Shown here: in pieces, positions 1 through 64,000 of the stretch
Position numbering within the stretch: the stretch's first letter is position 1
How the letters are laid out: every line of letters begins with the position of its first letter
Source of the DNA: a virus
Direction: 5' to 3' (one strand)
Virus record (IMG/VR): IMGVR_UViG_3300037452_000118
Location: 1 to 64,000 of that record
Length of the DNA stretch: 64,000 bases
Program-made: the position numbers and the translations under genes
The notes under the pieces: model-generated
The model's database searches: none
The model's input: only the letters and a program-made list of their open reading frames with translations
Told to the model about the DNA's origin: nothing

Positions 1-1
1 A

Positions 2-445
2 CAGAAGCCGAAACCTGAGCCGGAACGTCAGCCGGAGCCGAAAATCGAGCCGGCGCGCCAACGGGAACCGGAGCGGCCGGCGCCTCCTCCCGCGCCCAAG
101 CCGTCGCCCCATGCGCCCGCGGCCGCGTCGCCGCCGGACCCGGCGTCGACCGTGGAGCGCAACGGCATCGTGCTCGATCTCCGGACGCGCGAGGTCGCCA
201 ACCGCGGCCAGCGGGCCCGCATCCACCGCGACGACGGCGTCAAGGCCGTCGCCGCCCTCCTGCGCGTGATGCCGGCGCTGCTCGACGCCTCCCGCCTGGC
301 CTCGAAGGCGTTCGGCGCCGCCGGCCAGGACGGCCAGATCCGCCTCAAGGGGCTGGTCGACAACGTCAACCCGGTCCTGGCGCGGGCGCGGCTCGAGATC
401 AAGACGGTTCCCAAGATCGGATACAGCCTCTTCGACCTTGGATAA
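2..445 (+). CDS. 5'-truncated protein with Pro/Glu-rich linker and C-terminal winged-helix-like (OmpR C-terminal-like) domain
   Basis: Frame of ORF 152..445 is open back to the window start; ends in KTVPKIGYSL, resembling the wHTH terminal hairpin. Confidence 0.45.
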   Translation, partial: QKPKPEPERQPEPKIEPARQREPERPAPPPAPKPSPHAPAAASPPDPASTVERNGIVLDLRTREVANRGQRARIHRDDGVKAVAALLRVMPALLDASRLASKAFGAAGQDGQIRLKGLVDNVNPVLARARLEIKTVPKIGYSLFDLG

Positions 446-1217
446 CGGGGACAGGTTCTGGGGCCGGTGGACGGCCTCCCCCGATTCGCGCTACGCCTCG
501 AAGGTCTCCCCGGCGAGGAAGATTCTCCAGATGAGCGACGAGCGGCGCGCGGCCCAGGCGGGCTCACTTCTGTTGCCGGCGAAGCGCAACGCCCGCCAGC
601 GGATGAACGGCTACGACCTCCTGAAGTCGGTGCGCGACGGCGGCGCCAAGCTGGTGTTCTGTGACCCACAATACAGGGCCGTGCTCGACGCGATGGCCTA
701 CGGCAACGAGGGCGCCCGCCAGAAGGGCCGGGCCTCGCTGCCGCAGATGCCGGAGGCGCAGATCGCCAGGTTCCTGCGGCAGATCGAGCGCATCCTCGCC
801 CCGTCGGCCCACCTCGTTCTGTGGACGGACAAGTTCGCGATCGGGACCGGGTGGCACGTTTCGGTGCTCCGGCACCTCCCGGAGCTCCAGGTCGTCGACC
901 TGATCTGCTGGAACAAGCTCCGGCCCGGCATGGGGCGGCGGGCGAGGTGCGTCTCGGAGTACGCCGTGATCGTCCAGAAGTTCCCCATACGGGCCAAGGG
1001 GATATGGACCGACAGGGCCATCTGGGACTGCTGGCCGGAGATGGCCGACCGGGGCCGCCATCCCCATGCAAAACCTCACATTTTGACCGAAAGGCTGATC
1101 CGGGCGACCACCAAGCGGGGCGACCTCGTTGTTGACCCATGTGCTGGCGGATATGGCGTCCTGGCCGCCTGCGAGCTGTCCGGCCGCGTCTTCCTCGGCT
1201 GCGATTTGGTGACCTGA
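438..1217 (+). CDS. N6-adenine/N4-cytosine DNA methyltransferase (beta-class order); true start probably further in (531 or 603)
   Basis: DPQY catalytic motif, HPHAKP, and C-terminal SAM-binding GDLVVDPCAGG. Confidence 0.8.
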   Translation: MDNGDRFWGRWTASPDSRYASKVSPARKILQMSDERRAAQAGSLLLPAKRNARQRMNGYDLLKSVRDGGAKLVFCDPQYRAVLDAMAYGNEGARQKGRASLPQMPEAQIARFLRQIERILAPSAHLVLWTDKFAIGTGWHVSVLRHLPELQVVDLICWNKLRPGMGRRARCVSEYAVIVQKFPIRAKGIWTDRAIWDCWPEMADRGRHPHAKPHILTERLIRATTKRGDLVVDPCAGGYGVLAACELSGRVFLGCDLVT

Positions 1218-2327
1218 TGGGCAGAGGGCCGACCTTCGACCGGAACGCGCTCCTGGCCGCCTACGGGGCGGCGGAGGGTCGTTCGCTGACGGCCAAGATC
1301 GCGGCCGCCGCGGCCGCCGTCGGCTGTTCTGCGGGGACGATGCAGCGGGCCGTCAACGGCTCCGGGGGAGTCCCGGCAATCGCCGGGGATTCCCGGCGCC
1401 CCGGCAAGAAGCCGACCTTCACCCCGACGATGATCGAGACGGCCTGGAACGCCGCCGTGGGGCCCAGCAAGTCGTCCAGGCTTCGCGCGGCGGCGGCGGC
1501 GCTGGGATGCACCCCGGCCACCGTCACCCGCTTCCTGCGGCGCCACAGCGGCGTTGGCAGGGCATCCTCGTCGCCGTCTGGGCCAGCCCCGATCGAGGCC
1601 CGCAAGACCCTGATCCTCGCCGTCGGCCACCCCGCCACGGTCGAGAATCGCACGCTGTTCCCGACCACCGTCCGCGACGTCGGCCAGGAGTGGCTTCTCA
1701 AGGGCGGCGAGCACTCCGGAAAGATCGGCCGGCGGGTCACCAAGGGGGCCTGGAAGGGCTTCCCGATCTTCACCCTGACGCTCGAGGAGCGGGCGACCTG
1801 TCCGGTATCTTGTGCCCTATGGCATTCGTGCTACGGGAATCACATGCCGATGGCGCGGCGCTGGCGGCACGGCCCGGAGCTGCTGGAGCGGCACCTCGCA
1901 CTGCGCGCCTTCGGCTACACCGCCCACGTCGAGCCGTCCGAGGACTTGATCGCCTACGAGCTCGCGCCACATCGCGACGTAGGCGACCGAGTAGAAGTCG
2001 CCGAGCGAGTGCAGGCGGACGACGAAGCCCTTGGGATGGTCCAGCTCGAGCGCGGCGACCTCCCGGCGCAGCCGCCACTCCAGCTAGCTGGCGCTGATGG
2101 TCCGGGACTACTGGACGCGCCTCGACGTTCCGCGGTTCGCGGTCCGGTTCTCCAACGCTCCGATCAACTCGCGGTCCACGGTCACGCTGGAGGGGCCGGG
2201 CCAGCGGCCGGCAGACGCCGTGATCTGCCCGGCACAATGGTCTCCGTCGGGCAAGAAGGCGGAGACCTGTTCGTCTTGCGCGCTGTGCTGGGGCACGACG
2301 AAGAGAGTGGCTTTCTTGCGCCACTGA
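1217..2327 (+). pseudogene. Gp88-like Cys-rich (Fe-S/radical-SAM-related) phage protein, disrupted by an internal rearrangement
   Basis: TLTLEERATCPVSCALWHSCYG in one frame; C-terminus CPAQ..TCSSCALCW in another frame (2097..2327); the missing middle (GFVVRLHSLGDFYS) lies inverted at 1961-2083. Confidence 0.7.
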
Positions 2328-2676
2328 GCACACAAAACTTGAAAGCGCGATTCGGGAAGGCGTGACGGGAATCAAGATGGGCAGAAACCATACGGCCAAG
2401 GAGATATTCAAGATCGCGAAGGCCAAGCGGCAAAGCGCGCTGGAGCGCAACGAGTTCCGCTACCCCTCCGAGGCCCGCGTCTCGGCGGCCGGCGCGACCT
2501 CGTTCGCCGTCAAAACCGTCGACGACGAAACCGCGCGCCTCATCGCCGAGTACGTGGACAAGCGCGGGGCGAATCGACCATGATCCGCCCGCCGGGACAA
2601 CGGCTCGCTACCGCTTTCCCGCCTTCACGGGGATTACCGGCAACCTTCTCCAGCCCATGAAGGGGGGCGCCAAGTT

Positions 2677-3147
2677 ATGACAATTTTCCGATCCCATTGG
2701 GAGCGCCGACTAGGGCGCTGCGAAAGCCCGATTGAGTCGATATTTCTCTCGCAGTTCTGCGCCGCCGCAGTTGAGTACGGATACGGCGTCGGGCGCACGG
2801 TCAAGGTCCCCTCCGAAACCATCGTCGTCCAGCCGCAGGCGCGCGTCGACCGCTTCCGCGTCGACTTCCTGATCTGGTTCGACTTCTTCGGCGACCGCAT
2901 CGAGATCGTGGTCGAGTGCGATGGTCACCATTGGCATGAGCGGACGAAGGCGCAGGCCGCGAAGGATCGGTCCCGCGACCGCGCGCTCCAGGCCCTCGGC
3001 TACGAGGTCCTTCGCTTTACCGGCCGGGAGATCAATGCTTCCCCTGCGCACTGCGCCTTCGAAGTGCTCAACCGAATCATGGAGTTTCAAACCGCGTGTT
3101 TTGTGAAGGCCATCGAAGCGACGGGGCGCGAGGATGAAATGCGATGA
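2677..3147 (+). CDS. DUF559/Vsr-like PD-(D/E)XK endonuclease
   Basis: FRVDFL, VVECDGHHWH, DRSRDRALQALGYEVLRFTG. Confidence 0.8.
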   Translation: MTIFRSHWERRLGRCESPIESIFLSQFCAAAVEYGYGVGRTVKVPSETIVVQPQARVDRFRVDFLIWFDFFGDRIEIVVECDGHHWHERTKAQAAKDRSRDRALQALGYEVLRFTGREINASPAHCAFEVLNRIMEFQTACFVKAIEATGREDEMR

Positions 3148-3836
3148 TCGACGACGGCCGCTTGCCCTGGGTGCCGTTGTGGCCAGTTAAGCTGCTCAAT
3201 GCACTTGCATCAATGAAACCTGATCAGCAGATCATTTATCAAATCATCCTATGGAGAATTTACGAAGTGGAAGGGCCTTGCCCTGACTCTCTCGACGCGC
3301 TGGCAAAGCGCGGGGGGATCAACAAACGGCGCGTGACCGACGCCTTAGACCCGCTGTTCAAGACCGGCCAATTACTCGCCGTCGCCGGCGGGATCATGAA
3401 CCCTTTTGCGGCGAAAGTCCTCGCCGGGCGGAACGCCCTCCGCTGGGAGCGCGCAAGCGCCGGACGAATAGGCGGACTTAGGGCAGCTAAAAATCGCAAG
3501 GAAAATCAAAGCCCACCCCCTAGCAAGGCTGCAGCAAACAGCAAGCATATAGATAGAGAGGTAGAAGAATCCTTATTCCCTAACGGGAATAAGGCGCCGG
3601 CTTCTAAAGCTGAACCGTCAGCCGAGGCCGACCTGTTCCGCCGGGGCAGGGAGATTCTCGGGGCAGAGGCTGGGGGCCTGATCAAAAAGGTTTTGAAGGC
3701 CAAGGACGGCAGCGTTCCTCTCGCTAGGGCCGCCATCGAAACCGCCGCCACGAAAAACGATCCGCGCGAATACATCGGCGGCGTCATAAGGGCCAAGAGC
3801 AGGGATCAAGATCAAACCGTGGACGGCCGGCTATGA
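3144..3836 (+). CDS. Putative phage replication initiator (DUF1376/YdaU-like)
   Basis: N-terminal LPWVPLWP helical region, AGRIGG motif, position directly upstream of primase genes. Confidence 0.5.
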   Translation: MIDDGRLPWVPLWPVKLLNALASMKPDQQIIYQIILWRIYEVEGPCPDSLDALAKRGGINKRRVTDALDPLFKTGQLLAVAGGIMNPFAAKVLAGRNALRWERASAGRIGGLRAAKNRKENQSPPPSKAAANSKHIDREVEESLFPNGNKAPASKAEPSAEADLFRRGREILGAEAGGLIKKVLKAKDGSVPLARAAIETAATKNDPREYIGGVIRAKSRDQDQTVDGRL

Positions 3837-4144
3837 TTACGGCCGGGGAGATTTTGCGCGAGCACGGGATCGTCCTGCGCGACGAAGGCATTGGGCGGCA
3901 CTACGCCGTCTGCCCGCAATGCTCGTCGAAGAGGAAGCCGGCGCATCGACGGCTGAAATGCTTGGGCGTGACGATCAATGGCGACGGATTAAATTGGGGT
4001 TGCAATCACTGTGGATGGACTGGAGGGGGTTTCTATGACCGGAAAAGTTCTCGGAGCGTTGGGCGTGACGGCCTTCGAAAACCGGGGCATCTCTCCAGAA
4101 ACGGCCGGAAAGTACGGGATATATACCGCGCGCCGCAGCGATAG
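3833..4144 (+). CDS. Stand-alone primase zinc-binding domain
   Basis: CPQCS...CLGV...WGCNHCGWTG, typical of the T7 gp4/Twinkle ZBD. Confidence 0.7.
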   Translation: MITAGEILREHGIVLRDEGIGRHYAVCPQCSSKRKPAHRRLKCLGVTINGDGLNWGCNHCGWTGGGFYDRKSSRSVGRDGLRKPGHLSRNGRKVRDIYRAPQR

Positions 4145-6611
4145 CGGCGACGTCGAGCCGTACGAGCGCGGCAACATCGTCGTCTTCCCGTTCCTGGACC
4201 GTGGCGCGGTAGTCAACGAGAAGTACCGCGCGCCGTCGAAGAAGTTTTGGCAACGCGGCGGCGGCAAGCGGACGTTCTGGAACGCTGACGCGCTGGACGA
4301 TCCTGCGCTGGAGGATGGGCGCCTCGCGCTGGTGATAACCGAGGGCGAGATCGACGCCCTTTCGGCGATCGAGTGCGGCTTCCCGCTGGCCGTGTCGGTG
4401 CCGGACGGCGCCCCAGGCGTCCCGGAAGGCGAGGACCCGGAGAACCTCGCGCCGCTCGACCCGAAGGCGGAGGACACCGGCAAGTTCGAGTTCCTCTGGA
4501 ACAACCGCGAGCGTCTGGCGCGCGTCAAAAGGTTTGTGCTCGCCGTGGACAGCGACGCTCCAGGGAGGCGGCTGGGCGCCGAGTTGGTGCGCCGGTTGTC
4601 GGCGGCCCGGTGCTCGTTCGTGACTTACCCTGAAGGCTGCAAGGACCTCAACGACGTCCTGACGAAGCGCGGCGCGGAAGAGGTCGCCGGGGTGATCAAC
4701 GCGGCCAGGCCTTACCCGGTGCGCGGGCTCTATCGGCTGTCGGAGTTTCCGCAGCATGGGGCGCTGCAGACGTTCAGTACCGGCTGGTGGACGCTCGACA
4801 AGCACCTCCGCCTCTTCGCCGGCGAGTTCATGGTCGTTACCGGAATCCCGGGACACGGGAAGTCCAGTTGGGTGCTCAACCTGCTGTCCAACGCGGCCGA
4901 ACTTCATGGCTGGCGCTCCGCGATCTTCTCACCGGAGATGCCGACGGTGCCGCAGCTCAGGGACAAGCTGAGGCGCATCAAGGCCCGTCGGCCCGTCGAC
5001 GAGTTGGACCGCAACATGATCGCCGACGCGGACGAGTGGATCGAACGCAACTTCGTCTTCATCGACGCGGACCCGACCGGGAAAGACGATGAAGAGTACG
5101 ACCTCGACTGGGTGCTGGACAGGGCGACCGATGCCGTACTGCGCGACGGCGTCCGTATCTTGGTCATCGATCCGTGGAACGAGGTCGAGCACGCGAAGCG
5201 TAGGGACGAATCCATGACGGAGTACATCGGCCGGGCGATCAGGGCGATGAAAAGATTCGGGCGCCTCTATGACGTGACGGTCATCGTCGTGGCGCACCCG
5301 ACCAAGGACATCGCCAAGGAAGGCAAGAGCCGGCCGCCGACGCTTTACGACATCGAGAGTTGTTATTCCGATGATACCGAAGTGTTGACGAAGCGCGGTT
5401 GGTTGCATCACGGCCAAATTACCGCCGCTGATGACATAGCGTGCTTCGACTTGGCAGACGGTAGCGTTGTTTATGCCCAACCGAGCGCGATTCATCGCCA
5501 CGAAAGATGCGGTGAGATGATTTCGCTGCGCGGCTACGGCTACGACTTGCTCGTGACGCCATCTCACCAAATGGTAGTCAAGCCGAAATGGACCGAGCCA
5601 GTCGGCGGCGATGGCACGTACGGTCGTCCGCGCCTTTGGAGAAAATCGAGCTGGCAGAAATGCCAAGCTGCGAAGTTGCCAAGCGCGCCTTTTTCGCTGC
5701 CGCTTGCCGGCATTCCGATTCCGGGGGCGCATCCCGTCGAGATCGCCATCGGGAACAAATCCTATCCGATGAAAGCGTTCTGTCGATTGATTGGATGGTA
5801 CATTTCCGAAGGTTGCGCGGGCCAAACCGGCTTAACTTGGTCGCAGACGGAGAATGCGCTCGCCGGTGATTTCACTGCGACGTTTGCTGAGTGCGGCATC
5901 CCGGCATCGGTCAATTGGCAGGAGCCTTCGCCCACGCGCGGTTACGGCGGAACATTGCGCAGCGGGCGCTGGTATATCGGCAATCGGTTCAGCCGAGAAC
6001 TCGTCGCTTGGTTCCGGGAAAACTGCGGCGAAAAGAGCCACGAAAAAAGGCTTCCAGAATCCGTCTTCGATCTGTCCCCGGAACTAAAGCGCATCGTACT
6101 TATGGCCTACATTGAAGGCGACGGTTGCGCTGCTCGCGCTGGCTGGAGGGCAACGACCGTTTCCAAACGGCTTGCAGACGATCTTCAACGCTTGGCGGTC
6201 GAGATAGGCATCGCGACGAGCTGTCTAGTCCGCGATGTCGATGGATTTCGCAGGCAATATAATTTGAGGTTTGGGCATTCCGGCCGCGTCGAAACGGCAG
6301 TACGAGTCTCACGTAACGTAGAGCGATGTTCCTATGATGGTTTGGTCTGGTGCCTTACTGTTCCGACCGGGGCGTATTTTGTGCGCCGTAATGGGCGCGT
6401 TGCCGTAGCTGGAAACTCGGCACACTGGTTCAACAAATGCGACCACGGCATCGTCGTCGATTGGCCGGATTCCAACATCGCGGAGAGCGTGATCCGCGTC
6501 GCCAAGGTCCGCTTCGAGGAAAGCGGCGAGCGCGGCCAGGTTCGGATGAAGTTCGACAGGTTCTCGGGGCGCTACGATTTGTTGTTGGACATACAGGAGG
6601 GAACGCCGTGA
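4035..6611 (+). CDS. TOPRIM primase / SF4 DnaB-like helicase (T7 gp4/Twinkle-like), intein-containing
   Basis: ITEGEIDALS, AVDSDAPG, KDLND (TOPRIM); Walker A GIPGHGKS; VIDPWN; VAHP; GGAGG RBS before ATG 4035. Confidence 0.9.
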   Translation: MTGKVLGALGVTAFENRGISPETAGKYGIYTARRSDSGDVEPYERGNIVVFPFLDRGAVVNEKYRAPSKKFWQRGGGKRTFWNADALDDPALEDGRLALVITEGEIDALSAIECGFPLAVSVPDGAPGVPEGEDPENLAPLDPKAEDTGKFEFLWNNRERLARVKRFVLAVDSDAPGRRLGAELVRRLSAARCSFVTYPEGCKDLNDVLTKRGAEEVAGVINAARPYPVRGLYRLSEFPQHGALQTFSTGWWTLDKHLRLFAGEFMVVTGIPGHGKSSWVLNLLSNAAELHGWRSAIFSPEMPTVPQLRDKLRRIKARRPVDELDRNMIADADEWIERNFVFIDADPTGKDDEEYDLDWVLDRATDAVLRDGVRILVIDPWNEVEHAKRRDESMTEYIGRAIRAMKRFGRLYDVTVIVVAHPTKDIAKEGKSRPPTLYDIESCYSDDTEVLTKRGWLHHGQITAADDIACFDLADGSVVYAQPSAIHRHERCGEMISLRGYGYDLLVTPSHQMVVKPKWTEPVGGDGTYGRPRLWRKSSWQKCQAAKLPSAPFSLPLAGIPIPGAHPVEIAIGNKSYPMKAFCRLIGWYISEGCAGQTGLTWSQTENALAGDFTATFAECGIPASVNWQEPSPTRGYGGTLRSGRWYIGNRFSRELVAWFRENCGEKSHEKRLPESVFDLSPELKRIVLMAYIEGDGCAARAGWRATTVSKRLADDLQRLAVEIGIATSCLVRDVDGFRRQYNLRFGHSGRVETAVRVSRNVERCSYDGLVWCLTVPTGAYFVRRNGRVAVAGNSAHWFNKCDHGIVVDWPDSNIAESVIRVAKVRFEESGERGQVRMKFDRFSGRYDLLLDIQEGTP
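5361..6416 (+). mobile_element. Intein (352 aa) with LAGLIDADG homing endonuclease
   Basis: N-junction YDIES|CYSDDTEVLTKRGW; block B VTPSHQM; LIGWYISEG and MAYIEGDG motifs; C-junction VWCLTVPTGAYFVRRNG..GN|S; lower GC than flanks. Confidence 0.92.
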
Positions 6612-6975
6612 GCGGGACCGGACCAAACCGCGTCCCTTGCTGCGTCCCGGAGTGCCGGCGGTCTTTCAAGGCGAGCGCCGCCGCGCTGGAGCACGACCAC
6701 GACGAGGTCATGTGCGGGCGCTGCTACCGCACCGTTGAGGCGCGGCTGATCGCGCGCCACAAGGCTATCCACCGCCGCTGGCGCCGCGCGGAGAGGCTGT
6801 CGTATGTGAAGACCATCGCGTCGAAGCCAGCCTTCCTGATTCAGATCAACGCTCTGGATGGTTTGTTCAGGCGGGCCTGCGCGCGGTCCTGGGCGGAGAT
6901 CAAGGAGGATGCGACGATGAAGAGCGCGCTGCGCGTTGAAGGGACCGCCGGCGAGTTGGCGGCAAGGAGGGCTGC

Positions 6976-7635
6976 ATGACGGACCATCCGATAATTTTCT
7001 CGGCGCCCATGATCCAAGCGCTGCTCGCTGGCCGCAAAACGATGACTCGTCGACTTGCATGGAAATCGGCTCGCGTCACCCACGTCGCGATGATCTCTCC
7101 GGGCGAGTTCACCACCGCGATGGCCCGCGATGCGTCGCCCTGGCAGCGCGTGAAGCCCGGGGATCGCTTATGGGTCCGCGAAGGCCTAGCGCTCGGTGCC
7201 ACGAGCAATGCCTGGAAGTATCGCGCCGATGACACTCTGATCTCGATGACATGGCCGGACCATCGCGTCGCGCAGATGGTCGCCTGGGCGCATCATCAAG
7301 AACGCGAGACCATCCCCTCGATCCACATGCCCCGGATATTTTCCCGCCTCACCCTCGTCGTCACCGCGACGAAGATCGAGCGGCTGCAGGACATCAGCGC
7401 GATCGACGCGATAGCGGAGGGGCTCGTCCGGGTACCGCTGGAGGACCGCCTCGACGTTGAGTACGAGTGGCAGCCATATCCGTGCGGCACTTCGTATCCT
7501 GACCCGGTCGAAGCCTTCGCGATGCTCTGGCAGGCCGTTCACGATGCGGAGGCGTGGCGCTCGAATCCAGAAGTTGTTGCACTATCTTTTGAGGTGCACA
7601 AGCAGAACATCGACTCGATGAAGGAGGCCGCATGA
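6976..7635 (+). CDS. ASCH/PUA-like phage protein
   Basis: IIFSAPMIQALLAGRKTMTRR, PGDRLWVRE, PSIHMPR, ERLQDIS..DAIAEG. Confidence 0.7.
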   Translation: MTDHPIIFSAPMIQALLAGRKTMTRRLAWKSARVTHVAMISPGEFTTAMARDASPWQRVKPGDRLWVREGLALGATSNAWKYRADDTLISMTWPDHRVAQMVAWAHHQERETIPSIHMPRIFSRLTLVVTATKIERLQDISAIDAIAEGLVRVPLEDRLDVEYEWQPYPCGTSYPDPVEAFAMLWQAVHDAEAWRSNPEVVALSFEVHKQNIDSMKEAA

Positions 7636-7969
7636 CGCCGCAGGTCAAGGAGCAGATGGTGCTGGCGCACGAGGGCCAGACGCTGATGATGGCCGGCAGC
7701 CACGGCAACGACCACGCCGTCTCGATGGGCCATTGCGTGGTCGACGGCGTGATGAACGCGCTGGTCAGGATGGAGGGGCCGGAGAAGGCGGCGGAGTACG
7801 CCTTCGCCCTGGCCGACCGCATCGTCGGCGCCGTCAAGTCGCCGACCCCGCTGCCGTTCGTCCCGCACCAGATTCCGCCGCCGACGAAGGATTGGTGGTG
7901 GTCGTGGGCGCACGGCTGCCTCGTCGGCTTCGTCGCCGGCATGATCGTCGGGGCGTTCGGGAGGAGCCC

Positions 7970-8290
7970 GTGAAACCAATCGCAGACCTGCCGCTCTTCG
8001 CCTATCCATCATCTCCAGGATTCAAGGAACGGAGCACGTCGATGGACGCAGCCCGCGCCATGACCTCGCGCGCCTCGATCCTGCGCAACCGGGCCTTCGC
8101 CGAGATCGTGAGGGCCGGGGCCATCGGGCTCACCGCAGACGAGGTGGCGGAGCGCCTCGGCGAGACGGTGCTGGCGATCCGGCCGAGGGTCAGCGAGCTG
8201 GCGAAGGCGACGCCGCCCATGATCGTCCCCACCGGCGAGCGGCGGAAGAACAACAGCGGGCTCAAGGCCAAAGTCTGGAGCGCGGCGTGA
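7970..8290 (+). CDS. Small HTH DNA-binding protein
   Basis: GLTADEVAERLGETVLAIRPRVSEL; GTG start overlapping the upstream stop. Confidence 0.6.
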   Translation: MKPIADLPLFAYPSSPGFKERSTSMDAARAMTSRASILRNRAFAEIVRAGAIGLTADEVAERLGETVLAIRPRVSELAKATPPMIVPTGERRKNNSGLKAKVWSAA

Positions 8291-10065
8291 AGGCCGCAAC
8301 CCTCTTCAGTGGCATCGGAGCTCCAGAGGTCGCGATGCCCGGGTGGACCTGGCTCTGGCACGCCGAGGTCGAGAAGTTTCCCTGCGCCACCATGAAGGCG
8401 CGCCACCCCGAATCCGTGAACCTTGGAGACGTCAATGCCGAAGACTTCGTCGAGCGGGCCCTCGCCGTCGGCCGCCCAGATGTCGTTGTTTGGGGCGCCC
8501 CCTGCCAGGACTTCTCCGTCGCCGGGAAGCGCGTCGGAATGGATGGCGCGCGCGGCAACCTGGCCCTCGTCGGCCTTGGGATTGTTGCACGCCTCCGGCC
8601 CCGCTGGATGGTCTTCGAGAACGTCCCCGGCCTCCTGTCCTCTTACAGCGGAGGCGCAGAAGCGGAGCGTGCGCTTCGCGATCGCGCCGAAGGATGCGAC
8701 GAGTTCAGAGGACTCGGAGACGGACAAAGCATGGTGGACGCTGACGAGGACAGTGACTTCGCCGCCTTCCTCTCCGCCGTTCGCGAGTGCGGGTATCTTG
8801 GATGCTACCGGATTCTTGACGCTCAGTTTGCCGGAGTACCGCAGCGGCGCCGTCGCGTCTTCCTTGTCGGACATCTTGGAGACTGGCGCCCTGCCGCGGC
8901 GGTTCTATTTGAGCCCGAAAGCCTGCGCGGGGATTTTGCGCCGCGCCGAGAAGCGGGGGAAAGAGCTGCCGGAACAGTTACGGCGCGCGTTGGAAACGGC
9001 AGCAGGCAGGCCGGAGCCAACGGCAACCTCGCCGGCCAGACCGAGTTCCTCCCGCAAAGCAGCCGGGTCTACGACGAAGAAGGCCTCGCCCCGACGCTCC
9101 AAGCCACGGGCAAAAGGAACGGCCAAAGGACGCCGATGATCGCGGCCTCGACGTCTGGCGACGGCTATTGGCGCGAGGGCATCGGCCCGCTGCGCGGCCG
9201 CGAGCAGGACTCGCACGAGAACCTCGTCGCGGGCACGCCGATGCTGGCCTTCGGCGGCAACAACACCTCCGGGTCGATCGACGCCGCCACCGCCGTCCGC
9301 GCCAAGGGCGGCTCCGGCCACGGCGACTTCGAGAGCGAGACGTTCGTCGTGGCGGCCGATCTTCGCAACGGAACGATCGACGGCGACACCACTCACACCG
9401 TCCAAGTCGGCGGCCAATACCCGAGCGTCGACAGCGTCCCGCACGTCATCGCCTTCGACACGACGCAGATCACCCACCCGGAGAACCGCTCGCGGCCCGA
9501 CGACCGATCCCCGCAGCTGTCGCAGAGCGGCCACCCGCCTGCGGTCGCCTTCAGCCAGCGGACGCGCGGCGACGACGGGCGCGGCTACGAGCGGGAACCC
9601 AACTTCGTCGAGGAGGTCTCGCCGACGATTGAGGCCATCAAGCCGCCGAGCGTCGTCGCGTTCGACTGCAAGGCCGGCGGCGACACCGGCTTCGCCATCG
9701 GCGACCAGGCCGGCGCGCTGCGCGGCGCGGGATACGGCGGCGGCCACGCCGCGGTCTTCAAGCCGTCGCACTACGCCCGCGACGGCAAGTCCAGCGGCGC
9801 CCCTGCCGACCAGGCCCCGCCGCTCACCGCCGACGCCGACAAGGGCGACCAGGACCCCGTCCTCTTCACCGGGGCGGCGGTGCGCAGGCTCACCCCGGTC
9901 GAGTGCGAGCGCCTCCAGGGGTTCCCGGACAACTACACGCTCATAAAGTTTCGTGGCAAACCGGCCGCCGATGGGCCACGGTACCGGGCGCTCGGCAACT
10001 CGATGGCCGTGCCTGAGGTGCGCTGGATATTGACTCGCATTGAGTCGTTCGAGGGGCTGAAGTGA
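8287..10065 (+). CDS. C5-cytosine DNA methyltransferase with long variable region
   Basis: LFSGIG, PCQDFS, ENV, QRRRR, RRLTPVECERLQGFP, GNS. Confidence 0.93.
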   Translation: MKAATLFSGIGAPEVAMPGWTWLWHAEVEKFPCATMKARHPESVNLGDVNAEDFVERALAVGRPDVVVWGAPCQDFSVAGKRVGMDGARGNLALVGLGIVARLRPRWMVFENVPGLLSSYSGGAEAERALRDRAEGCDEFRGLGDGQSMVDADEDSDFAAFLSAVRECGYLGCYRILDAQFAGVPQRRRRVFLVGHLGDWRPAAAVLFEPESLRGDFAPRREAGERAAGTVTARVGNGSRQAGANGNLAGQTEFLPQSSRVYDEEGLAPTLQATGKRNGQRTPMIAASTSGDGYWREGIGPLRGREQDSHENLVAGTPMLAFGGNNTSGSIDAATAVRAKGGSGHGDFESETFVVAADLRNGTIDGDTTHTVQVGGQYPSVDSVPHVIAFDTTQITHPENRSRPDDRSPQLSQSGHPPAVAFSQRTRGDDGRGYEREPNFVEEVSPTIEAIKPPSVVAFDCKAGGDTGFAIGDQAGALRGAGYGGGHAAVFKPSHYARDGKSSGAPADQAPPLTADADKGDQDPVLFTGAAVRRLTPVECERLQGFPDNYTLIKFRGKPAADGPRYRALGNSMAVPEVRWILTRIESFEGLK

Positions 10066-11744
10066 TCAAGATATTTGTCGGGGATTGCAGGCAAGTTCTC
10101 AGGTCGATGCCGGCGGAGAGCGTGCACGCCTGCATTACTTCGCCGCCTTATTATGGTTTGCGGGATTATCAGATCGAGCCGAGCATCTGGGGCGGCGATC
10201 AGGCCTGCTATCACAGATGGGAGGTCGATCTATTGGACCGCACTCGCGCGACGCCCGGGGTCGGCGGCAGCGGGCTCACCGGCGGCGGCGCGACCCAGGC
10301 GAAGGCAAATCGTTTCGAGAAGCGCTCATCCTTTTGCCAGTGCGGAGCCTGGCGCGGCACCTTCGGCCTCGAGCCAAGCTACCAGATGTACGTGGACCAC
10401 GCGGTCGATATCTTCCGCGAGGTCAGGCGCGTGCTCCGGCCGGACGGGACGCTCTGGCTGAACCTCGGCGACAGCTACGCGACCGGCGCCGGCGCAGTCG
10501 GAGACTCGCCGGGCGGCGGCGCCCGCGGGGACGCCTGGAAAGGATACCGCGGCGACAGGATCGGCCACGAAGGCAAGCTCGGCAACTACAAGAAAGGCGC
10601 GATCGAGGGGGACCGCGGCACGGCGATGGGGCCGATGACGCAGCCGAACCGGATGCCGCAACCCGGCCTGAAGCCGAAGGATTTGATGGGGATACCATGG
10701 CGGGTCGCTTTCGCGCTGCAGGACGATGGCTGGTGGCTCCGGCAGGACATAATCTGGGAAAAACCGAACCCGATGCCGGAGAACATCAAGGACCGCTGCA
10801 CCAAGGCGCACGAGTATCTGTTCCTGCTCAGCAAGAGCGAGCGCTATTACTTCGACGCCGACGCCATCGCGGAGGAGGCCGTCTACGACGGCCGCGGCCA
10901 GGACGAGACCGGCTTCAAGAGTCCGGCCGACTTCAACGGCAAGAATGCCGATGGCGGCGCCCGCAACCACCGCAAGACGACGTCGGGCAACAAGGAGCGC
11001 AAGCCGCGGCCCGGCGTCCCCGAGGGTACCGGCAAGAACCAACGCGGCTCCGTCCCGTGGGAGGGAGCCTCGCGCAACAAGCGCTCAGTCTGGACCGTGG
11101 CGACGTCGCCGTTCCCGGAGGCGCACTTCGCCACCTTCCCACCGGCGCTCGTCGAGCCTTGCCTGAAGGCGGGGACCGGCGAGCGCGGCTGCTGCCCGAA
11201 GTGCGCGGCACCGTGGGAGCGGGTCACGCGCCTCGTCGACACCGGGCTGACGCAGAAGATGCCGGACGGGATGGCGACCTACGCCGGCGGCCACACCGCT
11301 ATCCACAAGGACGGCCGCGAGGCCGGCGCCACCGACAATCCGGTGATGGCGAAGCAGACGGTCGGCTGGTACCCGGCGTGTCGGTGCGAGGGCGATCCGC
11401 CGCTGCCGGAATTTCCTGCGCCGCCGAGCCGCGCCCGGCTCGCCGACGAGGCGGCGTACAAGGTGGCCAAGGCCGAGCACCGCGTCGCCTGCGCGGCGAT
11501 CGACGATGAGCGCCAGCGGATGTGCGGGCCGCTCGCCGGCCGGAAAACGGCGCCTGCGGTCGCGCTCGATCCCTTCGGCGGCGCCGGCACTACGGCGCTG
11601 GTCGCGGACCGCCTCGGCCGCGATGCCGTCCTCGTCGAGCTCAATCCTTCCTACGCGGAAATGGCGAGGAACAGGCTCGCCGGCGACGGCGGAATGTTCT
11701 GCAAGGTGGTGGTAGAGGCGCCAATCAAGGAGGCCGCAGAATGA
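10062..11744 (+). CDS. N4-cytosine/N6-adenine DNA methyltransferase (beta class) with insertions
   Basis: TSPPYY, LRQDIIWEKPNPMPE, HFATFP, DPFGGAGTT. Confidence 0.92.
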   Translation: MIKIFVGDCRQVLRSMPAESVHACITSPPYYGLRDYQIEPSIWGGDQACYHRWEVDLLDRTRATPGVGGSGLTGGGATQAKANRFEKRSSFCQCGAWRGTFGLEPSYQMYVDHAVDIFREVRRVLRPDGTLWLNLGDSYATGAGAVGDSPGGGARGDAWKGYRGDRIGHEGKLGNYKKGAIEGDRGTAMGPMTQPNRMPQPGLKPKDLMGIPWRVAFALQDDGWWLRQDIIWEKPNPMPENIKDRCTKAHEYLFLLSKSERYYFDADAIAEEAVYDGRGQDETGFKSPADFNGKNADGGARNHRKTTSGNKERKPRPGVPEGTGKNQRGSVPWEGASRNKRSVWTVATSPFPEAHFATFPPALVEPCLKAGTGERGCCPKCAAPWERVTRLVDTGLTQKMPDGMATYAGGHTAIHKDGREAGATDNPVMAKQTVGWYPACRCEGDPPLPEFPAPPSRARLADEAAYKVAKAEHRVACAAIDDERQRMCGPLAGRKTAPAVALDPFGGAGTTALVADRLGRDAVLVELNPSYAEMARNRLAGDGGMFCKVVVEAPIKEAAE

Positions 11745-12133
11745 TCGAGCAGCTCGAATACTCGGAGAGCGTCGGCGTACCGAGCGACGCGAAGACGGCG
11801 CGGGCGGCGCTTCGGCTGCTCGGCGCGTTCAACGCCGGCACCGCGATCTTCGCCGCGACCTCGGCGGAGCGGCGCGAGGATCTGGCCGCGGCGCACAAGA
11901 GGGACGCCGATGCCGACCGCGACCGCTGAGCCCAAGGTCAACGAGGAGGTCTGGTACCACTCCCCGTTCCGCACCGGGGTTTTTCCGGGGCGCGTCGTCC
12001 GCAAGAATCCCGACGGCACCGTCATGCTGAAGGTCTACTTGCCGGGCGCCGCCGGACGGTGGAAGATGGACGAGGAGCCGGCGGTCACGCTGCGCTCGGT
12101 GACCTACGGGCCGGACGGCCGCGCGAGGCCGAA

Positions 12134-12946
12134 GTGATCAAGCTCCGCACGATCTCGTTGGGTGCTGGAGTCCAGTCCACCACGATGGCCTTGATGGCGG
12201 CGCGGGGCGAGGTCGGCCCGATGCCGGACTGCGCGATCTTCGCCGACACCGGCTGGGAGCCTCGCGCCACCTACGAGCACCTCGACCGCCTGGAGAAGCT
12301 GCTGCCGTTCCCGGTCCACCGCGTCAGCGCCGGCGACATCCGCGCCGACCTCCTGGCCCGCAACTCCGCGCGCTCCGGCCGCTTCATGACCGTGCCGTTC
12401 TTCCTCCGCCATGCCAACGGCCAGCAAGGGCTAGGCAAGCGGCAGTGCACGACGCACTACAAGATCGAGCCGATCACCAAGAAGATGCGCGAACTACTCG
12501 GCGTCGGTCCTCGAGGTTACATGGGGCGTGGCACCGTCCAGACGTGGATAGGCATTTCAGTCGATGAGGTGGTCCGCGCGACTCCGTCGAAGCGTGCCTT
12601 CGAGATGAAACGCTTTCCGCTGATCGAGGCCGGGATGAACCGGCGGCAATGCGTGCAATGGCTTCAGGAACGGCAATACCCGGTCCCGTCGAAGTCGGCC
12701 TGCCTGGGCTGCCCTTTCCACGGCGACGCGACCTGGCGCGACATGCGGGACAACCGGCCCGACGAGTGGGGCCAAGCGGTCGAGGTCGACCGCGCGGTCC
12801 GCGACGCCTCCGACTACCGCGCAGGCGCGACGCAGTTCATGCACCGGTCGATGGTACCGCTCGACGAGGTGGACTTGCGCACCGACGCAGAAGCGGGGCA
12901 ACCTGACCTCTTCGACCACGAGTGCGACGGTCACTGCGGGGTTTAG
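12134..12946 (+). CDS. PAPS reductase-like (PP-loop, Cys-rich) phage protein
   Basis: ISLGAGVQS, FADTGWE, KSACLGCPFH, terminal ECDGHCGV. Confidence 0.75.
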   Translation: MIKLRTISLGAGVQSTTMALMAARGEVGPMPDCAIFADTGWEPRATYEHLDRLEKLLPFPVHRVSAGDIRADLLARNSARSGRFMTVPFFLRHANGQQGLGKRQCTTHYKIEPITKKMRELLGVGPRGYMGRGTVQTWIGISVDEVVRATPSKRAFEMKRFPLIEAGMNRRQCVQWLQERQYPVPSKSACLGCPFHGDATWRDMRDNRPDEWGQAVEVDRAVRDASDYRAGATQFMHRSMVPLDEVDLRTDAEAGQPDLFDHECDGHCGV

Positions 12947-13543
12947 ATGGCGACGAAGCGAAAAGCGGTATCCACTTTCGACGGCGCCGACGTCCCGGCC
13001 ATGCGGCCGGAGATGCGGAAGCTGTCGATGGTCCACGAGTACCCCAACAACCCGCGCACCCATCCCCCGGCGCAGCTCGCCATGCTGGCGGAGCTGATCA
13101 AGAAGCATGGTTTCGATCAACCGATAGTTTGTGACGAAGATGGCGTGATTATTAAGGGTCACGGCAGGAAACTGGCGGCCATGCTCGCCGGCCTCGACGA
13201 GGCCCCGGTCATCGTCCACCGCGGACTGTCGGACGCCGACAAGATGGCGATGCGGATCCAGGACAACGCCGTCTCGCTGCTGTCGGGCTGGGACAAGGAG
13301 CTCGTCCGCGGCGAGATCGTGCAGCTCCAGGCGATGGACTTCGACGTCAAGCTGCTCGGCTTCGGCGACACGCAGCTGGTCCAGTTCACCACGCTGCCGG
13401 GGCCGCCGGGTCAGTTCCCCGCCGTCGGCGAGGACCTGCACGTTGATAAGCAATGTCCAAAATGCGGATATACGGGGTCCGGCGACTGGACGCCGAAGGC
13501 GAAGAAGGAGCCGAAGAAGCGCGCCAAGAAGAACGGCAAATGA
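12947..13543 (+). CDS. ParB/Srx-like domain protein with C-terminal zinc ribbon
   Basis: NNPRTH, GFDQPI, IIKGHGRKLAA, DN; CPKCGY. Confidence 0.8.
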   Translation: MATKRKAVSTFDGADVPAMRPEMRKLSMVHEYPNNPRTHPPAQLAMLAELIKKHGFDQPIVCDEDGVIIKGHGRKLAAMLAGLDEAPVIVHRGLSDADKMAMRIQDNAVSLLSGWDKELVRGEIVQLQAMDFDVKLLGFGDTQLVQFTTLPGPPGQFPAVGEDLHVDKQCPKCGYTGSGDWTPKAKKEPKKRAKKNGK

Positions 13544-14829
13544 AGCCGCCCTACCGCGTCCCGCCGATGGCGGAGATCGCCAGGATCAAATGGAACGGCC
13601 TTACCGTGGTGACGACCTTCGCCGGCGCCGGCGGATCGAGCCTCGGCTACCGGATGGCGGGCTACCGCGTGCTGTGGGCCAACGAGTTCGTCCCGATCGC
13701 GCAGGAGAGTTACCGCGCCAACATGCGCAAGGGGACGATCCTCGACGGGCGCGACATCAAGCAGGTCACCGCCGCCTCGATCCTCCAGGCCACCGGGCTC
13801 AAGGCCGGCGAGCTGGACCTCTTCGACGGCTCGCCGCCGTGCCAGGCCTTCTCCACGGCCGGCACCCGCGACAAGGGCTGGGGCAAGGACAAGAAATACG
13901 CCCATGGTGCCGAACAGAAGAACGAGGAGCTGTTCTCCGAGTACATCCGGCTACGTGACGGCCTCAAGCCGCGGGCGTTCGTGGCGGAGAACGTCAGCGG
14001 GCTGGTCAAGGGCAAGGCGAAGGGGTTCTTCCTGGAGATCCTGCGCGAGCTCAAGCGCGGCTACCGCGTCGAGGCGCGGCTTCTTGATGCCCAGTGGCTC
14101 GGCGTGCCGCAGCAGCGGGTGCGAGTGATCTTCGTCGGCGTCCGCGACGACATCGGGCTCGAGCCGGCGTTCCCGTCGCCGCTGCCGTACCGCTACAGCG
14201 TCCGCGACGCGCTGCCGTGGATCGGCGGGGCGACGCACGACACCGGGCGCAAAGGCCAGCAGCCGAAGGACATCACGGGGCGGCCGGCGCCGACGATCAC
14301 CTCCGGGCCCGACGACGTCCGCGAGGGCGGTGGCCCCCGCAACCACTTCAAGGTTGAGGCGGAGACCGACATCTCGCGCTTCGCCATCGGCGACGAGTAT
14401 GACAAGCTGAACCCCGGCCAGCAGTCGGACAAATACTTCTCGTTGGTGCGTCCGGCGCTCGACGAGCCTTGCCCGACGATGACCTACGGCCAACTCAAGG
14501 GGAGCCTCAGCGGCGCCAGCGTCGTCCATCCCACGGAGAAGCGCCGGTTCTCGATCCTGGAGGTCAAGAGACTCTGCTCATTTCCGGACGACTTCGAGCT
14601 CAAAGGATCGTTCGCGGCTCAATGGGAGCGCCTCGGCAACTCCGTGCCACCGTTGATGGCGAAAGCTATCGGGGAGGCTGTCCGCGACCGCGTACTGTTG
14701 CCGGCTCGGGAGGCTGGCAATCGCAGCACCAAGCCATGTGCAGGCAATACTCGCCGTGTATCGTCCCGTCGAGCGACGGTAGCGGCAGCCAGCCCAGCGC
14801 CAGATAGTCCGCAGCGAGGTGAAGCCTGA
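13540..14829 (+). CDS. Second C5-cytosine DNA methyltransferase
   Basis: FAGAGG, GSPPCQAFS, ENV, PQQRVR, SFPDDF, GNSVPP. Confidence 0.93.
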   Translation: MKPPYRVPPMAEIARIKWNGLTVVTTFAGAGGSSLGYRMAGYRVLWANEFVPIAQESYRANMRKGTILDGRDIKQVTAASILQATGLKAGELDLFDGSPPCQAFSTAGTRDKGWGKDKKYAHGAEQKNEELFSEYIRLRDGLKPRAFVAENVSGLVKGKAKGFFLEILRELKRGYRVEARLLDAQWLGVPQQRVRVIFVGVRDDIGLEPAFPSPLPYRYSVRDALPWIGGATHDTGRKGQQPKDITGRPAPTITSGPDDVREGGGPRNHFKVEAETDISRFAIGDEYDKLNPGQQSDKYFSLVRPALDEPCPTMTYGQLKGSLSGASVVHPTEKRRFSILEVKRLCSFPDDFELKGSFAAQWERLGNSVPPLMAKAIGEAVRDRVLLPAREAGNRSTKPCAGNTRRVSSRRATVAAASPAPDSPQRGEA

Positions 14830-15079
14830 CCCACCTATGCGTCGGGTAGACGCTCACCGCGCCCGGTCCCTCTCGCGCCGCAGCTTCACCAGCTCGCGGC
14901 GGATAACCCGCCAATCGCCCCGCTTGCGGAGCCGCATGACTTTCAGGGGCTCGACGTGGAAGCGCGAGAAGTCGTGGAAGGTCCAGTAGACGCGGCCGTC
15001 GCCGGGGCGGCGGTAAATGTAGACCTTGAGGCCGCCGATGATGGCGTCCAAGGTGGCGGGGTTGGACAGGTCGAGCGCG

Positions 15080-15538
15080 TCAGAGCGGCACGGCATCGGC
15101 AGCGAGCTCCCTCCAGAACAGCAGCGCCTTGGCGACGTTGGTCTTCTCGTTCCACCAGCGCGAGACCCCGGAGGGGTGCGGGCAAAAGGCGACCTGGAAT
15201 CCGCCGCCGTCTATCATGCTCCAGAGCAGCTGCTCCGAGGGCGGGAAACCGAAGGTGCGGGCGACGTTGGCGCCGAGCATCACCACCCTGCGGTCCCTCA
15301 TCGTCCCGAGCAGGAGGAGGTCGATGGCCTTCTTGCGGGCCTTGTTGACGTCGAACCGGTCGCCCTTCCCGGCCTTGCCGGGAAACTTGTCGAGCAGGTT
15401 TACCCGCTCGAAGAGCTCCAGGAACCGCGTCTGCTCGATCCCGCACAGACCGGCCAGCCTCGCCCCGCAGCGCCCCGCCAATGGATCGGCGGGGTCGGAG
15501 CGGGGGCCTGGGGCTTGGCCGATCAGGAGCGGCTTCAA
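15080..15538 (-). CDS. Uracil-DNA glycosylase superfamily protein
   Basis: LLIGQAPG (motif A) and HPSG (motif B). Confidence 0.7.
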   Translation of the reverse strand: MKPLLIGQAPGPRSDPADPLAGRCGARLAGLCGIEQTRFLELFERVNLLDKFPGKAGKGDRFDVNKARKKAIDLLLLGTMRDRRVVMLGANVARTFGFPPSEQLLWSMIDGGGFQVAFCPHPSGVSRWWNEKTNVAKALLFWRELAADAVPL

Positions 15539-15543
15539 CGGCC

Positions 15544-16074
15544 TTACTCGGCCGCTTGGGCTTGCGCGGCGCGGGGAGCCTTCCCGCTGTACCGCTTCTC
15601 CTTGGCGTCGTACTCGATGGTGAAGCCGAGCTTGTGCTTGGCGGCGTGGATCTTGGAGCGCAGCGGGTGCGCGTCCATCTTGAACTGCTTCTCCAAGATA
15701 GCCATCGGGACGCCGCTGCCGTCGCCGTAGGTACAGATGAACGTCCCGACCGTCAGCGGGCTGCGGTCGACGCCCTTCGCGGTCACGATCTTCTTCGCCG
15801 GCGCCGCCTTCGCGGCCTTGGCCTTCGGCGCGGCCTTGGCCTTGGCCTTGGCCTTGGCCTTCGCCTTCGGGGCCGACTTCTTCTTCGCTTTCTTCGACAC
15901 GCCACTCTCCTTTGCCGGCCTCGCCGGCGGTTCGACCTTCTTCGGTCCGTCGACGGCGGCGGTCATCGCCCTCGTCGTCTGTGTTGTTGCGCTCGGCTCT
16001 TTCGGGCGCCTCGTTGCCGTTTTGGCTTCGCGCTGCGCGCGGCGCTGCGCTTCTTTCGGGCCAATCGTAGCCAT
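15544..16074 (-). CDS. Basic histone-H1-like protein (Lys/Ala repeats) with small C-terminal helical domain
   Basis: KKAKKKSAPKAKAKAKAKAKAAPKAKAAK; GAGGAG RBS upstream of ATG 16074. Confidence 0.55.
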   Translation of the reverse strand: MATIGPKEAQRRAQREAKTATRRPKEPSATTQTTRAMTAAVDGPKKVEPPARPAKESGVSKKAKKKSAPKAKAKAKAKAKAAPKAKAAKAAPAKKIVTAKGVDRSPLTVGTFICTYGDGSGVPMAILEKQFKMDAHPLRSKIHAAKHKLGFTIEYDAKEKRYSGKAPRAAQAQAAE

Positions 16075-17065
16075 CGTTGTTCTCCTCGATTCAGTTCCTC
16101 TTTTACGAGCCGGGCGGCAAATTCGAGTCGCGGCGCTACGTTGGTATGCGCCGTTTGTCGTGCCCATTCTCCTTGTAGGCGAGCGTCAAATTGATTTTCC
16201 GTCTTGTCACCGCAGCAACCCCTTCGGGCACCCCGGCTCCGGCTCGGACGTGCTGGTCAAGACGATGCAGCGGCAGCGCGGGTACGTGCAGCGCACCGGC
16301 TCGGCATCCTTCGGCTCATCCTTCGTCGCGGGCTTCGGCTGCGGCATCGCCATCGGCGGCTCCTTCGGTCGCGTGGGTAAAATTATCCATACCTAGATGT
16401 GCGCTCCCGGCCGGAATGTCCACGGGGAAATATGCGGCCTCGCGCCGGTGCCGGTCCTGCCAGCGGGCCAAGTCCGCCCCGTCGCCGGAGGGCGGCACCT
16501 CGAAGCGGGCGCGCAAGATGGCGTCGGCGTACTCGCCGAGCAGCGCGCAGAGCTCCCGGCGCCCGGCCTCGGTGATCGTGGTGTGGGTCGGCGCCTTCTG
16601 GTGGTGCTGGACCGCGAACGCCGTGCTGCGGGCGCCGTTGGTCTTGAGCAGGCCCCGCGCCAGGAGCGCCTGGGTCGTCCGCAGCCTGTCGCCGCCGGCC
16701 GCGCCGCGGAACCCTTTGAGCTCGGAGACCCGCACGATCGGCACCTCCGCGCCGTCGAGGTGGTCGATCAGGACGTCACGCATCTGCGAGCTGAGCAGCG
16801 TCGACATGGTTTTTTCCTCTCCAGGAGTTATCCCCAGGCGCGAGAGTGCCGCACCCCGCGCCGGGCGTCCACTGGCAAACCGGGGATTTTTGTACCCGAG
16901 GGGGTTGCCCGCGGCCTGCCGTCGCTGGTATCGTCCTCTGAATCGCGGCTGGAAACGCGAGAACGCGGCGCTCTTCCCCTGCTTCACCGCGCGGGGTGTG
17001 TCGCTGCAAAGCGAACCCCTAACTCGCGTTCGGGCTTTCCAGGCTCCGCGCGGTGGAGACTGAAA

Positions 17066-17509
17066 ATGGGCACAAGAGCAGACTTCTATATCGGGACCGG
17101 GAAGGATGCTGAATGGATTGGCTCGATTGCTTTTGACGGCTACCGTATCCATGAAATGACGAAAGAGCATTCGTTCAAAAACCTCGACAGCATGGAATGC
17201 TGGGCAATCAAGACCGCTACCGACGAAAAAGTATTCCGACAGGCGGTTACCAAATTGCTCGCGTTGAATGACGATGCGACAACCCCCGATCAGGGATGGC
17301 CGTGGCCGTGGGGCGATAGCAAGACGACCGACCGCGCCTATTGTTTTGCTGACGGCAAATGCAAGGTTTTTGCTTGGGGCGCCGAAGTTACCTTCAGGCC
17401 CGATGGCGATTATGAGTCGGCGCCCAAAGCGGAATGGCCGGACATGAGAAACGTCCAGAATGTTACTCTCGGCCATCGAAGCGGTACATTGATTGTGAGA
17501 GGCCCGTAA
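17066..17509 (+). CDS. Hypothetical phage protein (MGTRADFYIG...GWPWPW)
   Basis: Protein-like composition; GGAG RBS. Confidence 0.55.
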   Translation: MGTRADFYIGTGKDAEWIGSIAFDGYRIHEMTKEHSFKNLDSMECWAIKTATDEKVFRQAVTKLLALNDDATTPDQGWPWPWGDSKTTDRAYCFADGKCKVFAWGAEVTFRPDGDYESAPKAEWPDMRNVQNVTLGHRSGTLIVRGP

Positions 17510-17696
17510 TGTCGACGGCAATCCAGAGGGCCATCCAGGCCGAGAACGCCGCCATCGCAGAACGCGCGCACCAAGCCGACGTGAACGAAGCCCTGGATGC
17601 GGCCCAGCTTACTATCGAGGAATACTACAACGGCGACCGCGAGTGGGCCGAGGCTTGGCTGCTCAAGGCGGCGGCGGCCAACAAGGCGAAGTGAAG

Positions 17697-18191
17697 ATGG
17701 CCAAAGGTCCAAAACCTCAACCTGTTATCAAAAGATTTTGGGAAAACGTCCTAATACAGGATGGCTGCTGGGCATGGCGCGGGCAGAAAAATCCAGATGG
17801 CTATGGACAAATTCATGTACGCCGTCGTTCAGAGGGCTTTCGCACGGTTCTTCTCGCCCACAGAATTTCATGGGAGATACATAAAGGACCTATCCCGTTG
17901 GGAATGTTTGTCTGTCACCATTGCGACAATCCAGAATGCGCCAATCCTGAGCATCTGTTTCTTGGAACGAACCGCGACAATATGATCGACTGCTCGGCGA
18001 AAGGCCGCCAAAATGGCGCGGCTAAATCTCTTCCTGGTTCTAAGAATGGGAATGCTATTCTTAACGAGGACATTGTCCGCGAAATTCGTAAGAGCAAAGA
18101 AATCGGGGCTGTTTTAGGGAGGCAATTGGGGGTTACGACAGGACTCATCAGCGCTATTCGTAGACGAAAGGCGTGGAAGCATGTTGATTGA
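17697..18191 (+). CDS. Free-standing HNH homing endonuclease
   Basis: CWAWRG, GYG, AHRISW, VCHHCDNPECANPEHL..GT..DN; low GC. Confidence 0.88.
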   Translation: MAKGPKPQPVIKRFWENVLIQDGCWAWRGQKNPDGYGQIHVRRRSEGFRTVLLAHRISWEIHKGPIPLGMFVCHHCDNPECANPEHLFLGTNRDNMIDCSAKGRQNGAAKSLPGSKNGNAILNEDIVREIRKSKEIGAVLGRQLGVTTGLISAIRRRKAWKHVD

Positions 18192-19635
18192 TTTGCTCTT
18201 GATTCATCCCGGCGCTCAACATGGCGTCTACGGATCGCTCGGCGATACGCTGACGGCGCTGGAGCCGCCAACCTGGACTCGCATGATTGCGGGCTATGTC
18301 CGTGACCGCGGATTTAGCGTGCAGATTTTGGACGCGGAAGCGGAGCAACAAGGCGCACATGAGGTCGGCCAGATAGCACGCGACGCGAGGCCGCGGCTGA
18401 TCTGCATTGTAGTAGCGGGGCATCAACCGAGTGCGTCCACGCAACAAATGGTAGGCGCTAGCGCCATCGCCAAGGCGATTAAGGCTCAATGTGAATCGCC
18501 GGTTATCATGGTTGGCGGCCATCCATCAGCATTGCCTGATCGTACATTGCGAGAGGAATCCGTAGATTACGTCGCCGTAGGTGAAGGCCCGCTCACAATT
18601 CTCGGCCTGCTGCGCGGAGATGATCGCGGCGCTATTCCTGGCCTCGTTTACGAGAACGGCTACATCATCAAAAATAAATCGGCGCCGCTGATCGAAAATC
18701 TTGACGAACTCCACGGCGACGTATGGGACATACTTCCCATGAACAGATATAGGTCGCATTCGTGGCAGGTGCTCGACAATCTTTCCCGGCGCCAACCTTA
18801 CGCTTCGATTTATACGACACTCGGATGCCCGCATTTTTGCTCGTTCTGCATGATCAACGCCCCGTTCGAATCCAATCGCTATCGGATGCGACGCCCGGAA
18901 TCCGTCGTCGCACAAATCACGGGGCTTTATCGAGACTACGGAGTGAAAACGATCAAGTTCGCCGACGAGATGTTCATCCTCGCGCCTCGCCATTACACGG
19001 CGATTGCCGAAGGACTAATCGCCTCTGGCATCGCAGACGACATCAACATCTGGGCGTATTCGAGAATCGATTCCATCAGGCCGGACACGCTTTCTTTGCT
19101 TCACCGCGCCGGCATCCGCTGGCTCGCGCTCGGCATCGAGTCCGGCTCCGCGCACGTCCGTAACGGGGCGAACAAGAAGATGCGAACGGAGGACATCGTC
19201 GGTACAGTCAAGACGATTCAGCGCGCCGGGATTTACGTAATTGGGAACTTCATGGTCGGGCTTGCCGACGATACCGCTGAGACCATGAAACAGACCTACG
19301 ACCTCGCGATCGAGTGCATGCCGGACTGGAGCAATTGGTACGTTACAATGGCCTACCCCGGGAGCGCGCTCTACACGCAAGCACTCAAGGAAGGCCGGAC
19401 ACTGCCGCCCAACTGGAAATCTTTTTCGCAGCACAACGAAGATTGTTTTCCGCTCGCGAACGAGCATCTGACAAGCGCGCAAATTCTGAAATTTCGCGAC
19501 GAGGCGTTCACCGCGTTCTTCACCGACCCGCGCTACCTCTCCCACGTCGAGCGCAAGTTCGGCGCGGCGGCGGTGGCGCACATCCGGGACATGACCCGCT
19601 ACAAGCTGAAGCGCAAGCTGTTGGAGGCGGCGTAA
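18181..19635 (+). CDS. Cobalamin-binding radical SAM enzyme
   Basis: N-terminal B12-binding region (VGGHPS, GEG), GCPHFCSFC, GIESGS, YPGS. Confidence 0.88.
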   Translation: MLIDLLLIHPGAQHGVYGSLGDTLTALEPPTWTRMIAGYVRDRGFSVQILDAEAEQQGAHEVGQIARDARPRLICIVVAGHQPSASTQQMVGASAIAKAIKAQCESPVIMVGGHPSALPDRTLREESVDYVAVGEGPLTILGLLRGDDRGAIPGLVYENGYIIKNKSAPLIENLDELHGDVWDILPMNRYRSHSWQVLDNLSRRQPYASIYTTLGCPHFCSFCMINAPFESNRYRMRRPESVVAQITGLYRDYGVKTIKFADEMFILAPRHYTAIAEGLIASGIADDINIWAYSRIDSIRPDTLSLLHRAGIRWLALGIESGSAHVRNGANKKMRTEDIVGTVKTIQRAGIYVIGNFMVGLADDTAETMKQTYDLAIECMPDWSNWYVTMAYPGSALYTQALKEGRTLPPNWKSFSQHNEDCFPLANEHLTSAQILKFRDEAFTAFFTDPRYLSHVERKFGAAAVAHIRDMTRYKLKRKLLEAA

Positions 19636-20163
19636 TGGTAGAAAAAGTTCGAAAGCTGCTATGCGTCGGAGGCCCCCACGACGGAGAATGGATAGATATG
19701 CCGTGGACCGACACGGCGGTCATCTTGGTCAAGCCTGCGCCTCCTGCCGACGCGATGAACCCATCTCCTGCCGAGATCGCGGCCTCTAATTTTCCGACTT
19801 TGGACAACATGCACCGGGCGTTTTCCGAGATGGTTCAAAAAACGACTTACGTCAGACGCGGATCAGGTACGGACGAACATTTGGAAGTAGTGGAGGCGGC
19901 GTGATGGGCTACGGAGCTGACGAAGTAGACAGAAGGTTAGAAGCTGCCATCGCGACGAATGCCGATCCGGCCATCGTTTCGCCGTCCGGCACAAGGTTTG
20001 CTTGGACTCGGGTTTGGGGATGGGATCACGTCACCCGGCAACATCGTTGGCTGTGGATGGAGCGGGTTATTTGGTTCCGACCGCTCGACTTGCTGACCGA
20101 GTATGCGACATACGCTGGCAGCGAGAAGGAATTTTACAACAAGCACGGTCGGTATTCCTGGCA

Positions 20164-20748
20164 ATGACCCGCGACGAGCTCATCGCCTTTGAGGCCGACA
20201 TAGCCGCCGAGTTCAACAACGGCCGCATAAGATTTCCTATTCACCTGGACGGCGGGAATGAGGACCAACTCATCGAGGTCTTCAAGAACATCAAGCCGAC
20301 CGACTGGGTCTTCGCGACGTGGCGCAGCCATTATCGCGCGTTGCTACACGGGATCCCGCCTGAGAAGGTCAAGGCGGCGATAATGGCTGGCCGGTCGATA
20401 ACCTTGTGCTTCCCTGAGCATCGGTTTTTCTCGTCGGCCATCGTCGGCGGCAACCTGCCGGTCGCGCTCGGCGTCGCGCTGTCGATCAAGCGGCGGGGCG
20501 GGGACGAGAAGGTGTTTGCATTTCTAGGCGATATGTCAGCCCGGACAGGCATCTTCCACGAGTGCCTTTCCTACGCGGTCGGGCACGGCCTGCCGATCAC
20601 GTTCGTCGTCGAGGACAACGGCAAGAGCGTGTGCACGCCGACTCGCGAGGTTTGGGGTGAGCAGTCGAAGGGCGCGTCGTGCGTCCAGAGATTCTCTTAC
20701 GCGCTTCCGTTCCCGCATTCTGGCGCCGGCGTTCGCGTGGTCTTCTGA
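20164..20748 (+). CDS. TPP-dependent enzyme, E1-alpha-like subunit
   Basis: TWRSHY, SAIVGG, GD...EDN TPP-binding motif. Confidence 0.82.
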   Translation: MTRDELIAFEADIAAEFNNGRIRFPIHLDGGNEDQLIEVFKNIKPTDWVFATWRSHYRALLHGIPPEKVKAAIMAGRSITLCFPEHRFFSSAIVGGNLPVALGVALSIKRRGGDEKVFAFLGDMSARTGIFHECLSYAVGHGLPITFVVEDNGKSVCTPTREVWGEQSKGASCVQRFSYALPFPHSGAGVRVVF

Positions 20749-21080
20749 TGAGGGAATACTTGAGTCCCTGATCCGAAATTCAACAGGAGAAACAACATGC
20801 CAAGTGAACTCGCCAAGCGATTTGCGGCCTATATCAGCGACGACCTGCCGCCCGAGGTTCGGATGCCCGATAGCCTCGAACTTGGGAACGCGCTTCTGGC
20901 CGCTGAACAGCTATTGGACGGCGTTGCCGCCTTCTTTCGTGGGCAAGACGATAGCCAAGGCTTGCCAGATGGCTTCGAAAAACTCGCGGATTACGAGCCT
21001 GTAGATGTCACCTTCAATGCGCGGACGATACGAGCGGTTTTGGCGGCGACCGAGCCGCCCAGTGACTCAAGTTCCCTCTG

Positions 21081-21605
21081 ATGACATATCGGGACGAGCT
21101 CACGAAGGCGATGACTTGGCTCGGCGGTCAGCCGCGAACGATCTTCCTTGGCCAGGCGATTCAATATCCCGGCACCGGGATGACGAGTTCTTTCGGTGGC
21201 GTTCCTTCCGGCAAGTTGCTCGAGCTGCCCGTGGCGGAGCAGATGCAGATGGGGATGTCGATCGGCCTCGCGCTCGCCGGCGATCTTCCCGTCAGCATCT
21301 ACCCGCGGCAAAACTTCCTGCTCTGCGCGATGGATCAGCTCGTGAATCATCTCGACAAAATCCCGATGTTCTCCGACTATCGGCCGAAGGTGATAATCAG
21401 GACGGCAGTATGCTCGCCGACGCCGCTTGATCCAGGGCCTCAGCACCTTTTCGAGCACAGCGATGCCTTCCGCGCGATGCTCAAAACCGTTACCGTCGTG
21501 CGGCTCTGGCGCGCCCGCGACATCATGCCGGAATACGAGGCGGCGCTCGCCCGGCCGCTGTCGACCATCATCACGGAATATCCGGAGCTCTACGATGCCG
21601 AATGA
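21081..21605 (+). CDS. TPP-dependent enzyme, E1-beta/transketolase pyrimidine-binding subunit
   Basis: FLGQ, ELPVAEQMQMGMSIGLAL, DQLVNH, GPQH. Confidence 0.82.
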   Translation: MTYRDELTKAMTWLGGQPRTIFLGQAIQYPGTGMTSSFGGVPSGKLLELPVAEQMQMGMSIGLALAGDLPVSIYPRQNFLLCAMDQLVNHLDKIPMFSDYRPKVIIRTAVCSPTPLDPGPQHLFEHSDAFRAMLKTVTVVRLWRARDIMPEYEAALARPLSTIITEYPELYDAE

Positions 21606-22809
21606 TTGGTGGTTTCCGACCGCGTTTGCGTCTTGGAAGCCGGGCGACGGATCGGAGGAAGACCAGGCGCTTCATCGCGTTCTGCGGTCTGGCCAGCTAA
21701 CTATGGGGCCGGAGGTAGCGGCGCTGGAGCGCGAGTTCGCCGATTTCCACGGCCGCAAGTACGCGATAATGACGAACAGCGGATCATCGGCAAACGAACT
21801 CGCGGTCGCCTGTCTTTTCCACAAGCACCGCAATCCGTTGCGCCGCGATGATGACGAATGGCGCGGGCGGCACGCTGTTACTCCCGCGTTGGCGTGGAAT
21901 ACGACTTACGGTCCATGCGTGCGAAACGGCTTGAAGCTGATCCTTGCCGACGCCGACGCGTCTTGGAACGCCCCGGCGGACAATCCTGATTGGGGATATG
22001 CCGCGGGATGCCCCCGCCTCATCGTTATCTGTCCGATACTTGGTAACCCTGCTTACGGCGCTGAGTGGGTACAAGTTGCCAAGGAAAGCGGCGCATATCT
22101 GGTCGAGGATGCGTGCGAGTCGTTTGGCGCGGTTGATCCCGAAGGGCAACGCTGCGGTACGCGCGGTCTTCTCAGTACGTTCTCGTTTTTCTATTCTCAC
22201 CAAATTTCTGGCATCGAGGGCGGCTGCGTCGTCACGGATGACGAAGAACTCGCAAACCTCTGCCGCATCCTGCGCGCCCATGGCTGGACCCGCGACGTGT
22301 GGCATGATCCGTTCGGGAACCCGTCGCGCCCTCCACGCTTCGAATTGGAATATGACTTTACTCATTTCGGGCACAACGTCAGGCCCCTGGAAATGCACGC
22401 CGCCGTGGCGCGCGAGCAACTGAAGAAAACGGCGACGTTCCAGGCTGCGCGGTGGTCCAACTACGTCGTCTTCCGCAATCTGGTCCGCGATTTGCCGATC
22501 AAACTGCCGCAGCTCCGCGGCGCGCCGAACCCGTTCAGCCTGCATTTCACCTGCGAGAGCGAGGAAGTGCGGCGCGATCTAGTCGTGGCCCTGCGCGCGA
22601 ACGGGATCGACTGCCGGCCGCCGACCGGCGGCAGTCTGAGGCTCCATAGGGTAGGTATGCCATACGCGAACCAGCAGACGCCGAACGCGGATGCTATACA
22701 TCGCACAGGTCTTTTTTTAGGTTGCGCCCCGTTCGAAATTTCCGAAAAAATAGAGAAGGCCGCGAAGGTGATGCGGGCGGTGTTCGACGCGAAGGCGAGG
22801 GCGGCATGA
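21595..22809 (+). CDS. DegT/DnrJ-family PLP enzyme, ColD/E1-type NDP-4-keto-6-deoxyhexose 3-dehydratase-like
   Basis: NSGSSAN, EDACES, FSFFYSHQI with His where aminotransferases have the catalytic Lys, EGG. Confidence 0.78.
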   Translation: MPNDWWFPTAFASWKPGDGSEEDQALHRVLRSGQLTMGPEVAALEREFADFHGRKYAIMTNSGSSANELAVACLFHKHRNPLRRDDDEWRGRHAVTPALAWNTTYGPCVRNGLKLILADADASWNAPADNPDWGYAAGCPRLIVICPILGNPAYGAEWVQVAKESGAYLVEDACESFGAVDPEGQRCGTRGLLSTFSFFYSHQISGIEGGCVVTDDEELANLCRILRAHGWTRDVWHDPFGNPSRPPRFELEYDFTHFGHNVRPLEMHAAVAREQLKKTATFQAARWSNYVVFRNLVRDLPIKLPQLRGAPNPFSLHFTCESEEVRRDLVVALRANGIDCRPPTGGSLRLHRVGMPYANQQTPNADAIHRTGLFLGCAPFEISEKIEKAAKVMRAVFDAKARAA

Positions 22810-22869
22810 ATAATTTACTTGTAACTGGCGACGAAAAGATATATAGGCTCCTAAATCCTAGGGGCTGCG

Positions 22870-23412
22870 ATGAAAACCGGCAGCAATAAGCGATACATTG
22901 GGCGCGTTGTCGGCCTCGTCGACAAAAAAACTGTTGAGAAAGCTAAAGCTGTCGGGATTGAAAATATCGCGGGCGGCTCCATCAATAAAAAAGACAAACG
23001 AGTTCGTATTTTCGTCAAGGGATTGTATCCAGGCGCCCACCCAAGTGGCGGATACGCGCTGCGGTCGCGGGTAGTTTGGTGGCTCAATACGGGAGAGGTA
23101 CTTCACGGTTTAGAAAAAAACATCCACCACAAAAATCACGTAAGGTCCGATGACAGATTTTCAAATCTGGAGAAAATAGGCCATCATGATCATACCAGAT
23201 TGCACAATCCAAAAACTGTTGAGATGGTTGAACGAACTTGCATTCATTGTTTGCATTTTTTCACGATAGAACGGTGGCGGTTGAAAGATGAGTCGAGAGG
23301 AAGATTTTGTTCGCAAAAGTGTTATCAGGCTCATCCGAAGAGTAAAGAATCCAGACAGAAGCAGGGTATATCCCTGCGTGCAAAATATGCGGAAGGATGG
23401 AGACCGCGATGA
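22870..23412 (+). CDS. Free-standing HNH endonuclease
   Basis: IHHKNHVRSDDRFSNLE..HTRLH, CxxC and FCSQKC; AT-rich. Confidence 0.8.
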   Translation: MKTGSNKRYIGRVVGLVDKKTVEKAKAVGIENIAGGSINKKDKRVRIFVKGLYPGAHPSGGYALRSRVVWWLNTGEVLHGLEKNIHHKNHVRSDDRFSNLEKIGHHDHTRLHNPKTVEMVERTCIHCLHFFTIERWRLKDESRGRFCSQKCYQAHPKSKESRQKQGISLRAKYAEGWRPR

Positions 23413-24332
23413 AAATAATCGTGTCGGGCGGGGCCGGATTTTTAGGAGCTATTCTCGTTCCTGCGCTTCTCGATGTTGGCCACAACGTCACGGTTTTAGA
23501 TTCTTTTCGGTGGGACCAGAACAGCCTCGCGCACGTCTGCGCCGATCCAGGCCTTGAGATCGTGCGCGGCGACGCCCGCGACCCGCGCGTGCTCGGCCAT
23601 CTCCTGCCGCAGGCCGATTGCATCATCCCGCTCGCCGCCCTCGTCGGCGCACCGCTGTGCGACGCCGACCGGGAGGGCGCGATCAGCACCAACCTGGGGG
23701 CCATCGAAACGCTCTGCCGGACGGCATCGCGCGGCCAGATCATCCTCATGCCGACTACGAACAGCGGCTACGGCAACGGCGACTGGGTGACGGAGGACTC
23801 GCCGCTGAAGCCGGTCTCGCTCTACGGCGTCACCAAGGTGCAGGCGGAGCAGGCCGTCTTGGAGCGCGGCAACGCGGTCAGCTTCCGGCTCGCCACGGTC
23901 TTCGGCATGTCGCCGCGCATGCGTTTGGATCTGCTCGTAAACGACTTCGTGCACCGCGCCGTAAACGACCGCGCGCTCGTACTTTTCGAGGCGCACTTCA
24001 AGCGGAACTACATCGGAATCCGTGACGTCGCCCGCGCCTTCGTCCACGGCATCGACAACTTCGACCGGATGAAAGATCAGGCCTACAACGTCGGCCTCTC
24101 CGACGCCAACCTGTCGAAGATGGAGCTCTGCTCGGTCATCCAGAAGCACGTTCCCTCGTTCGTGTTCTATGAATCCGAGATAGGCTCCGATCCAGACAAA
24201 AGAAATTATTTGGTCAGCAACGCCAAGATCGAGGCCACGGGGTTCCGGCCGCTTACGTCACTCGACGACGGGATCGTCGAACTCATGAAGGGGATGCGGA
24301 TGATCAGCAACAGCAAGTACGGGAACATCTGA
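23409..24332 (+). CDS. NAD-dependent NDP-sugar epimerase/dehydratase (extended SDR)
   Basis: GGAGFLG, YGVTK, RLATVFG.SPRMRLDLLVNDF. Confidence 0.9.
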   Translation: MKIIVSGGAGFLGAILVPALLDVGHNVTVLDSFRWDQNSLAHVCADPGLEIVRGDARDPRVLGHLLPQADCIIPLAALVGAPLCDADREGAISTNLGAIETLCRTASRGQIILMPTTNSGYGNGDWVTEDSPLKPVSLYGVTKVQAEQAVLERGNAVSFRLATVFGMSPRMRLDLLVNDFVHRAVNDRALVLFEAHFKRNYIGIRDVARAFVHGIDNFDRMKDQAYNVGLSDANLSKMELCSVIQKHVPSFVFYESEIGSDPDKRNYLVSNAKIEATGFRPLTSLDDGIVELMKGMRMISNSKYGNI

Positions 24333-24361
24333 CGACTAGCTTCTGCTTAACAGGGACTATC

Positions 24362-25093
24362 ATGAGCGAAGATAAAACGGCCCTCTCCTATTGGTTTCCG
24401 AAGATCGCGGCGGCTGGCCTGCCGGTGCCGCGAACAAAGATTATTGAGATACCAAAGGAGGCACAGGAAAGCATCTGGAAATGGTTTGACGGCCAGTCCG
24501 GCAATGGCGCTGAAAAGCCGTTCCTCGCCGACCTAGCGGCGGCGGCGACCGAAATGGGATTTCCATGCTTCCTGCGAACCGACCATACGTCCAATAAGCA
24601 TTCTTGGCAGGAAACCTGTTTCCTCACATCGGCCGACAAAATCGCTCAGCACGTCTATAACCTCGCCGAATTTTCCGAGATCACCAACATGATCGGCATC
24701 CCTTGGAACACTTGGGTCGTCCGTGAATTTTTGCCGACGATGCCACTCGGCGTTTGTCCCGCCTATGGCAACATGCCGATCTGCCGCGAATTTCGATACT
24801 TTGTGGACGAGGGCAAAATCCGCTGCGTTCATCCCTACTGGCCTGACTATGCGCTGGAACAAGGCGGCGTTGATCTTGCCACGTTCGACTACAAAGCGCT
24901 CTGCGCCGGTCAGGTGCCCGGCTTGGATTGCCTCGCCGAAGAAGCTGGTAAAGCGGTCGGCGGTTCCTGGTCCATCGACATCCTCGAAACGCGCAACGGC
25001 TGGTACGTCACCGACATGGCCGAAGCGCATACGTCGTTTCATTGGGATGGCTGTGCGATGGCAACAGACAAGCGCCGCAAAGTTGCCGGTTAA
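24362..25093 (+). CDS. ATP-grasp-like protein
   Basis: FLRT..S.KH, VVREF, EFRYFV, WSIDI...WYVTD. Confidence 0.55.
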   Translation: MSEDKTALSYWFPKIAAAGLPVPRTKIIEIPKEAQESIWKWFDGQSGNGAEKPFLADLAAAATEMGFPCFLRTDHTSNKHSWQETCFLTSADKIAQHVYNLAEFSEITNMIGIPWNTWVVREFLPTMPLGVCPAYGNMPICREFRYFVDEGKIRCVHPYWPDYALEQGGVDLATFDYKALCAGQVPGLDCLAEEAGKAVGGSWSIDILETRNGWYVTDMAEAHTSFHWDGCAMATDKRRKVAG

Positions 25094-25110
25094 CTGAGGT
25101 TTAGACAAAA

Positions 25111-25983
25111 ATGCGCATCATCGTCGTCGGCGCCTCCGGGCTGATCGGCTCCGCCGTCGAGGCCGCAGCGCGCAAGGCCGGGCACGAGGTCGTCGGCACC
25201 TACGCGACGCGGCCGCGCGAGGGGCTGCTGCGGTTCGACGTGACGAAGGAAAACCTCCTCGACGTCGTCCCCGACCTCGGCGCTGACGACCGCGTGATGC
25301 TGATGTCGGCGGCGATCGATCAGGCGTGGGTGCAGGCGCACCCCGGCGAGTCGCACGCCGTCAACTACATCGGCGCCGTCGAGGTCGCCTCTGCGGCGCT
25401 GATGCGGGGGGCTTACCTCGTCTTCATGTCCAGCGAGGCGGTCTTCGGCATACCGGTCGGCGCGTACGGGTTCGGCGAGGACTCCGCGCCGGCGCCATTC
25501 GGCCTCTACGCCGAGCAGAAGGTCAAGGTGGAGCAGCGCCTCCCGCTCCGCGAGGCCTGCGTCGCGAGAGCCGGCCACGTCGTCGGCTGGGGCGCCGGGG
25601 ATACGCGGGACGCCGTTTCCGCGACCTACCGCGCGCTGCTCCAGCCGTACACGCGGATGGCCTACGACAACCTGTTCACGGTCACCGCCGTCGAGGACAT
25701 CGCCATGGGGCTCCTCCGTGCCGCCGAGCGCAGGACGTGCGGGGTGCTGCACCTCGCCGCCAACCCGCCAGTGTCGCGGACGCAGCTAGCGGACTGGATC
25801 AAGGCGTCGAGCCGGCACGGCGACCGGATGCGGTACCATCGCGTCCAGGTGGCGAGCCTGCCGATGGTCAGGGCGCCGCAGGCTTGGCTGCGCAGCGACC
25901 GCGCCGCGGAGCTCGGGCTGACCTTCGCGGAGCCGCGCTCCATCGTAGAGCGCAAAGTGGCGATCTTGGATCAGGAGATATGA
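25111..25983 (+). CDS. RmlD-like NDP-4-keto-sugar reductase (SDR)
   Basis: GASGLIG, SSEAVF, YAEQK. Confidence 0.8.
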   Translation: MRIIVVGASGLIGSAVEAAARKAGHEVVGTYATRPREGLLRFDVTKENLLDVVPDLGADDRVMLMSAAIDQAWVQAHPGESHAVNYIGAVEVASAALMRGAYLVFMSSEAVFGIPVGAYGFGEDSAPAPFGLYAEQKVKVEQRLPLREACVARAGHVVGWGAGDTRDAVSATYRALLQPYTRMAYDNLFTVTAVEDIAMGLLRAAERRTCGVLHLAANPPVSRTQLADWIKASSRHGDRMRYHRVQVASLPMVRAPQAWLRSDRAAELGLTFAEPRSIVERKVAILDQEI

Positions 25984-26207
25984 CGATGTGCGAAACTTGT
26001 GCGAACAAACTTCTGGAGCTGGCCGAAGCGGCGATGCCTCTTCCCGATCAAATGGGCGACGGGCGTGCCGCCAACACTCTGCGAGACGCGGCCAAGACTA
26101 TTCGTCCCATAGAAAATCTGGCTCTGCGCCAACTTGCAAACAGCACGCTCCCCAATGAGCTTGTTGGTATCAGGCTGCGTGAGATATTCGGCAACGGAGC
26201 GTAGAAG

Positions 26208-27308
26208 ATGGCCCGAGTTCTCGTCATCGGCGGCGGGTTCGCCGGCTGCATCGCGGCGCAGATGCTGGCGGGGCGCCACGACGTCACCGTCGTCGAGCGG
26301 GCGCCGTTCCTCGGCGGCAGCTGCAAGACGTTCACATGGGGCGGCCACCCCTACACGCTGGGGCCACGGCACTTCCTCACGAAGAACGAGGACGCCTGGA
26401 ACTACCTCGACAGGTTCTGCCCGATGCACCGGTTTCCCGGCCACGAGTTCCTGACCTACGTCGAGCGCGACGCGCAGTTCTGCCACTACCCGATCCACGA
26501 GGACGACGTCGAGGCGATGCCGGACCGCGACGCCATCCGCGCGGAGCTGGCGGCGTGCCCCGGCGCGGCGGGAGCGCGGAACCTGGAGGAATATTGGCTG
26601 CTCTCGGTCGGCCCGACGCTCTACGACAAGGTCGTCAAGAACTACTCGAAGAAGATGTGGGGGATCGAGAGCAACACCGAGATCACGGACTTCGGCTTCA
26701 CGCCGAAGGGCGTCGCGCTGAAGCGCGGGCCGGTCAAGGCGGCGTGGAGCGAGGCGATGTCCGGCTTCCCGAAGGCGATGAACGGCTACGACGACTACTT
26801 CGGCATGGCGACGAAGGACTCGAAGGTGTTCCTGGGCACCAACATCGACGATTTCGACATGCCGAATCGCAAGGTCAAGATCGCCGGCGAGTGGAGCGCC
26901 TGGGACGTCATCGTCAGCACGGTGTCGGTCGAGGTCATCCTCAAGAACGCGCTGGGGCCGCTGCGCTGGGCGGGACGCGACTTCCTCAAGGTCGTACTGC
27001 CCGTCGAGCATTGCCTCCCGAAGGACGTCTACTTCCTCTACTACGCCAACGCGGAGCCGTTCACCCGGATCGTCGAGTACAAGAAGTTCTACCGCTACGA
27101 GGCGCCGACGACGCTGATCGGCATCGAGATACCCTCGACGAAGAACAAGCTCTACCCGTTCCCGATGAAGCGGGACCAGGATTTGCACGCGGAGTACCTG
27201 AAGCTGCTTCCGCCGAACGTCTTCTCGACGGGCCGAAACGGCACCTACCGCTACATCGATGTCGGGGTTATGATCGAACAGGGATTCGAGATGTTCCGTG
27301 ACGTTTGA
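26208..27308 (+). CDS. UDP-galactopyranose mutase-like flavoenzyme
   Basis: GGGFAG, YSKKMWG, FTRIVEYK, YPFP, GR.GTYRYID. Confidence 0.8.
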   Translation: MARVLVIGGGFAGCIAAQMLAGRHDVTVVERAPFLGGSCKTFTWGGHPYTLGPRHFLTKNEDAWNYLDRFCPMHRFPGHEFLTYVERDAQFCHYPIHEDDVEAMPDRDAIRAELAACPGAAGARNLEEYWLLSVGPTLYDKVVKNYSKKMWGIESNTEITDFGFTPKGVALKRGPVKAAWSEAMSGFPKAMNGYDDYFGMATKDSKVFLGTNIDDFDMPNRKVKIAGEWSAWDVIVSTVSVEVILKNALGPLRWAGRDFLKVVLPVEHCLPKDVYFLYYANAEPFTRIVEYKKFYRYEAPTTLIGIEIPSTKNKLYPFPMKRDQDLHAEYLKLLPPNVFSTGRNGTYRYIDVGVMIEQGFEMFRDV

Positions 27309-27874
27309 GCTGTCTCCTAGCGCCGAAAAACGCTAGTGAATGGCAATAAGGTGCCTCCTATGAAGGCTGGAGGCGGGACTGCCAGGATCGGCCCCGGATC
27401 AAGGACCAACAGGGGCACCTAATTTGTTCCGCGACGTATAGGAGGGATCATGACCCCGCAAGTCGAGATCGCTTTGGCTGCTCCAGTATTCGATCCAGAG
27501 CGCCAGATCACTACCAAGTTTTTCTGGTATCCTGAGCGCCTGATCAGCGCCGGGCTGACCTGCAACATCGGGATGGAATGAAGCCGCTATGCCGGAGGCA
27601 GGCCGCTTTGGCAGCTCAGCCTTTCCTACCACGATCCCGAGACAGGTAGGCCGGTGCCGGTGCTCCGTTGGAGCCCAACGAAATGGCGGAAGGCGGAAGA
27701 ATTGAGAGATCGCATCATGCGCGGCGTCGGCACGGACGAGGAATGGGTAACCGAGGAAATGTCGGCGCAATTTGGAATGAGAGCTTACGCCGTTCACTAT
27801 CGGCGCCCGCTGCGCATCGACGAAATCGCGCGGATGGCGCCGACTACTGAAGTCAGAGAGAGGCCTGGAAGACC

Positions 27875-29680
27875 ATGACCGCGCTGCCTGCCGTCAACCT
27901 AGCGCCGGACCGCGACAAGGTGGCCGCCTTTTTCGCGCGGTATTTCCCGCGCAACGTCCGGCGCGTGCTGCTGGTCAACCCGCCAGACGCCGACTCCAGC
28001 CTGTTCCGCATCGAGACGGCCAAGCGCGGGCGCTATACCAACTACCCGCCCTATGGGCTCGGCGTGCTGGCGCAAAATCTCCGCGACGTCGGTGTCGACG
28101 TACGGCTGATCAATTTGAACCACATCGTGCTGAAGGCGGCGCGGTCGGGCGGCGCATTCGACTTCGACAAAACGTGGCAGGACGCGCTGTGGGCCGAGAT
28201 CGGGGACTTCGACCCCGACCTGGTCGGCGTCACCTGCATGTTCACGATGACGCATACGTCCTTCAAGCGGGTCTGCGAGTACGCCGCCAAGGAGTGCGGC
28301 GCCGTCGTCGCCATCGGCGGCGTGCACGTCACCAACGACGTCGAGCGCGTGCTGGACGACGTGCCCCACGCCCGCGTCGCTTTCCTACGCGAGGGCGACG
28401 TGGCCATCAAGAGCTTCGTCGCCACCGCCAACGGGGGCGCCCTCGGCGGGATGGGCCAGGTCATCCTCGACGACGGCGCCGAGCGGTTCCGCTTCACCGC
28501 CGAGCGCCAGCCGGGGGAGGACGAGATCGACGTGCTGCCGGCCTACGACCTCTGCGACATCGGCGAGCTGTCCCAGCACGGCACCGTCGGCGCCTTCTAC
28601 TGCTTCAAGCCGAAGGGCGCCCGCTTCGCTACGGTGCTGTCTAATCGCGGCTGCCGGGCGCAGTGCACGTTCTGCAGCGTCCGCAACTTCAACGGCAAGC
28701 GGGTGCGCCAGCGCAGCGTCGGCTCCGTGCTCGACGAGCTCCAGCTGCTCGAGGAGGTCCACGGCATCGACCACGTCATGTGGCTCGACGACGACCTGCT
28801 CAAGGACCACGCCCGCGCGATCGCGCTGTTCGATGGCAAGGTATCCCGCGGCCTGAAGATGACGTGGGACGCGACCAACGGGCTGATCGCGGCGTCGTGC
28901 ACCGACGAGGTCGTCGCGGCGATGGCGGCGTCGGGCTGCATCGCCGTCAACATCGGCATGGAGTCCGGCTCGCCGGAGATCCTGCGCAAGGTCAAGAAGC
29001 CGGGGACTGTGGAGAACTTCGTCGAGGCCGCTGACATCCTGCGGAAATTTCCGCAGATACACTCCAGCGTCTTCCTCATGGTCGGCTTCCCCGGCGAGAC
29101 GATGGCCCAGATCACGCAGACGATCGACGTCGCGAGGCGCATGGACATGGACTGGTACCGGATCAGCCCGGTGCAGCCGCTGCCGAACACGCCGATGTAC
29201 GACGCGATGGTCGAGCAGGGCCTCGTCCAGGCCGTCGGCAGCAAGGAGCTGCGCTTCATGGGCGGCGCCTACGGCAAGCAGGCCGAGATCGAGCAGGGCC
29301 AGCGGATGACGACGGGGAGCTTCAAGGAGGCCTTCGCCGCGATCGCGCCGGGCGACGTGCCGACCGAGGACCAGATCACCGACATCTGGTTCTACATGAA
29401 CTTCCACCTCAATTTCCGCCGGCTGTTCGACGAGGACCGGCCGGTGAAGGTCGAGCAGCAGCTCGCCCACCTCCGCGCGCTGTCCGACGTCATCTCGCCG
29501 GAGAACGGCTTCGCGCTCTACTTCACCGCATACCTGCAGCGGAAGTTCCGCAGCGCCGTCCAGGACGGGCTGACGGACCGCCTGCGGGCGCGGCTGGACA
29601 CCTCGCCGTACTGGCGCGACCGCTTCGCGGCGTTCGATCTCAACGTGGACGATCTGATCCCTCGTGCGTCGGCGAAATAA
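27875..29680 (+). CDS. Second cobalamin-binding radical SAM enzyme
   Basis: YPPYGLG, GGVHVT, RGCRAQCTFC, GMESGS, GFPGET. Confidence 0.88.
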   Translation: MTALPAVNLAPDRDKVAAFFARYFPRNVRRVLLVNPPDADSSLFRIETAKRGRYTNYPPYGLGVLAQNLRDVGVDVRLINLNHIVLKAARSGGAFDFDKTWQDALWAEIGDFDPDLVGVTCMFTMTHTSFKRVCEYAAKECGAVVAIGGVHVTNDVERVLDDVPHARVAFLREGDVAIKSFVATANGGALGGMGQVILDDGAERFRFTAERQPGEDEIDVLPAYDLCDIGELSQHGTVGAFYCFKPKGARFATVLSNRGCRAQCTFCSVRNFNGKRVRQRSVGSVLDELQLLEEVHGIDHVMWLDDDLLKDHARAIALFDGKVSRGLKMTWDATNGLIAASCTDEVVAAMAASGCIAVNIGMESGSPEILRKVKKPGTVENFVEAADILRKFPQIHSSVFLMVGFPGETMAQITQTIDVARRMDMDWYRISPVQPLPNTPMYDAMVEQGLVQAVGSKELRFMGGAYGKQAEIEQGQRMTTGSFKEAFAAIAPGDVPTEDQITDIWFYMNFHLNFRRLFDEDRPVKVEQQLAHLRALSDVISPENGFALYFTAYLQRKFRSAVQDGLTDRLRARLDTSPYWRDRFAAFDLNVDDLIPRASAK

Positions 29681-29681
29681 A

Positions 29682-30668
29682 ATGCTTCTCGTGAAAACAA
29701 AAGCGGCACCAAGCGCGATTCACGGCACGGGGCTGTTTGCCGACGAGCCCATAAAGCGTGGCGCGATCGTCTGGCGCTTCGACGACAGCACGGAAGAATC
29801 GTTCAGCCCCGAGGAAGCGGAAGCGCTGCCGGAACCGAAACGCACGAGGGTTCTGAGCCTCGTGCACTCGTACATCAGCAACCCGGACGGGCGGTTTATC
29901 CTGAGCAAGGACGACGCGATCTACTTCAACCACTCGTTCGCCCCGAACGTCGTGGAGACCGGCGACGGCCGGTGCGCGGCCCTGCGCGACATCCCCCGCG
30001 GCGAGGAGTTGACCATCGACTACAGGGACTATGCCGAGGACAATCCCCTGAACTTCGAGGTGGCAATGAGCGACGAACTAAGATTCGATCCTTCGCGCTT
30101 CCGCTTGGACGCCGACGCCCGTTCGCTGTCCTATTGCAGCCTCGACGCCACGGTCGGCGTAGACGACAGGCTGGTCGACACGCTGGTCGCGGAGTCAGAG
30201 CGCCGCGGCGGCGTCAACGCGCGGGTCTGCCTGCACACGTCGCCGGAATCCAACTTCCACGAGATGGTCATCCTGGAGCGCCGGGGCTACTACTTCCCGC
30301 CGCACCGGCACACCAACAAGGCGCAGTCCTGCAACATCCTGCGCGGCGAGGCGGCCGTGTTCGTCTTCGACGACGCCGGCAACGTGAAGCGCACCTGCGT
30401 CCTGGGGCGCGACGGCAACCTGATCTTCAGGATCGGCGAGGAGCGCTACCACCTCACGCTGCCGCTGACGGACTTCATCGTCTACCACGAGGGCAAGCCC
30501 GGCCCGTTCGAGCGCGAGGGCGACAGCATCTACGCGGAGTGGGCGCCGAAGCGCGAGGACAAGGAGGCGGTCGCGAAGTATCTGGACCATCTCCGCCATT
30601 TCGTCGAGCCGCGCGTCGTGAAGGGGCCGATCATCGGCGACCCGCAAGAGCCGCCAGACGTGCCGTGA
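29682..30668 (+). CDS. SET-domain protein fused in frame to a WbuC-like cupin
   Basis: HGTGLFA, YFNHSFAPN, GEELTIDY (SET); RVCLH, HEMVI, PHRH, HEGKPGPF (cupin). Confidence 0.72.
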   Translation: MLLVKTKAAPSAIHGTGLFADEPIKRGAIVWRFDDSTEESFSPEEAEALPEPKRTRVLSLVHSYISNPDGRFILSKDDAIYFNHSFAPNVVETGDGRCAALRDIPRGEELTIDYRDYAEDNPLNFEVAMSDELRFDPSRFRLDADARSLSYCSLDATVGVDDRLVDTLVAESERRGGVNARVCLHTSPESNFHEMVILERRGYYFPPHRHTNKAQSCNILRGEAAVFVFDDAGNVKRTCVLGRDGNLIFRIGEERYHLTLPLTDFIVYHEGKPGPFEREGDSIYAEWAPKREDKEAVAKYLDHLRHFVEPRVVKGPIIGDPQEPPDVP

Positions 30669-31666
30669 TGATGCGGCCGACCGTCGTCAAGATCGCCGCC
30701 TGGGGCGACCGCCATATTGAGTCGCTGCACCAGAACATCCTGCCTTGCCTGCTGGCGCCGCGGAACCTGCCGGCGCTGTGCGCGGCGTCGGAGACGGAGC
30801 TGATCCTCTACACCGACAGGCCGGCCAATATCGACCCTGAGATCCCGGGTTTGACGGTGACCGTCCGCGTGCTGGCGCCGCTGCCGGACGCCGGCGACCT
30901 GCCGGCGAACCGCAGGGTGCTGGCGCGGACCGACGCGGAGAGCGCCCGGCTCGCCGCGGCGAGGGACGCCGACTGGTTCGGCCTCCAGGCCGACACCTTG
31001 ATCAGCGACGCCTTTCTGCCCAGGGTCAAGGACCTGCTCGTCGCGTACCTCGCCGTGGCCGGGAGCCCGATCAGGACGGACGCCGACGCCCTGCGGGCGG
31101 CCGCCGGCGCGCGCCGCGCCTTCGACGCCGCCGACCTGCGCCGCCTCTCGATGGCCTGCCTGCACCCGGTGACGGCGGGCTACTTCGTCCGCGACCCGCC
31201 GGCCACGATCCCGGCCGACCCGCACCAGCTGCTGTTCCGCACCGCCAGCGGCTTCGCGGCGCGGACCTGGCAGTTTTGCCCGTTCGGCATCAGCCCCGAG
31301 GGTTTGCGGCCGATGATGACGTCCGACGAGGATTCGGAGCAGCCGATCGACGACGAGTCGACCATCGACTGCTACCTCGTCCAGAACCTGCCGTCGGCGC
31401 GGGTACGCTTCCACCGCCCGGCGACGGACGACTTCTACCTGACCAGCCTCGACGATCCGTCCGGCATCCCGAGGTTCGGCGAGTTCGAGATGTCGGCGGC
31501 CGGCGTCGCGGGCTCGATCCGCAAGTTCTCGCGGGACTACGGTGATGTCATCAACTACGGCGTCGCGCTTCGGCAGCGGTTCGCCTACCCGACGGAGGTC
31601 GCGCTGCCGGACAGCCTCGGCGAGGAGGAGACGCTGGAAGCGGTACGCAAGGCGCTGACGCCGTAA
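30668..31666 (+). CDS. Hypothetical protein, possible glycosyltransferase-like (paralog 1)
   Basis: N-terminal IAAWGDRHI..PCLLAPRNL..LYTD, shared with 32132 and 37724. Confidence 0.45.
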   Translation: MMRPTVVKIAAWGDRHIESLHQNILPCLLAPRNLPALCAASETELILYTDRPANIDPEIPGLTVTVRVLAPLPDAGDLPANRRVLARTDAESARLAAARDADWFGLQADTLISDAFLPRVKDLLVAYLAVAGSPIRTDADALRAAAGARRAFDAADLRRLSMACLHPVTAGYFVRDPPATIPADPHQLLFRTASGFAARTWQFCPFGISPEGLRPMMTSDEDSEQPIDDESTIDCYLVQNLPSARVRFHRPATDDFYLTSLDDPSGIPRFGEFEMSAAGVAGSIRKFSRDYGDVINYGVALRQRFAYPTEVALPDSLGEEETLEAVRKALTP

Positions 31667-32131
31667 AATTCGGTGTGGACGGCGGCCGTCAAAGAATGGA
31701 TAATTATACCTTCAGAAAGTTGTCACGGAAGCCAGCCCGCGCCCGCCAACTTCATAGGAGAGAACGATGTTCGTTGAGACTAAAAAGGACGGTGAGGCCC
31801 TACCGGTAACTCCGTCGGCGAAGGATGTTCTGGTCGCCGCCCGCGCAAAAATCGCCGAACCCGAAAATTGGTGTCAGGGCTGTCAAGGATTGGACAAGGA
31901 TGGCTGCGGCGTCAATCCGCTCGATTCCGACGCCGTGAAGCATTGTGCGCTCGGTGCGCTTTCTGCGGTCATCGGCAGCTACGTTCTTCCAACCCATCCA
32001 GCCCGCGTCGTTCTGCAACGCTGTGTCCCCGGTCCGATTGGCCCTTGGAATAATCGCCACTCACATACCGAAGTCGTCGCGGCCTTCGACGCTGCAATCG
32101 CGTGCATAAGCGGCCAAGCCCAAGGGGCAAC

Positions 32132-33052
32132 ATGAGATTCCGCTTCACCCTCGTGGTCTGGGGCGATTGGCACATCGGCCAGTTCGTCAGGCACGGCCTG
32201 CCCAGCCTGCGGGCGCCGGGCAACCTCGACGCGATCGACCACGTCGTTTCCGCGAAGACACGGCCGTCGGACCTGGAGCGCGTGCGCGCGGCGCTGGACG
32301 GCGTCAACGCCGAGATCGAAGCGCTGCTTCCCGACGACATCGGCTCCGACCAGGCGACCTGCAACACGGCGGTCTTCACGCACAACGTCGACGACCGATC
32401 CGCCGCCGCCCAGGCCGGGGAGGCCTGGGGACTGCTGTCGCCCGACATGGTGTGGGGCGAGGGAACGTGGGCGCACCACCGCGCCGCGCTGGAGGGCGGC
32501 GCGAAGGCGGTCTTCCGCCCGCTGCTGCGCGTCGACTCCGAACGCGCCGGGACGATCCGCGATTTCCGCAGACGCAGCCTCGCCGCGACCGCCTTGGAGC
32601 ACGAGCACGCGATCGCGCGGACGGACTACCGCGCCGGCGGGGAGAGGTTCTCGCCGCACGCCGAGATGATTATCTGGGAGGCGCCGGGTTGGCTGATCAA
32701 CCGGACCATCACCGCTGAAGTCCAGACCTGCATCCCGGCTGCGGTGCCGTTCAACTCGCAGGGTTTGTCGGCGCTGCCGCTGGACGGCGAGATGTGCGTG
32801 GTCCGCGACAGCGACGAGGCGATCGCGGTGGCGATGTGCCCGCCGGACAAGGACTTCGGCTGGCTGCAGGGGACGCGACCGCTCGATGTCGACCTTGTCC
32901 GCGGTTTCCTGCGGTCCTACAACTCGCCGGCATCGAGGAACATCGCGCGCCAATCCTACCACCTGCATGCGGGCGACATCGTCGATGCCGAGATATGGAA
33001 AACGGTATTAGATCGTAGATCAGACGATTTCATCACGGAGGTCTTCGCGTGA
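32132..33052 (+). CDS. Hypothetical protein, possible glycosyltransferase-like (paralog 2)
   Basis: LVVWGDWHI..PSLRAPGNL. Confidence 0.45.
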   Translation: MRFRFTLVVWGDWHIGQFVRHGLPSLRAPGNLDAIDHVVSAKTRPSDLERVRAALDGVNAEIEALLPDDIGSDQATCNTAVFTHNVDDRSAAAQAGEAWGLLSPDMVWGEGTWAHHRAALEGGAKAVFRPLLRVDSERAGTIRDFRRRSLAATALEHEHAIARTDYRAGGERFSPHAEMIIWEAPGWLINRTITAEVQTCIPAAVPFNSQGLSALPLDGEMCVVRDSDEAIAVAMCPPDKDFGWLQGTRPLDVDLVRGFLRSYNSPASRNIARQSYHLHAGDIVDAEIWKTVLDRRSDDFITEVFA

Positions 33053-34167
33053 ACCTGCACCTCGCGTCAGACCTGCTCCTGGACAAGCATCTTCCGGAGC
33101 CGGAGCCTGTCCCCGACAAGGCGGCCTACCTCCGCGAGCGCGAGGCCTGCCTGGCGCTGTCGCCGGCGGCGCGCGAGAACTGGGAGCGCTACGAGCGCTC
33201 GACGAGGCGCGAGGCGGAGCTGGACTACCTGCCGGTCCGGCTCGACGTCGAGAACGTCAGCCGCTGCAATTTTCGTTGCACCATGTGCCAGGTCAGCGAC
33301 TGGCCGAAGGGCCAGCGCGCCGCCGACATGAGCCTCGACGACTTCAAGCGGCTGCTCGACGAGCAGGTCGGAGTCGTAGAGCTGAAAATCCAGGGCTTCG
33401 GCGAGCCGACGATGGGCGCCCACTATTTTGAAATGATCCAATACGCGAGGGCGCGGCGGATATGGGTGCGCACCATCACCAACGCCTCGCGGCTGCATTT
33501 GAGAAACACGTTTCAAAAGTTGGTCGATACCGACGTGAACGAAATCCAAATATCAATAGACGGCGCAACGAAGGAAGTCTTCGAGGGCATCCGGCGCGGC
33601 TCGGTGTTCGAGCAGGTCGTGAAGAATTGCGCGCTGATCAATGGCTATGCAAAAGCCCAGGGCAAGCTACGAACCAAAATGTGGACTGTCGTGCAACAAA
33701 CCAACGCGCACCAGCTCGACGACCTGGTCGACCTCGCCTACGACGCCGGCTTTGCGCATTTGGTTTTTTCATTTGAATTGATTGATTTTGGGCAGCCGAA
33801 ATGGAAGGAGACGAACGATGCCGCCTCGGTCGCGGATCGGATAAGCCTCGCGGAATGTTGGCGGCTGCACCATCGCGCCAAGGCGCTCGGCGTCCGATTG
33901 GGTTTTTGGTTTGCCAACGAACGCTATAGCTATGAGGCGGGCAACCCGGAAAAGCTATGCTCGTGGCCGTTTCAGTCTGCCTACATCTCGTCCGACATGA
34001 AAATCGTACCGTGCTGTATAATTGGAAACCCCGAAGTTAGCAATTTCGGCGATGCCCGCAAGCTCACTGAACTTTGGAATGGCCCCGCCATCAAGGCTTT
34101 CCGTGAGGGTCATTTGACGGGGTGTGTTCCGGATATTTGCAGGTCCTGTTATAAGGGGAATCGCTGA
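33049..34167 (+). CDS. Radical SAM enzyme with SPASM/twitch domain
   Basis: CNFRCTMC, GFGEP, ISIDG, CSWPF, VPCC, CRSC. Confidence 0.9.
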   Translation: MNLHLASDLLLDKHLPEPEPVPDKAAYLREREACLALSPAARENWERYERSTRREAELDYLPVRLDVENVSRCNFRCTMCQVSDWPKGQRAADMSLDDFKRLLDEQVGVVELKIQGFGEPTMGAHYFEMIQYARARRIWVRTITNASRLHLRNTFQKLVDTDVNEIQISIDGATKEVFEGIRRGSVFEQVVKNCALINGYAKAQGKLRTKMWTVVQQTNAHQLDDLVDLAYDAGFAHLVFSFELIDFGQPKWKETNDAASVADRISLAECWRLHHRAKALGVRLGFWFANERYSYEAGNPEKLCSWPFQSAYISSDMKIVPCCIIGNPEVSNFGDARKLTELWNGPAIKAFREGHLTGCVPDICRSCYKGNR

Positions 34168-34177
34168 ATCAACTCTA

Positions 34178-34207
34178 TTGACTTATAATTATCGCGTGGT
34201 GTAGGAA
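34178..34207 (+). promoter_or_regulatory. Candidate sigma70-type promoter for the RAMP cassette
   Basis: TTGACT at 34178 and TATAAT at 34184 in an AT-rich gap; the -10 assignment is ambiguous. Confidence 0.35.
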
Positions 34208-34215
34208 TGGTTCCT

Positions 34216-34368
34216 ATGAGAACCACGCACAAGCAGACGATTACCTTCACGAAACCAGAGATCGACTACCTGCGGATCGAGGCTAAACGCCTCGGCATAT
34301 CCGTGGCCGATCTTGTGCGGCGGATCATAGATCAGCACCAAGAGAGCCAAAGGAAAGCAGCAAAATGA
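34216..34368 (+). CDS. Ribbon-helix-helix (CopG-like) protein, 50 aa, not in the ORF track
   Basis: Manual translation MRTTHKQTITFTKPEIDYLRIEAKRLGISVADLVRRIIDQHQESQRKAAK; stop overlaps the next start (ATGA). Confidence 0.75.
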   Translation: MRTTHKQTITFTKPEIDYLRIEAKRLGISVADLVRRIIDQHQESQRKAAK

Positions 34369-35177
34369 ACAAACCAATCCAAGCCGAAGAGGCCGTTACC
34401 GTTGCCGAGATACAGATGACCGAGATGAGCTTCAACATCGTCGGGACATCCCCTCTCGTGATCCATGCTATGAGCGCGAAGAGCAAAGGCTCTCTGCTCT
34501 TTCCATCTCCGCGCAAGAATGCGACGGAGCGAGCGACGACGATGAAGCACGAACCATATGAGGAGTTTCTCGGCGCTTGCTATCGCTTCAGGGACGCCGA
34601 CAAATCGCCGACCCGGCTCTATATGCCGGCCGGAGCTTTTCATGCCGCGATGGCCAACTCCGCGATTGATATGGTCGGCGCTAAGAAAGCGCAGATCGGG
34701 CGCTTGACTACGGTACCCGGCGGCAAGATTCCAATCTTCGGTGTGCCGCAACTCTGGATGACCACCGTCAGGTCGAGCGACATGGCGCGAACACCGGACA
34801 TTCGCACGCTGCCGATCCTGCCGTCATGGTGCGCCACGATCACGGTGCAGTTCGTCGGTAGCCTGATCAAGCAGCAGTCGATCGCCAATCTGCTCGCTGC
34901 CGCTGGCGTCATCATTGGTATCGGTGACGGGCGCCCAGAGAAGGGCAAATTGTCGATGGGCCAGTTTCGCCTTTGCTCCGACGATGATCTAGAGTTTTTG
35001 CGGATCGTGAAGCAAGGCGTAACCGCGCAGGATAAGGCGCTTGCCGACCCGGCGACTTTCGACGAGGAAACTGCAGAACTTTGGGATTGGTTCACAAAAG
35101 AAAAAACCAAACGGGCGGCGGCTCCGGCGTCAATACCGAAGCGCCCCCCCCAAGGCAGAGCATGCAGCGCGAGCTAA
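34365..35177 (+). CDS. Stand-alone RAMP/Cas7-like RNA-binding protein (Vipr-like effector)
   Basis: N-terminal strand FNIVGTSPLVIHA, LYMPAGAFHAAM helix, C-terminal Gly-rich loop AGVIIGIGDGRPEKGKLSMGQF; directly followed by a 5-nt-periodic array. Confidence 0.72.
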   Translation: MNKPIQAEEAVTVAEIQMTEMSFNIVGTSPLVIHAMSAKSKGSLLFPSPRKNATERATTMKHEPYEEFLGACYRFRDADKSPTRLYMPAGAFHAAMANSAIDMVGAKKAQIGRLTTVPGGKIPIFGVPQLWMTTVRSSDMARTPDIRTLPILPSWCATITVQFVGSLIKQQSIANLLAAAGVIIGIGDGRPEKGKLSMGQFRLCSDDDLEFLRIVKQGVTAQDKALADPATFDEETAELWDWFTKEKTKRAAAPASIPKRPPQGRACSAS

Positions 35178-35185
35178 CGGCTCTT

Positions 35186-36059
35186 GAAATCCAGTCCAGT
35201 TGGGACACGATAGCCCAGTCATATCTCGATGTGACGAGATACGACTAGATGCGACCGGGACCAACAAGACTTGATCGGTCAAGATGCGAACAGTCTTGAT
35301 GCGACGGGACCGGATATGATCCGATGAGCCGTGACTGGACCAACGCGACTAGACCGGACGCGACGCGATACGATCTGGCTAGATACGATGAGACCAATGC
35401 GATGCGTTTGGCCGAGTTCGGACGCGACATGATCCGCCGTGATGCGCTTTGCCAAGACGCGACCAACATGATGAGCCGTGACCAGCCACGATCAGACCCG
35501 ACGGGCCGGAGCGCGACTTGCTCAGACCAACAAGACCTGCCGAGCCGCGATCGGCCGCGCTGCGATACGATTGGACAGGACGTGTTTTGTCCAACATGAC
35601 CCGACTAGCGATGACGAGCGGTGCCGGGCCATGACGAGACCAACAAGCCAAGTCTGGACGTGCTCGGACGGAATATGATCGGACTGGACAAGACCAACAC
35701 GACAAGACTGGAGACGACGTGCGGAGCCGGGACCGGCCGCGACAACGCTGGACCTGACCAACGGGCCTAGAAGGGACCGGATTAGCAATGCCGTGGCGAG
35801 ACGGGACCGACAAGTCACGATCAGCCAAGTCCCGAGGAGCCAACGCGAGATCGGACATGCCAAGACCAACGAGGTTTGCTCAGATGAGCGAAGCCGCGAC
35901 GTGATCGGCCAAGACGTGACCAACGTGACTGGCTATGCCGAGATTGGCCCGGACCAGATGCCTTGGGACGAGACTTGAAATGCCGAGACCAACGAGCCGC
36001 GATGTGACCTGACGCGCTATGCCGCGATCAGTAGCGATGAGATGGGATAAGTTGCCAAC
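35186..36059 (+). ncRNA. Array of ~14 putative guide units, each n x (NN-GHY) + CAAC (VIPR-like RNA array)
   Basis: Twelve clean units between 35266 and 35993 have lengths 79,54,69,64,64,49,54,64,49,59,54,69 (all 5n+4); by hand count 131/136 triplets begin with G and 78/136 are GAY; first and last units are degenerate. Confidence 0.85.
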
Positions 36060-36076
36060 CAAAGAGGAGGTTAAAA

Positions 36077-36571
36077 ATGTCGACCATGAAAATCCGCGCT
36101 GCGGCGATCAAAGCGATCGAGGATGAAGCCGGCAGAGTGACGGCGGAAGCGCTGGTATTGGCGGCGCGCGATCAAACCCATCCGCTGCACAAGGAGTTTC
36201 CCTGGGACGACAAAAAGGCGGCGCACCAGCATCGCCTCGATGTCGCCCGCCGTATAATCGCCAGCGTAAGGGTAACCATCACAACTACAACCAAGAAGGT
36301 AACCTGCGTTGGCTATGTCAGGGATCCTGAAGCCGGGCTACGACAGGGCTACGTCAGCACCGTCAAGCTGCGTACTGAGGCCGATGCTGCGCGGGAAGCC
36401 CTCGGCGCGGAGATCGCCAGGGTACAGAGCATTTTGGAAAGAGCGAAGGAACTCGCTGCAGGCCTCGAGCTTGACGAGGATTTTCAATTGTCTCTCGCCG
36501 GCGCCTTGGATTTTTCCAGCCGGATGCGAAAAGGACTCGGTTTTCCAGGAGATGGAAGAGCCTTGCAATAA
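36077..36571 (+). CDS. Accessory protein of the RAMP cassette (phage hypothetical protein)
   Basis: Strong GAGGAGG RBS; HPLHKEFPWDDKKAAHQHRLDVARRII motif; lies between the two arrays. Confidence 0.7.
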   Translation: MSTMKIRAAAIKAIEDEAGRVTAEALVLAARDQTHPLHKEFPWDDKKAAHQHRLDVARRIIASVRVTITTTTKKVTCVGYVRDPEAGLRQGYVSTVKLRTEADAAREALGAEIARVQSILERAKELAAGLELDEDFQLSLAGALDFSSRMRKGLGFPGDGRALQ

Positions 36572-36580
36572 AGCCTAAAC

Positions 36581-36709
36581 GTACTGTGCCGTGTCACGTT
36601 ACGACATGATCGGACACGATCTGACGAGACCAACGCGACCTGACTCGTCTTGTTGCGGTGAGGCATGACATGATGCGATTTGTCGCGATCCGACTAGCCG
36701 CAGCAAGAT
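36581..36709 (+). ncRNA. Second short NN-GHY array (2 units)
   Basis: Unit 36581-36634 (10 pentamers + CAAC), then 14-15 pentamers from 36635. Confidence 0.78.
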
Positions 36710-36725
36710 GATCAAAGGGAAGCTA

Positions 36726-37727
36726 ATGATACTCTCTGTCGGGGAATACGATGCCCTTGAGCAGGAAGCTCGCTGCGGTCTTTCTTTTTGCGAGCTCATG
36801 GCCTTCGCGCCGCGCACTTTCGACATGCTCGGCTTCCCGCATCGCGTCGAGGATGAGCGGGAGCTCGTCCGCTACGCCGATTGGAATCGGGACACCGGAA
36901 ATCAAGAATACTTTCGGCCCGGCCATTTCTTCGGCGGCCCGGCCGTGCAGACCGACTTCACCGCCGATGAGGTCGAGATGATGAATCGCGTCCGCGACCA
37001 GGCCGTCGCGGCGACCACCAAGCTCGGCCGGCCGGTGCGGCCGCTGTGCAGTCCCTTCGCGCAGCTCGGCCTGTTTCGCATCTTGGCCGCCATCGGATTG
37101 CCTGGGCTCCGCGTCTTCGAGGTCGGCCCCGGTACCGCCTATCTCGGCGCCATGCTCATCAACGAAGGCGCGAGCTATTATTCTTTCACCGACAACGCCC
37201 AGGCGCTTTTCCTTTGGCAATGTCGCTTGATGGCCGAGGTCGGGTATCAACCGACGTCGCGCGCTGGGCTTCCGTGGTGGGACTTCGCCCGCGGCGTCAA
37301 CCTTCTTCCGGTCGATGTCGTGGTCTCCAACACCAACCTCGGCGAGATGACCGGCGACGCGCTCAAGATCACGGCGCACCGCGCGCGGCAGATGCTGGAG
37401 AGATCGCCGCTTGGTCTCTTCCTGTTCGTCAACGTCGGGGCGCCGATGTACAATTCGGAGGAGGGCGTCGACCGCGAGCTGCGCCGTGCCGGCTTCAGCC
37501 TCGTCGTCAACCGCTTTTTCCGCGCCTACCGGGCGCCCAACTCCGAGCCGCTCCCGGAGGCGGCGCTGGCCTTGGAGTTCGGCATGCCGCTCTATAATCC
37601 AAGCGGCAGGCCTGGCACGGTGTCCGGTGGCGAGGCCGTGTACATCCCCGACGACCAGCGCCCGCTCGACCTCGACGTTACGGAGCTGCTGGAGGGGTGG
37701 CGCCCGCCGGTGAGGAGCAAGCCATGA
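36726..37727 (+). CDS. SAM-dependent methyltransferase, putative sugar O-methyltransferase
   Basis: VFEVGPGTAYLG, DVVVSNTNLGEM; sugar-cluster context. Confidence 0.65.
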   Translation: MILSVGEYDALEQEARCGLSFCELMAFAPRTFDMLGFPHRVEDERELVRYADWNRDTGNQEYFRPGHFFGGPAVQTDFTADEVEMMNRVRDQAVAATTKLGRPVRPLCSPFAQLGLFRILAAIGLPGLRVFEVGPGTAYLGAMLINEGASYYSFTDNAQALFLWQCRLMAEVGYQPTSRAGLPWWDFARGVNLLPVDVVVSNTNLGEMTGDALKITAHRARQMLERSPLGLFLFVNVGAPMYNSEEGVDRELRRAGFSLVVNRFFRAYRAPNSEPLPEAALALEFGMPLYNPSGRPGTVSGGEAVYIPDDQRPLDLDVTELLEGWRPPVRSKP

Positions 37728-38647
37728 AGATCGAGGTCGTCGTCGCGGCGTGGGGACACTGGGCGCAGCGCTGGCGCAACCTCAACTGCGCCGTCGTGCG
37801 GGCCGAGGCCGACGACGTCGGCGGCACCTTGGTCGTCTACGCCGACGACGACGGCCGCGAGCGGCTGGCGGGGGAATGGATCGACGAGTTCAGGCCGCTG
37901 CCGGAGCCGGTGAGCTGGTTCGACCAGGCCGACGGCGCGCACGCCGACGCGATCGACCGGGCCCTGGCCGGCGGCTACGCCGTGGCGCCGCTGTGCGCGT
38001 CGCTCCGCCTCGGCAGGGGGACGCTCGCCGCCGCCAAGCGCCGGCTCGACGCCGGCTACCGGGCCTGCATGGCGCTCTGCGTCCCGGCCGGGGTGCCCGA
38101 CAAGGTCGAGACCGCCGCGGCGATGTCGGCCAAGCTCAAGCACGCCGGGTTCGGCTGGTGGGAGGGCAGGACGAGGACGACCCACCCCGGCCACTATGCC
38201 TGGCGCTCGGCCAACGGCGCCGTCCTGGTGCGGCCGATCTACCACCACCCCGTCCTCATCAGGCCGACGCGCGCCCACGCTCCGCGCCGCGCCGCCGACC
38301 ACTTCATGACCGAGGGCTACCTCGACGACGTCTCGCAGGTCGCGCAGCTCGACCCCCTCGACGGCTGCATCAGCGGCCTGCCGGCCCACGACGGCACCGG
38401 CCCTCCGCCGGGCCCGGCCAGGCCCCCGGAGAACCCGGCGCTGGCGGAGCCCGCCGGCATCGTGGGCTGGATGCTGTCCGGGGTCGGCGTCGCCGGCGGC
38501 GTCAACGTGATGCCCTGGAACCTGCACTACATGGCCCACCGCTTCTGGTGTGGCGAGCCCGGCGCCGACAGGCTAGAAGTTGAGATGGAATCGGACCGCG
38601 CCGTCGCCGAGATCAGGCGGATTTATTTTGAAAGGGTAGGAAAGTGA
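37724..38647 (+). CDS. Hypothetical protein, possible glycosyltransferase-like (paralog 3)
   Basis: VVVAAWGHWA..LVVYADD. Confidence 0.4.
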   Translation: MKIEVVVAAWGHWAQRWRNLNCAVVRAEADDVGGTLVVYADDDGRERLAGEWIDEFRPLPEPVSWFDQADGAHADAIDRALAGGYAVAPLCASLRLGRGTLAAAKRRLDAGYRACMALCVPAGVPDKVETAAAMSAKLKHAGFGWWEGRTRTTHPGHYAWRSANGAVLVRPIYHHPVLIRPTRAHAPRRAADHFMTEGYLDDVSQVAQLDPLDGCISGLPAHDGTGPPPGPARPPENPALAEPAGIVGWMLSGVGVAGGVNVMPWNLHYMAHRFWCGEPGADRLEVEMESDRAVAEIRRIYFERVGK

Positions 38648-38823
38648 ACTTAGCGGAGCGGAGGCGGGGAAAGCAGACCCGCACGGACTGGACACAGGTA
38701 CGCAGGGAATTAGGGGCGCAAGCTCCGTGAATTGCGACGCACCTCAGCGGGTTCGATTCCCGACGGTCATCAACGAAATAGCGATGAAGCTGGAGTAGCG
38801 CCCAGCCCGCTCCGCTAAGTTCA
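38645..38823 (+). ncRNA. Putative multi-branched structured RNA with tRNA-like arms
   Basis: Perfect 17-bp terminal inverted repeat (38645-38661 / 38807-38823) enclosing several hairpins, including CGGG-TTCGATT-CCCG. Confidence 0.5.
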
Positions 38824-39948
38824 TACGAGCTAAAGCCGCAAAGGAGGATCAAATGCCCAAGTGTCGTTTCTGCGGTGCGGACATGATCTTCCGAGATTTT
38901 GGTCCGTACTACCCGCTCTACGATGTTCCCGGCGCGAGCGTCGGCTATTGGGAATGTCTCAATTTCAACGATGGTCGCCACGGCGATCCGCGACAGAGAC
39001 AGGACCGTTATCAGACGAACGACAAAACCCTCGTGCCAAAGGAGAAATATCATGCCGCTTAAAGACCCGCGCGAATCCCTCGTTGAACGCCGCGCGCTAC
39101 TAAAATTTTTCGGGATTGCCGTCCCCGCCGCGCTTCTACCGACCGTTGCCGAAGAAAGCGAGCGGCCTTCTGGCCCGCAATTCTTTATGAGGCCGGACGA
39201 AATCTTCACATTGTTCGTGAGCGAAATGGTAGCCGCGCTGCCCCAGCAATATGCCGATGCGGCGCGTGATCGTAGTTCGGTATTGCGAACGATGATCGAG
39301 GCACACGGCGTCGCGATGGCAACCGTTTTAGCAACGTTCCAGATGCCGCCGCAGGATATTGCCATCGGGAAAACGTTGACGGACTTCGGAATAATGTGGG
39401 ATGTCGTCCGCTTAGATGGCGAATCCGACAATGATTTGCGGACTCGGCTGGCAGATCGAATGAAAGGCACCGCGAGACGATCATGAAAATGATGAAAACT
39501 ATTTCGGTCCCGGCGACAACGCGCGAAGCGCTTGATTACATCAAATGCGAGCTTTGCCCTACGCAAACACGCTCCGATGGCTATTGGCCTACGAACATAG
39601 GCTACAGAGTTGATGACGTTGAGGTTGAGTACGTCACGGGGGACAGCTACCCGGAAGGTGGCTCTACAAAAACCGTCATTCTCGACATCTGCCCCAAATG
39701 CTTCGAAGAAAAGTTGGTCCCGTGGTTTAGGTCTCAAGGTGGTGTACCTCGTGTGGAAGAAAGGGACTGACGATATGCCGGACGTTCCCAAAGTCCTCGA
39801 CACCATTGCCGACCGGGTCCTCCGATACCGGCCCAAGCCGAAGTCAAAGCCCGCTCGCCGCCGTAAGCGCCGGGCTGCCAAGCTGGCGTCAAAATGAGCG
39901 GAAGAATCAGAAGCGGGTTGATCTATATGCAGCATTGGAGATGATATA

Positions 39949-40917
39949 ATGCAGTGGTGTTGGAATTGTTTTTCGCATAATCCTACGGGCATCCGCTCTC
40001 TCGAGGACATCATCGAGATCGTCTCCGGCCAGCTCATCGCGCTGGGCCACACCGCGGCGTGGGACCGGACCAACGAGCACATGGTCGCGCGGGACGCCGG
40101 CATCAACATCCTCGTCGAGGGCTTCACGGAGCACCACGTCGGCATCGTCAAGCAGATGCACGAGGCCGGCGCGCGCTTCATCGTCCTCGCCACCGAGGAG
40201 CCGACCGACAAGGGCTTCAACCACGGCACGCAGAAGGAGATGGTGGAGAGGCAGCAGGTGTTCCCGCTGATCGCCCCGTACATCGAGGGCATCATCCACC
40301 TCGTCCCCGGCGACCACGTCACGCGCTGGTACTCGCAGTTCGCGCCGTCGGCCTACACCGAGCTAGGCTGGTCGCCGAAGATCATGCGGCAGAACGCGCC
40401 GATCGTCGTGAAGAACAAGGACGGCTCGCAGCGCGTCATCCCGGAGCCGGACTACGAGTTCGGCTTCTACGGCTCGCTGACCGATCGGCGGCACAAGCTG
40501 CTGAAGAAGCTGGCCAAGAGGGTCACCAACAACCCGAAGGCCATCGTGACGATGGTCGACTTCGGCACCCGGGGCAACCGCGACAACGAGATGCGCCGCG
40601 CCAAGGTCATCGTGCAGCTCCGCAAGTTCGACGAGATGGGGCTGGTGTCGTCGAGCCGCTGCAACACCGCGCTGGCCATCGGGCGGCCGGTGATCGCGGA
40701 GCCGCACGAATTGGCGAAACCGTGGGACGAAGTGATCCGCTTCTCGAAGACGCAGGAGTCCTTCATCGACGAGGCGATGGCGATGCGCGCGATGTGGCGC
40801 GGCGTCTACCAGCACCAGGTGGCCAAGTTCAAGGAGAAGTTCCCGCCGGAGGCCTGCATCGGTCGCGCGCTGGAGATCCTCGGCATCGGGCAGGAGCCGC
40901 GGAGGCTGGCGTCGTGA
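39949..40917 (+). CDS. Putative GT-B-type glycosyltransferase
   Basis: FGFYGSLTDRR, RAKVIVQL, SRCNTALAIGRPVIAE resemble the C-terminal domain of CgeB-like GTs. Confidence 0.5.
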   Translation: MQWCWNCFSHNPTGIRSLEDIIEIVSGQLIALGHTAAWDRTNEHMVARDAGINILVEGFTEHHVGIVKQMHEAGARFIVLATEEPTDKGFNHGTQKEMVERQQVFPLIAPYIEGIIHLVPGDHVTRWYSQFAPSAYTELGWSPKIMRQNAPIVVKNKDGSQRVIPEPDYEFGFYGSLTDRRHKLLKKLAKRVTNNPKAIVTMVDFGTRGNRDNEMRRAKVIVQLRKFDEMGLVSSSRCNTALAIGRPVIAEPHELAKPWDEVIRFSKTQESFIDEAMAMRAMWRGVYQHQVAKFKEKFPPEACIGRALEILGIGQEPRRLAS

Positions 40918-42090
40918 GAAAGCGCGCGCTTGCTTCTGCATAGTCGAGAGAAAACTATGATCGATCTTGAGAGCGACGATATTCCAGAGGGCTACTTTGA
41001 GTGCGAAGATGGCGATTATTGCGACCATGAAGAATATGAAATTGACGTGTGCACCGGCCGCGCCGCATGCCAGGTTTGCGGAGCCCGATGGTGGGCAACA
41101 AAAGAACAAGTCGATGCGGAGTTAGATCGCATCGCTGACTATACGAAATGGACTGATCAAGAAAATCGCCGCGAGCGTTGGCGCGAAGTTCTTTATTGGT
41201 TATGGTGGCCGTTGCGCCAGTTACGCCGCTTTTGGCCCGAACGGCATGACGATGAAATCCCGTTCTAAGGCCGGTTAACTGAGGTCTAGCATCCCGATGC
41301 CGAGGCCGCCTAAACGCGACAAAGCCTTCAAGACTGAGGTTGAATTATGCGGTGCATTTTTGGCCGCTGTTGATAATACTCAATGGACCGCATTCGCGGA
41401 AACGGCGAATTGGGACATACTTTTAGTCCGCAAGATCGACGGCTTCCAGATCGGCATCCAGGCGAAGCTGAAGCTCAACGTCGACGTTGTAAACCAGGTG
41501 ATCGAGGGCGACGATGGCTGGTTCAACACCGCCCACGCCCACCCCGACTGCTGCGCGATCCTCGTCCCCGAGGGCGACGACGGCAAGCTCGGGAAAGTGT
41601 GCGACTGCCTCGGCATCACGGTGATCAGGATGCGGTCGGCGAGCGCGGAGGGCTGGCGCGAGAGCGACTTCAAGCACAACGCCCGCTTCACGCCTGACCT
41701 GCCGCAGCCGGGGAAGTCTTGGAGTCAGGAAGCCTGGCACGACCTCGCCACGGTGAAGCGGCACAAGCTGCCGGAATACGTGCCGGACGTCGCGGCCGGC
41801 GCGCCCTCCCCGCTCCAGCTCACCGACTGGAAGATCAAGGCGATCAAGCTCGCCGTCACGCTGGAAATGAGAAAGCATCTCACCCGCCGCGACTTCGCCC
41901 ACCACGGCGTCGACCACCGCCGCTGGGTAACGCAGGGCTGGCTGAAGGTAGTCGACGGCCGCTACGTCAAGGACGCCTTCCCGAACTTCAAGAAAATGCA
42001 CCCGGTCAATTACAAGCAAATCAAAAAGGACGCGCCGAAATGGCTGCCGAAGACTCTGCTGGAGCCGGTGGCAACCCAGGCGGCGATGCT

Positions 42091-42930
42091 GTGAGCCTGA
42101 TCCGGGTTTTCCCCAGGCGCACGCGGGCGACGCCCGACGATGCCCTCGCGCGCTTCGGGCCGCCCGACCTCCTCGATGAGGCCGACGAGGTGCACGTCTC
42201 GGTCACCTTTACCTACGACAAGGCCAAGGCGGAGCAGCTCGCGGAGCAATGGCGCCACGTCGCGCCGGTCAAGATCGGCGGCGTGGCCTACGGCGACACC
42301 AGCCTGGAGTTCATCCCCGGCCGCTATCTGAGGCCCGGCTACACGATCACCTCGCGCGGCTGCCCGCGCCGCTGCTGGTTCTGCAGCGTCCCAAAGAAGT
42401 GGCCGACCGTGAACCTGCTTCCGATCTACGACGGCTGGAACGTCCTCGACGACAACCTGCTGGCCTGCGACCGCGGCCACTTCGAGAGCGTCATCGCCAT
42501 GCTCCGGCGCCAGAAACTGCCGGAGAACGGCCGCGTCGAGTTCAGCGGCGGGCTCGAGGCGCTGTCGCTGCAGGACTGGCACGTCGACATGCTGGCCAGC
42601 CTGAAGCCGCGCCCGAACTGCTTCTTCGCCTACGACCCCGGCGACGCCTTCGAGACGCTGGAGAGCGCCGCGCGCCGGATGCTCGCCGCTGGCTTCACGG
42701 CGGCGTCGCACCGGCTGCGGACCTTCGTCCTCGTCGGCTATCCCAAGGACACGCTGGCGCTCGCCGAGGCGAGGCTGCGGCAGATGACTTCCATCGGCTT
42801 TACCCCGTTCGCGATGCTGTGGAGGCCGGAGACGCCATCGCAGCAGAGATATGCGCCCGGACCGGAGTGGAAGCGGTTCCAAAAAATGTGGGCGCGACCG
42901 GCTATCATTCACGCCCAGGCGGCGGCATAG
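42091..42930 (+). CDS. Phage radical SAM protein
   Basis: TSRGCPRRCWFCSVP, LDDNLLA. Confidence 0.8.
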   Translation: MSLIRVFPRRTRATPDDALARFGPPDLLDEADEVHVSVTFTYDKAKAEQLAEQWRHVAPVKIGGVAYGDTSLEFIPGRYLRPGYTITSRGCPRRCWFCSVPKKWPTVNLLPIYDGWNVLDDNLLACDRGHFESVIAMLRRQKLPENGRVEFSGGLEALSLQDWHVDMLASLKPRPNCFFAYDPGDAFETLESAARRMLAAGFTAASHRLRTFVLVGYPKDTLALAEARLRQMTSIGFTPFAMLWRPETPSQQRYAPGPEWKRFQKMWARPAIIHAQAAA

Positions 42931-44339
42931 TGGGCGAATCCAGTTTTCAAGAGAGCGCCGATGAGCAACCGCAAGGGCCGATGCTTCCGATCACAGCGCC
43001 GCCTGAAGAGGCGCAAGGCGCGGCAGGACAAGGTTCAGCGGCGCATCGATCTTATGGCGCTCGCCGTCGAGGTCGGGGCGGTGCTGTCGCTGGTGGAGGC
43101 GATGAGGTTCTCCAATGAAAGCCTCACCGCGATGACTCGAGGGCGGCGGTCGCGCCTCCGGGATTTTTACCCGCCGCTCAACGTGACCGCCGCCATGATG
43201 AAGGCACGGCAAGCAGGAATAGGATTGCGGATATGACCAACGAGCAGCACGCTTGGCTTCAGGCTCACCCCGACTACACGATGATCGGCCAGGTCGGCGG
43301 CGGCATGCGCTACGTCAGGCGCGGCACGCTGAGGAAGGACGGCACCTTCGTCCCGGTCACCCGGTCCGCCCCGCTGGTCGACACCCGCGACGGCGGCTTC
43401 GGGGTCGGCGTCAAGGAGGTCGGCAGGATGGGCGCCGATCCCCGCACCGACTTCGGCCCGCGGTCGGCGGGGCGCTGAACGTGGGATTGCTCGTGCGCTG
43501 CACGGACGAGGCGGCGCCCTTCCCGCGCCCGGTAATCCTCGAGCTGGCCTGCGACGGCGCCGCGCACGGCATGTTCCCCGACCATCAAACCTTCGCCGAT
43601 CCTGACGGCTTCATCGCGCAGCACTCCGCCGCGATCGCGTCGGGATGGACCGAGCGCCAAGGCCCGCAGGGCAGGACATGGATCGGCCGCTGCTGCACCG
43701 GAAAAGGAGCGCGCGATGTTCCGGTTTGAATGGCCGCCGCAGTTGCTCTATCGTCTCCGGCGCCACCACCGTCGAGTCGCGATCGTCGTCGACGGCCGCA
43801 TCCACGAGCTCAACCCCCACCGGAGGACGCACCTCATGCTCCCAGTCACCGCCGGCCACGCCGTCGCCCTCGCCATCGCCTACCTCGACGCCAACGGCCA
43901 CAAGATGCTGACGCAGCCGACCCCGGACGGCCCGCCGTCCTGGACAGACGCCCCGAGCGCCCCCGGCATCGACACGCTGACCGTCGCCCCCGACGGGTCG
44001 AGCGCCATCCTGGCCACCAACCCCGCCGACGCCGACGGCTCCGACACCGTCGGCCTGTCCGTAACCGTCGGCGGCAAGACGTTCTCCGCGACGCTCGCCG
44101 TCGCGATCTCCGCCGCACCACAAGTCTTGAGCAGCGTGGAAATCGTCGGCACCGTCCAATAATCCCGTTGCAACGAATCGTCGCCCCGTGCGACAAACGT
44201 CGCCGGTGCGAGAGAACTCCTCGAAACCGTTGGAAGTCCCCGCCGCCGGCAGCACCCCCTGCCGGCGGTTTGCTTTTGCGGATGGCATGCGGCTAAGATA
44301 GCCAATGCCGCAAAAAAATAGCCATTGGACCTGATCAAG

Positions 44340-44855
44340 ATGCCGCGCGGAGGGGCAAAGCCCGGCGAACGCCGCGGCGGTCGCAAGAAGAACTCGCTCA
44401 ACAAGGCGACGATCGCCAAGCTGCACGATGCCGCCATCGTCGAGAGGGTCGCCGCCGACATCGGCGCCGACAAGACCATGGTAGACGCCGCGCTCAAGAG
44501 GGCGCAGGCCCTGCAAGGCTTCCGCGCCAAGTACGAACTCATCGAGCTGGCGATGGTGATGAAAAACCACCTGCTCCATTTCCAGGAGGCGGCGATGGCG
44601 GCCGGACTCCCCGGCGCGAAGGGCTACAGCAAGGCGCTATGGGACGAGGTCAAGGAATGGGGCAAGTTCTACCTCGACCTCTGCGACACGGTCGCGGACT
44701 TCGGCCCCGACGCCCGCATCAAGACGATCGCGATGGTAATGGCAGCGCCGCCGGAGTCTCCGAAAGCGCAGCCTGAAAACATCCATCAGATCGAAGATGC
44801 CAACGCGGCCTCGCGCGTCTATCTGCGCGTCGTGAAGGGGGGCAAAGCCGCCTAA
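44340..44855 (+). CDS. Probable terminase small subunit
   Basis: GGAKPGERRGGRKK N-terminus; immediately upstream of TerL. Confidence 0.55.
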   Translation: MPRGGAKPGERRGGRKKNSLNKATIAKLHDAAIVERVAADIGADKTMVDAALKRAQALQGFRAKYELIELAMVMKNHLLHFQEAAMAAGLPGAKGYSKALWDEVKEWGKFYLDLCDTVADFGPDARIKTIAMVMAAPPESPKAQPENIHQIEDANAASRVYLRVVKGGKAA

Positions 44856-44879
44856 CGCTCCGGGCGCGCCGAGCGCGCG

Positions 44880-46577
44880 ATGATCACCGACCCCGACTCG
44901 ATCGATTGGAAGCATCCGGATTACTCCGCCATCTTCCGGGCGCGGCTCAAGGTGCTGGAGGCGATCCGCGCCGACCCTTCGGTGCTCCCCGCCTTGAAAG
45001 AGTATTACCGTGACAACCCCGCCGATTTCATCTCAGATTGGGGCTTGACCTACGAACCCCGCAACGCCGAGCGCAACCTGCCGACCTTTATCCCGTTCAT
45101 CCTTTTCCCGCGGCAGCGGGAGTGGGTAGACTGGGTAGTGGCGCATTGGCGGGCCGGAACGCCGGGACTGACGGAGAAGTCGCGCGATTGCGGCGTCTCC
45201 TGGCTGGCGATGGCCCTGTCTTGCACGCTCTGCCTTTTCCACGAAGGCATCGCCATCGGCGTCGGCAGCCGCAAGACAGAGTACGTTGACAAAATTGGCA
45301 CCTATAAGCCGCTTCTGCCGAAGGGCCGATTGTTCGTCGAGCACCTGCCGGAGGAGTTCCGCGGCGGTTGGGTGGACTGGCGCGACGCGCCGTTCATGCG
45401 GATCACGTTCCCGCAGACGCGGTCGATCATCGGCGGCGAGGGCGGCGACGACCTCGGCCGGGGAGATCGTACGTCGCTTTTCATAGTCGACGAGTTCGCA
45501 TATTTCGAAAGGCCGGAGCTGACGGAGATGTCGCTGTCGCAGACGACGAACTGCCGCATCGACGTTTCGTCCGTCGCTGGCATGAACAATAAGTTCGCCG
45601 AGAAACGGCATAGCGGTCGCGTCGACGTCTTCATTTTCGATTGGAAAGAAGATTTTCGGAAAGACCAGGAATGGTACGACAACCTCGGCAAGCCGGAATC
45701 TGAGGGCGGCAAGGGCCTCGATCCCGTCACCATCGCGCAGGAGGTCGACCGCGACTACTCCGCCTCGGTCGAGGGCATCGTCATCCCCGGGGCGTGGGTG
45801 CGCTCGGCGATCGACGCTCATCTCAAACTAAAGGTCGAGATCACCGGCCGGCGCGGCATGTCGCTCGACGTCGCCGACGAGGGCGCCGACAAGAACGCGG
45901 CGTGCCGGTCGCAGGGCATCCTCATTGAGGGCAGCGAGGAGTGGAGCGGCAAGGGCGCCGACATCTTCGACACCGTGCAGCGGGCCTTCAACATCTGCGA
46001 CCTCTACGGTATCCCTGACTTCGACTACGATTCCGACGGGCTAGGCGCTGGCGTCCGCGGCGATGCCCGGATCATCAACGAGACGCGCCGCGCGAACGGC
46101 GCAAAGCCGATCCCGGCGCTCGGCTTCCGCAGCTCCGAGGCCGTAGTCAACCCGGACGGCATCGTCGAGGGCACCATCGGACGCGACGACGACAAGGGGC
46201 GCCTCAACAAGGATTACTTCGCTAACCGAAAAGCGCAGGGCTGGTGGTCGCTGCGGCGGCGCTTCCAGAAGATCCACCGCTGGGTAGTCGACGGCGTCAA
46301 ATGTTCGCCAGACGAGATCGTCGCGATCAGCTCGAAGTGTCCCAACCATCTCAAGCTCGTCGCCGAACTCAGCCAGCCGACCTACGCCACGAACGGCGTC
46401 GGCAAGATCGTCATCAACAAGAAGCCGGGCGGCATGAAGAGCCCGAACATGGCCGACGCCTGCATGATCCGCTTCGCCCCGAAGGACCAGCAGCCCGCCG
46501 AGTACACCGCGGAGCTGACCCAGCTGATCCGGCAGTACGGCGCCCAGCGCCAGGCCCGCCGGAACCGCGGCCGTTGA
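44880..46577 (+). CDS. terL: Terminase large subunit
   Basis: LFPRQ, EKSRDCGVSW (Walker A variant), FIVDEFA (Walker B), LDVADEGAD nuclease motif, SPNMADA. Confidence 0.92.
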   Translation: MITDPDSIDWKHPDYSAIFRARLKVLEAIRADPSVLPALKEYYRDNPADFISDWGLTYEPRNAERNLPTFIPFILFPRQREWVDWVVAHWRAGTPGLTEKSRDCGVSWLAMALSCTLCLFHEGIAIGVGSRKTEYVDKIGTYKPLLPKGRLFVEHLPEEFRGGWVDWRDAPFMRITFPQTRSIIGGEGGDDLGRGDRTSLFIVDEFAYFERPELTEMSLSQTTNCRIDVSSVAGMNNKFAEKRHSGRVDVFIFDWKEDFRKDQEWYDNLGKPESEGGKGLDPVTIAQEVDRDYSASVEGIVIPGAWVRSAIDAHLKLKVEITGRRGMSLDVADEGADKNAACRSQGILIEGSEEWSGKGADIFDTVQRAFNICDLYGIPDFDYDSDGLGAGVRGDARIINETRRANGAKPIPALGFRSSEAVVNPDGIVEGTIGRDDDKGRLNKDYFANRKAQGWWSLRRRFQKIHRWVVDGVKCSPDEIVAISSKCPNHLKLVAELSQPTYATNGVGKIVINKKPGGMKSPNMADACMIRFAPKDQQPAEYTAELTQLIRQYGAQRQARRNRGR

Positions 46578-48553
46578 CGCGCCCTTGGTTTCGGGACACG
46601 GTGCCGTGCTCGATTTTCAAAAAAATCAAGGGGCAAATCCGATGAGCGTTCCGCGCCTTCTCCGCAACGCCCGCGACGGGCTGGGCAAGTACAGCGTCTT
46701 CGACAACCGCAAGCAGAAGCCGGTGCTGCAGGACGGCCCCGGCGAGGCGAACGAGCACTTCGTCCTGATGCTCAAGGACAAATACTCGCGCGCCGCGCTG
46801 ATGGCCTACGCCGACGCGGCCGCTGCCGACGGCGAGCTGGAGTATGCCAGGGACGTGACCGATCTGGCGAACCGCGCCGGGCCGCTGCACCCGAACTGCA
46901 AGGCGCCGGACTGATGCGCACCGATCCCTACAAGGTCGCCGACCGGCTGACGGCGGTCTACGTCTTCGCCGGCGTCGGGATTGGCCTCGCCATCCTCGGC
47001 GGATGGGGCTACGTCGTCGTCCATTTCGCGCGCAAGTTCTGGTGAGAAACACGCATGAGCGCCGACAAGCACAAGAAGAAGCAGCGGGCTTTCGAGATGC
47101 TCCGCGATCACAGGCGATGGGTGCGCCACGACGGTCCGATGTCCTTCCATTTCAGCGGAACGCCATCGGCCGCGATGCGATGGCTCGTCGAGAAAGGTCA
47201 CGCCGTCATTACCAGACGGGCTCGGCATCCGGCAGGCTTGGCGGGACGCAACGTGTTCACAGAGCTAAGTTGAATGAACGAGATCCCGCGCCGATCCTTC
47301 CTCGCCCTGCTCGGCGCCGCCGTGGTCGCGGCGAAGCTGCCGCCGGAGCCTTTGCTGGCGACGCCGCTTCAGGCGTTCACCCCGGAGGAGATCAAGAGCG
47401 ATCCGGTCACCATCGTGCGGCGCTGGTACGTCACCCGCGTTGAGATATGTGACGGATGGGGAGGAGAGCGTTCCCGCGTGCGCCTCGTCGAGACTTTTTT
47501 CCCAGAAGACGATGCCGCCAAGTTCCCGCAGGCGCAGATTGATTACGGGGACATCATCGCCTGCTCGGTGGAGAGGCCGGTCGAGACCTACATGACGCAG
47601 GAGATGGGCCCGATCCATTTTCCGCTGCCGGCGACCGCAGAGGTCGAGATAAGTACCGGCAAAGCGATGGACCTGCAGCGGAAGATGATGGGCGGCCTCG
47701 ACCTCGTCGAGTTCGTCGGCGACGCTCCGCTTTGATCCCAAAGGAGTTTCATGTGAAACAGTCGCTTGCAGGACGTTAGTATGGACAAGGCCGCACTGCC
47801 TGAAATGAGAGAAGGTCGCCCCGATGATTGGGTGGCCTCATGTGGCGTCTGTGACGAACCGTTCGCTATGCGAAACGCGGACGCCCCAGAAGGCAATCCT
47901 TATCCGCATGGGTGCTTTTGCCCAGACTGCCAAGCTCGGAAATTGATTGCGCCGGGGGTGCTGCACTGGCATCGCCGCGCGGAAAACGACTAACCGCCGA
48001 CAATCGCGCGCCGCGTGACACCTGCTTGATTCCCGGCCATACTGCGAGTCGCCTTTTCAAATCGGGGGACTAGCCTGATGGCTGACCAACGGCGCGAGCG
48101 CGACAAGTCCGGCGCCGCCGCGGCGTTCGGCGTCGCGATCCTCCTCCTGCTGGCGGTCATGCTGGCTTGGTGCGGGCATCGCGTCCCGGCGGCGCTCCCG
48201 CCGGCCGCAGAGCCGCCGATCGTTGCGCCGACCCCTCCGGTTGTTGCGCCGGAACCCCCTCCCGTTGCATCGGAGCCGCCGGCCGTCGCGCAACCGGGCG
48301 AAGCGCCCCAGATGGCGCCGCAGGAAGAGCCGAAACCACCGGAACCGGCCGTTCCAGCTATGCCCCTGCCGCCAGATAGGGCCGTGGCGCCGCCGACCCC
48401 GCCAGACGCGGCGCCGCCGGCGCGGGCCACGCCAGCGGGCCCGGCGCCCGGTCGCGCCCCCGCCCCCCGCAGGCACCGGGCGCCCCGTCCCCGCGGCGAC
48501 CGCGGCTGCAGCCAAGCCTACCTGTCGATCTCCTGCCCGCAGAAGGAACGCCA

Positions 48554-51500
48554 ATGACCAAGAAAGCCGGCCACGGCGGCCCGAGGCCCGGCGCCGGCCG
48601 CAAGCCGCTGACCCCCGAGGAGCAGGAGGCCAAGCGGGTTCGGCGGAACGAGGCCGCCCGGAAACGCCGCGCCGACGCCAAGGCGAAGGCCGCCGGCGCG
48701 GCCGTAGCCGAGGCCCCCGCCACCGTCCCCGCCGCGCCGAAGGGCCAGCAGGCGGGCGCCTGGGGCGACGCGCGGGCCATCGAGGCGCTGATGGAGCGGA
48801 TGGGCCAGCGGAGGAAGCGGAGCCGGGCGCCGGAGTTCAACCCGTTCCAGGTCGCCAAGCACCCGCCGCGGGCCACCCCGCCGAAGAAGCTCCAGATGGC
48901 GATGGACGACGGCACGATGGGCTGGGCGGCGAGCGCCTGGCTGGGCGGGTTCGGCGGCGTCTTCGGGGCGGTGGGCGCGGAGGGGCTGCAGTTCCTCGGC
49001 TACCCCTACCTGTCGGAGCTGGCGCAGCGGACGGAGTACCGCGTCATCTCGGAGACCATCGCCGACGACGCCACGCGGAAGTGGATCGACTTCGACGTCA
49101 CCGGCACCATCAAGGACAAGGAGAAGGGCCAGGACGACGAGGAGACCGAGGAGAAGGAGGAGGCCGGCGAGCCGGTCGACCCCGACGAGGAGAAGCAGAA
49201 GCGCGAGGACCGCGTGAAGTCCTCGGGCAAGATGGAGAAGGTGAAGCAGCTCAAGGACGAGCTGGCGCGGCTCGAGCTGCGGGACTGCATGTACCGGATC
49301 TGCCGCGACGACGGCTTCTTCGGGCGATCGCACCTCTACCTCGACTTCGGCGACGACCTCGACAAGACCGAGGCGATGAACGAGCTGAAGACGCCGATCG
49401 GCGACGGCCGCGACAAGCTCAGCCAGGGCAAGGTGGGACCGCAGAAGCCGCTGGCGGCGGTGCGCCCGGTCGAGCCGGTGTGGTGCTACCCGACGACCTA
49501 CAACGCCATCAACCCGCTGCGCGACGACTGGTACAACCCGCAGGTCTGGTACGTGATGGGCCGCGAGATCCACCGCAGCCGCCTGCCGACCTTCGTCGGC
49601 CACCCGGTCCCCGACCTCCTGAAGCCTGCGTACTCGTTCGGCGGCCTGTCGCTGTCGCAGATAGCGAAACCCTACGTCGACATCTGGCTGCAGACCCGGG
49701 ACAGCGTTGGGGAGCTGATCCACGCCTTCTCGACGATGGTGCTGCTGACCGACGTGCAGACCAACCTGGCGCCGGGGGCGACCGGCGGTCCGGGCACGCT
49801 GATGGCGCGCGTCGCCGCGTTCAACGACTTCCGCGACAACATGAACACCTTCGTGCTGAACAAAAATACGGAGGATTTCAAAAATGTGTCGGTCCCGCTC
49901 GGCGGCCTGCACGAGCTCCAGGCGCAGTCGCAGGAGCATGTTGCCTCGGCTGTACGCATCCCGCTCATCAAGTTCACGGGGCTGCAGCCTGCGGGACTCA
50001 ATGCGTCCGCCGAGGGTGAGGTGCGAGCATATTACGACACGATCGCGGCCTACCAGAACCGCTTCCTACGGCCCAACCTGACCCGCGTCCTCAACTTCGT
50101 GCAGCTCTCGCTATGGGGCGAGATTGACCCAGAAATTGTCTTCGACTTCGAGGGCCTCTGGGAGATGAGCGAGAAGGAGAAGGCCGACCTCCAGAAGGCC
50201 GAGGCGGAGCGCAACCAGACCTACGTCGACATGGGCGTCATCGCGCCGGAGGAGGTCCGCGGCGTGGTCATCGACGACCCCGAGCTGCCGTTCGGCGACC
50301 TCGACCCCGACGACGTGCCGGAGCTCAAGGAGGAGGAAGAGGGCGGCCTCATCCCGCCCGGCGGCGGGCGCGCCGAGGAGGCCATCATCGGCGAGCCGGG
50401 CGCGGAGCCCGGCGGTCCGGGCCGGCCGGCGGGCGCCCCGGCGCCGAAGCCCGGCGGCGGCCACGGCGACCCGGCGTTCCAGGAAGACGGGGGAGGCGCG
50501 GCGGCGGGGGCGCGCAACGTGGTCCCTTTCAGGGCGCGCGGCGCCGCTGACGAGCTGGACCCGCTCTTCGCCAGCCTCGCCAACGACGCCGCGATCGAGT
50601 GGAACGAGAGCAAGCACCCCCGCGACCCCAAGGGCGAGTTCACGGCTGGCGCGTCGGCTGGCGCGGCGTCCCATGCCGCGGAGACCGGCGCCGGCGCCCC
50701 GAAGGCCAAGGGCTACGGCTGGCACGGCGGCCCCCAGCAGCACTTCGTCATGCCGCAGTTCGGGCTGTGGGGGCCGCCGGGCAGTTTCGGCGGCGGGCAC
50801 TGGAGGCCGGAGCCGCGGCCGCCGCTCGACCCCTCGACGCTCAAGAAGGTCGGCCCGCAGATGGGGTCGAACCCCGGCGGCGTGTTCGAGGACGAGAAGG
50901 GGCGCAAGTTCTACGTCAAGGAGGGCCGGTCCAAGGACCACGTCCGCAACGAGCTCACCGCGGCCGACCTCTACGACCTCGCCGGCGCCCCGACGCTGCG
51001 CTACCGCGACGTCGCCGGCGGCGCGCACATAGCGTCGGAGATGGAGAAGCTCAGCAAGAAGAACGCGTCGGAGCTGTCGGCGGAGGAGGTGCGCAAGGCC
51101 AAGCGCGACTTCGCCGCGCACGCCTGGACGGCGAACTACGACGCGGTGGGCACCGGCGGCGACAACCTTGTCGCGGCGGGCCCGGACGTCTTCACGGTCG
51201 ACCTCGGCGGCGCGCTTGAATACCGGGCGCGCGGCAAGCCCAAGGGCGACGCGTTCGGGAACCAAGTCACAGAGATGGACACCATGCGCGATCCGAGCAT
51301 CGCGCCGGACGCCTCCGCGATCTTCGGCGACATCACCCCCGCCGAGTTCAGGGAATCGGCCGCCCGCGTGACGCGGATCAGCGACGGCGCCATCCGCGCC
51401 GCGGTCAAAGCGCGCGGCGGGTCGGACGCCTTGGCCGACAAGATGATCGCGCGGCGCGACGACATAGCGAAGCGGGCCAAGACTTTCGGCGCCGAGGGCG

Positions 51501-54500
51501 ATCCGAAGAAGAAGACCTCGACCGTGATCTTCCCCGCCGGCGACGCGCTACCGGTGAAGACGCTCAACGGGGTGGCGTTCGAGCCGTGGACGCCGCCGGC
51601 CGACGGCGACTGGAACGAGGTCGACGGCCAGATGGACATCGAGGACGAGGCGCCGCTGCCGGAGGGCGCGCAGGGCAAGCAGCTGGCCTCGGGACTGATC
51701 ATCAGGGAGAAGGACGGCCGCGTCTGGCTCGCCCGGCCGAAGGGTGGCTTCGGCGGATACGACAGCACATTTCCAAAGGGCCGGGTCGAGCACGCGCTGT
51801 CGATGCAGGCCAACGCGATCAAGGAGGCCTTCGAGGAGACCGGGCTCAAGGGGCGGATCACCGGCATGGCCGGCGACCGCGTCGGCGACGTCACGCTGAC
51901 CCGGTACTATCTCGCGGAGCGCGAGGGCGGCGATCCCAGCCGGCCCGGAGAGGAGAGCGAGGGCGTGGTGCTGGCGCCGGCGGACAAGCTCGACGGCTTC
52001 CTCAACCGCGACCGCGACCGCAAGCTGGCCAAGGAGATCGCCCAGGACGAGGAGCCCGGCGCGCCGCGGACGCTCTACGTCAACCGCCCGCTGCTCAACG
52101 CCGGCGACCTGGCGGCGTGGGCGCGGGAGCACGGCGTCAAGAAGCTGCTGCCGGCCGACGACATGCACGTTACCGTGGCGTTCAGCAAGGCGCCGCTGGC
52201 GTGGGCCGCTGCTGGGGACGGCGCGGCGAAGGTCGTCGCCGAGGGTGGCGAGCGGTCGGTCGAGCGCCTCGGCAACGAGGGCGCCGTAGTGCTGCGCTTC
52301 GAGTGCCCCGCGCTGGACCGGGACTGGCGGCGGTTCGTCGACGCCGGCGCCTCGTGGGACCATCCAGGCTACAAGCCGCACGTCACCTTCACGATGGGCG
52401 ACGTCGACGTCGACGCGGTCGAGCCCTACGACGGGCCGCTGGAGTTCGGGCCGGAAGAGTGGGACGAGATCGGCAACCGGCCGGCCGACTGGGCCGCCAA
52501 GGCGAAGGCCTCGCTGGTCGCCGCGGACGCCTTCGAGGAGGGCAAGCACCCCCGCGGGCAGCCGGAGAACAAGGGCCAGTTCGGCCCCGGAGGCGGCGGG
52601 GGCGGCCAGGCGAAGCGGACCTCGGCCGGCAGGCCGACGCCCCGGCGCGGGAGCGGGGCGGTGCTGCAAAGCCGGAGCCAGGGCGCCGCCCAGGCGGCGG
52701 CCGCGGCGCCGAAGCACGACTCCGCGAAGCTGCTGGAGAAGTCGGTCTCCGACGCGCTGGCGAAGGCCACGCCGAAGCAGAAAGAGCAGGCGGCCGACCA
52801 CGACCGCAAGACGAAAGCGTTCCTCGCCTCGGAGCCCGCCCGCAAGTCGATGGCGGCGTCGGTCAAGGCGTTCGCCGCCAAGCACGCCGCGGCGATGGCG
52901 AACTACCACCTCACCGACGCGATCATGCTGCCCGGGGTGCACCACGTCGTCGAGCAGGCGGTCTCTGCGATCGGGCTGGGCGCGGTGCCCGGCCTCACGC
53001 TGGGCGCCACCGCGGTCGCGGCGTACGCGGCGAACCGGCTGATCGAGACCTACCACCTCAACCTCACCGGGGCGAAGCAGCTGCTGGCGCCGGTGGTGCG
53101 CGGGATGGTCGACGTGCTCGGCAACGTCAAGGAGACCTCGGCGCGGATCGCCGACCTGGAGCGGCGCGGGCTCGTCGGGGCGGAGGACGCGAAACGCGAC
53201 GATACCGTGCTCGACGCGCTGATCGTACTGCTGCTGGAGGTCGAGAAGCTCGGCGAGGAGGAGCCGCAGGCCGAGGACGAGGCGCCGTTTGAGGAGTCGA
53301 AGCATCCCCGCGACGCGCACGGCGAGTTCACCAGCAAAGGCGGCGAGGGCGGGGGCGGGCAGTACATCGGCACTGGCGGCGAGGAGGATCCCGCGGAGCA
53401 GATCGCCGCGGCCAACGAGCCGCCGGCCGGCGAGGGCACGAAGCCGGTATCTACCAACGACATCGTGAAGAAGGCGAACGCGAACGCCGAGGCCGCCGGC
53501 CAGGGCGGCCTCGACGACGTGGACCCGCTGACGAGCGCGAAGCACAAGTACAACGCCGCGATCCAGCTCGGCGCCAACTACGCTACGGCGACGTGGGCGA
53601 CGACGCACGAGGAGGACGCGGCGCTCAAGCAGGTCTACAGCTCGACCGAAGACGCATGGAAAGCGCTCGCCGAGGCTGAGAAAAATAAGGCCGGCGACCC
53701 GCAACAATCGTTCAAGGCCGAGATCGCGAAGATCGACAACGCTGAGGGCGAGTACGCCGACCTCGATACCAACCTGAAATCTGCCGAAGCGAAGGTAAAG
53801 GCCGGCATGGCGCACGAGATGGCGCCGGATGATGTTGTCGATGCTCTCTCCGAGGTCGAATACAACGCGATCCAGAAGAAGTACGGCAACATTACCGGCG
53901 CCTACGCAGAGATGAAGAAGGCCGATGAGGAAAAACCTCAAGGAGCGCTGGAGTGGGCCAAAAAACTGCTTGAGACCGGGCTTGTCGGGCCAGAGGCGGA
54001 GAAGATTCTCGCCCACCTTGATACGATCGGATACGGCGACACCGACAAACTCAATGCTTTGATCGCGCAGGCTGCCGGGAAAGAAGCGCCCACTCCACAA
54101 GCCAAGGAGGGCAAAACCAAGTTCGGCGGCCTGTGGAAGGTGACCGGCCTCGGCGAGAAGGCGGACATCCAGCTCAACGCCAAGACGGTGCTCCTCAAAC
54201 CGACCAACGCCGGACAGAGCTACCGGCAGATGATGACGTTCCTGATCAACAACGCCGCGGCCGGCGACCTCGACGCCGACATCGTCGGCAAATTGAAAGT
54301 TAAACTGGTCGAGGCGCTCTACAAGGCCAGCGACAAGGCGACTCAGCTCGGCAAGGAGGGCGACGCCAAGAAGATCAACCTCGCGCTGAACAAGATCAGC
54401 ATGAAGGAGCCGGCCATCCTCGCCGCCGGGATGGGGGCGTGGGAGGCCAGCAAGAACGGCCAGCCGCCGCCGGCCTACAAGCCCCCGCAGCCCGAGCCCG

Positions 54501-55777
54501 ATCCGGCGCCGCAATCCAAGCCGACCGTGAACGACAAGGCGATGGCCTCCTTCAAGAAAGCTGCCGCCGCGATGTGGAAGAAGGCCGGTTACGGCCCCGA
54601 CAGCAAGGGCGATTCGGTCACCGCGTCCGAGAAGGCCAAGCTGGCCGCGCAGCACGGCATCTCGACGCAAGACCTCATCGACAATCTCACCTTGGCGGAG
54701 AACAAGTCGCTGAAGGATTTTTACGGCTCGATCGCCAACGCGATGAATTGGGCCGCGAACAAGGTCGAACCCGACGCCAACGAGGCGAAGGAGGTCGCCA
54801 CGATCGCGCCGGCGACGTCCGCGTCGGAGCCACCGTCATCGTTGAAGGCGACCTATGCCGAGATCACCAAGGCGAAGAAGACCGCTCCGCTCCAACTGCA
54901 GTACGTGCCGAACGCGCCGCAGACCGATGAAGCGCAGAAGCTCGTCGACGAGTTCAACGCGAAGTGGTCCGGCAAGGAGGTCGACGACGACATCGCGCTG
55001 AAGAAGATCGCCGACTTCAAGGCGATGCAGCAGAAGATGGTGCCGCTGATGAACGCGGCGCAGAAGGCGGCGGCGGAGCAGAACGCCAAGATCGCCGCGG
55101 AGGCGAAAAAATCGCAGGCGGAGCAAGTCGCGAAGTCGGCGAAGGAGACCGCGAAGCACGCGGCGCAGCTCGAGGAGTACAAGAAGGAACTCGGCGTCGG
55201 CGACGCGGAGGCCGAGGCCTTCGAGGGCCTGGTCGACATGCTCGGCGGCGACAAGCAGAAGGTGCTGGCCAGTTTCAAGAGCTACGCTACCTCCGCAGGC
55301 CACGGCCTGACCGGCTTCGAGGGCAAGCTGATCGCGGGCTACAAGTCGGACAGCAGCGTCGTCAACGCGGAGATGCGGAAGCCTATGGCGTCGTGGAAGT
55401 CGCCGAAGTTCATGTACGCCAAGATATTGAACAAGGCGCTGTCGAAGCTGCCCGGCTACAGCGGCGTCACGATCAGGAACACGCCGCTGAGCAGCGAGCT
55501 GCAGATGCGCTACCAGCCCGGCAACGTCGTCATGGAGCACGGCTTCACCGGGACCTCGAAGCAGAAGCCGAACGGGGTGTTCAGCGGCAACACGAGGTTC
55601 TACATCAAGGGGATCGGCAAGCGGGCGGCCGACATCTCGGAGATGTACGGCTTCCAGGGCGAGGGCGAGGTGCTCTACCAAGCGCACACCGCCTTCCACG
55701 TCGACAAGGTCGAGGGCCAGGTAGGCAGCGACGGCGAGGCGAGCTACAAGGTCTACATGACCGAGCTGGAGGTTTGA
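48554..55777 (+). CDS. Portal (DUF1073-like) polyprotein with kinase-like, Nudix, Acb1-like 2H phosphoesterase and ADP-ribosyltransferase domains
   Basis: Portal FLGYPYLSELAQRTEYR..IPLIKFTG.QPAGLNASAEGE; YVK..NE..WTANYD..DNL..VDLGG; KGR..AIKEAFEETG; HVT..HVT; R..FTGTS..EGEVL. Confidence 0.85.
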   Translation: MTKKAGHGGPRPGAGRKPLTPEEQEAKRVRRNEAARKRRADAKAKAAGAAVAEAPATVPAAPKGQQAGAWGDARAIEALMERMGQRRKRSRAPEFNPFQVAKHPPRATPPKKLQMAMDDGTMGWAASAWLGGFGGVFGAVGAEGLQFLGYPYLSELAQRTEYRVISETIADDATRKWIDFDVTGTIKDKEKGQDDEETEEKEEAGEPVDPDEEKQKREDRVKSSGKMEKVKQLKDELARLELRDCMYRICRDDGFFGRSHLYLDFGDDLDKTEAMNELKTPIGDGRDKLSQGKVGPQKPLAAVRPVEPVWCYPTTYNAINPLRDDWYNPQVWYVMGREIHRSRLPTFVGHPVPDLLKPAYSFGGLSLSQIAKPYVDIWLQTRDSVGELIHAFSTMVLLTDVQTNLAPGATGGPGTLMARVAAFNDFRDNMNTFVLNKNTEDFKNVSVPLGGLHELQAQSQEHVASAVRIPLIKFTGLQPAGLNASAEGEVRAYYDTIAAYQNRFLRPNLTRVLNFVQLSLWGEIDPEIVFDFEGLWEMSEKEKADLQKAEAERNQTYVDMGVIAPEEVRGVVIDDPELPFGDLDPDDVPELKEEEEGGLIPPGGGRAEEAIIGEPGAEPGGPGRPAGAPAPKPGGGHGDPAFQEDGGGAAAGARNVVPFRARGAADELDPLFASLANDAAIEWNESKHPRDPKGEFTAGASAGAASHAAETGAGAPKAKGYGWHGGPQQHFVMPQFGLWGPPGSFGGGHWRPEPRPPLDPSTLKKVGPQMGSNPGGVFEDEKGRKFYVKEGRSKDHVRNELTAADLYDLAGAPTLRYRDVAGGAHIASEMEKLSKKNASELSAEEVRKAKRDFAAHAWTANYDAVGTGGDNLVAAGPDVFTVDLGGALEYRARGKPKGDAFGNQVTEMDTMRDPSIAPDASAIFGDITPAEFRESAARVTRISDGAIRAAVKARGGSDALADKMIARRDDIAKRAKTFGAEGDPKKKTSTVIFPAGDALPVKTLNGVAFEPWTPPADGDWNEVDGQMDIEDEAPLPEGAQGKQLASGLIIREKDGRVWLARPKGGFGGYDSTFPKGRVEHALSMQANAIKEAFEETGLKGRITGMAGDRVGDVTLTRYYLAEREGGDPSRPGEESEGVVLAPADKLDGFLNRDRDRKLAKEIAQDEEPGAPRTLYVNRPLLNAGDLAAWAREHGVKKLLPADDMHVTVAFSKAPLAWAAAGDGAAKVVAEGGERSVERLGNEGAVVLRFECPALDRDWRRFVDAGASWDHPGYKPHVTFTMGDVDVDAVEPYDGPLEFGPEEWDEIGNRPADWAAKAKASLVAADAFEEGKHPRGQPENKGQFGPGGGGGGQAKRTSAGRPTPRRGSGAVLQSRSQGAAQAAAAAPKHDSAKLLEKSVSDALAKATPKQKEQAADHDRKTKAFLASEPARKSMAASVKAFAAKHAAAMANYHLTDAIMLPGVHHVVEQAVSAIGLGAVPGLTLGATAVAAYAANRLIETYHLNLTGAKQLLAPVVRGMVDVLGNVKETSARIADLERRGLVGAEDAKRDDTVLDALIVLLLEVEKLGEEEPQAEDEAPFEESKHPRDAHGEFTSKGGEGGGGQYIGTGGEEDPAEQIAAANEPPAGEGTKPVSTNDIVKKANANAEAAGQGGLDDVDPLTSAKHKYNAAIQLGANYATATWATTHEEDAALKQVYSSTEDAWKALAEAEKNKAGDPQQSFKAEIAKIDNAEGEYADLDTNLKSAEAKVKAGMAHEMAPDDVVDALSEVEYNAIQKKYGNITGAYAEMKKADEEKPQGALEWAKKLLETGLVGPEAEKILAHLDTIGYGDTDKLNALIAQAAGKEAPTPQAKEGKTKFGGLWKVTGLGEKADIQLNAKTVLLKPTNAGQSYRQMMTFLINNAAAGDLDADIVGKLKVKLVEALYKASDKATQLGKEGDAKKINLALNKISMKEPAILAAGMGAWEASKNGQPPPAYKPPQPEPDPAPQSKPTVNDKAMASFKKAAAAMWKKAGYGPDSKGDSVTASEKAKLAAQHGISTQDLIDNLTLAENKSLKDFYGSIANAMNWAANKVEPDANEAKEVATIAPATSASEPPSSLKATYAEITKAKKTAPLQLQYVPNAPQTDEAQKLVDEFNAKWSGKEVDDDIALKKIADFKAMQQKMVPLMNAAQKAAAEQNAKIAAEAKKSQAEQVAKSAKETAKHAAQLEEYKKELGVGDAEAEAFEGLVDMLGGDKQKVLASFKSYATSAGHGLTGFEGKLIAGYKSDSSVVNAEMRKPMASWKSPKFMYAKILNKALSKLPGYSGVTIRNTPLSSELQMRYQPGNVVMEHGFTGTSKQKPNGVFSGNTRFYIKGIGKRAADISEMYGFQGEGEVLYQAHTAFHVDKVEGQVGSDGEASYKVYMTELEV

Positions 55778-55781
55778 GGCG

Positions 55782-56204
55782 ATGGCGAAGCTGGAGCATC
55801 AGTACGGCGTCGGAGAGCGGTCCGACGGCACGATCGACACGTTCCCGATGAGCGAGTGGCCTGCAAGACTGGCGGAGCTCCGCGCGATGCTCGATGGCGA
55901 GACGAAGCCCGACGACCTCGAAGATCTCGGCGCGATCGAGAAGTTGTTCGAGGCGGAGCCCAAAGATGCCGCGGCTGACGAGCGCCGGACGGTCCGCGTT
56001 TTCAAGCTGAAGCCGCCCGGCGGCGAAGCGTTCGTGGCCGCGCTGGCCGGCGGCCGCATCGTGTCGAACCGTGCCGGGAAATGGGCGGACGAGGATCAGA
56101 TCAGCGTCGCCGACCTCGCGATGCCGGAGCAGCGGCTCGGCGAGTGGGACGTCGAGGAGATCCCGGCCGACGATCCAAGAGTCGCCGCGCTTCGGCGCCA
56201 GTAA
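55782..56204 (+). CDS. Acidic hypothetical protein directly after the ART domain
   Basis: Protein-like ORF starting 4 nt after the polyprotein stop. Confidence 0.5.
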   Translation: MAKLEHQYGVGERSDGTIDTFPMSEWPARLAELRAMLDGETKPDDLEDLGAIEKLFEAEPKDAAADERRTVRVFKLKPPGGEAFVAALAGGRIVSNRAGKWADEDQISVADLAMPEQRLGEWDVEEIPADDPRVAALRRQ

Positions 56205-58601
56205 CGATGCGGGCATCGCCGGTCACGCCGTCGATAACCTTGACCGAATAATCGTAGATCAAATCGCCGACCGTTGCCGGTGCGAGCATCTCGCGTAACG
56301 CCCAAAACTCCACGCCTTGCCCCGAGACAGCATAAAGTTCGCCGCGCTCGGTGACCTCCTTGCGGCCGACCTTGAACGGCTTGCCAAGCAGCGCATTGAA
56401 ATCGACGGACCACCAAGCGGCGCCATCTGGAGGGGGAGGCGGCGTTGCAACGAGGGTTACTGTATCATCGAGGCTTATGGGCTTCGATAATCCTAATGTC
56501 TCGGCCGCCTCTGGCGACATGAACAATGTCTGAGGTTCTGGAATCGCCTCCCGCATGACCGCGGCGAGAAGTTGCGCACTCTCCCATACCTGCCACGTCG
56601 GGTCACGCTGCTGCGCGTCCCAGACCCAGGACAGCGCCGCCAGAACATCGCGCGCCGCAGATTCCCGTTCCCAGTTGAACTTTCGCGCGTCTGCCAAAAA
56701 GTCTTGGCAACCCCGCAGATATGCCCGCGCCTGCTCCAACTCGGACGGCGGCCGCACCAAATGGGTGACGTCGACTATTTGGGTGACGTTCTGCAAGGTG
56801 GTCATAGATTCTCCATTTGGCGGACGAGGAAAGCGCGGGGGCGGTTTTATCCCACGCCCCCGCGCCCGTGACGGCTTCGGACCTGCCGCCTTTTGCACCG
56901 GCGGCGCCTTAAAGCCGCCCCGCCGCGGATTGCTACGCGGCGTTGGTGCTGGCGAGGCGGTACGGCGATCGACCGCCGTTTTCGTACACGCCTCGCCGCG
57001 CGAAAGGCCTTCTTATATAGAGCCCTCCGCTGTTAAGCGCCCGGATCGGTTGCACCGGATGCGCCCCGCCTGGATTGCTCCAGGTAGCCGATTATCGAGC
57101 CGGTGACGCGCTTGACGATGGAGCGGCGGGCATCGGCGACTTGCTGGTTCGACCCAAAATACTCCCTGTGGTGGAGGATGCAATCGGCCACGGCGCCGTC
57201 GACGATCCTCCATATCTGGGTGTAGCGGCCGCGCGGCTTCTGCGGCGGCACCTTGGCGCGCTTCCAGCGCTGGCGTTTTGATGCTGGCCTCTTCGCGACG
57301 AATCTCTTCAGCTCCGGCGACCACTTGCCGAGGAGGCGGCGCCGCGCCTTGCGCCGGGCCCTAGCGCCTTTCGCGCTCATTGCTTTTGCGAAAACTCTTG
57401 AAGACGTTTCAGGAAGTCTGGAGGGGGATCCGTGAAGCGCCGGGTGATCTTCAGACAAACCCATGCGAACGGGAGGGCGATGCCAAACTCGATCAGGTTG
57501 GCCAATCCCTGCGCGGCGTGTTCCGGGGTGATGCTCATCGGTCAGTTCGCCTTTCTGCCGCCGGACAGCCGGCAGCCCAGCTTGACGGAGCGCGGGTCGT
57601 CGGGCCGGCCCGCGGTCGTCACCACGACGAACAGGCCGCAATCCTCGCAGTGGACAGTGTAGGCGCCGCACCGCCTCGCCGGGTAGTCGAGCTTCAGCGA
57701 GCAGGTCGCCTCGGCGCCGGCGGAGAGGTCGGCGTCGACGCCGCGCGGGAATGCGGGGTTTGGTTTGCACTTCGGCTCGCGGCCGGCGTCGTGCCAGCGG
57801 ACGCGGAAGGTCATCGGTCGTCCTTCCATTTCGTCTCGTTCCAGGCGCTCGCCATGCAGGCTCCGACGACGACGCCGCCGACGAAACCGAGCTCGCCGAA
57901 GGAAAACCGCAGGACGAGGTAAGTCCCAGCGCCGGCGGCGAGCGCGGCGCACAGGCTGCAGGCCTGCCAGGTCCAGTAGTACGTCCGCGTCATCCTGAGA
58001 TCGGGCGGCGTCATTGCTTCCTCGGCCAAATGGTCGCGCCGCGCGCCGCCCCACGCGAAGGGTCTTTCTCCTTGAACCTGTCCTCGTCGCGCATGACCTT
58101 GGAGATCGCGGCGCGGAGGTCGCGCTGGTCGCGCCCCGTCGTGGCTTGGTAGGCCGCCGCGATGTGGTCGAGCAGGTCGGAGAGCAAGACGCCGGCGACC
58201 CTGGGGTCGTCCATGTTTTCGTTAATGTCGCCGAACGAGATCAGATAGCGGACACCGCCATCGTCGGTTTTGTACACGACGATGATCGGGTTGCGGATGA
58301 AGCCGGACGGATCGCCGCCGGGCGGGATCAGCGAATCGTCGTCTTGGATGCGGTCAGTCATGCGTCGGTCTCCTTTACGATCCCGGCCGCGGACGCCGTC
58401 TCGCCGCGCGAGACCGGGTCGACGATGGCCGCAGCGGCCGGGTACTCAACGGGGTCGGTCATCGCTCTATCCAAGCGCGGCAGCGATTGAGGTCTATAAT
58501 CAGCGTTCCCGGCTTGCGTACTGGAAACATCAAGTCCAGGACGTCATCGATGGCGCAGACGACGGCGATCTGCGGCAAAACCAAAATCCACCTCAGTGTC
58601 A

Positions 58602-58880
58602 TCATCGGATTTTCTCCGGCGACTGCGCCTTCTTCTTGGCTTCGCGCTTCTTCCTGGCCTTCGCCGCCTCTTTGATCAGCCCGGGCACCAACTGCTCGAC
58701 TTCGTCGAAGGCGATCTTCCCCTCGTCGATGAAATGCAGAAGCGCCGCCGTCGGGACCGGGATCGGCAGGCCGTTGGCGTAGCCTTGCGATGTCCGCTTG
58801 CCGATGCCGAACGCGCGCCCGAAAGCCTCTTGCGAGAGTTTGAGTTTGGCGAGCAAGCTGCGATATTGGTCCTTCGTCAT
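58602..58880 (-). CDS. XRE/Cro-like HTH regulator
   Basis: LKLSQEAFGRAFGIGKRTSQGYANG..IP. Confidence 0.75.
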   Translation of the reverse strand: MTKDQYRSLLAKLKLSQEAFGRAFGIGKRTSQGYANGLPIPVPTAALLHFIDEGKIAFDEVEQLVPGLIKEAAKARKKREAKKKAQSPEKIR

Positions 58881-59854
58881 CTTGTCCTCTCAGATGGGCG
58901 CGGAAACCGCGCTTTGTGCAACATCCGCGCCCCGGTGTCAAAACTCCTTGAACATCGGCCAGTCGTCCCAGTTCTCCTGGAGCGGGCCGAGCGCGCTCCA
59001 GACCCGCATGTAGGCCATGTGCAGTTTGTTGTCGGCGACGGAGCTCTTGAAGTTGGGGTAGGTGATCCGGTCGACCTCGCCCTTGAGCGCCTCGGCGATC
59101 GCGGACTTCTTGATCGCGGCGCGGTAGAGGTAGTCGGCCTTCGGGTCGCGCTTCACCTTCGCCTTCGGGAACACCTTCTCGATGTCGCCCTTGCGCCTGG
59201 CGCGCACCAGCAGCTCGTCGCGGGCGCAGTCCTTTGACACAATGGAGAGGAAGCAATCTGAAAGTAGCAGCCACATCGTGGTTTATTTCCTTTCCAACAT
59301 CGTCAGGCAGATCGAGTTGTGGCTATGCTCGCGTCCCCAGCGCTGCATCGCCCAGATCAGCGTATCGGCGTTGCCGCAGGCCTGCATCGCCCACCAAACC
59401 ATCCGCAAGGAAACGCTGGCGTCATCCCGGACGCTCATGGTGCTGCCGCCCTCGTCCGGCGCCCACTCGACCTTCGCCAGAAATGACATGCCATTGGCGT
59501 CGCATTTGCTGGCGAGCTCCATCAGCGTCGGCGCGATCTCGCGGTCGTAGAAAGCCTCGCGTTCTTTCTCGTCCATCCCTCAGTCCTCCCTCTTTTCCCA
59601 ACGCCACTTCTTGACGGACGAGAACGTCACGCGCACGCGAAACCGCGCCGGCACGCTGTTGTAGATGGCGTCCTTGACCGCTTGCTTCGTAGAGGCGGAC
59701 AGCCGGCGAGAAGTCGAGATGTCCCAACGGAAATCCCAAAATTCGAGGTAGTTCTCCCGAACCAGCCAATCGTCGCACTCCTCCGCGAGAAACTCGCATA
59801 TCATCTTCATCGCCTTCGTGAGGCTCGCATGGATCGGAAGTTGAGCGTGCGGCA

Positions 59855-60238
59855 TCAGTATTCGCTCGGCAGAAGGATCACGTTGTCGGTGCAGTACAGC
59901 TTGACCTCCGGCAGCGGGAAGTCAGTGAACTCGATGTGCTTGCTGGCGACGACGTTTCCGTTGCCGTCGTCGCAGCTCAGCGTCGCCCCGTTTCCAGTCT
60001 TGCCAATCGCCGCATCGTCGCGAAGGAGCGTCCAGACCTGGAACTCCTCGGCGGCGACCTTCTTGTCGAACTTCTGCGCCAGCGCGATCTCGTCCAGGAG
60101 CCAATAGGCGCCGCCGGCATCGGCGACGTGCTTCGCCCCGTCGGTGAACGTGATCTTCGGCACCAAGCCGTGCTGGTACCATTGCTCGCTGCCGGTGAAC
60201 TGCCGCAACTCCGCTTCGTTCAAGGTCATCGTCGTCAT
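59855..60238 (-). CDS. DUF6876-like phage/mobile-element protein
   Basis: FTGSEQWYQH, FTDGAK, AYWLLDEI, IEFTDFPL, ILLPSEY. Confidence 0.65.
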   Translation of the reverse strand: MTTMTLNEAELRQFTGSEQWYQHGLVPKITFTDGAKHVADAGGAYWLLDEIALAQKFDKKVAAEEFQVWTLLRDDAAIGKTGNGATLSCDDGNGNVVASKHIEFTDFPLPEVKLYCTDNVILLPSEY

Positions 60239-60511
60239 CGTTTTCTCTCCCCTCTTTGTTTCAATCCAACCCGGCGACGTGCTCGCCGATCTCGCGCAGC
60301 TCGGCCAGGACGGCCTCGAGCTTCTGCAGGCGCGCCCAATGCTCGGTCGTCGCGGCCGTCCCGGCGCCGGGGACGAGGTAGTAGTCCCGCAGGTTCGGCC
60401 CGTTCTTCTGGCAGACCTCGATGGCGTGCCGCACCGCGTTGACGCAGTCGATGTAGCCCTCGAGCAGCGCCTCGCGCGAGGTGCCGTTGAGGTGGACCGT
60501 CGGGAAGGTCG

Positions 60512-60733
60512 TCATAGCCCGATCCTCATCATGAGCTCTTCGGCGCCGTAGACGGCGTTCTCGCCGCAGCCTTCGCACTTGTACTTGCGGGCGTCGGGCT
60601 CGCAGCAGCCGTTCTCCAGCCCACAGGCGAGACAGATGCCGGGGTTGTCGAGCGAGGTCATCTGCCGCTCGCAGGCCTCCATGATCACCTCCTCGGTGAC
60701 CTTGGGGTTCACGTTTATTCCGTCGATCTTCAT
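60512..60733 (-). CDS. Small zinc-ribbon protein
   Basis: PGICLACG..EPDARKYKCEGCG. Confidence 0.6.
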   Translation of the reverse strand: MKIDGINVNPKVTEEVIMEACERQMTSLDNPGICLACGLENGCCEPDARKYKCEGCGENAVYGAEELMMRIGL

Positions 60734-61530
60734 TTTCTCAACCCCGCTTGCTGGATGATGGACAGCCCGATCAGCATCGCCTCGTCGGCCGCCTTGTGCT
60801 CCCCGCGCTGCGTCTTGCGCTGGAACGAGGACTCGACGGCGTGGACGACGTGAATCCAGTCGGCGATGGGTAGCGCGACGGCGACTATCGGCGATTTGAC
60901 CTTGGTGTCGCTCACTGCTCGCCCCCGATGAACTTTTGCCGCGCGATCTCCCATGCCTCGTTCCAGAGGGCAGTATCGGCGTCTGATCCGAAGTCCAATG
61001 GGCGGCCGACGACATCCGTGAAGGCCTCGTCCATCGCCATGTTCGCGTCGCAGAAATCGTGCGAGGCGCAGCAGCCCTCGGCATAGGCTGAGGTTTGGTT
61101 GCGCTTCCGCATCTCGGCGAACTCGCCGGGGGAAAGCCACCGCCGCAGCACCGCCGCGAACTTCTCGGCGATCTGCGCCGGGCGCTCGTCGCCCTCGGCA
61201 TAGGCGACGTAGTTCTCTGCGGCGCTTTCAAAGCCTTTGATGATTGCCATCGTTTCAAGTCTCCGCTCGATTGTCATAGAGAAGGACGGTTTGCGAGGTC
61301 CAGTCCTTCGCCGATCCGGCCCAGACCCGGCCGTTATAGCTGATATGGCCGATGACCTTGCCGTCCTGAAACAAGGCGGCGGCCGAGAGCCGGGAGGCGC
61401 CGAGACCGAGGCCGTCGCGGACGTTGGAGTAGGTCTCCGAGCATTCCTTGATCGTCGCGCACTCGAAGGCCATCCGGTTGACGCGGAACTTGTAGGCCAT
61501 TGATCTTTTCCCCTTCCTCTTATGCTCTCA

Positions 61531-61654
61531 ATATGCGCATTTTCCGCGCCTTACGCAATATCCGCGCTTACGGCGGAACGGTGTGCCTGGCACGCGCCCC
61601 CGGCATAGCCCCCGGAGGGCGCGGGTATTGCGTACGCGGATATTGCGCATATAT
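61531..61654. promoter_or_regulatory. Operator-like repeats in a divergent intergenic region
   Basis: Four copies related to GCAATATCCGCG, two on each strand, forming an imperfect inverted repeat. Confidence 0.5.
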
Positions 61655-62529
61655 CAGTATCGAAGGGAAAAGGAGGGGAAAAGCCGCGCAGTAAGGCCAA
61701 TCCGTTGCCCCCGGTCAAAAAGCGGACACCGCAAGTAGACCGTGGAGGGCAGCGAGCGCGGCGGCCCCCTCCCTGAAGGAGCAAGCATGACACTGCCAAC
61801 AGTCGAGAAAAACACGGTCCTCGTGATCCGCACCGATGGAAGGGAGGAGATCGTCAAAGGCAAGCCGAAGGTCGCGGCGATGCACGCGATGATCGGGGCC
61901 GAAAGCCTGGACTTCGTCCGCATCGGAAAACTCGTGCCGAGCGACCTGACGATGGCAGTCGACGACTTCGGCTGGGAGACGGAGCGGATCGAGACGCCGG
62001 GCAAGGTCGAGCTGCGCCCGGTCCGGGCGCGGAAGCCGATCAACGCCAAGGCGACCGCGCTCTACCTCGCGGTCTGCCGCCCCGGCACGACGCATCAGAT
62101 CGCCGGCGACGTCGCGGTTTTTCACGACGAGGACATCGGATAACGGTAGACTTTCGGCGCCGGGGCGGCCACATATCGCGGCATGGCCCCTCAACGTCAC
62201 CAGCCAGCAGAAGATCGCCGCGCAATGGCGCGCCGCCTGGGCGCGACGAAGCATACATTCATCGCGTGGCTGTCTTACCAGCGAGGAGCGGCCTACGTAT
62301 TGGCCGCTCGATTGGAGTACCACGGCCATGAACCAGGATTACATTGCCATGCGTCGTGCGGCGACCTGGATGAGCTTCCTGCCGGAGTCGTGAAGCCCTT
62401 CGGCACCCGACGTGTGCCACAATACGGCACGTTTCACAGGCGAGTAACCTACGAAATGACAGAATCGTCAGCGCTCAGTTTGTCATTCGAATTTTTTGGG
62501 GTAAATGCGCCGCCAGAAGGTGCGATGAT

Positions 62530-63315
62530 ATGAACAAGGAGCAGCTTTGCCACGCTTTCTGCAATGATCTCAAGGTCCAGCAGGTCCCTGCCGGACTCGC
62601 CGTCACAACTGCGTTCGCCGCTGCTGACGGCGATCATATTGGCTTTTACATAATCAACGAGGGTGGCCTGTTCCGCATTGAAGACGATGGCGCCACCCTT
62701 CCATATTTGGAAGCCAGCGGCGTTGATTTTCGTTCCGGTACGCGAGGCGAGGCCCTAAGCGAACTGCTTGGGGAATATGGCGTTCATATCGATGAGACGA
62801 CACAAGAGTTTTATATCGCGCAGTTGAACGAGGAAGAGGTTCCTGCGGCGGCGCTCAAGTTCGTCGCATTTTCATTGCGTGTCCGAGACTTCATGTTGAT
62901 GACGGAGTTTCGTGTTGCCACGACATTCCGTGAGGATGCCGCCAAGCTGCTTAAGGAGGCGGTGAGCGGGAAGGCTCGTTTCGAGGAAAACCAAAAGATC
63001 AGCGACAACCTTGCGGACTTTCCTGCAGATTTCGTCCTTCGCGCTCCTCATCGTCCTCCGGTTGGAGTATATCTTGGCATCTCGGATAACCGTATCCTAG
63101 AGGCGCTTTTCATGCACATGCGAGCGCTGCACGAAGTACATGAACCCGTTCAGATCATTGCGTTGCTTGAACGTGGTCGTGGGATCAGCGCGAAGGTAAG
63201 ACAACAAGCAATGAATCGCTTAGACGCAGTGACTGAATTTAGAGGCGATGAAATCGCAGCGGTTCAGCGCATTGCGCGTGCGGCTCTTGGAGAGGCTCCC
63301 CGTGTTGCCCATTGA
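62530..63315 (+). CDS. DUF1828-like protein
   Basis: TAF..ADGDHIGFYI...IEDDGAT.. pattern; lower GC, moron-like; coupled to 62183..62533. Confidence 0.6.
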   Translation: MNKEQLCHAFCNDLKVQQVPAGLAVTTAFAAADGDHIGFYIINEGGLFRIEDDGATLPYLEASGVDFRSGTRGEALSELLGEYGVHIDETTQEFYIAQLNEEEVPAAALKFVAFSLRVRDFMLMTEFRVATTFREDAAKLLKEAVSGKARFEENQKISDNLADFPADFVLRAPHRPPVGVYLGISDNRILEALFMHMRALHEVHEPVQIIALLERGRGISAKVRQQAMNRLDAVTEFRGDEIAAVQRIARAALGEAPRVAH

Positions 63316-63562
63316 TCCCAAAGCAAACCCAGAAGTCGAATTGCGCCCTGACGCTTGGCAACGATTCGAACGCGCCGTTGATGTTGTGGCTAAGTCGCCG
63401 CCGCAACATAAGACGAAGATTGACAAAATACGTGGCAAGCGGAAAGTAACGAAACTAAAGGCATCACCCAAGCGTTGAAATCTGAAGCCCACTCTTTCGG
63501 AGGCCCGTTTCATGGAACGCCCAGACCGACAAAATTCATGTGGCCTGCTCACATCAGACGGA

Positions 63563-64000
63563 TCAGCCTATTTCCCCAATCTCGTGAATAATTCCGGCTT
63601 TCAATGCAGCATCTGGGTCGATCGTGCCGGGGTTGCGAAAGTAGGTTTCAACGTCCTTGGCAGAGAGATTAGTGCGCTCGACAATAATGTCGGTCATAAT
63701 CTTCTCGCCAATCTTCAGCGTCTCTAGCGCATCTTCATAGACAACGCGGTGTGAGGTTCCTTGGAGCGGATAGAATGTTCCGTGGTGGCGGAAATAACTG
63801 TGCTTGCAAGCTCGTCGTTTTTCACCCGCTAAAAATATAATATTTGCGCCCGATGTCACCTCACCGATGTTGTGAGTGGTAACCGGAATTTTTATTGAGC
63901 GCAGAATATTATAGATCGCTATAGATGCTCCAATATCACCTCCAAGGCTGCTGATCGGAATAATTAGTTCCGTGATAGCTTTTGACGGGTCAGCCTGCGG
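63563..64000 (-). CDS. ClpP-like (S14) serine protease, 5'-truncated
   Basis: Minus frame reads ISSLGGDIGASIAIYNILRS..THNIGEVTSGANIIFLAG..FRHHG. Confidence 0.75.
   Translation of the reverse strand, partial: PQADPSKAITELIIPISSLGGDIGASIAIYNILRSIKIPVTTHNIGEVTSGANIIFLAGEKRRACKHSYFRHHGTFYPLQGTSHRVVYEDALETLKIGEKIMTDIIVERTNLSAKDVETYFRNPGTIDPDAALKAGIIHEIGEIG

What the first reader, a model, noticed from the sequence alone, without database searches (positions are those of the whole stretch)
35266..35344. First clean guide decodes to the 3' end of the gene just upstream of the cassette
Seen: unit dinucleotides are AA TT CG AA GC CA TT GC GG CG AT CC GA GT TG. Codon positions 1-2 of the radical SAM/SPASM gene at 34096-34140 are GC TT CG GA GG CA TT AC GG TG GT CC GA AT TG. 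That is 22/30 nt identical with 8 full dinucleotides, in codon register with the wobble base skipped. As peptides: guide [KN]-F-R-[KN]-A-H-L-A-G-R-I-P-D-V-C versus gene A-F-R-E-G-H-L-T-G-C-V-P-D-I-C. Inference: the guide targets the homologous allele in a related phage, the resident copy is diverged (self-immune), and skipping the wobble base blocks synonymous escape.
Basis: partly seen in the sequence, partly recalled or inferred. Interest (0 to 1): 0.92.

Follow-up and report, generated by a model that had tools for sequence, protein, structure and literature searches.

The report
VIPR guide aimed at neighbouring gene's relatives
This stretch is one guide RNA of a phage VIPR system, a CRISPR-like system first described in 2026, and it reads codon positions 1-2 of a motif in the neighbouring radical SAM gene, fitting relatives' versions of that gene better than the phage's own.

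Summary
Unit 35266-35344 is 15 pentamers (NN + GAY) plus a CAAC junction. Its 15 dinucleotides match codon positions 1-2 at 34096-34140 in 22 of 30 bases, the best hit in the 128.8-kb genome (next best 19; shuffle p about 0.016; p 3e-4 within 1.5 kb of the cassette).

The kind is already published. This is a VIPR locus (bioRxiv 10.64898/2026.04.26.720920, .720927, 2026.10.15.759431, 2026.10.21.760802). Its parts are a Vipr RAMP protein (34365-35177), an accessory gene (36077-36571) and two staggered vrRNA arrays.

- The scaffold is GAY/GHY, not GGY. GAC/NN arrays are also already reported.
- The resident match (73%) lies below the published 80% target threshold.
- NN strings derived from 119 homologues' protein sequences beat the resident in 27 (minimum) to 81 (maximum) cases. 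Between 6 and 60 reach 80%.
- The last guide of array 2 does the same with the downstream gene (20/26).

So the two outer guides aim at relatives' alleles of the two flanking genes. Specific recoding of the resident copy is not shown, and no target phage DNA was found.

Earlier notes of this scan on the same genome had flagged the module; none concerned other DNA.

The parts
33049..34167 (+). radical SAM/SPASM gene (372 aa), upstream neighbour of the cassette
   Evidence: Pfam Radical_SAM E 1.1e-15 and SPASM E 1e-8. There are 1038 homologues at E<=0.001.
34096..34140 (+). sub-threshold match to guide 35266: 22/30 NN bases, in codon frame, sense strand, 27 nt before the stop codon
34207..34368 (+). 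53-aa ribbon-helix-helix-like ORF overlapping the vipr start; whether it belongs to the module is uncertain
   Evidence: Only weak hits below the curated cut-offs: Pfam NikA-like E 0.0034 and NCBIfam BrnA antitoxin E 0.0012.
34365..35177 (+). vipr: 270-aa RAMP (Cas7-like) protein that should coat the vrRNA, one protomer per pentamer
   Evidence: AF2 model pLDDT 83, pTM 0.78. The listed Foldseek rows at E<=0.001 (31 in all) are type III/VII Cas7-family chains or their complexes, best E 4.9e-5. hhalign against SUSP1 Vipr gives prob 88.7%, E 2.6e-6 over the G-loop. PHROG 4652 E 3.9e-16.
35226..36059 (+). vrRNA array 1: 15 segments of 4-15 pentamers (NN + G-H-Y), most joined by a 4-nt CAAC/CAAT/CGAC junction that overlaps the preceding triplet by one base (staggered array)
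35266..35344 (+). the finding: one vrRNA guide of 15 pentamers plus CAAC
36077..36571 (+). vap-type accessory gene (164 aa), function unknown
   Evidence: tblastn found a homologue in 86 of the 116 loci searched (L001-L116); the 85 that my script listed lie on the strand of vipr. PHROG 15946 E 4.8e-16. Not similar to SUSP1 vap1. Fold uninformative.
36591..36699 (+). vrRNA array 2: two segments of 8 and 13 pentamers
36708..37727 (+). 339-aa methyltransferase-like gene, downstream neighbour of the cassette
   Evidence: Only a weak NCBIfam methyltransferase hit, E 3e-4, below cut-off. There are 55 homologues.
36777..36815 (+). sub-threshold match to the last guide (36635-36699): 20/26 NN bases, in codon frame, sense strand, 69 nt after the start codon

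Best explanation
The stretch is one guide (vrRNA) of a phage-borne VIPR system.

Shown here:
- A RAMP-fold protein with the Vipr G-loop lies next to two co-oriented arrays of pentamers, each a fixed triplet plus a variable NN.
- The NN strings relate to coding DNA only when one base is skipped between dinucleotides.

Taken from the VIPR papers, not tested here:
- Vipr protomers polymerise on the RNA, one per pentamer, and bury the triplet.
- The protomers present the NN bases, which pair with double-stranded DNA while every third target base is flipped out.
- The resulting R-loop triplex blocks transcription.

Inferred:
- Guide 35266 is directed at a conserved C-terminal SPASM motif of the radical SAM gene family, as carried by related phages.
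- The last guide of array 2 is likewise directed at a conserved N-terminal motif of the downstream gene's family.
- The resident alleles differ from the guides at 8 of 30 and 6 of 26 NN bases, which puts them below the published 80% cut-off and so spares them.
- The wobble skip makes synonymous escape useless.
- During co-infection the phage would thus silence these two genes in relatives that carry the common alleles.
For: VIPR membership:
- Period 5 occurs only at 35126-36126 and 36501-36801 in the window.
- Of 172 triplets, 168 start with G and 161 end in a pyrimidine.
- The Vipr fold is RAMP-like, and the profile matches SUSP1 Vipr.
- 106 of 113 loci that encode a homologue carry a period-5 array beside it, and the fixed triplet reads on the gene's strand: GGC in 120 of 144 array regions, GCC in 1.

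Skip rule:
- For 688 guides from 113 loci scanned against their own locus, hits at p<=0.01 numbered 11 with gap 1, against 1, 4 and 0 with gaps 0, 2 and 3.
- A repeat with 200 shuffles gave 12 for real guides, against 1, 3 and 3 for reversed or swapped guides.

This guide:
- 22/30, the best hit in the genome, p 0.016; local p 3e-4.
- In 5 of 5 distant viral homologue loci (47-50% protein identity), the guide's best hit is at the homologous site: 22, 23, 19, 21 and 24 of 30, with next-best hits of 16-17.
- At the amino-acid level, 107 of 120 family members fit the guide better than the resident's 8/15.
- In 4 of the 7 units where the resident mismatches, the guide encodes the family's commonest residue (A 97/120, R 48/120, I 84/120, V 76/120). 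By my hand calculation the chance of this is about 5e-4.
- NN strings derived from the proteins: 27 of 119 homologues exceed the resident even at their minimum and 81 at their maximum. Six (minimum) to 60 (maximum) reach 80%.

Second guide:
- 20/26, p 0.012 genome-wide and 3e-4 locally.
- Its 11 core units encode exactly the motif found in 7 of 52 homologues. The resident differs at 2 residues.
Against: - No DNA of a close relative could be read, so scores for close homologues are derived from protein sequence and are ambiguous at Leu, Arg and Ser.
- An exact 30-base gapped pattern found nothing in viral contigs.
- The resident target windows are not clear outliers for private substitutions. 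For the radical SAM gene, 123 of 358 windows (or 76 of 358) are at least as deviant, and only the nearest-30 set gives 6 of 358. For the downstream gene there is no excess.
- 15 of 17 guides have no notable hit in the genome.
- The homologue sites are not independent of the resident site, because they are homologous.
- Expression and processing of the RNA, and silencing, are untested for this clade.
- In SUSP1 a GGY>GAY change abolishes function (figure S12 legend), so transfer of the mechanism to this clade rests on the co-varying protein change alone.
Confidence: 0.78

Rival explanations
1. The 22/30 match is chance: one of many guides happens to resemble one of many sites.
For: The genome-wide shuffle p is only 0.015-0.016 for one guide among 17. 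The match is below the published 80% threshold.
Against: - Local p is 3e-4 for this guide, and also for the last guide on the opposite flank.
- Both hits are in codon frame and sense.
- The guide carries the family consensus at 4 of the 7 units where the resident differs.
- Gaps of 0, 2 and 3 give nothing.
Confidence: 0.04
2. Self-regulation: partial pairing (73-77%) of the outer guides with the phage's own flanking genes tunes or insulates transcription around the cassette, and no rival phage is involved.
For: - Both hits lie at the gene ends facing the cassette.
- In other loci, 7 of 12 significant own-locus hits lie within 600 nt of the cassette or inside it, against 31% of the 619 background best hits (Mann-Whitney p 0.05).
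- The mismatch tolerance of this clade is unknown.
Against: - The published searches found no self-target at 80% or more, and reported self-match scores lower than matches to rivals (section 8).
- The guides fit other alleles better than the resident ones, which a self-regulator would not need.
Confidence: 0.1
3. Relic: the guides once matched an ancestral or rival allele, and both the guides and the resident gene have since drifted, so there is no present target.
For: - No perfect or near-perfect target DNA was found.
- The array is more degenerate than in relatives such as L001, with many GCC, GTC and GCT triplets.
- The terminal units of both guides mismatch the consensus.
Against: - The predicted maximum NN match reaches 87-90% for several homologues of 67-80% protein identity.
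- The vipr and vap ORFs are intact, and vipr shares 95% identity with its closest homologue P0001.
Confidence: 0.08

Closest known systems
VIPR type II of Escherichia phage SUSP1 (10.64898/2026.04.26.720920; structures in 10.64898/2026.04.26.720927)
   Same: - A RAMP protein with a shared G-loop motif: our D188 and R190 align with SUSP1 D177 and R179.
- Pentamer arrays sit on both sides of a two-gene operon, on the same strand.
- NN strings read with a 1-base skip on codon positions 1-2.
- Guide lengths of 9-15 units for most segments.
   Different: - The protein has 270 aa against 195.
- The scaffold is GAY/GHY, not GGY.
- There is no pseudoknot tail of about 40 nt. Guides abut through a 4-nt junction.
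- The accessory protein is unrelated to vap1 (hhalign prob 0.05%).
- The two SUSP1 residues that hold G2 (R138, W178) correspond to L149 and G189 here.
Non-canonical VIPR arrays (GAC/NN, CAC/NN and others) in 10.64898/2026.10.21.760802, and the staggered arrays of figure S18 of 10.64898/2026.04.26.720920
   Same: A GAC/NN repeat next to a Vipr-like fold. Neighbouring vrRNAs overlap by one base (passages and legends read).
   Different: I could not see the figures or supplements, so I cannot say whether this exact clade is among those shown. Those reports, in the passages I read, give no targets for such arrays.
Class 1 CRISPR Cas7 backbone (Csm3/Cmr4)
   Same: The fold is shared: the listed top Foldseek hits are Cas7-family chains or their complexes, E 4.9e-5 and weaker, TM 0.33-0.42. 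Guide binding is periodic, with flipped bases.
   Different: - The period is 5 nt with 3 buried bases, not 6 with 1.
- Tandem Repeats Finder reported no repeats with a period of CRISPR length in 34900-36900.
- The gene neighbours I annotated include no cas gene.
Solo vrRNAs of SUSP1-like phages that target relatives' vipr genes with lower self-match (10.64898/2026.10.15.759431, section 8)
   Same: Guides score lower on the phage's own copy than on rivals' copies. The targets are coding sequences read in codon register.
   Different: Here the targets are the two genes that flank the cassette, not vipr or vrRNAs. Searches of that paper for 'allele' and 'flanking gene' gave 0 hits.

Membership tests
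VIPR | Vipr protein: minimal RAMP fold with a glycine-rich loop | tested here: met
   AF2 model pLDDT 83. The listed Foldseek rows at E<=0.001 (31 in all) are Cas7-family chains or their complexes. The G-loop motif is invariant in 31 aligned homologues.
VIPR | Sequence relation to the founding Vipr (phage SUSP1) | tested here: met
   hhalign of A1 against the 195-aa SUSP1 protein: prob 88.7%, E 2.6e-6, but over only 51 columns (G-loop and preceding strands). tblastn against the phage collection found nothing.
VIPR | Tandem pentamers of a fixed triplet plus variable NN, in runs of about 9-16, beside vipr and on its strand | tested here: met
   17 segments, 172 units, 11 of them with 9-15 units. 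106 of 113 homologue loci carry such arrays.
VIPR | Canonical GGY triplet | tested here: not met
   GAC 65, GAT 39, GCC 28, GGC 3 and GGT 2 of 172. A related consensus is allowed by the papers, and GAC/NN is reported.
VIPR | Target recognition by the 1 nt skip rule | tested here: met
   Statistical support only.
VIPR | Adjacent vap accessory gene | tested here: met
   tblastn found a homologue of the 164-aa gene in 86 of the 116 loci searched. Which of vap1-6 it is cannot be told; it is not vap1.
VIPR | vrRNAs expressed, processed and bound by Vipr | not testable with these tools
   Needs small-RNA sequencing and pull-down.
VIPR type II (SUSP1 clade) | Conserved 3' tail with pseudoknot after each repeat tract | tested here: not met
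   Most segments abut through a 4-nt junction only. SUSP1 tails are visible.
VIPR natural target (published criterion) | At least 80% NN match | tested here: not met
   Resident radical SAM site 22/30 = 73%; resident downstream site 20/26 = 77%. Homologues are predicted to reach 80% in 6 (minimum) to 60 (maximum) of 119 cases. One of 5 DNA loci reaches 24/30.
CRISPR-Cas type III | Repeat-spacer array and Cas10/Cas5/Cas6 partners | tested here: not met
   Tandem Repeats Finder reported only 10-15-nt periods in 34900-36900. The neighbours are radical SAM, RHH-like, vap and methyltransferase-like genes.

The most novel reading that the evidence does not exclude
The cassette acts as a linked poison-antidote element. 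Its outermost guides silence the common alleles of the two genes that flank it, while the resident flanks are resistant. In mixed infections, only genomes or recombinants that carry the cassette together with its own flanks would then express this modification pathway. That would drive the cassette and its flanks through the phage population, an RNA-guided analogue of intronless homing without cleavage.
Probability: 0.2. Interest if true: 0.65.

Novelty: new member of a known kind. Interest (0 to 1): 0.35.

Why it matters
The system and its gapped code were published in 2026, so the main value is confirmation: a reader without tools recovered the 1 nt skip rule from raw sequence.

Three points may interest VIPR workers.
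- This soil phage belongs to a clade with a GAY/GHY scaffold. In that clade the thumb arginine that holds G2 in SUSP1 is leucine: L in 8 of 8 GAC-clade loci and in L005, against R in 64 of 64 GGC-clade loci. That is a natural specificity switch and could give orthogonal scaffolds.
- The two outer guides point at relatives' alleles of the two genes that flank the cassette. This suggests that cassette and flanks travel as a unit.
- In 113 related loci there is a small but real excess of sub-threshold matches to the guides' own locus.

Tried and rejected
Ideas dropped:
- A TRAP-like RNA wrapped on a protein ring, a DNA-binding iteron or centromere array, a tRNA sponge, and a translated pentapeptide repeat. 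I held these before the fold result and the papers. They were dropped because the protein is a RAMP, the array keeps one strand relative to the gene, and the system is described.

Searches that gave nothing:
- Rfam, 0 matches.
- blastn and tblastn of the array, vipr and vap against the phage collection, 0.
- Single-protein scans of viral contigs for vipr and for the radical SAM gene, 0.
- The metagenome scan gave only 3 short loci.
- The phage collection holds only distant radical SAM hits.
- Exact gapped pattern of the guide in viral contigs, 0.
- Relatives of the downstream gene in viral contigs are only 29-34% identical. The 5 radical SAM loci carry no relative of the downstream gene.
- No guide of this window recurs in arrays of other loci.
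- Promoter scan, 0 hits; terminator-like sites no more frequent than in shuffles.
- NCBIfam has nothing for vipr or vap.
- Weaker period-5 signals at 38625, 71625 and 81225 are noise. There is no tRNA at 38000-39500.

Uninformative results:
- vap fold: Foldseek best E 0.47. VIA-align wide found only generic helical hairpins, Z 8.0 or lower.
- Test for extra divergence of the resident targets: inconclusive.

Sequencing runs:
- No RNA holder listed.
- Laid contigs of 4 DNA runs showed no variant at either target site. No run-X3 or run-X4 contig covers 34096-34140. One weak X4 joint 35211>36617 (depth 2, side 23) is not trusted.

Limits:
- Supplements and figures of the four preprints could not be seen. 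They may show this clade, its type and its vap.

Full report
**What is there.** Window 35226-36059 and 36591-36699 are non-coding stretches with a strict 5-nt period.
- GA recurs at lag 5 in 51 places, against 3-4 at lags 4 and 6.
- No other part of the window shows this period.
- Weaker signals elsewhere in the 128.8-kb genome are noise.
- The stretches parse into 17 segments and 172 units of NN plus a triplet. The triplets are GAC 65, GAT 39, GCC 28, GTC 8, GCT 7, GTT 5 and rarer forms. G is first in 168 of 172 and a pyrimidine is last in 161.
- Most segments are joined by a 4-nt unit (CAAC, once CAAT, once CGAC) that shifts the phase by one base. GACCAAC occurs 11 times here, all on the + strand. 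The whole window has 23 copies where 6.0 are expected.
- The finding's stretch, 35266-35344, is the second segment: 15 units plus CAAC.

**The observation.**
- This is the best gapped hit of the guide on both strands of the window (next 18) and of the genome (next 19).
- Shuffling the order of the dinucleotides reaches 22 with p 0.015-0.016.
- Within 1.5 kb on either side of the cassette, p is 3e-4 from 20,000 shuffles.
- Gaps of 0, 2 or 3 bases give no guide below p 0.05 (0 of 14 each). A gap of 1 gives 3 of 14.

**The genes.**
- The ORF 34365-35177 (270 aa) has no Pfam or NCBIfam family. It has more than 600 homologues, all unnamed.
- An AlphaFold model built from 31 sequences (pLDDT 83, pTM 0.78) matches only Cas7-family RAMPs of type III and VII CRISPR complexes among the listed rows. 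The best is 6xn3_F at E 4.9e-5, with TM 0.33-0.42.
- Of 113 loci that encode a homologue (80 viral contigs, 33 genome contigs), 106 carry a period-5 array beside the gene.
- The fixed triplet reads GGC in 120 of 144 array regions and GCC in 1, so the arrays keep the gene's strand.
- tblastn found a homologue of the 164-aa ORF 36077-36571 in 86 of the 116 loci searched (L001-L116).

**It is a known system.** A literature search led to four 2026 preprints on VIPR.
- 10.64898/2026.04.26.720920 (I read Results, Discussion and Methods 20 and 27, plus legend passages found by search).
  - It describes Vipr, an ancestral RAMP, together with a vap gene and vrRNAs of 9-16 YNNGG repeats.
  - It shows by pangenome search, binding assay and GFP repression that only a target with one skipped base per dinucleotide is recognised.
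  - It notes that the skipped base falls on the wobble position, and it calls natural targets at 80% NN match or more.
  - It found no self-target at that level, and it lists staggered arrays whose vrRNAs overlap by 1 nt.
- 10.64898/2026.04.26.720927 (abstract and sections 5-6) gives the structures.
  - One protomer binds per repeat.
  - G1 is held by H17 and D177, G2 by R138 and W178, and Y3 lies in a pocket with R179.
  - The target's third base is flipped out, and an R-loop triplex forms.
- 10.64898/2026.10.15.759431 (abstract and sections 8, 17, 26) shows codon-phased targeting of a satellite gene. It also reports guides whose self-match is lower than their match to rivals.
- 10.64898/2026.10.21.760802 (passages) reports 21 clusters of non-canonical arrays, GAC/NN among them, beside Vipr-like folds.

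**Direct link to SUSP1.**
- I fetched phage phiSUSP1 and saw its GGT/NN arrays on both sides of a 195-aa and a 146-aa gene.
- The profile of our family aligns with the 195-aa protein over 51 columns around the G-loop (prob 88.7%, E 2.6e-6).
- In that alignment our D188 and R190 correspond to the G1 and Y3 contacts D177 and R179. The two G2 contacts, R138 and W178, correspond to L149 and G189.
- Among our loci, the 8 with GAC arrays and L005 (GCC/GTC arrays) have L at 149. All 64 loci with clear GGC arrays have R.
- This fits the triplets seen here: first G and last pyrimidine kept, middle base free.
- It is correlation within one clade, not proof.
- Our accessory protein is unrelated to SUSP1 vap1, and its fold tells nothing.

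**Is the rule visible in this family?** I scanned 688 guides of 8 or more units from the 113 loci against their own locus with the arrays masked.
- With 100 shuffles each, hits at p<=0.01 numbered 11 for gap 1, against 1, 4 and 0 for gaps 0, 2 and 3.
- With 200 shuffles, real guides gave 12. Reversed, base-swapped and reversed-swapped guides gave 1, 3 and 3.
- Most top hits lie in the frame of a long ORF, sense strand.
- Seven of the 12 lie within 600 nt of the cassette or inside it, against 31% of the 619 background best hits (p 0.05; two of the 12 are one locus sampled twice).

**What does the guide aim at?** Of 120 family members of the radical SAM protein, the resident included, the resident fits the guide-encoded peptide at 8 of 15 positions and 107 fit better, up to 12.
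- In 4 of the 7 units where the resident mismatches, the guide encodes the family's commonest residue.
- Codon positions 1-2 follow from the amino acid except for Leu, Arg and Ser, so I derived NN ranges from the proteins. The resident scores 22. Of 119 homologues, 27 exceed it even at their minimum and 81 at their maximum. Six to 60 reach 24 of 30.
- At the DNA level I had only five distant viral loci (47-50% identity). In all five the guide's best hit is the homologous site, at 22, 23, 19, 21 and 24 of 30.
- The last guide of array 2 (36635-36699) matches 36777-36815 of the downstream gene at 20 of 26 (p 0.012 genome-wide, 3e-4 locally). Its 11 core units encode a motif carried unchanged by 7 of 52 homologues, and the resident differs at two residues.
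- The other 15 guides have no notable hit in this genome and are not shared with relatives.

**What is not shown.**
- The resident target windows are not clear outliers for private substitutions. I therefore cannot say whether the gene moved away from the guide or the guide was selected on another allele.
- I found no sequenced target phage.
- The laid metagenome contigs show no variant at the sites.
- Expression, processing and silencing are untested for this clade.

**Verdict.** The kind, however, is the VIPR system, published some months before this scan, including the skip rule, the wobble logic, staggered arrays and GAC/NN scaffolds. New here, at the level of a lead, are the R-to-L thumb change that goes with the loss of the middle G, and the aiming of the two outer guides at relatives' alleles of the two flanking genes.

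Noticed in passing
window 36635-36699 and 36777-36815: The last guide of array 2 matches the 5' part of the downstream 339-aa gene at 20/26, in frame. Its 11 core units encode the family consensus motif exactly, and the resident differs at two residues.
   Followed up: yes
window 34809-34811 (residue L149 of the 270-aa protein); loci L001-L005, L114-L116: The residue aligned with SUSP1 R138 (the G2 contact) is Leu in every locus with GAC or GCC/GTC arrays and Arg in 64 of 64 loci with GGC arrays.
   Followed up: partly
Its best hit in this genome is only 16/24, so any target lies elsewhere.
   Followed up: partly
L038 5631, L086 925, L108 5538: In three related loci, a guide's best own-locus hit (16/20, 18/26, 13/16) falls inside the locus's own vipr gene. 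This recalls the published targeting of rivals' vipr genes.
   Followed up: no
L005 2540-5026; L066 and L069 (about 2.6 kb each): Some relatives carry very long arrays of 2-2.6 kb. L005 uses GCC/GTC triplets with CAAC/TAAC junctions.
   Followed up: no
window 35211 joined to 36617 in run X4: One low-depth contig joins the start of array 1 to array 2, skipping 1405 bases with 16 other letters between. It may be a deletion variant without vap, or an artefact of the repeats.
   Followed up: no
window 34207-34368: A 53-aa ribbon-helix-helix-like ORF overlaps the vipr start by 4 bases. I did not check whether relatives have it.
   Followed up: no

Follow-up and report, generated by a model that had tools for sequence, protein, structure and literature searches.

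The window analysed here, 64,000 nucleotides long and covering positions 1 to 64,000 of virus record IMGVR_UViG_3300037452_000118, holds a compact locus in which four elements follow one another on the plus strand: a vipr gene (34365..35177) for a Vipr RAMP (Cas7-like) protein of 270 residues, a staggered main vrRNA array of about 13-14 guides (35213..36050, in parsed G-[A/C]-Y-NN pentamers), a vap-like accessory gene for a protein of 164 residues (36077..36571), and a second, short vrRNA array of about two guides on the 3' side of the vap-like gene (36573..36726). With its vap-like gene as a putative third part, it resembles the composition, Vipr plus vrRNA plus vap, given for VIPR (Viral Interference Programmable Repeat) in the accessible parts of the reports that describe it (10.64898/2026.04.26.720920, 10.64898/2026.04.26.720927, 10.64898/2026.10.15.759431), and the region is the VIPR locus of a complete soil phage. 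The source contig measures 128,813 bp (128.8 kb), bears terminal repeats, has an estimated completeness of 100%, encodes a portal protein and TerL, and is classed as a virus record. Its TerL is only about 55% identical to those of phages of Burkholderia, Bordetella and enterobacteria. No integrase or resolvase was found in the phage genome, and the phage is probably virulent; it also encodes an Acb1 anti-CBASS domain and three DNA methylases. No Rfam family was found in 34000-37500, and a promoter and terminator consensus scan of the locus gave no signal above shuffles. Contigs from an independent soil sequencing run carry identical pieces of the locus, none of them spanning guide 1; no RNA run containing the locus is listed. 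A metagenome search for close relatives returned three short contigs only, in which scaffold and junction are shared and guide 1 is absent.

The Vipr protein matches phrog_4652 and no Pfam family. A profile of 31 Vipr homologues retrieves 36pp_D, 'SUSP1 Vipr protein', from the PDB (E 2.8e-4, 23.2 bits) through a match that spans only 50 residues, 149-198, around the G-rich loop; as a single sequence, the protein reaches E 0.17 against SUSP1 Vipr. The AF2 model has a pLDDT of 81.6, and a Foldseek search of the PDB with it yields 32 matches at E<=0.001, the best being Csm3/Cas7 RAMPs at E about 1e-4 with TM 0.34-0.42 (query-normalised). Profile and model together indicate a minimal RAMP akin to the characterised Vipr. 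Viral contigs contain 420 relatives, and with its own place in a virus the locus has the mostly viral or proviral location of a VIPR system. A 5-nt periodic array adjoins vipr in 75 of 80 viral relatives. The clade is absent among 50,697 named phage records, and no Vipr relative occurs in the five bacterial genomes that carry the guide 1 target. The vap-like protein belongs to phrog_15946, beyond which no Pfam or PADLOC family was found; its homologue accompanies 74 of 83 related loci, almost always directly 3' of vipr, and its single-sequence AF2 model (pLDDT 52.8) is unusable.

Within the main array, each guide consists of 8-14 pentamers and ends in GACCA, after which a 4-nt unit, ACNN, slips the phase by -1. 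Thirteen junction motifs of the form G[AT]CC[AG]A[CT], mostly GACCAAC, lie on the plus strand between 35259 and 35993, starting at 35259, 35338, 35392, 35461, 35525, 35589, 35638, 35692, 35756, 35805, 35864, 35918 and 35987; a fourteenth, starting at 36628 on the same strand, lies in the second array. The GACCAAC junction is also present in the close relatives L001, L005 and L125-L127, and its final C can also be read as the Y in the opening unit of the following guide. A sequence logo over 188 pentamers gives G (94%) at position 1, A (60%) or C (24%) at position 2, C (62%) or T (31%; Y 93%) at position 3, and about 0.06 bit at positions 4-5. On this sequence basis, the scaffold is a related consensus rather than GGY itself, which is found in distant members of the same Vipr clade. 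The G autocorrelation of the array region is 0.45 at lag 5 and 0.36 at lag 10, and a periodicity filter run over the 128,813-bp contig passes only 35181-36081 and 36561-36701. The structured 3' tail of VIPR type II was not found; the guides are parted by the 9-nt GACCAAC-NN alone.

Two guides of this array carry the predictions that are followed here. Guide 1 has a core of eleven units, GA GT CA AC CA CC GG GG GC TT CA (35470..35524, plus strand), and its surroundings at 35466-35529 parse as AC-AT, gatGA gccGT gacCA gccAC gatCA gacCC gacGG gccGG agcGC gacTT gctCA, gacCA. Guide 2, a vrRNA of the same array, has a core of eight units, CC TA AT GA GT GG AT GA (35598..35637, plus strand), with 35594-35642 parsing as AC-AT, gacCC gacTA gcgAT gacGA gcgGT gccGG gccAT gacGA, gacCA. 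The initial annotation had read the dinucleotides as NNx codons that spell a JAB motif in guide 1 and a ThiF/E1 motif in guide 2. Both dinucleotide lists are in the sequence exactly as claimed, and both decodings follow from the standard code.

Guide 1, searched as a 20-base pattern through a 596 Gb genome collection, finds 7 exact matches against 1.1-2.7 expected. Six of these are one and the same in-frame BilC site, to which the match extends at 22/22; the reversed guide finds none. For this guide the result exceeds what chance would supply. The seventh match, from a Chitinophagales genome, is plainly random, with a stop codon next to it. The six sites lie in five alphaproteobacterial genomes, in Sphingomonas (2), Fulvimarina (2), Novosphingobium and Jiella, all on the coding strand and with the skipped base at the codon wobble position. 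The target peptide is GDVHTHPGGAFQSEADRTNP in 6/6 loci; the residues at the target run G-D-V-H-T-H-P-G-G-A-F-Q-S, of which DVHTHPGGAFQ is matched by the guide. Among the six sites, none of the 22 guide positions varies, against 4 of the 11 skipped ones. The match holds with one skipped base (22/22) and falls to 17, 14 and 16 with skips of 0, 2 and 3; it also needs positions 4-5 (NN), other pentamer registers reaching at most 18/22. Shuffled guides on the 40-kb target contexts stay at or below 17/22. As read from these alignments, the 1-nt skip rule is seen in one guide here and in one guide of a second phage, L057. The units that flank guide 1 (AT and CA) mismatch the target, the count becoming 22/26 if they are included. 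The JAB reading thereby stands for its central part, in which the HTH active-site codons of bilC are matched and the D and Q fall within the stated degeneracies, and fails at its start: the junction AT, taken as a first codon for the leading 'I', has no counterpart in the target, nor has the constant terminal CA. As a 22-base pattern, guide 1 has no match in viral contigs.

The target gene sits in a bilABCD operon that is complete and lies on a mobile island of about 13 kb. In locus L083, PADLOC assigns BilA at 2.1e-54, BilB at 7e-65, BilC at 9.5e-67 and BilD at 6.1e-157, and BilC is also a Pfam Prok-JAB member (1.7e-7); by these homologies the operon is a four-gene Bil system of BilA Ubl, BilB E2, BilC JAB deubiquitinase and BilD E1. 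The JAB/MPN+ metal-binding motif has the form H-x-H ... S-x-x-D. At the guide 1 site this motif is present, and its HTH and SEAD are kept across the 120 BilC homologues inspected. The five residues after HTH are unusually variable (P/G/S/L/R, G/A/R/S and so on), with invariant flanks. Nucleotide identity among the six target loci amounts to 84-92% over at least 6.4 kb, across two orders, and between Jiella and Sphingomonas the similarity extends over about 13 kb at 88-91%; the Jiella island neighbours a resolvase gene, PIN, HicB and SLT genes and a VirB4-type T4SS gene. Named homologues of the alphaproteobacterial clade of this operon come from Novosphingobium, Tsuneonella, Bradyrhizobium, Agrobacterium, Caulobacter and others. 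Bil (BilABCD) is described by Hor et al. (10.1101/2023.09.04.556158) and Chambers et al. (10.1101/2023.09.26.559546). According to the available parts of the former, defence by the Collimonas system is lost in BilC active-site mutants, and protection from phage through conjugation of Ubl to the tail tip is known for that system only (10.1101/2023.09.04.556158). Literature searches found no counter-measure against Bil. A point that counts against a silencing role is that transcriptional silencing in the lytic cycle would leave Bil proteins made beforehand in place.

A second phage carries a guide that matches the same bilC site. A search with the V-H-T-H-P-G core in its array form leads to one viral contig, L057, whose Vipr is 43% identical to the one described here and whose scaffold is GGC. 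Its guide, on the opposite strand, spells [FL]-G-V-V-A-[DE]-V-[HQ]-T-[HQ]-P-G and matches bilC DNA at 21/24, with skip 1 only; an unbroken run of ten units, VVADVHTHPG, fits exactly in 27 of the 120 BilC homologues, and the match runs 8 guide bases past the six-unit search core. In 674 guide-orientation tests on the BilC set, only guide 1 and the L057 guide score at least 0.9, and none of 674 shuffled tests reaches 0.85. The site is matched by two independent guides, one per strand, from distant VIPR phages. At the DNA level, the L057 guide has no exact match in viral contigs, and in 401 genomes at <=3 mismatches it has 11 matches against 7 for the control, 1 of the 11 in a BilC gene. The absence of a perfect DNA-level target from viral contigs and from the 401 genomes is an observation that counts against the explanation given next.

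Taken together, the likely explanation is that the complete phage carries a VIPR locus whose guide 1 is programmed for bilC of the alphaproteobacterial bilABCD operon and silences Bil. The vrRNAs would be expressed from the array, processed and bound by Vipr. Guide 1 would then read the first two bases of each codon for D-V-H-T-H-P-G-G-A-F-Q, at the catalytic HTH of bilC, and the Vipr-guide 1 complex, once seated there, would halt transcription both of bilC and of bilD, the E1 gene that overlaps it downstream. Host Bil immunity would in this way be switched off by RNA guidance, to the benefit of the phage.

In a wider form of this explanation, proposed at the outset, guides 1 and 2 would act jointly against one ubiquitin-like defence operon, with guide 2 silencing the E1 gene through I-P-Y-I-D-V-G-M-D. 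The operon matched by guide 1 does hold an E1 gene, bilD, and the BilD segment in the corresponding position, F-D-L-V-V-E-A-G-L-G, with variants RYVDAGIG and THIDVGLG, is loosely alike; guide 2, however, has no match there, and the co-location of both matches in a single operon, named at the outset as decisive, is not found. An E1 target was taken to require an in-frame match to at least 80% of the NN bases together with a score above controls, and no E1 gene qualifies: Bil operons, the 401 genomes, 150 diverse BilD representatives and viral contigs all stay at control level. The best scores are 11/16 in the six Bil loci, which is noise, 12/16 in the 40-kb contexts against a null maximum of 13, and 13/16 on the BilD representatives against a shuffled maximum of 14. 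The five target genomes contain no match at <=1 mismatch and six at 14/16, none of these in E1 genes, and the 401 alphaproteobacterial genomes give 0 exact matches and 12 with one mismatch, against 13 for the reversed control. In viral contigs guide 2 has 19 exact matches, about the number estimated for 16 fixed bases; all are in phages of 33-48% GC, 16 of the 19 contain a stop in the guide frame, and none is in an E1 gene. E1 families besides BilD, such as CBASS Cap2, are covered by the whole-genome pattern scans alone. The two-guide programme against Bil is largely refuted and has very little probability left. The suggestion that part of the array is an anti-defence programme holds for one guide of about 15, through the bilC match of guide 1.

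That one guide of about 15 has a target counts against the main explanation; the scan of the 596-Gb collection covered guide 1, and smaller searches with other guides add no further target. Two others have no match in the five target genomes at <=3 mismatches, and two, as 20-base patterns, have no exact match in viral contigs. On the phage's own contig, no guide exceeds the shuffled null under any skip rule, and 386 guides of 80 related loci, set against those loci and this contig, give neither a signal nor a difference between skip rules. All guides against 119 BilB homologues produce nothing above the null; against the 150 BilD representatives, scores of at least 0.85 occur in 6 real and 2 shuffled tests, with no signal apart from a JAB-fused protein. 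Guide 1 was itself chosen from about 15 for its motif-like look, which counts against its match standing alone.

Coincidence of the 22-base match in so large a database, with the real targets elsewhere, is highly improbable in our judgement. It draws some strength from the expectation of 0.07-0.15 exact 22-base matches in 596 Gb, from the six matches, which count as one event because they are homologous copies, from the approximately eight guides of similar length that were open to selection, and from the plainly random seventh match. A chance match, however, should show no preference as to frame, gene or taxon; here the reading frame is kept, the site is a defence gene's catalytic motif, and the bacteria are GC-rich Alphaproteobacteria. 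The L057 guide at the same site, extending 8 bases beyond the search core in a phage with a Vipr of 43% identity, and the shuffled null of 0/674 at >=0.85 also argue against it. Conflict between elements is an unlikely explanation as well, though a less remote one. The Bil island is mobile in its own right, and guide 1 could be aimed at a rival that vies with the phage for shared hosts, in the manner of published VIPR biology: either the island of about 13 kb or a conjugative carrier, with bilC serving guide 1 as a conserved handle. The close identity of the target loci across two orders, the long stretch common to Jiella and Sphingomonas and the resolvase and T4SS genes beside the Jiella island are consistent with this, as are the targets named in the available VIPR text, namely satellites, prophages and other VIPR systems. 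Against it, the array's other guides stay within the shuffled null both on the island and in its 40-kb surroundings, both independent guides fall on the catalytic motif of a defence gene and not on replication, transfer or regulatory genes, and silencing of bilC and bilD would do no obvious harm to the element. Silencing of host Bil immunity by guide 1 remains the preferred reading.

Should a virulent phage turn VIPR on an operon of host defence, the system would count among anti-defence mechanisms as well, one that would work by programmable transcriptional silencing and not by a protein inhibitor. With one guide, one 32-bp site and one four-gene operon defined, the case lends itself to direct testing. 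For the G-[A/C]-Y scaffold it supplies a natural example whose target is identified, and this fixes NN register and 1-nt skip rule for the variant; two guides on one catalytic motif illustrate how wobble skipping makes escape by synonymous mutation hard. A bolder hypothesis, which we put forward tentatively and do not hold to be probable, is that VIPR arrays are partly devoted to counter-immunity: phages would carry fixed vrRNAs that read the first two codon positions of catalytic motifs in genes of host innate immunity, the BilC JAB site being the present case, and RNA-guided binding to DNA would silence those genes. Such programming would have arisen at least twice in distant VIPR lineages, once per DNA strand, and the variability of BilC after HTH may represent escape.

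The accessible text of the VIPR reports, published in 2026, presents the system as an RNA-guided weapon between mobile elements. Vipr protomers polymerise on the vrRNA, hold the conserved trinucleotide and present the two variable bases; the NN pairs with dsDNA, every third base being skipped, and the bound complex blocks transcription. Targets described there are satellites, prophages, other VIPR systems and host decoy sites, with viruses for the host-encoded types III and V (10.64898/2026.04.26.720920). The present locus shares with these systems the minimal phage-borne layout, a RAMP related to SUSP1 Vipr, pentanucleotide repeats with hypervariable NN, the 1-nt skip rule with wobble skipping and a small accessory neighbour gene. 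It also lacks self-targets on its own contig, as do the published sets in the text available (10.64898/2026.04.26.720920). The scaffold differs, being G-[A/C]-Y (GAC, GAT, GCC), whereas the published forms given in that text are GGY and the alternatives NNNGG, YNNNG and NNNNG. The arrangement of the guides, parted by GACCA|ACNN only, also differs: there is no long structured 3' tail, such as the invariable tail of the SUSP1-like type II with its SUSP1-clade pseudoknot. It fits instead the staggered arrays of the fig. S18 legend, in which guides abut, neighbours overlapping by 1 nt so that each guide begins where the previous one ends (10.64898/2026.04.26.720920). Every junction here shifts the pentamer phase by -1, a likeness judged from that legend. 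In the same report, as far as its available text goes, sRNA-seq confirmed ribozyme-interspersed and single-vrRNA forms and not staggered ones (10.64898/2026.04.26.720920). The predicted target, a bacterial anti-phage defence operon, lies outside the targets described, supplementary tables aside. VIPR as a system is already described; no VIPR guide directed at an operon for host defence was found in the literature searched, again with the exception of supplementary target tables.

The target operon consists of the same four families as Collimonas Bil, in the order bilA-bilB-bilC-bilD, and the guide falls on the BilC active site; it belongs to an alphaproteobacterial clade, in which defence is putative and assigned by homology. 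Vipr and the class 1 CRISPR Cas7 backbone (Csm3, Cmr4, Cas7-11) have in common the RAMP fold with a G-rich loop. Cas7 filaments form by polymerisation of the protein along a guide in which unpaired positions recur at regular intervals. Units here repeat every 5 nt and pair through 2 bases, in contrast to every 6 nt and 5 bases in Cas7, and the locus has no CRISPR repeats and no cas genes, its guides being hard-wired in the phage genome. Nucleic-acid-guided counter-measures of phages include the ICP1 CRISPR-Cas system against the Vibrio PLE island and phage RNA anti-CRISPRs. These share with the present locus the use of phage-borne guides or decoys against a host-resident antiviral element, and 'dummy' crRNAs are mentioned in the available text of the second VIPR paper. 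In contrast to both, the effector here would be a VIPR silencing complex, and its predicted target is a protein-based innate immune operon rather than a satellite or a CRISPR system.

The 5-nt periodic guide array is real. It occupies two stretches of non-coding DNA with a strict period, 35180-36070 and 36570-36730 (both + strand), in which the autocorrelation of G reaches 0.45 at lag 5 and 0.36 at lag 10; no further stretch of such periodicity is found in the window or in the entire 128,813-bp contig. A dynamic-programming parse divides the region into pentamers of the form G-[A/C]-Y-N-N (n=188), with G at position 1 in 94%, A (60%) or C (24%) at position 2, C or T at position 3 in 93%, and nearly random bases at positions 4-5. 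GACCA closes every run of 8-14 pentamers and is followed by ACNN, a unit of four bases, so that the pentamer phase slips by -1 at each junction (G[AT]CC[AG]A[CT], n=14). Unit 1 reads AT, then GA GT CA AC CA CC GG GG GC TT CA, then (CA); unit 2 reads AT, then CC TA AT GA GT GG AT GA, then (CA). In both, the leading AT is part of a truncated junction unit, and the final CA is that of the constant GACCA. The dinucleotide lists of the initial annotation agree exactly with this parse for both units.

Directly upstream of the array lies the vipr ORF (34365-35177, +; 270 aa), whose product matches no Pfam family. A profile of 31 homologues matches the PDB chain 'SUSP1 Vipr protein' (E 2.8e-4) over the G-rich loop, and the best folds for the AlphaFold model (pLDDT 81.6) are Csm3/Cas7 RAMPs. 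VIPR, as described in the text of 2026 preprints, combines a phage-encoded Vipr RAMP protein with vrRNAs of GGY/NN pentamers, whose NN bases pair with double-stranded DNA with one base skipped per unit; the targets are mostly coding, the skipped base is the wobble base and the result is transcriptional silencing (10.64898/2026.04.26.720920). The same text describes 'staggered arrays', where the end of one vrRNA is the start of the next with a 1-nt overlap (10.64898/2026.04.26.720920), an arrangement compatible with the -1 slip seen here. Vipr homologues number 606 at E<=0.001 among the candidates scored, 420 relatives lie in viral contigs, and a 5-nt periodic array adjoins vipr in 75 of the 80 loci kept. 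Distant family members carry the canonical GGY scaffold with a GGCG/GTC junction; the nearest relatives have the same GAC/GCC scaffold and GACCA/ACNN junction as the window. The window's locus is of the known VIPR kind; its scaffold is a variant and its architecture staggered. Of 83 related loci, 74 carry, directly after vipr, a homologue of the 164-aa ORF at 36077-36571 (+), which is therefore the putative accessory gene of the clade. The end of a 53-aa ribbon-helix-helix-like ORF (34207-34368, +; weak NikA-like match, E 0.0034) overlaps the vipr start; its homologue is found in 0/83 related loci.

Guide 1 (35470-35524) was searched as 11 full units written as NNx. Viral contigs contain no exact match to the resulting 22-base pattern; a 20-base pattern has seven in the 596-Gb collection (one genome per species), where base composition predicts 1.1-2.7. 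One match, in Chitinophagales, looks random and has a stop codon adjacent. The remaining six lie in Sphingomonas (two MAGs), Fulvimarina (two contigs of one MAG), Novosphingobium resinovorum and Jiella pacifica; each is a 22/22 match on the coding strand in which the skipped base is the wobble base, and each encodes G-D-V-H-T-H-P-G-G-A-F-Q-S. A mismatch-tolerant rescan of the five target genomes returns exactly these sites, and none with the reversed control. Among the six, 0/22 guide positions and 4/11 skipped positions vary. The match needs a skip of one base per unit, skips of 0, 2 and 3 giving 17, 14 and 16 of 22, and pentamer positions 4-5, alternative registers reaching at most 18/22; the junction AT and terminal CA of unit 1 do not match the target.

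The predicted target gene encodes a Prok-JAB protein (PADLOC BilC, 9.5e-67). It is flanked by BilA (2.1e-54), BilB (7e-65) and BilD (6.1e-157), and thus belongs to a complete bilABCD operon whose genes overlap. In Collimonas, according to the text of the source, BilC is a deubiquitinase and disruption of its active site inactivates defence (10.1101/2023.09.04.556158). A roadblock within bilC would also stop transcription from reaching the downstream E1 gene. Of the 120 best BilC homologues, 16 contain the guide 1 peptide exactly and 93 keep H-x-H-P; 78 of those 93 score at least 20/22 with the guide. The named homologues are alphaproteobacterial throughout. In homologues P0121-P0240, conservation is strong around residues ~100-112 (CRARGLTVVGDVHTH ... 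QSEADRTNPMVAR), except for the five residues following HTH, which are unusually variable (P/G/S/L/R/Q/D, then G/A/R/S/E etc.). These five make up exactly the 3' half of guide 1's site; the variability could reflect loop tolerance or escape.

In the 596-Gb database, 0.07-0.15 exact 22-base matches are expected by chance, and the six matches are one evolutionary event; independent evidence was therefore sought. The V-H-T-H-P-G core in array form, searched in viral contigs, occurs in one contig, that of the distant VIPR phage locus L057, whose Vipr is 43% identical to the window's and whose scaffold is GGC. Its anti-bilC guide (9505-9564 on the contig of locus L132) reads CC GG TG GT TG AC TC GC AC AC CC AA on the array strand and is directed at the bilC strand opposite to that of guide 1. 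The reverse complement gives [FL]-G-V-V-A-[DE]-V-[HQ]-T-[HQ]-P-G, which is guide 1's bilC site read from the other DNA strand, five codons upstream. At the DNA level it matches 21/24 on the Bil loci examined, with skip 1 only, as for guide 1; of the 120 best BilC homologues, 27 agree exactly with a run of ten of its units, VVADVHTHPG. When 337 guides were scanned blind against the same 120 proteins, each in both orientations and with 674 shuffled tests as the null, only guide 1 and the L057 guide scored at least 0.9 (shuffled: 0/674 at 0.85). The same scan yields nothing against BilB and nothing beyond the null against BilD. The earlier reading of unit 1 as a JAB motif is supported and narrowed to bilC of Bil operons, the L057 guide adding convergent support from a second phage. 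A separate 537-aa protein among the BilD representatives, P0376, is of BilD type with an internal JAB-like DVHTHP segment, suggestive of a BilC-BilD fusion; guide 1 and the L057 guide both match it, at 20-21 guide bases.

Guide 2 (35598-35637) consists of eight full units and so has just 16 fixed bases. Its proposed reading as a ThiF/E1 motif finds no support, every search remaining at or below control level. The best match is 11/16 in six Bil loci, which is noise, 12/16 in 40-kb contexts against a shuffled maximum of 13, and 13/16 against 150 diverse BilD representatives, the same as for shuffled guides. BilD in the target loci has F-D-L-V-V-E-A-G-L-G at the place of the expected I-P-Y-I-D-V-G-M-D. 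The five target genomes contain no match at <=1 mismatch and six 14/16 matches outside E1 genes; 401 sampled alphaproteobacterial genomes contain no exact match and 12 one-mismatch matches, against 13 for the reversed pattern, the in-frame matches checked lying in YbeY or unannotated proteins. The 19 exact matches in viral contigs approximate the number estimated for 16 fixed bases at that collection size; they lie in phages of 33-48% GC, in 16 of the 19 the guide frame contains a stop codon, and the two in-frame viral ORFs are not E1.

The six target loci share 84-92% nucleotide identity across at least 6.4 kb, with two orders represented. A block common to Jiella and Sphingomonas extends over ~13 kb at 88-91% identity and holds bilABCD, an M78-UvrD-PD(D/E)XK protein (best PADLOC family GajB-like), a 318-aa ORF, an AAA_27 ATPase and a metallophosphatase; in Jiella it adjoins resolvase, PIN and HicB genes, an SLT gene and a VirB4-type T4SS gene. 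This common block and its resolvase and T4SS neighbours identify the target as a mobile defence island, a location for bilC that would also suit a conflict with the mobile element carrying bilABCD rather than with immunity. We regard that explanation as improbable, because the other guides of the array have no match above the shuffled null on the island or its surroundings, and both anti-bilC guides fall on a defence gene's catalytic motif.

The contig is a complete phage genome, with terminal repeats, an estimated completeness of 100%, TerL and portal. It originates from soil metagenomes, and contigs of a second, independent study of soil (run X3) contain identical pieces of 34300-36800, which indicates that this phage, or a near-identical strain, occurs repeatedly in soil. 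Among the sequencing runs listed as containing the locus, none is an RNA run. No integrase or resolvase match is found on the contig, and the phage seems virulent. A 2407-aa ORF (48554-55777, +) joins a phage portal domain (PF06381, 2.3e-67), NUDIX and Acb1 anti-CBASS (PF23474, 3.8e-29), and could be a virion-delivered polyvalent anti-defence protein. Three consecutive DNA methyltransferase genes (8287-14829, +; two C5-cytosine, one N6/N4) probably serve anti-restriction functions. The long cluster immediately upstream of the VIPR locus (17600-34170, +) encodes three radical-SAM enzymes (two with B12-binding domains, one with SPASM), a DegT aminotransferase, epimerases, reductases, UDP-galactopyranose mutase and an ATP-grasp enzyme, and may act in DNA or virion glycan modification. 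A LAGLIDADG domain, which may be an intein or homing-endonuclease insertion, lies at residues 693-750 of a DnaB-like helicase that also has a Toprim domain (4011-6611, +).

In a seemingly virulent phage, silencing of bilC would have to counter Bil proteins that pre-date infection, unless the operon is induced or the proteins turn over. The full-text literature searched contains no VIPR guide against a defence operon; the supplementary tables of the VIPR papers may already list such targets or this scaffold. As far as searched, and judged from sequence, a VIPR guide directed against a host defence operon would be a new use of a known system.

What the first reader, a model, noticed from the sequence alone, without database searches (positions are those of the whole stretch)
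36635..36818. Last guide decodes to the 5' end of the gene just downstream: both flanks are targeted, as in homing
Seen: unit from 36635 gives GC CT TC TT GC GA AT AT GC TT GC CC TA GC. Codon positions 1-2 at 36777-36818 give GG CT TC TT TG GA CT AT GC TT GC CC CG AC. That is 21/28 nt with 9 full dinucleotides (guide A-L-S-F-A-E-I-M-A-F-A-P-Y-A versus gene G-L-S-F-C-E-L-M-A-F-A-P-R-T). With the upstream match, each flank is recognised within ~120 nt of the cassette edge, and both flank segments look richer in A/T-ending codons than the distal gene parts. Inference: the cassette acts as an RNA-guided selfish element, attacking empty-site alleles of co-infecting relatives and spreading with its resistant flanks, like a free-standing homing endonuclease.
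Basis: partly seen in the sequence, partly recalled or inferred. Interest (0 to 1): 0.9.

Follow-up and report, generated by a model that had tools for sequence, protein, structure and literature searches.

The report
VIPR guides aimed at sibling flanks
A soil phage carries a VIPR cassette (a CRISPR-like RNA-guided DNA binder first described in 2026) in which three guide RNAs spell the two neighbouring genes as cassette-free sibling phages carry them, not the phage's own altered copies, so weapon and immunity sit side by side.

Summary
The last array unit (36635-36704) matches codon positions 1-2 of the downstream gene at 36777-36818 in 21 of 28 letters. That is the best match in the whole 128.8-kb genome, and 2 of 10,000 guide shuffles reach it in the flanks. 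The first full unit likewise matches the 3' end of the upstream radical-SAM gene (22/30).

The system itself is already in print. It is a VIPR locus (Vipr RAMP protein, vap, pentanucleotide vrRNAs read with a one-base skip), and GAC/NN arrays have also been reported (bioRxiv 2026).

What I did not find in print is the aim of the guides. In syntenic relatives where the two genes abut with no cassette (L081, L083), three guides match better than in this genome: 24/28, 24/30 and 15-16/18, against 21/28, 22/30 and 12/18. The phage's own alleles rank among the worst matches in their families.

Both flanking genes change GC3 and nearest relative near the cassette, which fits the cassette having arrived together with its flanks.

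No nuclease was found, so "homing" remains an analogy. Linked sibling exclusion is the better-supported reading.

Notes from this scan report the same pattern in at least 12 other genomes; I did not check them.

The parts
33049..34167 (+). Upstream flanking gene: radical SAM / SPASM enzyme (372 aa). GC3 drops from 0.89 to 0.67 at about 33469.
   Evidence: Pfam Radical_SAM 1.1e-15 and SPASM 1e-8. GC3 shift. The nearest relative changes between the N-terminal and C-terminal parts.
33979..34004 (-). This genome's version of the U00 target site (guide reads the minus strand, wobble-registered). Own match is only 12/18.
   Evidence: The homologous site matches 16/18 in L083 and 15/18 in L081 and L082. 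0 of 10,000 shuffles reach 15/18 in L081 +-400 nt.
34096..34139 (+). This genome's version of the U01 target site (codons AFREGHLTGCVPDIC). Own match is 22/30.
   Evidence: Relatives match 24/30 (L081, L083) and 26/30 (L082). The own allele fits the guide at 8/15 residues, lower than 107 of 119 homologues.
34207..34368 (+). Small 53-aa ORF at the cassette's left end, possibly a ribbon-helix-helix regulator.
   Evidence: Only weak Pfam hits below cut-off (NikA-like, E = 0.0034). The function is inferred.
34365..35177 (+). vipr gene: 270-aa RAMP/Cas7-like protein (P0001).
   Evidence: AlphaFold model pLDDT 82.8. Foldseek top hits are Cmr4/Csm3/gRAMP, with 21 chains at E<=1e-3. The family profile hits PDB 36pp_D 'SUSP1 Vipr protein' at E = 2.1e-4, the only hit at E<=1. 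phrog_4652.
35211..36053 (+). vrRNA array 1: 14 units (U00-U13) of 9-15 pentads [NN + G-(A/C/T)-Y]. Most are separated by a 4-nt CAAC that shifts the phase by one.
   Evidence: In 179 pentads, G is 96% at scaffold position 1, position 2 is A 61 / C 23 / T 10 / G 5 %, and position 3 is C or T in 94%.
36077..36571 (+). vap-like accessory gene (164 aa, P0002), helical, no recognisable nuclease.
   Evidence: phrog_15946. A homologue is found by tblastn (E <= 1e-3) in 77 of the 81 loci searched, the window's own locus included. 4,677 representative homologues. Model pLDDT 89.9 with no PDB match at E<=1e-3.
36586..36704 (+). vrRNA array 2: unit U13b (36586-36630, no target found) and unit U14 (36635-36704), the guide named in the finding.
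36777..36818 (+). This genome's version of the U14 target site (codons GLSFCELMAFAPRT). Own match is 21/28.
   Evidence: L081 and L083 match 24/28, with the 11 central dinucleotides perfect. The own allele differs from the common GLSFAEIMAFAPRT at two central residues.
36708..37727 (+). Downstream flanking gene (339-aa ORF; the public gene call is 333 aa, from the ATG at 36726). The 'methyltransferase' label is unverified. GC3 rises from 0.70 to 0.85 after about 36887.
   Evidence: No Pfam or PHROG family. 55 homologues. GC3. The nearest relative changes after about residue 54.

Best explanation
The 2.56-kb insert between the radical-SAM gene and the next gene is a VIPR system. It comprises a Vipr RAMP protein, a vap-like partner, a small possible regulator, and 16 guide units built of NN + G-H-Y pentads.

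By the published mechanism, Vipr protomers coat the RNA, hide each scaffold triplet and present the NN pairs. These pairs bind double-stranded DNA while skipping every third base, which is the codon wobble position. That mechanism is inferred here from family membership and was not tested.

Three guides are aimed at the cassette's own neighbourhood as it exists in sibling phages that lack the cassette: U00 and U01 at the start of array 1, and U14 at the very end. Two of their sites lie in the last 190 nt of the radical-SAM gene, one on each strand. The third lies 52-93 nt into the downstream gene. In those siblings the two genes abut or overlap (TGA-G-ATG or TGATG).

The carrier's own copies have non-synonymous changes at the read positions and fall below the 80% match that the VIPR papers use to call a target.

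Most likely use: during mixed infection the complex binds and silences or obstructs the sibling's operon. The escape alleles sit within 200 bp of the cassette, so recombination rarely separates weapon from immunity. Cassette and flanks are therefore inherited, and spread by ordinary homologous recombination, as one unit.

Shown: the matches, their significance, the better fit to empty-site relatives, the mosaic flanks and the family membership. Inferred: expression, binding, silencing, the benefit, and how the cassette spreads.
For: 1. VIPR membership.
- RAMP fold.
- The family profile hits the solved SUSP1 Vipr at E = 2.1e-4 across the G-loop, with SUSP1 D177 aligned to the invariant D188.
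- 5-nt arrays lie next to vipr homologues in all 12 loci listed. One search found units chained to vipr or vap in 63 of the 81 loci.
- A vap homologue was found (tblastn E <= 1e-3) in 77 of the 81 loci searched, the window's own locus included.
- Only period 3 gives the signal.
- The NN composition (position 1 G 41%, position 2 A 30% and G 19%) looks like sense codon positions 1-2. That comparison with codon-position usage is recalled general knowledge; I did not compute it for this genome.

2. Flank aim.
- In the whole genome only U01 and U14 exceed chance, and both hits are in frame within 120 nt of the cassette.

3. Siblings.
- L081 is syntenic. Its upstream and downstream 316-aa neighbours are 52% and 79% identical to this phage's.
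- In L081 and L083 the two flanking genes abut.
- In L081 +-400 nt, U00, U01 and U14 each beat all 10,000 shuffles. The other 13 units are reached by at least 1,168 of 10,000.

4. Own alleles fit the guides worse than relatives' alleles do.
- U01: 8/15 residues, below 107 of 119 homologues.
- U14: 16 of the 25 closest homologues fit better.
- U00: 17 of the 25 closest fit better.

5. Mosaic flanks.
- GC3 shifts in both genes, while L081 (0.90-0.97) and L082 (about 0.62) are uniform along the same gene.
- In the radical-SAM gene the nearest relative changes from P0182 (94% in the N part, 71% in the C part) to P0180/P0181 (83% and 80% in the C part).
- In the downstream gene it changes from P0131/P0135/P0140 (83-85% in the first 54 aa) to P0125 (86% in the rest).

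6. Published precedent for self-match being lower than non-self match in vrRNAs that target relatives.
Against: - No relative with a perfect match was found. The best are 26/30, 24/28 and 16/18, and the end dinucleotides of U14 mismatch every allele seen.
- Only three relatives supply DNA, and L081-L083 are 64-69% identical in the downstream protein, so they are distant siblings.
- VIPR's tolerance of mismatches is unknown. The words 'mismatch', 'seed' and 'tolerat' do not occur in the structure preprint. Self-binding at 73-75% therefore cannot be excluded.
- GC3 of the flanks (0.58-0.70) is ordinary for this genome (ORF median 0.67). It is the distal parts of the gene cluster that are unusually GC3-rich, so the direction of transfer is open.
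- A protein 95% identical to Vipr (P0004) appears to lie on a 104-kb contig whose radical-SAM and downstream genes are only 80% and 64% identical. I infer the shared contig only from equal contig lengths. That contig's radical-SAM allele would fit U01 well (12/15). I could not fetch the contig.
- Enrichment across other loci is weak.
- No expression data exist.
Confidence: 0.68

Rival explanations
1. True RNA-guided homing. Binding at the three sites that bracket the empty site leads to a break or a stalled fork in the sibling genome. This could happen through an unrecognised nuclease activity of Vap or a host factor, or through the R-loop/triplex acting as a roadblock. Repair then copies the cassette and its escape flanks into the sibling.
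For: - The targets bracket the insertion point, at -190..-163, -72..-28 and +52..+93 nt in L081, and use both strands.
- Apparent exchange tracts of about 700 bp on the left and about 180 bp on the right resemble co-conversion tracts.
- The Vipr protein is 95% identical to one on a contig whose flanking genes appear far more diverged (shared contig inferred).
- The published text says types III-V VIPR carry predicted nucleases.
Against: - No nuclease family or fold was found in any of the three cassette proteins.
- The characterised systems silence rather than cut.
- Mosaic flanks also arise from ordinary phage recombination.
- No contig in four laid soil runs showed both the empty and the filled form of one strain (an absence of cover, not evidence).
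Confidence: 0.18
2. Self-regulation. The imperfect matches are tolerated, and the complex binds the phage's own flanks to time or insulate transcription of the radical-SAM gene, the cassette and the downstream operon.
For: The own-genome matches are far above chance (1 and 2 of 10,000 shuffles). They lie on the sense strand at the operon junction. Mismatch tolerance of VIPR is not documented in the texts I read.
Against: - Relatives match better at all three sites, and the own alleles rank at the bottom of their families.
- Own matches are 67-75%, below the 80% used for natural targets. The authors found no self-targets at or above 80%.
- Disturbing NN pairing abolished silencing in the published reporter assays.
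Confidence: 0.07
3. The targets are not sibling phages but homologous biosynthetic genes of the bacterial host or of other elements. The position next to the phage's own copies would then only reflect where the cassette happened to land.
For: Radical-SAM/SPASM homologues only 54-59% identical to this phage's protein (P0297, P0250, P0247, P0218, P0213) fit U01 at 12/15 residues, as well as any close homologue. Other rows in the same identity range carry bacterial names, for example P0217 and P0251.
Against: - Three guides converge on one 280-nt junction that exists as such only where the two genes abut.
- The best U14 fits (11/14) are all among the closer homologues, 59-81% identical.
- L081 is syntenic with the phage and carries a phage-type HNH homing-endonuclease gene (phrog_314, E = 4e-19).
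- Two hits landing within 120 nt of the cassette in a 128.8-kb genome is not expected by chance.
Confidence: 0.07

Closest known systems
VIPR systems (Vipr + vrRNA + vap); experimental exemplars are the type II systems of Escherichia phage SUSP1 and a Pseudomonas fulva prophage (bioRxiv 10.64898/2026.04.26.720920 and 10.64898/2026.04.26.720927)
   Same: A RAMP protein whose family profile hits SUSP1 Vipr. Units of 9-15 pentanucleotide repeats with two variable bases. One-base-skip matches aligned to codon wobble positions, on either strand. An adjacent small accessory gene. A phage carrier. Own-genome matches below 80%.
   Different: - The scaffold is G-(A/C/T)-Y, with G the rarest second base (5%), rather than GGY.
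- The Trp that stacks on the second G in SUSP1 (W178) aligns to an invariant Gly.
- Units follow one another with a 4-nt CAAC and no separate 3' tail.
- There is an extra small ORF.
- The identifiable targets are the cassette's own neighbouring genes in cassette-free relatives, not a satellite or a resident prophage.
- Which of the seven published types this is I could not tell, because the figures and supplements were not available to me.
Non-canonical VIPR arrays such as GAC/NN (bioRxiv 10.64898/2026.10.21.760802; passages read)
   Same: A GAC/NN pentad array next to a Vipr-like fold.
   Different: The passages I read report the motif and the protein fold only. They give no targets and nothing about flanks.
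Solo vrRNAs of VIPR-null SUSP1-like phages that target relatives' vipr genes and vrRNAs (bioRxiv 10.64898/2026.10.15.759431; sections 8, 9, 17 and 26 read)
   Same: Guides sit at a locus and aim at the alternative form of that same locus in related phages. Self-match is lower than non-self match. Targets are wobble-aligned.
   Different: There the cassette-less form attacks the cassette. Here the cassette-bearing form is aimed at the flanking housekeeping or biosynthetic genes of the cassette-less form, and escape substitutions are linked in cis.
Free-standing homing endonucleases of T-even phages (seg and mob genes) and their marker exclusion (recalled knowledge, no call)
   Same: A target in the neighbouring gene of the element-free relative, close to the insertion point. 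The carrier is protected by polymorphisms. Flanking markers travel with the element.
   Different: Recognition would be by RNA, not protein. No nuclease was found, and no conversion has been shown.
TnpB/IscB guide RNAs of IS200/IS605 elements (abstract of PMC10705468 seen in the listing)
   Same: A mobile element encodes a guide that recognises the element-free site and so favours its own retention or spread.
   Different: Those are nucleases with contiguous guides that read the joined empty site. Here the guides are gapped, non-cutting as far as known, and read sites inside the flanking genes.

Membership tests
VIPR system | Vipr protein: a minimal RAMP (RRM core, G-loop, thumb) related to the solved Vipr | tested here: met
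   The model (pLDDT 82.8) matches Cmr4/Csm3/gRAMP chains, 21 at E<=1e-3. The profile of 30 family members hits 'SUSP1 Vipr protein' 36pp_D at E = 2.1e-4, the only hit at E<=1. The G-loop GDxRP aligns, with D177 aligned to the invariant D188. The H17 to H34 pairing rests on a non-significant stretch.
VIPR system | vrRNA: tandem pentanucleotide repeats with a conserved triplet and hypervariable NN, 9-16 per guide | tested here: met
   16 units of 9-15 pentads. Scaffold G 96% / A-C-T-G 61-23-10-5% / Y 94%. This is a dialect (GAY/GCC) rather than GGY. GAC/NN is reported in print.
VIPR system | Targets follow the one-base-skip rule, with the skip on the codon wobble position | tested here: met
   Period 3 gives 22 and 21. 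Periods 2, 4 and 6 give 17-19. All three target sites are in codon register, including the minus-strand one.
VIPR system | Adjacent vap accessory gene | tested here: met
   A P0002 homologue was found (tblastn E <= 1e-3) in 77 of the 81 loci searched, the window's own locus included. Which published vap class it belongs to is unknown; its fold has no PDB match.
VIPR system | vrRNAs are expressed, processed and bound by Vipr; the complex binds dsDNA and silences | not testable with these tools
   No RNA run is listed for this DNA. Needs small-RNA sequencing and reporter assays.
Homing endonuclease-type selfish element | Encodes a site-specific DNA endonuclease | tested here: not met
   No nuclease family in Pfam, PHROGs or PADLOC for the three cassette proteins. 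The Vipr fold is RAMP. Vap has no structural match. An unrecognised activity cannot be excluded.
Homing endonuclease-type selfish element | Recognition site lies in the element-free allele close to the insertion point, and the carrier allele is resistant | tested here: met
   In silico only. Three guide sites lie within 190 nt of the empty junction in L081 and L083, with 83-89% NN match there against 67-75% in the carrier.
Homing endonuclease-type selfish element | Flanking markers are co-converted with the element | tested here: inconclusive
   GC3 and nearest-relative shifts at about 700 bp on the left and about 180 bp on the right fit this. They fit ordinary phage mosaicism as well.
Homing endonuclease-type selfish element | Super-Mendelian transmission in mixed infection | not testable with these tools
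   The phage is uncultured; the runs that hold it are recorded as soil metagenome.

The most novel reading that the evidence does not exclude
VIPR cassettes of this kind are nuclease-free RNA-guided gene drives. Guide complexes clamp both sides of the empty site in a co-infecting sibling. The R-loop/triplex roadblocks stall transcription and replication there. Recombinational repair then copies the cassette into the sibling together with its escape-coded flanks. This would be homing achieved by binding alone, and a route by which RNA-guided systems spread before they acquired nucleases.
Probability: 0.18. Interest if true: 0.85.

Novelty: new variant of a known kind. Interest (0 to 1): 0.55.

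Why it matters
The VIPR preprints present these systems as weapons against satellites, resident prophages and rivals' VIPR loci. This locus shows guides aimed at the cassette's own insertion neighbourhood in cassette-free siblings, with the escape alleles linked in cis and signs that cassette and flanks arrived together.

If this is general, VIPR cassettes are selfish "weapon plus immunity" modules. That would help explain where they sit in phage genomes, why flanking genes near them are mosaic, and how RNA-guided systems could spread between phages.

It is directly testable with the published reporter assay, by comparing sibling and own target sequences. It also gives a rule for predicting targets of uncultured VIPR loci: look first at the neighbours' alleles in relatives.

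Tried and rejected
I therefore could not fetch the 104-kb contig that carries the 95%-identical Vipr, or the contigs of the other close Vipr relatives (P0005-P0015).

Searches for relatives and targets that found nothing useful
- The search for related loci with the downstream protein alone in viral contigs: 0 relatives.
- With its alignment: 1 distant locus in viral contigs and 13 distant loci in genomes, at most 40% identical. None was useful.
- Exact gapped pattern of the 11 central dinucleotides of U14 in viral contigs: 0 matches.
- Central part of unit U04 (the unit another note reads as a JAB motif): 0 matches.
- tblastn of Vipr and of the downstream protein against 50,697 deposited phage genomes: no match.

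Protein function
- Foldseek of the Vap model against PDB: best E = 2.1, nothing usable.
- PADLOC: only a weak PbeC hit for Vap (E = 0.002), which I disregard.

Surveys of other loci
- The first survey (621 units, 40 shuffles each) gave about as many "hits" as chance would.
- The second mis-set cassette borders because of spurious pentad runs inside genes, and it even missed this window's own hits.
- Only the third survey is used.
- In L016 and L025 the last guides near-match the adjacent terminase gene at 16/20 and 15/20. Scores of 15-16/20 also occur at unrelated places among the 118 loci, so these are suggestive only.

Sequencing runs
- No RNA holder is listed.
- Laying four soil runs showed identical fragments of this phage, including a contig across the right cassette junction (X4, 36638-36918), and diverged relatives of the flanks.
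- No contig joined the two flanking genes directly.
- One low-support joint (35211 to 36617, depth 2, 23 letters on the shorter side) is too weak to use.
- Parts without cover prove nothing.

What I could not see
- Supplementary files and figures of the VIPR preprints were not available to me. Figures S17 and S18 and the data tables may already show this scaffold, this array type, or flank-directed guides.

Searches behind "not found in print"
- The paper search. In one search, 0 papers hold both 'vrRNA' and 'homing'.
- Term look-ups in the two biology preprints.
Full report
WHAT IS THERE

Between a radical-SAM/SPASM gene (33049-34167; Pfam) and a 339-aa ORF (36708-37727; no family) lies a 2.56-kb insert. 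It holds, in order:
- a 53-aa ORF;
- a 270-aa ORF (P0001);
- a non-coding array of about 840 nt;
- a 164-aa ORF (P0002);
- a second short array.

The arrays are strictly 5-periodic: two variable bases followed by G-N-Y. Over 179 pentads G is 96% at the first scaffold place. The second place is A 61 / C 23 / T 10 / G 5 %, and the third is C or T in 94%. A 4-nt CAAC after a GAC punctuates the array into units of 9-15 pentads and shifts the phase by one each time. The spacings are all 4 mod 5. I count 16 units, U00 to U14 plus U13b.

THE OBSERVATION

It agrees with codon positions 1-2 at 36777-36818 in 21 of 28 letters.

| Test | U14 (21/28) | U01 (22/30, at 34096-34139) |
|---|---|---|
| Next best score in the 64-kb window, both strands | 19 | 18 |
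| Shuffles reaching the score, window | 6 of 300 | 1 of 300 |
| Shuffles reaching the score, whole 128,813-bp genome | 4 of 100 | 0 of 100 |
| Shuffles reaching the score, two 800-nt flanks | 2 of 10,000 | 1 of 10,000 |

- Both hits are in frame, on the coding strand, and within 120 nt of the insert.
- With periods 2, 4 or 6 the best scores are 17-19.
- The other 14 units have only chance-level best matches in the genome.
- So two of 16 guides have near-self matches, and both lie at the edges of the insert.

WHAT THE SYSTEM IS

*Proteins.*
- P0001 has 606 homologues at E<=1e-3 among the 8,000 candidates scored, all unnamed.
- Its model (pLDDT 82.8) matches type III Cas7-family chains (Cmr4, Csm3, gRAMP), 21 of them at E<=1e-3.
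- A profile of 30 family members hits one PDB sequence at E<=1: "SUSP1 Vipr protein", 36pp_D, E = 2.1e-4.
- The match covers the G-loop. SUSP1 D177, which reads the first scaffold G, aligns with an invariant Asp (D188).
- SUSP1 W178, which stacks on the second G, aligns with an invariant Gly. This fits a scaffold whose second base is free and rarely G; that link is my inference.

*Loci.*
- All 12 viral loci listed carry pentad runs next to the gene. In one search, 63 of the 81 loci gave units chained to vipr or vap.
- A P0002 homologue was found by tblastn (E <= 1e-3) in 77 of the 81 loci searched, the window's own locus included.

*Literature.* The search found the system in print.
- bioRxiv 10.64898/2026.04.26.720920: I read the outline, all of Results, the Discussion, Methods sections 20 and 27, and term look-ups. 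It describes VIPR: a Vipr RAMP, vrRNAs of 9-16 YNNGG repeats, recognition of dsDNA with a one-base skip that falls on the wobble position, targets on either strand, and silencing of competing elements.
- The structure preprint ...720927: outline, section 5 and term look-ups.
- The competition preprint 10.64898/2026.10.15.759431: outline, sections 8, 9, 17 and 26, and term look-ups.
- A fourth preprint, 10.64898/2026.10.21.760802 (passages only), reports non-canonical arrays including GAC/NN beside Vipr-like folds.

The cassette, its decoding rule and even its scaffold dialect are therefore known.

WHAT THE THREE GUIDES AIM AT

I fetched relatives of the downstream gene from metagenomes. Three are close enough to compare as DNA.
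- In L081 and L083 the radical-SAM stop and the next gene's start abut or overlap (TGA-G-ATG and TGATG). These are empty sites.
- L081 is syntenic with the window. The upstream 316-aa neighbour is 52% identical and the downstream one 79%. Two genes further on it carries an ORF that hits a phage homing-endonuclease family.
- L082 has a different gene, an FkbM-type methyltransferase, at the same junction.

| Guide | This genome | L081 | L082 | L083 |
|---|---|---|---|---|
| U14 | 21/28 | 24/28 (11 central dinucleotides perfect) | 23/28 | 24/28 (11 central perfect) |
| U01 | 22/30 | 24/30 | 26/30 | 24/30 |
| U00 (partial unit before U01; minus strand of the radical-SAM gene, 92 nt upstream of the U01 site, wobble-registered) | 12/18 | 15/18 | 15/18 | 16/18 |

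In L081 +-400 nt, all three guides beat all 10,000 shuffles. The other 13 units are reached by at least 1,168 of 10,000. The relatives therefore pass the 80% match that the VIPR authors use for natural targets, and the carrier does not. Those authors found no self-hits at or above 80%, so a near-self signal of this kind would have fallen under their filter.

At protein level:
- The own radical-SAM allele fits U01 at 8 of 15 residues. That is lower than 107 of 119 homologues, equal to 11 and higher than 1.
- For U14, of the 25 closest homologues, 16 fit better, 6 equally and 3 worse.
- For U00, 17 fit better, 5 equally and 3 worse.
- The U14 site covers one of the most conserved stretches of the protein (invariant L19, S20, E23, F27, T31). 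The own allele differs from the common form at two central, less constrained residues.

SIGNS THAT CASSETTE AND FLANKS TRAVELLED TOGETHER

*GC3.*
- In the radical-SAM gene GC3 falls from 0.89 (first 140 codons) to 0.67 (last 232 codons; Fisher p = 9e-7).
- In the downstream gene it rises from 0.70 (first 60 codons) to 0.85 (p = 0.009).
- The cassette genes have 0.63-0.70.
- The same radical-SAM gene is uniform in L081 (0.90-0.97) and in L082 (about 0.62).

*Nearest relatives* change at about the same places.
- The radical-SAM N-terminal part is 94% identical to P0182, but the C-terminal part only 71%. P0180 and P0181 are the best for the C-terminal part, at 83% and 80%.
- The first 54 residues of the downstream protein are closest to P0131, P0135 and P0140 (83-85%). 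The rest is closest to P0125 (86%, against 66% for its first 54 residues).

*Caveats.*
- Flank GC3 is ordinary for this genome (ORF median 0.67). It is the distal cluster that is GC3-rich, so which side is "foreign" is open.
- Phage genes are often mosaic without any drive.

HOW GENERAL

In 63 loci with 361 non-redundant units, the two 800-nt zones outside each cassette gave 6 units at the shuffle floor (p <= 0.0025), against 0.9 expected. A control zone further out gave 1.
- Two of the six are this window's. The other four are in L016, L025, L038 and L054.
- Four of the six are the first or last called unit of their locus. The other two, this window's U01 and L038's unit, stand next to an end.
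- L016 and L025 sit directly upstream of a terminase large-subunit gene, and their last guides near-match it in frame. Scores of that size also occur by chance among 118 loci.
- I take this as modest support.

Notes of this scan report the same arrangement in at least 12 other genomes. I did not test those notes and do not count them as evidence.

MECHANISM AND RIVALS

The cassette shows no nuclease, and the characterised VIPRs bind and silence. The best-supported reading is therefore sibling exclusion with linked immunity.
- The complex binds a cassette-free sibling's junction at three sites on both strands and obstructs its operon.
- The carrier escapes through non-synonymous changes that lie within 200 bp of the cassette.
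- Recombination therefore rarely separates weapon from immunity.

The rivals, in order of weight:
- Active homing remains possible but unshown. It could work through a hidden nuclease, or through roadblock-induced recombination.
- Self-regulation is disfavoured, because relatives match better than self.
- Host genes as targets are disfavoured, because three guides converge on a junction that exists only where the two genes abut, and because of L081's synteny.

NOVELTY

The system is known. Among 2026 papers that mention vrRNA, none also holds "homing". Term look-ups in the two biology preprints found no flank-directed guides. The nearest published idea is that solo vrRNAs left at a deleted VIPR locus target relatives' vipr genes, with self-match lower than non-self match. 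Supplements and figures, which I could not see, may hold more.

I rate this a new variant of a known kind, of moderate interest.

Noticed in passing
window 34365-35177 (G-loop, residues about 185-191) and arrays 35211-36704: The Trp that stacks on the second scaffold G in SUSP1 Vipr aligns to an invariant Gly in this family (GDGRP against GDWRP). Here the second scaffold base is free, and G is its rarest state (5%). Other members of the same protein family use GGC (L009) or GGC/GTC (L012). The protein change may permit scaffold dialects.
   Followed up: partly
L082 2508-3386; L081 9582-10469: The radical-SAM / next-gene junction holds a different insert in L082: an FkbM-type methyltransferase gene of 292 aa. 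The syntenic L081 carries an ORF that hits a phage HNH homing-endonuclease family two genes further on. This gene cluster seems to attract insertions.
   Followed up: partly
window about 26000-43000: The cassette sits in a plus-strand glycan or modification cluster: UDP-galactopyranose mutase, a B12-binding radical-SAM enzyme, two further radical-SAM proteins and several unnamed 316-aa paralogue-like genes. Its GC3 (0.85-0.94) is well above the genome's ORF median (0.67). A weak terminase hit follows at 44880-46577.
   Followed up: partly
window 35338-36053 and 36586-36630: Thirteen units (U02-U13, U13b) have no target in this genome, in the 118 fetched loci (threshold 78%), or, for the one unit I tried (U04, central 10 dinucleotides), in IMG/VR. 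The NN composition of the array (position 1 G 41%, position 2 A 30%) looks like sense codon positions 1-2. That comparison is recalled general knowledge, not computed here, so coding targets elsewhere are a guess.
   Followed up: partly
L009 5838-6319: This relative's array uses a GGC scaffold and contains a long internal duplication, so a block of about 20 guide pentads occurs twice.
   Followed up: no
window 35211-36617 (run X4): One low-depth soil contig joins 35211 to 36617 with 16 other letters between, which would remove array 1 and vap. Support is too weak to call it a variant (depth 2, 23 letters on the shorter side).
   Followed up: no
window 48554-55777: A 2,407-aa open reading frame on the plus strand, not examined.
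   Followed up: no

What the first reader, a model, noticed from the sequence alone, without database searches (positions are those of the whole stretch)
48554..55777. 2407-aa portal polyprotein carrying a set of counter-defence enzymes
Seen: after the portal region come a kinase-like domain (~50830-51480), a Nudix box (~51690-52030), a 2H phosphoesterase with two HVT motifs (~52070-52480), long helical regions and a C-terminal R-S-E ADP-ribosyltransferase (~55300-55777). Knowledge: Acb1 is a 2H enzyme that degrades CBASS cyclic nucleotides, and ART or kinase fusions to head proteins are known from MuF and polyvalent proteins. Inference: the enzymes are packaged through the portal and delivered at infection. 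This many domains on the portal itself is unusual.
Basis: partly seen in the sequence, partly recalled or inferred. Interest (0 to 1): 0.75.

Follow-up and report, generated by a model that had tools for sequence, protein, structure and literature searches.

The report
Giant phage portal carrying effector enzymes
A soil phage encodes a 2407-residue portal protein whose tail end strings together a kinase, a Nudix hydrolase, an Acb1-type signal-degrading nuclease and an ADP-ribosyltransferase, most likely so that they sit inside the virus head and reach the host with the DNA.

Summary
Window 48554-55777 (+) is one uninterrupted 2407-codon gene. It carries a Phage_portal_3 domain, an atypical protein-kinase-like domain, a Nudix domain, an Acb1-family 2H phosphoesterase with both H-V-T motifs, and a C-terminal Tre1/VIP2-like ADP-ribosyltransferase. 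Two runs each hold one contig spanning the whole gene without a difference, so it is not a mis-assembly.

At least 156 portal proteins of 1323-4213 aa in metagenomes share the theme, mostly as portal-kinase-(Nudix)-ART. Two papers (PMC5512222, PMC9503650) already predicted that portal fusions to 2H, Nudix and ART domains are packaged and injected. The cyanophage Pam3 portal (PDB 8hds) carries a homologous 2H domain.

Three things look new.
- The kinase domain has no Pfam model but matches 3980 cluster representatives.
- It is usually paired with the ART.
- A conserved junction motif, [FW]xExxHPRx3-6GxF followed by poly-Gly, occurs three times here, at module borders only.

Packaging inside the head is well supported by inference. 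Release by cleavage and delivery at infection are untested.

I call it a new variant of a known kind, with interest 0.6.

The parts
48554..55777 (+). Whole gene: 2407-aa portal-polyvalent protein (P0001)
   Evidence: contigs spanning it in runs X1 and X2
48554..48853 (+). Basic, Ala-rich N-terminal extension (res 1-100); the start MTxxxHGGxRxGAGRK is shared with relatives
   Evidence: consensus of A3
48875..50341 (+). Portal domain (res 108-596)
   Evidence: Pfam PF06381 E 2e-67; phrog_146 E 5e-96; solved portals 9b41, 8fvh and 8hds
50594..50653 (+). Junction motif 1: EWNESKHPRDPKGEF, followed by a Gly/Ala/Ser linker
50816..51508 (+). Atypical protein-kinase-like domain (res 755-985); G-loop GSNPGG, K789, E800, D863, N871, D883
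51680..51991 (+). Nudix domain (res 1043-1146); Nudix box at 51779-51844 reads GRVEHALSMQANAIKEAFEETG
52067..52474 (+). Acb1-family 2H phosphoesterase (res 1172-1307); H-V-T at 52166-52174 and 52379-52387
52526..52594 (+). Junction motif 2: AFEEGKHPRGQPENKGQF, followed by poly-Gly
52676..53278 (+). Module 3 (res 1375-1575): helical, fold unknown, with a conserved hydrophobic stretch at res 1465-1493 (52946-53032)
   Evidence: the AF2 model is of low confidence
53282..53341 (+). Junction motif 3: PFEESKHPRDAHGEF, followed by a Gly-rich linker
53351..54703 (+). Ala/Lys/Gly/Glu-rich spacer (res 1600-2050), poorly conserved
54701..55303 (+). Conserved pre-ART region (res 2050-2250), shared with 75-120 of 234 family proteins
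55301..55774 (+). R-S-E-type ADP-ribosyltransferase (res 2250-2407); R2308, G-T-S 2333-2335, E2370 and E2372

Best explanation
This is the portal protein of a roughly 129-kb contractile-tailed soil phage. A train of effector modules has been added to its C-terminal end, making it a portal-anchored 'polyvalent protein'.

Shown here:
- The portal domain is followed by four blocks. Block 1 is an atypical kinase, a Nudix hydrolase and an Acb1-type 2H phosphoesterase. Block 2 is a helical module with a hydrophobic stretch. Block 3 is a long low-complexity spacer. Block 4 is an R-S-E ADP-ribosyltransferase.
- A conserved peptide, [FW]xExxHPRx3-6GxF followed by a Gly-rich linker, lies at three of the borders: after the portal, after block 1 and after block 2.

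Inferred:
- The C-terminal end of a portal points into the head. Twelve copies of the train (about 1,800 residues each) would therefore be built into every prohead without any separate targeting signal.
- The head maturation protease of the phage, encoded 16 kb downstream and itself fused to a second Nudix domain, or another activity, cuts at or near the junction peptides.
- The freed modules leave through the portal and tail with the DNA and act in the first minutes of infection.
- The 2H domain would destroy cyclic oligonucleotide alarm signals (CBASS and similar), as T4 Acb1 does.
- The Nudix domain would hydrolyse ADP-ribose-type or dinucleotide compounds.
- The kinase and the ART would covalently modify host proteins, for take-over or to block defence proteins.
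For: Identity of the parts:.

It is a real phage with a contractile-tail gene set. The genome is a single 128,813-bp contig whose ends overlap. It encodes MuF, a major head protein, a tape measure, a baseplate hub and wedge, tail fibre proteins and an endolysin.

The train is an addition to an ordinary portal. A relative with 48% identity has a 546-aa portal-only gene.

The family is large. There are 156 portal proteins of 1323-4213 aa. In the 235 proteins gathered carry the portal, 123 carry portal plus kinase and 117 carry portal plus ART. The commonest order is portal-kinase-(Nudix)-(helical)-ART. This set was selected by those two searches and is not a random sample.

The same effector modules hang on other head anchors:
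- MuF in P0141.
- An 'HK97 portal', a 'head morphogenesis domain' protein, and ART, Nudix and 2H proteins of uncultured phages.
- In Pseudomonas phage Jeremy and Morganella phage Mecenats66 the kinase is the C-terminal part of a roughly 1,200-aa protein, with a Nudix gene two genes downstream. In Mecenats66 this lies just upstream of terminase and portal.

The junction peptide is selected as a peptide:
- Three copies occur in this genome, all in this ORF and all at module borders.
- There are 309 copies in 182 of the 235 proteins, with E at -3 in 96%, followed by Gly-rich sequence.
- The three DNA copies share only about 15 identical bases and use different codons.
- 25 of the 55 non-portal relatives that have the motif carry it within their first 100 residues.

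A head maturation protease is present, at genome 71798-73912 (phrog_2229 E 1e-81, DUF2213), fused to a Nudix domain.

Published support, from passages only:
- Portal and MuF fusions of 2H, Nudix and ART domains are predicted to be packaged and injected (PMC5512222, PMC9503650).
- A 2811-aa polyvalent protein was found by proteomics in phi24B virions (bioRxiv 10.64898/2026.04.10.717836).
Against: - No result here shows cleavage, presence in virions or ejection. A portal stays in the capsid, so delivery needs a cut that is only inferred.
- The junction peptide has no known function. It is absent from the homologous proteins of the isolated phages Jeremy and Mecenats66.
- No peptidase domain lies inside the polypeptide, although self-processing peptidases are a stated theme of polyvalent proteins (abstract of PMC5512222).
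- The ART has G-T-S in place of S-T-S and scores below the Pfam cut-off, so its activity may be altered.
- The Nudix box has Lys for the usual Arg and Leu for the first Glu (box consensus recalled).
- Substrates of the kinase, Nudix and ART domains cannot be read from sequence. The nearest kinase folds include protein, lipid and sugar kinases.
- Twelve trains would add about 2.3 MDa of protein to the head (my arithmetic). That is large but untested.
- The host is unknown.
Confidence: 0.6

Rival explanations
1. The train is never released. It stays tethered to the portal and works in the producing cell late in infection, next to the packaging vertex. It would protect against defences that fire on late structural proteins or on their signals. 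Alternatively it is simply internal ballast or scaffold.
For: - A portal is a fixed part of the capsid.
- No internal peptidase was found.
- PMC9503650 itself raises the alternative that head-linked ARTs counter immune processes aimed at the portal or terminase (passage).
- From recall only: several defence systems are triggered by portal, terminase or capsid proteins.
Against: - The same modules occur on MuF and as free-standing proteins with the junction peptide near the N-terminus. This fits cargo better than a portal-specific guard.
- Conserved junction peptides with Gly linkers and a head protease in the genome suggest processing.
- Acb1-type enzymes are useful from the start of infection (recalled).
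Confidence: 0.2
2. The modules are delivered, but mainly for host take-over rather than counter-defence. In this reading they shut off or redirect host transcription and translation, as T4 Alt and the T7 kinase do. The Nudix domain serves the ART, for example by trimming ADP-ribose marks or clearing ADP-ribose.
For: - The conserved core of the family is kinase plus ART: 172 of 221 kinase-bearing proteins also have the ART.
- The 2H domain is rare, in 9 of 235.
- Alt and the T7 kinase are the precedents named in PMC5512222.
- The ART is closest to 6drh_B/6dre_B. I recall these as Tre1, which modifies a cell-division protein.
Against: - This particular protein has added an Acb1-family domain (101.7 bits), whose only characterised role is anti-CBASS (family name in Pfam; the role is recalled from the Acb1 literature).
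- The two readings do not exclude each other.
Confidence: 0.3
3. The junction peptides are not cleavage or docking signals. They are conserved borders that allow cassette exchange by recombination, as at the borders of polymorphic toxins.
For: - Module content varies greatly between relatives while the junction is constant.
- PMC5512222 notes cassette-like variation for kinase-bearing polyvalent proteins.
Against: The three copies share only about 15 identical bases and differ in codon choice. The constraint is therefore on the peptide rather than the DNA.
Confidence: 0.15
4. The long ORF is an artefact: a chimeric assembly, or a missed stop or frameshift in a GC-rich contig.
For: High-GC DNA gives long chance ORFs. 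An example is the 1040-aa antisense ORF at 51548-54670.
Against: - GC3 is 0.73-1.00 in one frame over all 24 blocks.
- Real domains are found along the whole length.
- Identical contigs occur in two runs, fragments in two more studies, and no indels were listed.
- Relatives of 2792, 2274 and 2079 aa were found, and P0001 plus two other proteins share the full module order.
Confidence: 0.02

Closest known systems
Polyvalent proteins of phages and conjugative elements (Iyer et al. 2017, PMC5512222; extended in PMC9503650)
   Same: Several unrelated effector domains sit in one polypeptide that is linked to a virion head domain. Portal fusions to 2H, PBECR, InPase, Nudix and ART domains are named explicitly, with the prediction of packaging and injection (passages).
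   Different: - The 2017 text says that Alt/VIP2-type R-S-E ARTs are not in genuine polyvalent proteins. Here an R-S-E ART is the commonest partner.
- The kinase described there lacks the whole C-terminal subdomain and is placed in Verrucomicrobia-Chlamydia and Bacteroidetes. This one keeps a helical C-lobe, so whether it is the same family is open.
- No zincin-like processing peptidase is present.
- The junction peptide did not appear in the sections and passages I read.
- I could not see the figures or supplements, which may list this architecture.
Portal protein gp3 of cyanophage Pam3 (PDB 8hds)
   Same: A Phage_portal_3-type portal with a homologous 2H domain at its C-terminus: chain residues 467-619 against residues 1167-1318 here, E 6e-23.
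   Different: It is 621 aa with a single added domain. [quoted passage not shown]
T4 Acb1 (PDB 7t26; Pfam PF23474)
   Same: The same family by HMM (E 4e-29). Both H-x-T/S motifs align.
   Different: T4 Acb1 is a free protein of 144 residues in the solved chain. Here the domain is embedded in a portal fusion. Substrate range is unknown.
T4 Alt and MuF-fused ARTs and toxins (PMC5512222, PMC9503650; Jamet et al. 2017, PMC5576092, search listing and abstract only)
   Same: An R-S-E ART that travels in the head and is injected. The head anchor provides the delivery.
   Different: The anchor is the portal itself, not a capsid-targeting peptide or MuF. This phage also has a separate plain MuF (genome 66460-67371).
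6drh_B/6dre_B 'PAAR repeat-containing protein' (I recall this as Tre1 of Serratia proteamaculans), then Lmo0066, Vis and VIP2
   Same: The best solved relatives of the ART domain. The family profile gives E 1e-25 to 1e-14. Arg and Glu-x-Glu are conserved.
   Different: The delivery vehicle differs (type VI secretion or binary toxin). This subclade has G-T-S for S-T-S. The target is unknown.
CtkA, HipA, CotH, PI4KII-alpha, MavQ and Fam20: atypical protein-kinase-like enzymes
   Same: Same fold, at Z 14.5-10.8 over about 190-220 aligned residues. The Lys, Glu, Asp...Asn and Asp-x-Gly positions are conserved. Distant multi-copy relatives touch the Pfam models HipA_C, HipA_2 and APH.
   Different: Identity is 8-14%. 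There is no Pfam hit for this protein. The substrate class cannot be told.
phi24B gp47, a 2811-aa virion-borne polyvalent protein (bioRxiv 10.64898/2026.04.10.717836, passages)
   Same: A very large multi-domain protein detected in virions and proposed to be ejected.
   Different: It is not a portal fusion. Its domains differ (LPD domains and a MuF-C metallopeptidase).

Membership tests
Phage_portal_3 (PF06381) portal proteins | Match to the family HMM above the curated cut-off | tested here: met
   227.6 bits against 33.8, residues 152-553; phrog_146 E 5e-96
Phage_portal_3 (PF06381) portal proteins | Sequence similarity to portals with solved structures | tested here: met
   8hds E 2e-34, 9b41 E 1e-28, 8fvh E 1e-27
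Phage_portal_3 (PF06381) portal proteins | Dodecameric ring at one capsid vertex | not testable with these tools
   Needs virions or recombinant protein
Acb1 / 2H phosphoesterase (PF23474) | Match to the family HMM above the curated cut-off | tested here: met
   101.7 bits against 27, residues 1172-1307
Acb1 / 2H phosphoesterase (PF23474) | Two H-x-T/S catalytic motifs | tested here: met
   HVT at 1205 and 1276, aligned to the motifs of 7t26 and of 8hds
Acb1 / 2H phosphoesterase (PF23474) | Cleavage of cyclic di- or trinucleotide signals | not testable with these tools
   Needs an enzyme assay
Nudix hydrolases (PF00293) | Match to the family HMM above the curated cut-off | tested here: met
   37 bits against 21.1, residues 1043-1146; Ap4A hydrolase 3i7u E 1e-3
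Nudix hydrolases (PF00293) | Nudix box GX5EX7REUXEEXGU (consensus recalled) | tested here: inconclusive
   The box reads GRVEHALSMQANAIKEAFEETG. The E-x-x-E-E-x-G core is kept, Lys replaces Arg and Leu replaces the first Glu
R-S-E ADP-ribosyltransferases (PF03496 / PF01129) | Match to the family HMM above the curated cut-off | tested here: inconclusive
   19.3 bits (whole protein) and 22.7 bits (domain alone) against 23.4. Relatives score above it, for example P0005 at 53.7 bits
R-S-E ADP-ribosyltransferases (PF03496 / PF01129) | Homology to solved R-S-E ARTs | tested here: met
   Single sequence against 6dre_B, E 1e-6. Profile of 22 sequences against 6drh_B E 1e-25, Vis 5e-20, VIP2 1e-14
R-S-E ADP-ribosyltransferases (PF03496 / PF01129) | Catalytic Arg and Glu-x-Glu | tested here: met
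   R2308 and E2372 (columns R259, E323) are invariant in A2 and E2370 (column E321) is nearly invariant
R-S-E ADP-ribosyltransferases (PF03496 / PF01129) | S-T-S motif | tested here: inconclusive
   Reads G-T-S in P0001, P0002 and P0003. More distant relatives have S-T-S
Protein-kinase-like superfamily (atypical: CtkA / HipA / CotH / PI4KII-like) | Two-lobed kinase fold | tested here: met
   AF2 pLDDT 89.3. VIA-align: CtkA Z 14.5, rmsd 3.8, 204 residues aligned; CotH 13.0; PI4KII-alpha 12.5; HipA 10.8. 71 Foldseek matches at E <= 1e-3; all of those listed are kinases or phosphotransferases
Protein-kinase-like superfamily (atypical: CtkA / HipA / CotH / PI4KII-like) | ATP-binding Lys with helix-C Glu, catalytic Asp...Asn, metal-binding Asp-x-Gly | tested here: met
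   K789, E800, D863, N871 and D883 are invariant in 23 of 23 sequences. The assignment of roles is by position in the fold and is inferred
HipA family (PF07804 / PF20613) | Match to the family HMM | tested here: not met
   No Pfam match for this domain even at E 10. Only multi-copy distant relatives P0127 and P0141 touch HipA_C, HipA_2 or APH. I do not file it as HipA
Polyvalent proteins (sense of PMC5512222) | Two or more domains of disparate activity in one polypeptide of a phage or mobile element, linked to virion or transfer machinery | tested here: met
   Four enzyme domains on a portal, in a phage genome
Polyvalent proteins (sense of PMC5512222) | Internal processing peptidase (a frequent theme, not a requirement) | tested here: not met
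   No peptidase family was found in Pfam, PHROGs or NCBIfam. A separate head protease exists

The most novel reading that the evidence does not exclude
The conserved peptide [FW]xExxHPRx3-6GxF plus poly-Gly may be an undescribed cargo-handling signal of tailed phages, acting as a cleavage site and/or a head-docking tag. It would turn the portal into a loading dock for strings of effectors, and it would also mark free-standing effectors for packaging. The unannotated CtkA/CotH-like kinase paired with an R-S-E ART would then be one of the commonest injected effector pairs in nature. It matches 3980 cluster representatives, yet occurs in only 20 of 50,697 isolated-phage records.
Probability: 0.3. 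Interest if true: 0.8.

Novelty: new variant of a known kind. Interest (0 to 1): 0.6.

Why it matters
Injected phage proteins decide the first minutes of infection, before any phage gene is read. Few are known, and almost all come from T4, P1, N4 and T7. This gene shows in one reading frame how a phage can load four enzymes on the one protein that is certain to be in every head.

It also points to a large uncultured family built the same way. Three testable items come out of it:
- a kinase family with no database model;
- its regular pairing with an ART;
- a short junction peptide that could explain how such trains are cut or docked.

If the 2H domain is active, it would be an anti-CBASS enzyme that is already present when the DNA enters. 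That changes how escape from signal-based defence is pictured. The idea of portal-borne effectors has been in print since 2017 but has not been tested at the bench in any paper I found.

Tried and rejected
Kinase domain:
- Pfam at E <= 10 gave only a chance-level Transglut_core3 hit.
- phmmer against PDB sequences gave nothing.
- I first suspected the 'InPase' domain that PMC5512222 reports on a portal next to Nudix. I rejected this because InPase is an OB fold with four acidic residues and the model is a kinase fold.

Module 3 (res 1340-1600):
- No Pfam hit and no usable ESM Atlas hit.
- The AF2 model from 9 sequences has pLDDT 47.7, too poor for a fold search. Its fold stays unknown.

Spacer 1600-2060: no usable ESM Atlas hit. 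It was not modelled.

Host and names:
- The scan of genome contigs found only 2 distant portal matches (24-25% identity) in Bacillota MAGs.
- The listing of cluster members gave no names or accessions for 9 NCBI-held relatives.
- The host stays unknown. The nearest isolate portals are from phages of Acetobacter, Helicobacter, Klebsiella, Ralstonia and Burkholderia, at 36-41% identity.

Expression: no RNA holder was listed.

Literature on the junction peptide:
- 0 hits for 'motif', 'linker', 'cleavage' or 'HPR' in PMC5576092.
- A library search for six spellings of the peptide returned 136 papers. All 15 listed were unrelated, so this was a weak search.
- The search for HipA-like + polyvalent + phage + kinase returned 0 papers.
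- The search on kinase domain, ART, portal, Nudix, prophage and effector returned only the two Aravind-group papers and unrelated work.

Other:
- The DUF2213 literature search gave nothing useful on function.
- Complex prediction was not used, because the report claims no specific protein-protein contact.
- Joints and loose ends are short (sides of about 20 bases) or come from low-depth contigs of other organisms. I give them no weight.
Full report
**The gene is real**

Window 48554-55777 (+) is an ATG-to-TGA frame of 2407 codons. An AAGGA lies 8-12 nt upstream of the start. The start codon overlaps the stop of the preceding ORF as ATGA, and the next ORF starts 4 nt after the stop.

GC at third codon positions is 0.73-1.00 in this frame in every one of 24 blocks of 100 codons. 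There is therefore no hidden frameshift or non-coding stretch. The 1040-aa ORF on the opposite strand is the usual high-GC shadow.

Two soil-metagenome runs (X1, X2) each hold a single contig covering all 7,224 bases with no difference and no gap. They may be the samples the window was assembled from, so they are not fully independent. Two further runs from other studies (X3, X4) hold near-identical fragments over 22 and 29 of 30 bins. No insertions or deletions were listed. The identical protein is recorded on 5 contigs.

**The setting is a phage**

The window is the first half of a single 128,813-bp contig whose ends overlap. The second half carries MuF, a Nudix-fused head maturation protease, a minor and a major head protein, a tape measure, a baseplate hub and wedge, tail fibre proteins and an endolysin. 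This is the gene set of a contractile-tailed phage. A weak terminase-large-subunit match lies at 44880-46577. The host is unknown.

**The domains**

- Portal. Pfam Phage_portal_3 covers residues 152-553 (E 2e-67) and a PHROG portal family covers 108-596. Solved portals of Pam3, E217 and a 765-aa 'gp19' match at E 1e-27 to 2e-34.
- Nudix. Residues 1043-1146, above the Pfam cut-off. The box keeps the Glu-x-x-Glu-Glu core but has Lys for Arg and Leu for the first Glu (consensus recalled).
- 2H. Pfam Acb1 at 1172-1307, 101.7 bits against 27. The two H-V-T motifs at 1205 and 1276 align with the two catalytic motifs of T4 Acb1 (7t26, E 1.5e-6). They align even better with the C-terminal 150 residues of the Pam3 portal (8hds, E 6e-23).
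- ART. Pfam falls just short of its cut-off. The sequence matches 6dre_B at E 1e-6. A profile of 22 family members matches 6drh_B at E 1e-25, followed by Lmo0066, Vis, VIP2, XopAI and the binary-toxin enzymes. Arg2308 and Glu2370-x-Glu2372 are in place. The S-T-S motif reads G-T-S in this protein and its two nearest relatives, but S-T-S in more distant ones.

**The kinase-like domain**

This was the one call with no database support.

An exhaustive HMMER search found 3980 cluster representatives at E <= 1e-3, of which 2766 are at E <= 1e-10. An alignment of the domain with 22 short relatives has an invariant Lys in Y-V-K, Glu in N-E, and Asp...Asn in D-A-x-G-x-x-x-D-N. It also has an invariant Asp in D-x-G-G and a G-S-N-P-G-G loop. 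These map to K789, E800, D863, N871 and D883.

The AF2 model is confident (pLDDT 89.3, pTM 0.86). Foldseek gives 71 matches at E <= 1e-3, and every one listed is a kinase or phosphotransferase.

An all-against-representatives structural search gave these top matches:

| Match | Z |
|---|---|
| CtkA (rmsd 3.8, 204 residues) | 14.5 |
| CotH | 13.0 |
| PI4KII-alpha | 12.5 |
| MavQ | 12.1 |
| Fam20 | 11.6 |
| HipA | 10.8 |

Ordinary protein kinases score near 8. Distant relatives with several copies of the domain touch the Pfam models HipA_C, HipA_2 and APH.

It is therefore an atypical protein-kinase-like enzyme with an intact catalytic set. Whether it phosphorylates a protein, a lipid or a small molecule cannot be told from this.

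**The rest of the protein**

Residues 1-100 are basic and shared with relatives. Residues 1375-1575 form a conserved helical module with a hydrophobic stretch at 1465-1493. Its model is too poor to search with. Residues 1600-2050 are Ala/Lys/Gly/Glu-rich and poorly conserved. Residues 2050-2250 are a conserved lead-in to the ART.

**A junction peptide**

Three near-identical peptides stand at the module borders:
- EWNESKHPRDPKGEF at 688;
- AFEEGKHPRGQPENKGQF at 1332;
- PFEESKHPRDAHGEF at 1584.

Each is followed by Gly-rich sequence. They are the only three matches to HPR-x(2-9)-G-x-F in all six frames of the genome.

In the 235 family proteins collected, 309 copies occur in 182 proteins. Glu at -3 is present in 96%, Phe is the commonest residue at -5 (46%), and poly-Gly follows. 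130 of 137 portal-bearing proteins have the motif, with the first copy at a median position of 642, just after the portal domain. Among 98 non-portal relatives 55 have it, and 25 of those carry it within their first 100 residues. Some of these may be truncated gene calls.

The three DNA copies share only about 15 identical bases and use different codons. The constraint is therefore on the peptide. The homologous proteins of the isolated phages Jeremy and Mecenats66 lack it. I found no description of it (both weak searches).

**How common is the arrangement**

The word-indexed search returned 156 portal proteins of 1323-4213 aa. Pfam marks on them include ART, Nudix, Acb1, Hint/intein, ART-PolyVal, Zeta toxin and a topoisomerase I domain.

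In my local domain mapping of the 235 proteins (a selected set, not a random one):
- 137 have the portal and 221 the kinase;
- 123 have portal plus kinase, and 117 have portal plus ART;
- 172 have kinase plus ART, and 83 have kinase plus Nudix;
- 9 have the 2H domain and 9 have module 3;
- only 3, this protein included, have the full order portal-kinase-Nudix-2H-module 3-spacer-ART.

A relative with a 48%-identical portal has a plain 546-aa portal gene. The train is therefore an accretion.

Among 50,697 isolated-phage records none matches more than 20% of the protein. Only 20 carry the kinase domain, annotated as hypothetical or subsumed under 'ADP-ribosyltransferase'. In Jeremy and Mecenats66 the kinase ends a roughly 1,200-aa protein and a Nudix gene follows two genes later. 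The kinase-Nudix link thus holds in unfused form too.

In the library of predicted viral structures the domain turns up in proteins labelled HK97 portal, head morphogenesis (MuF), ADP-ribosyltransferase, Nudix and 2'-5' RNA ligase superfamily.

**What is already known**

PMC5512222 (abstract, sections 9, 10 and 23, and passages) defines polyvalent proteins. It names portal or MuF fusions of PBECR, 2H and InPase domains, and proposes that the 2H domains degrade nucleotide signals of defence systems.

PMC9503650 (passages) adds Nudix and ART fusions to MuF, portal and the capsid-processing peptidase. It also raises the alternative that such ARTs protect the packaging apparatus.

The E217 paper (passages) shows a C-terminal portal barrel projecting into the head. 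Only residues 97-528 of 765 were modelled. A preprint on phi24B reports a 2811-aa polyvalent protein in virions.

None of these tests a portal-borne enzyme. Their figures and supplements, which I could not see, may list this very architecture or the kinase.

**Mechanism, with what is shown and what is inferred**

Shown: the domain identities and their order, the conserved junctions, the family-wide pattern, the alternative head anchors, and a head protease in the genome.

Inferred: the location inside the head (from the C-terminal position on a portal), release by cleavage at the junctions, exit with the DNA, and the targets.

From recall only: the T4 prohead protease cuts after Glu in a hydrophobic-x-Glu context and removes the capsid-targeting peptide of Alt and the internal proteins. 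The junction's [FW]-x-Glu resembles that, and its presence at the N-terminus of free-standing relatives would fit a targeting-and-cleavage tag. This is a lead, not a result.

The main rival is that the train stays attached and acts in the producing cell. A further rival function is host take-over rather than counter-defence. The three readings are not exclusive.

**Verdict**

This is a very large member of a known kind, with three features not found in print. Interest is 0.6.

Noticed in passing
L003:7798-9912 (= genome 71798-73912, outside the window): A second head-protein fusion: an N-terminal Nudix domain (Pfam E 1e-15) joined to a head maturation protease (DUF2213; phrog_2229 E 1e-81). 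The C-terminal part of the same PHROG profile (positions 255-426 of 428) lies in a separate ORF at L003:10219-11334, so the protease-scaffold gene looks split or interrupted.
   Followed up: partly
window 48554-55777 and L003:7798-11334: PHROG family phrog_30637 (1119 positions, unknown function) matches three genes of this phage. Profile positions 1-260 match the portal, 730-908 the protease, and 978-1117 the scaffold-like ORF. Some phages therefore seem to fuse portal, protease and scaffold in one protein.
   Followed up: no
L003:11344-12030: A homing-endonuclease-like ORF (phrog_314 E 8e-16) sits between the scaffold-like ORF and the minor head protein gene.
   Followed up: no
window 20002-34167: A cluster of sugar and cofactor enzymes in a phage: a TPP-dependent E1-like protein, a DegT aminotransferase, two NAD epimerase/reductases, a UDP-galactopyranose mutase, a B12-binding radical SAM enzyme and a SPASM radical SAM enzyme. 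A further radical-SAM-like ORF lies at 41719-42930. The cluster could serve DNA hypermodification or glycan synthesis.
   Followed up: no
window 8287-14829: Three DNA methyltransferase genes in a row (C5, N6/N4, C5), upstream of the sugar cluster.
   Followed up: no
window 4011-6611: An 866-aa primase-helicase (Toprim plus DnaB-like) with a LAGLIDADG domain at residues 693-750, possibly an intein or an inserted endonuclease.
   Followed up: no
genome ends (window 1-200 and L006 end): The first roughly 150 bases of the contig are repeated at its end. This indicates a circular assembly or terminal redundancy.
   Followed up: partly
window 55782-66459 (partly outside the window): About 10 kb of small genes on both strands, including DUF6876 at 59855-60238 on the minus strand, separates the portal gene from MuF. 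Relatives such as L010 keep the head genes contiguous.
   Followed up: partly
P0005, P0007, P0029, P0060, P0091, P0105, P0115 (relatives): Several related portal fusions carry Hint or intein-splicing domains. In P0005 these lie inside the portal domain (residues 496-817). One relative (P0075) carries a eukaryotic-type topoisomerase I domain, and one (P0115) a Zeta-toxin-like kinase.
   Followed up: no
P0127 (3416 aa, relative): One relative repeats the kinase-ART pair five times in a single polypeptide.
   Followed up: no
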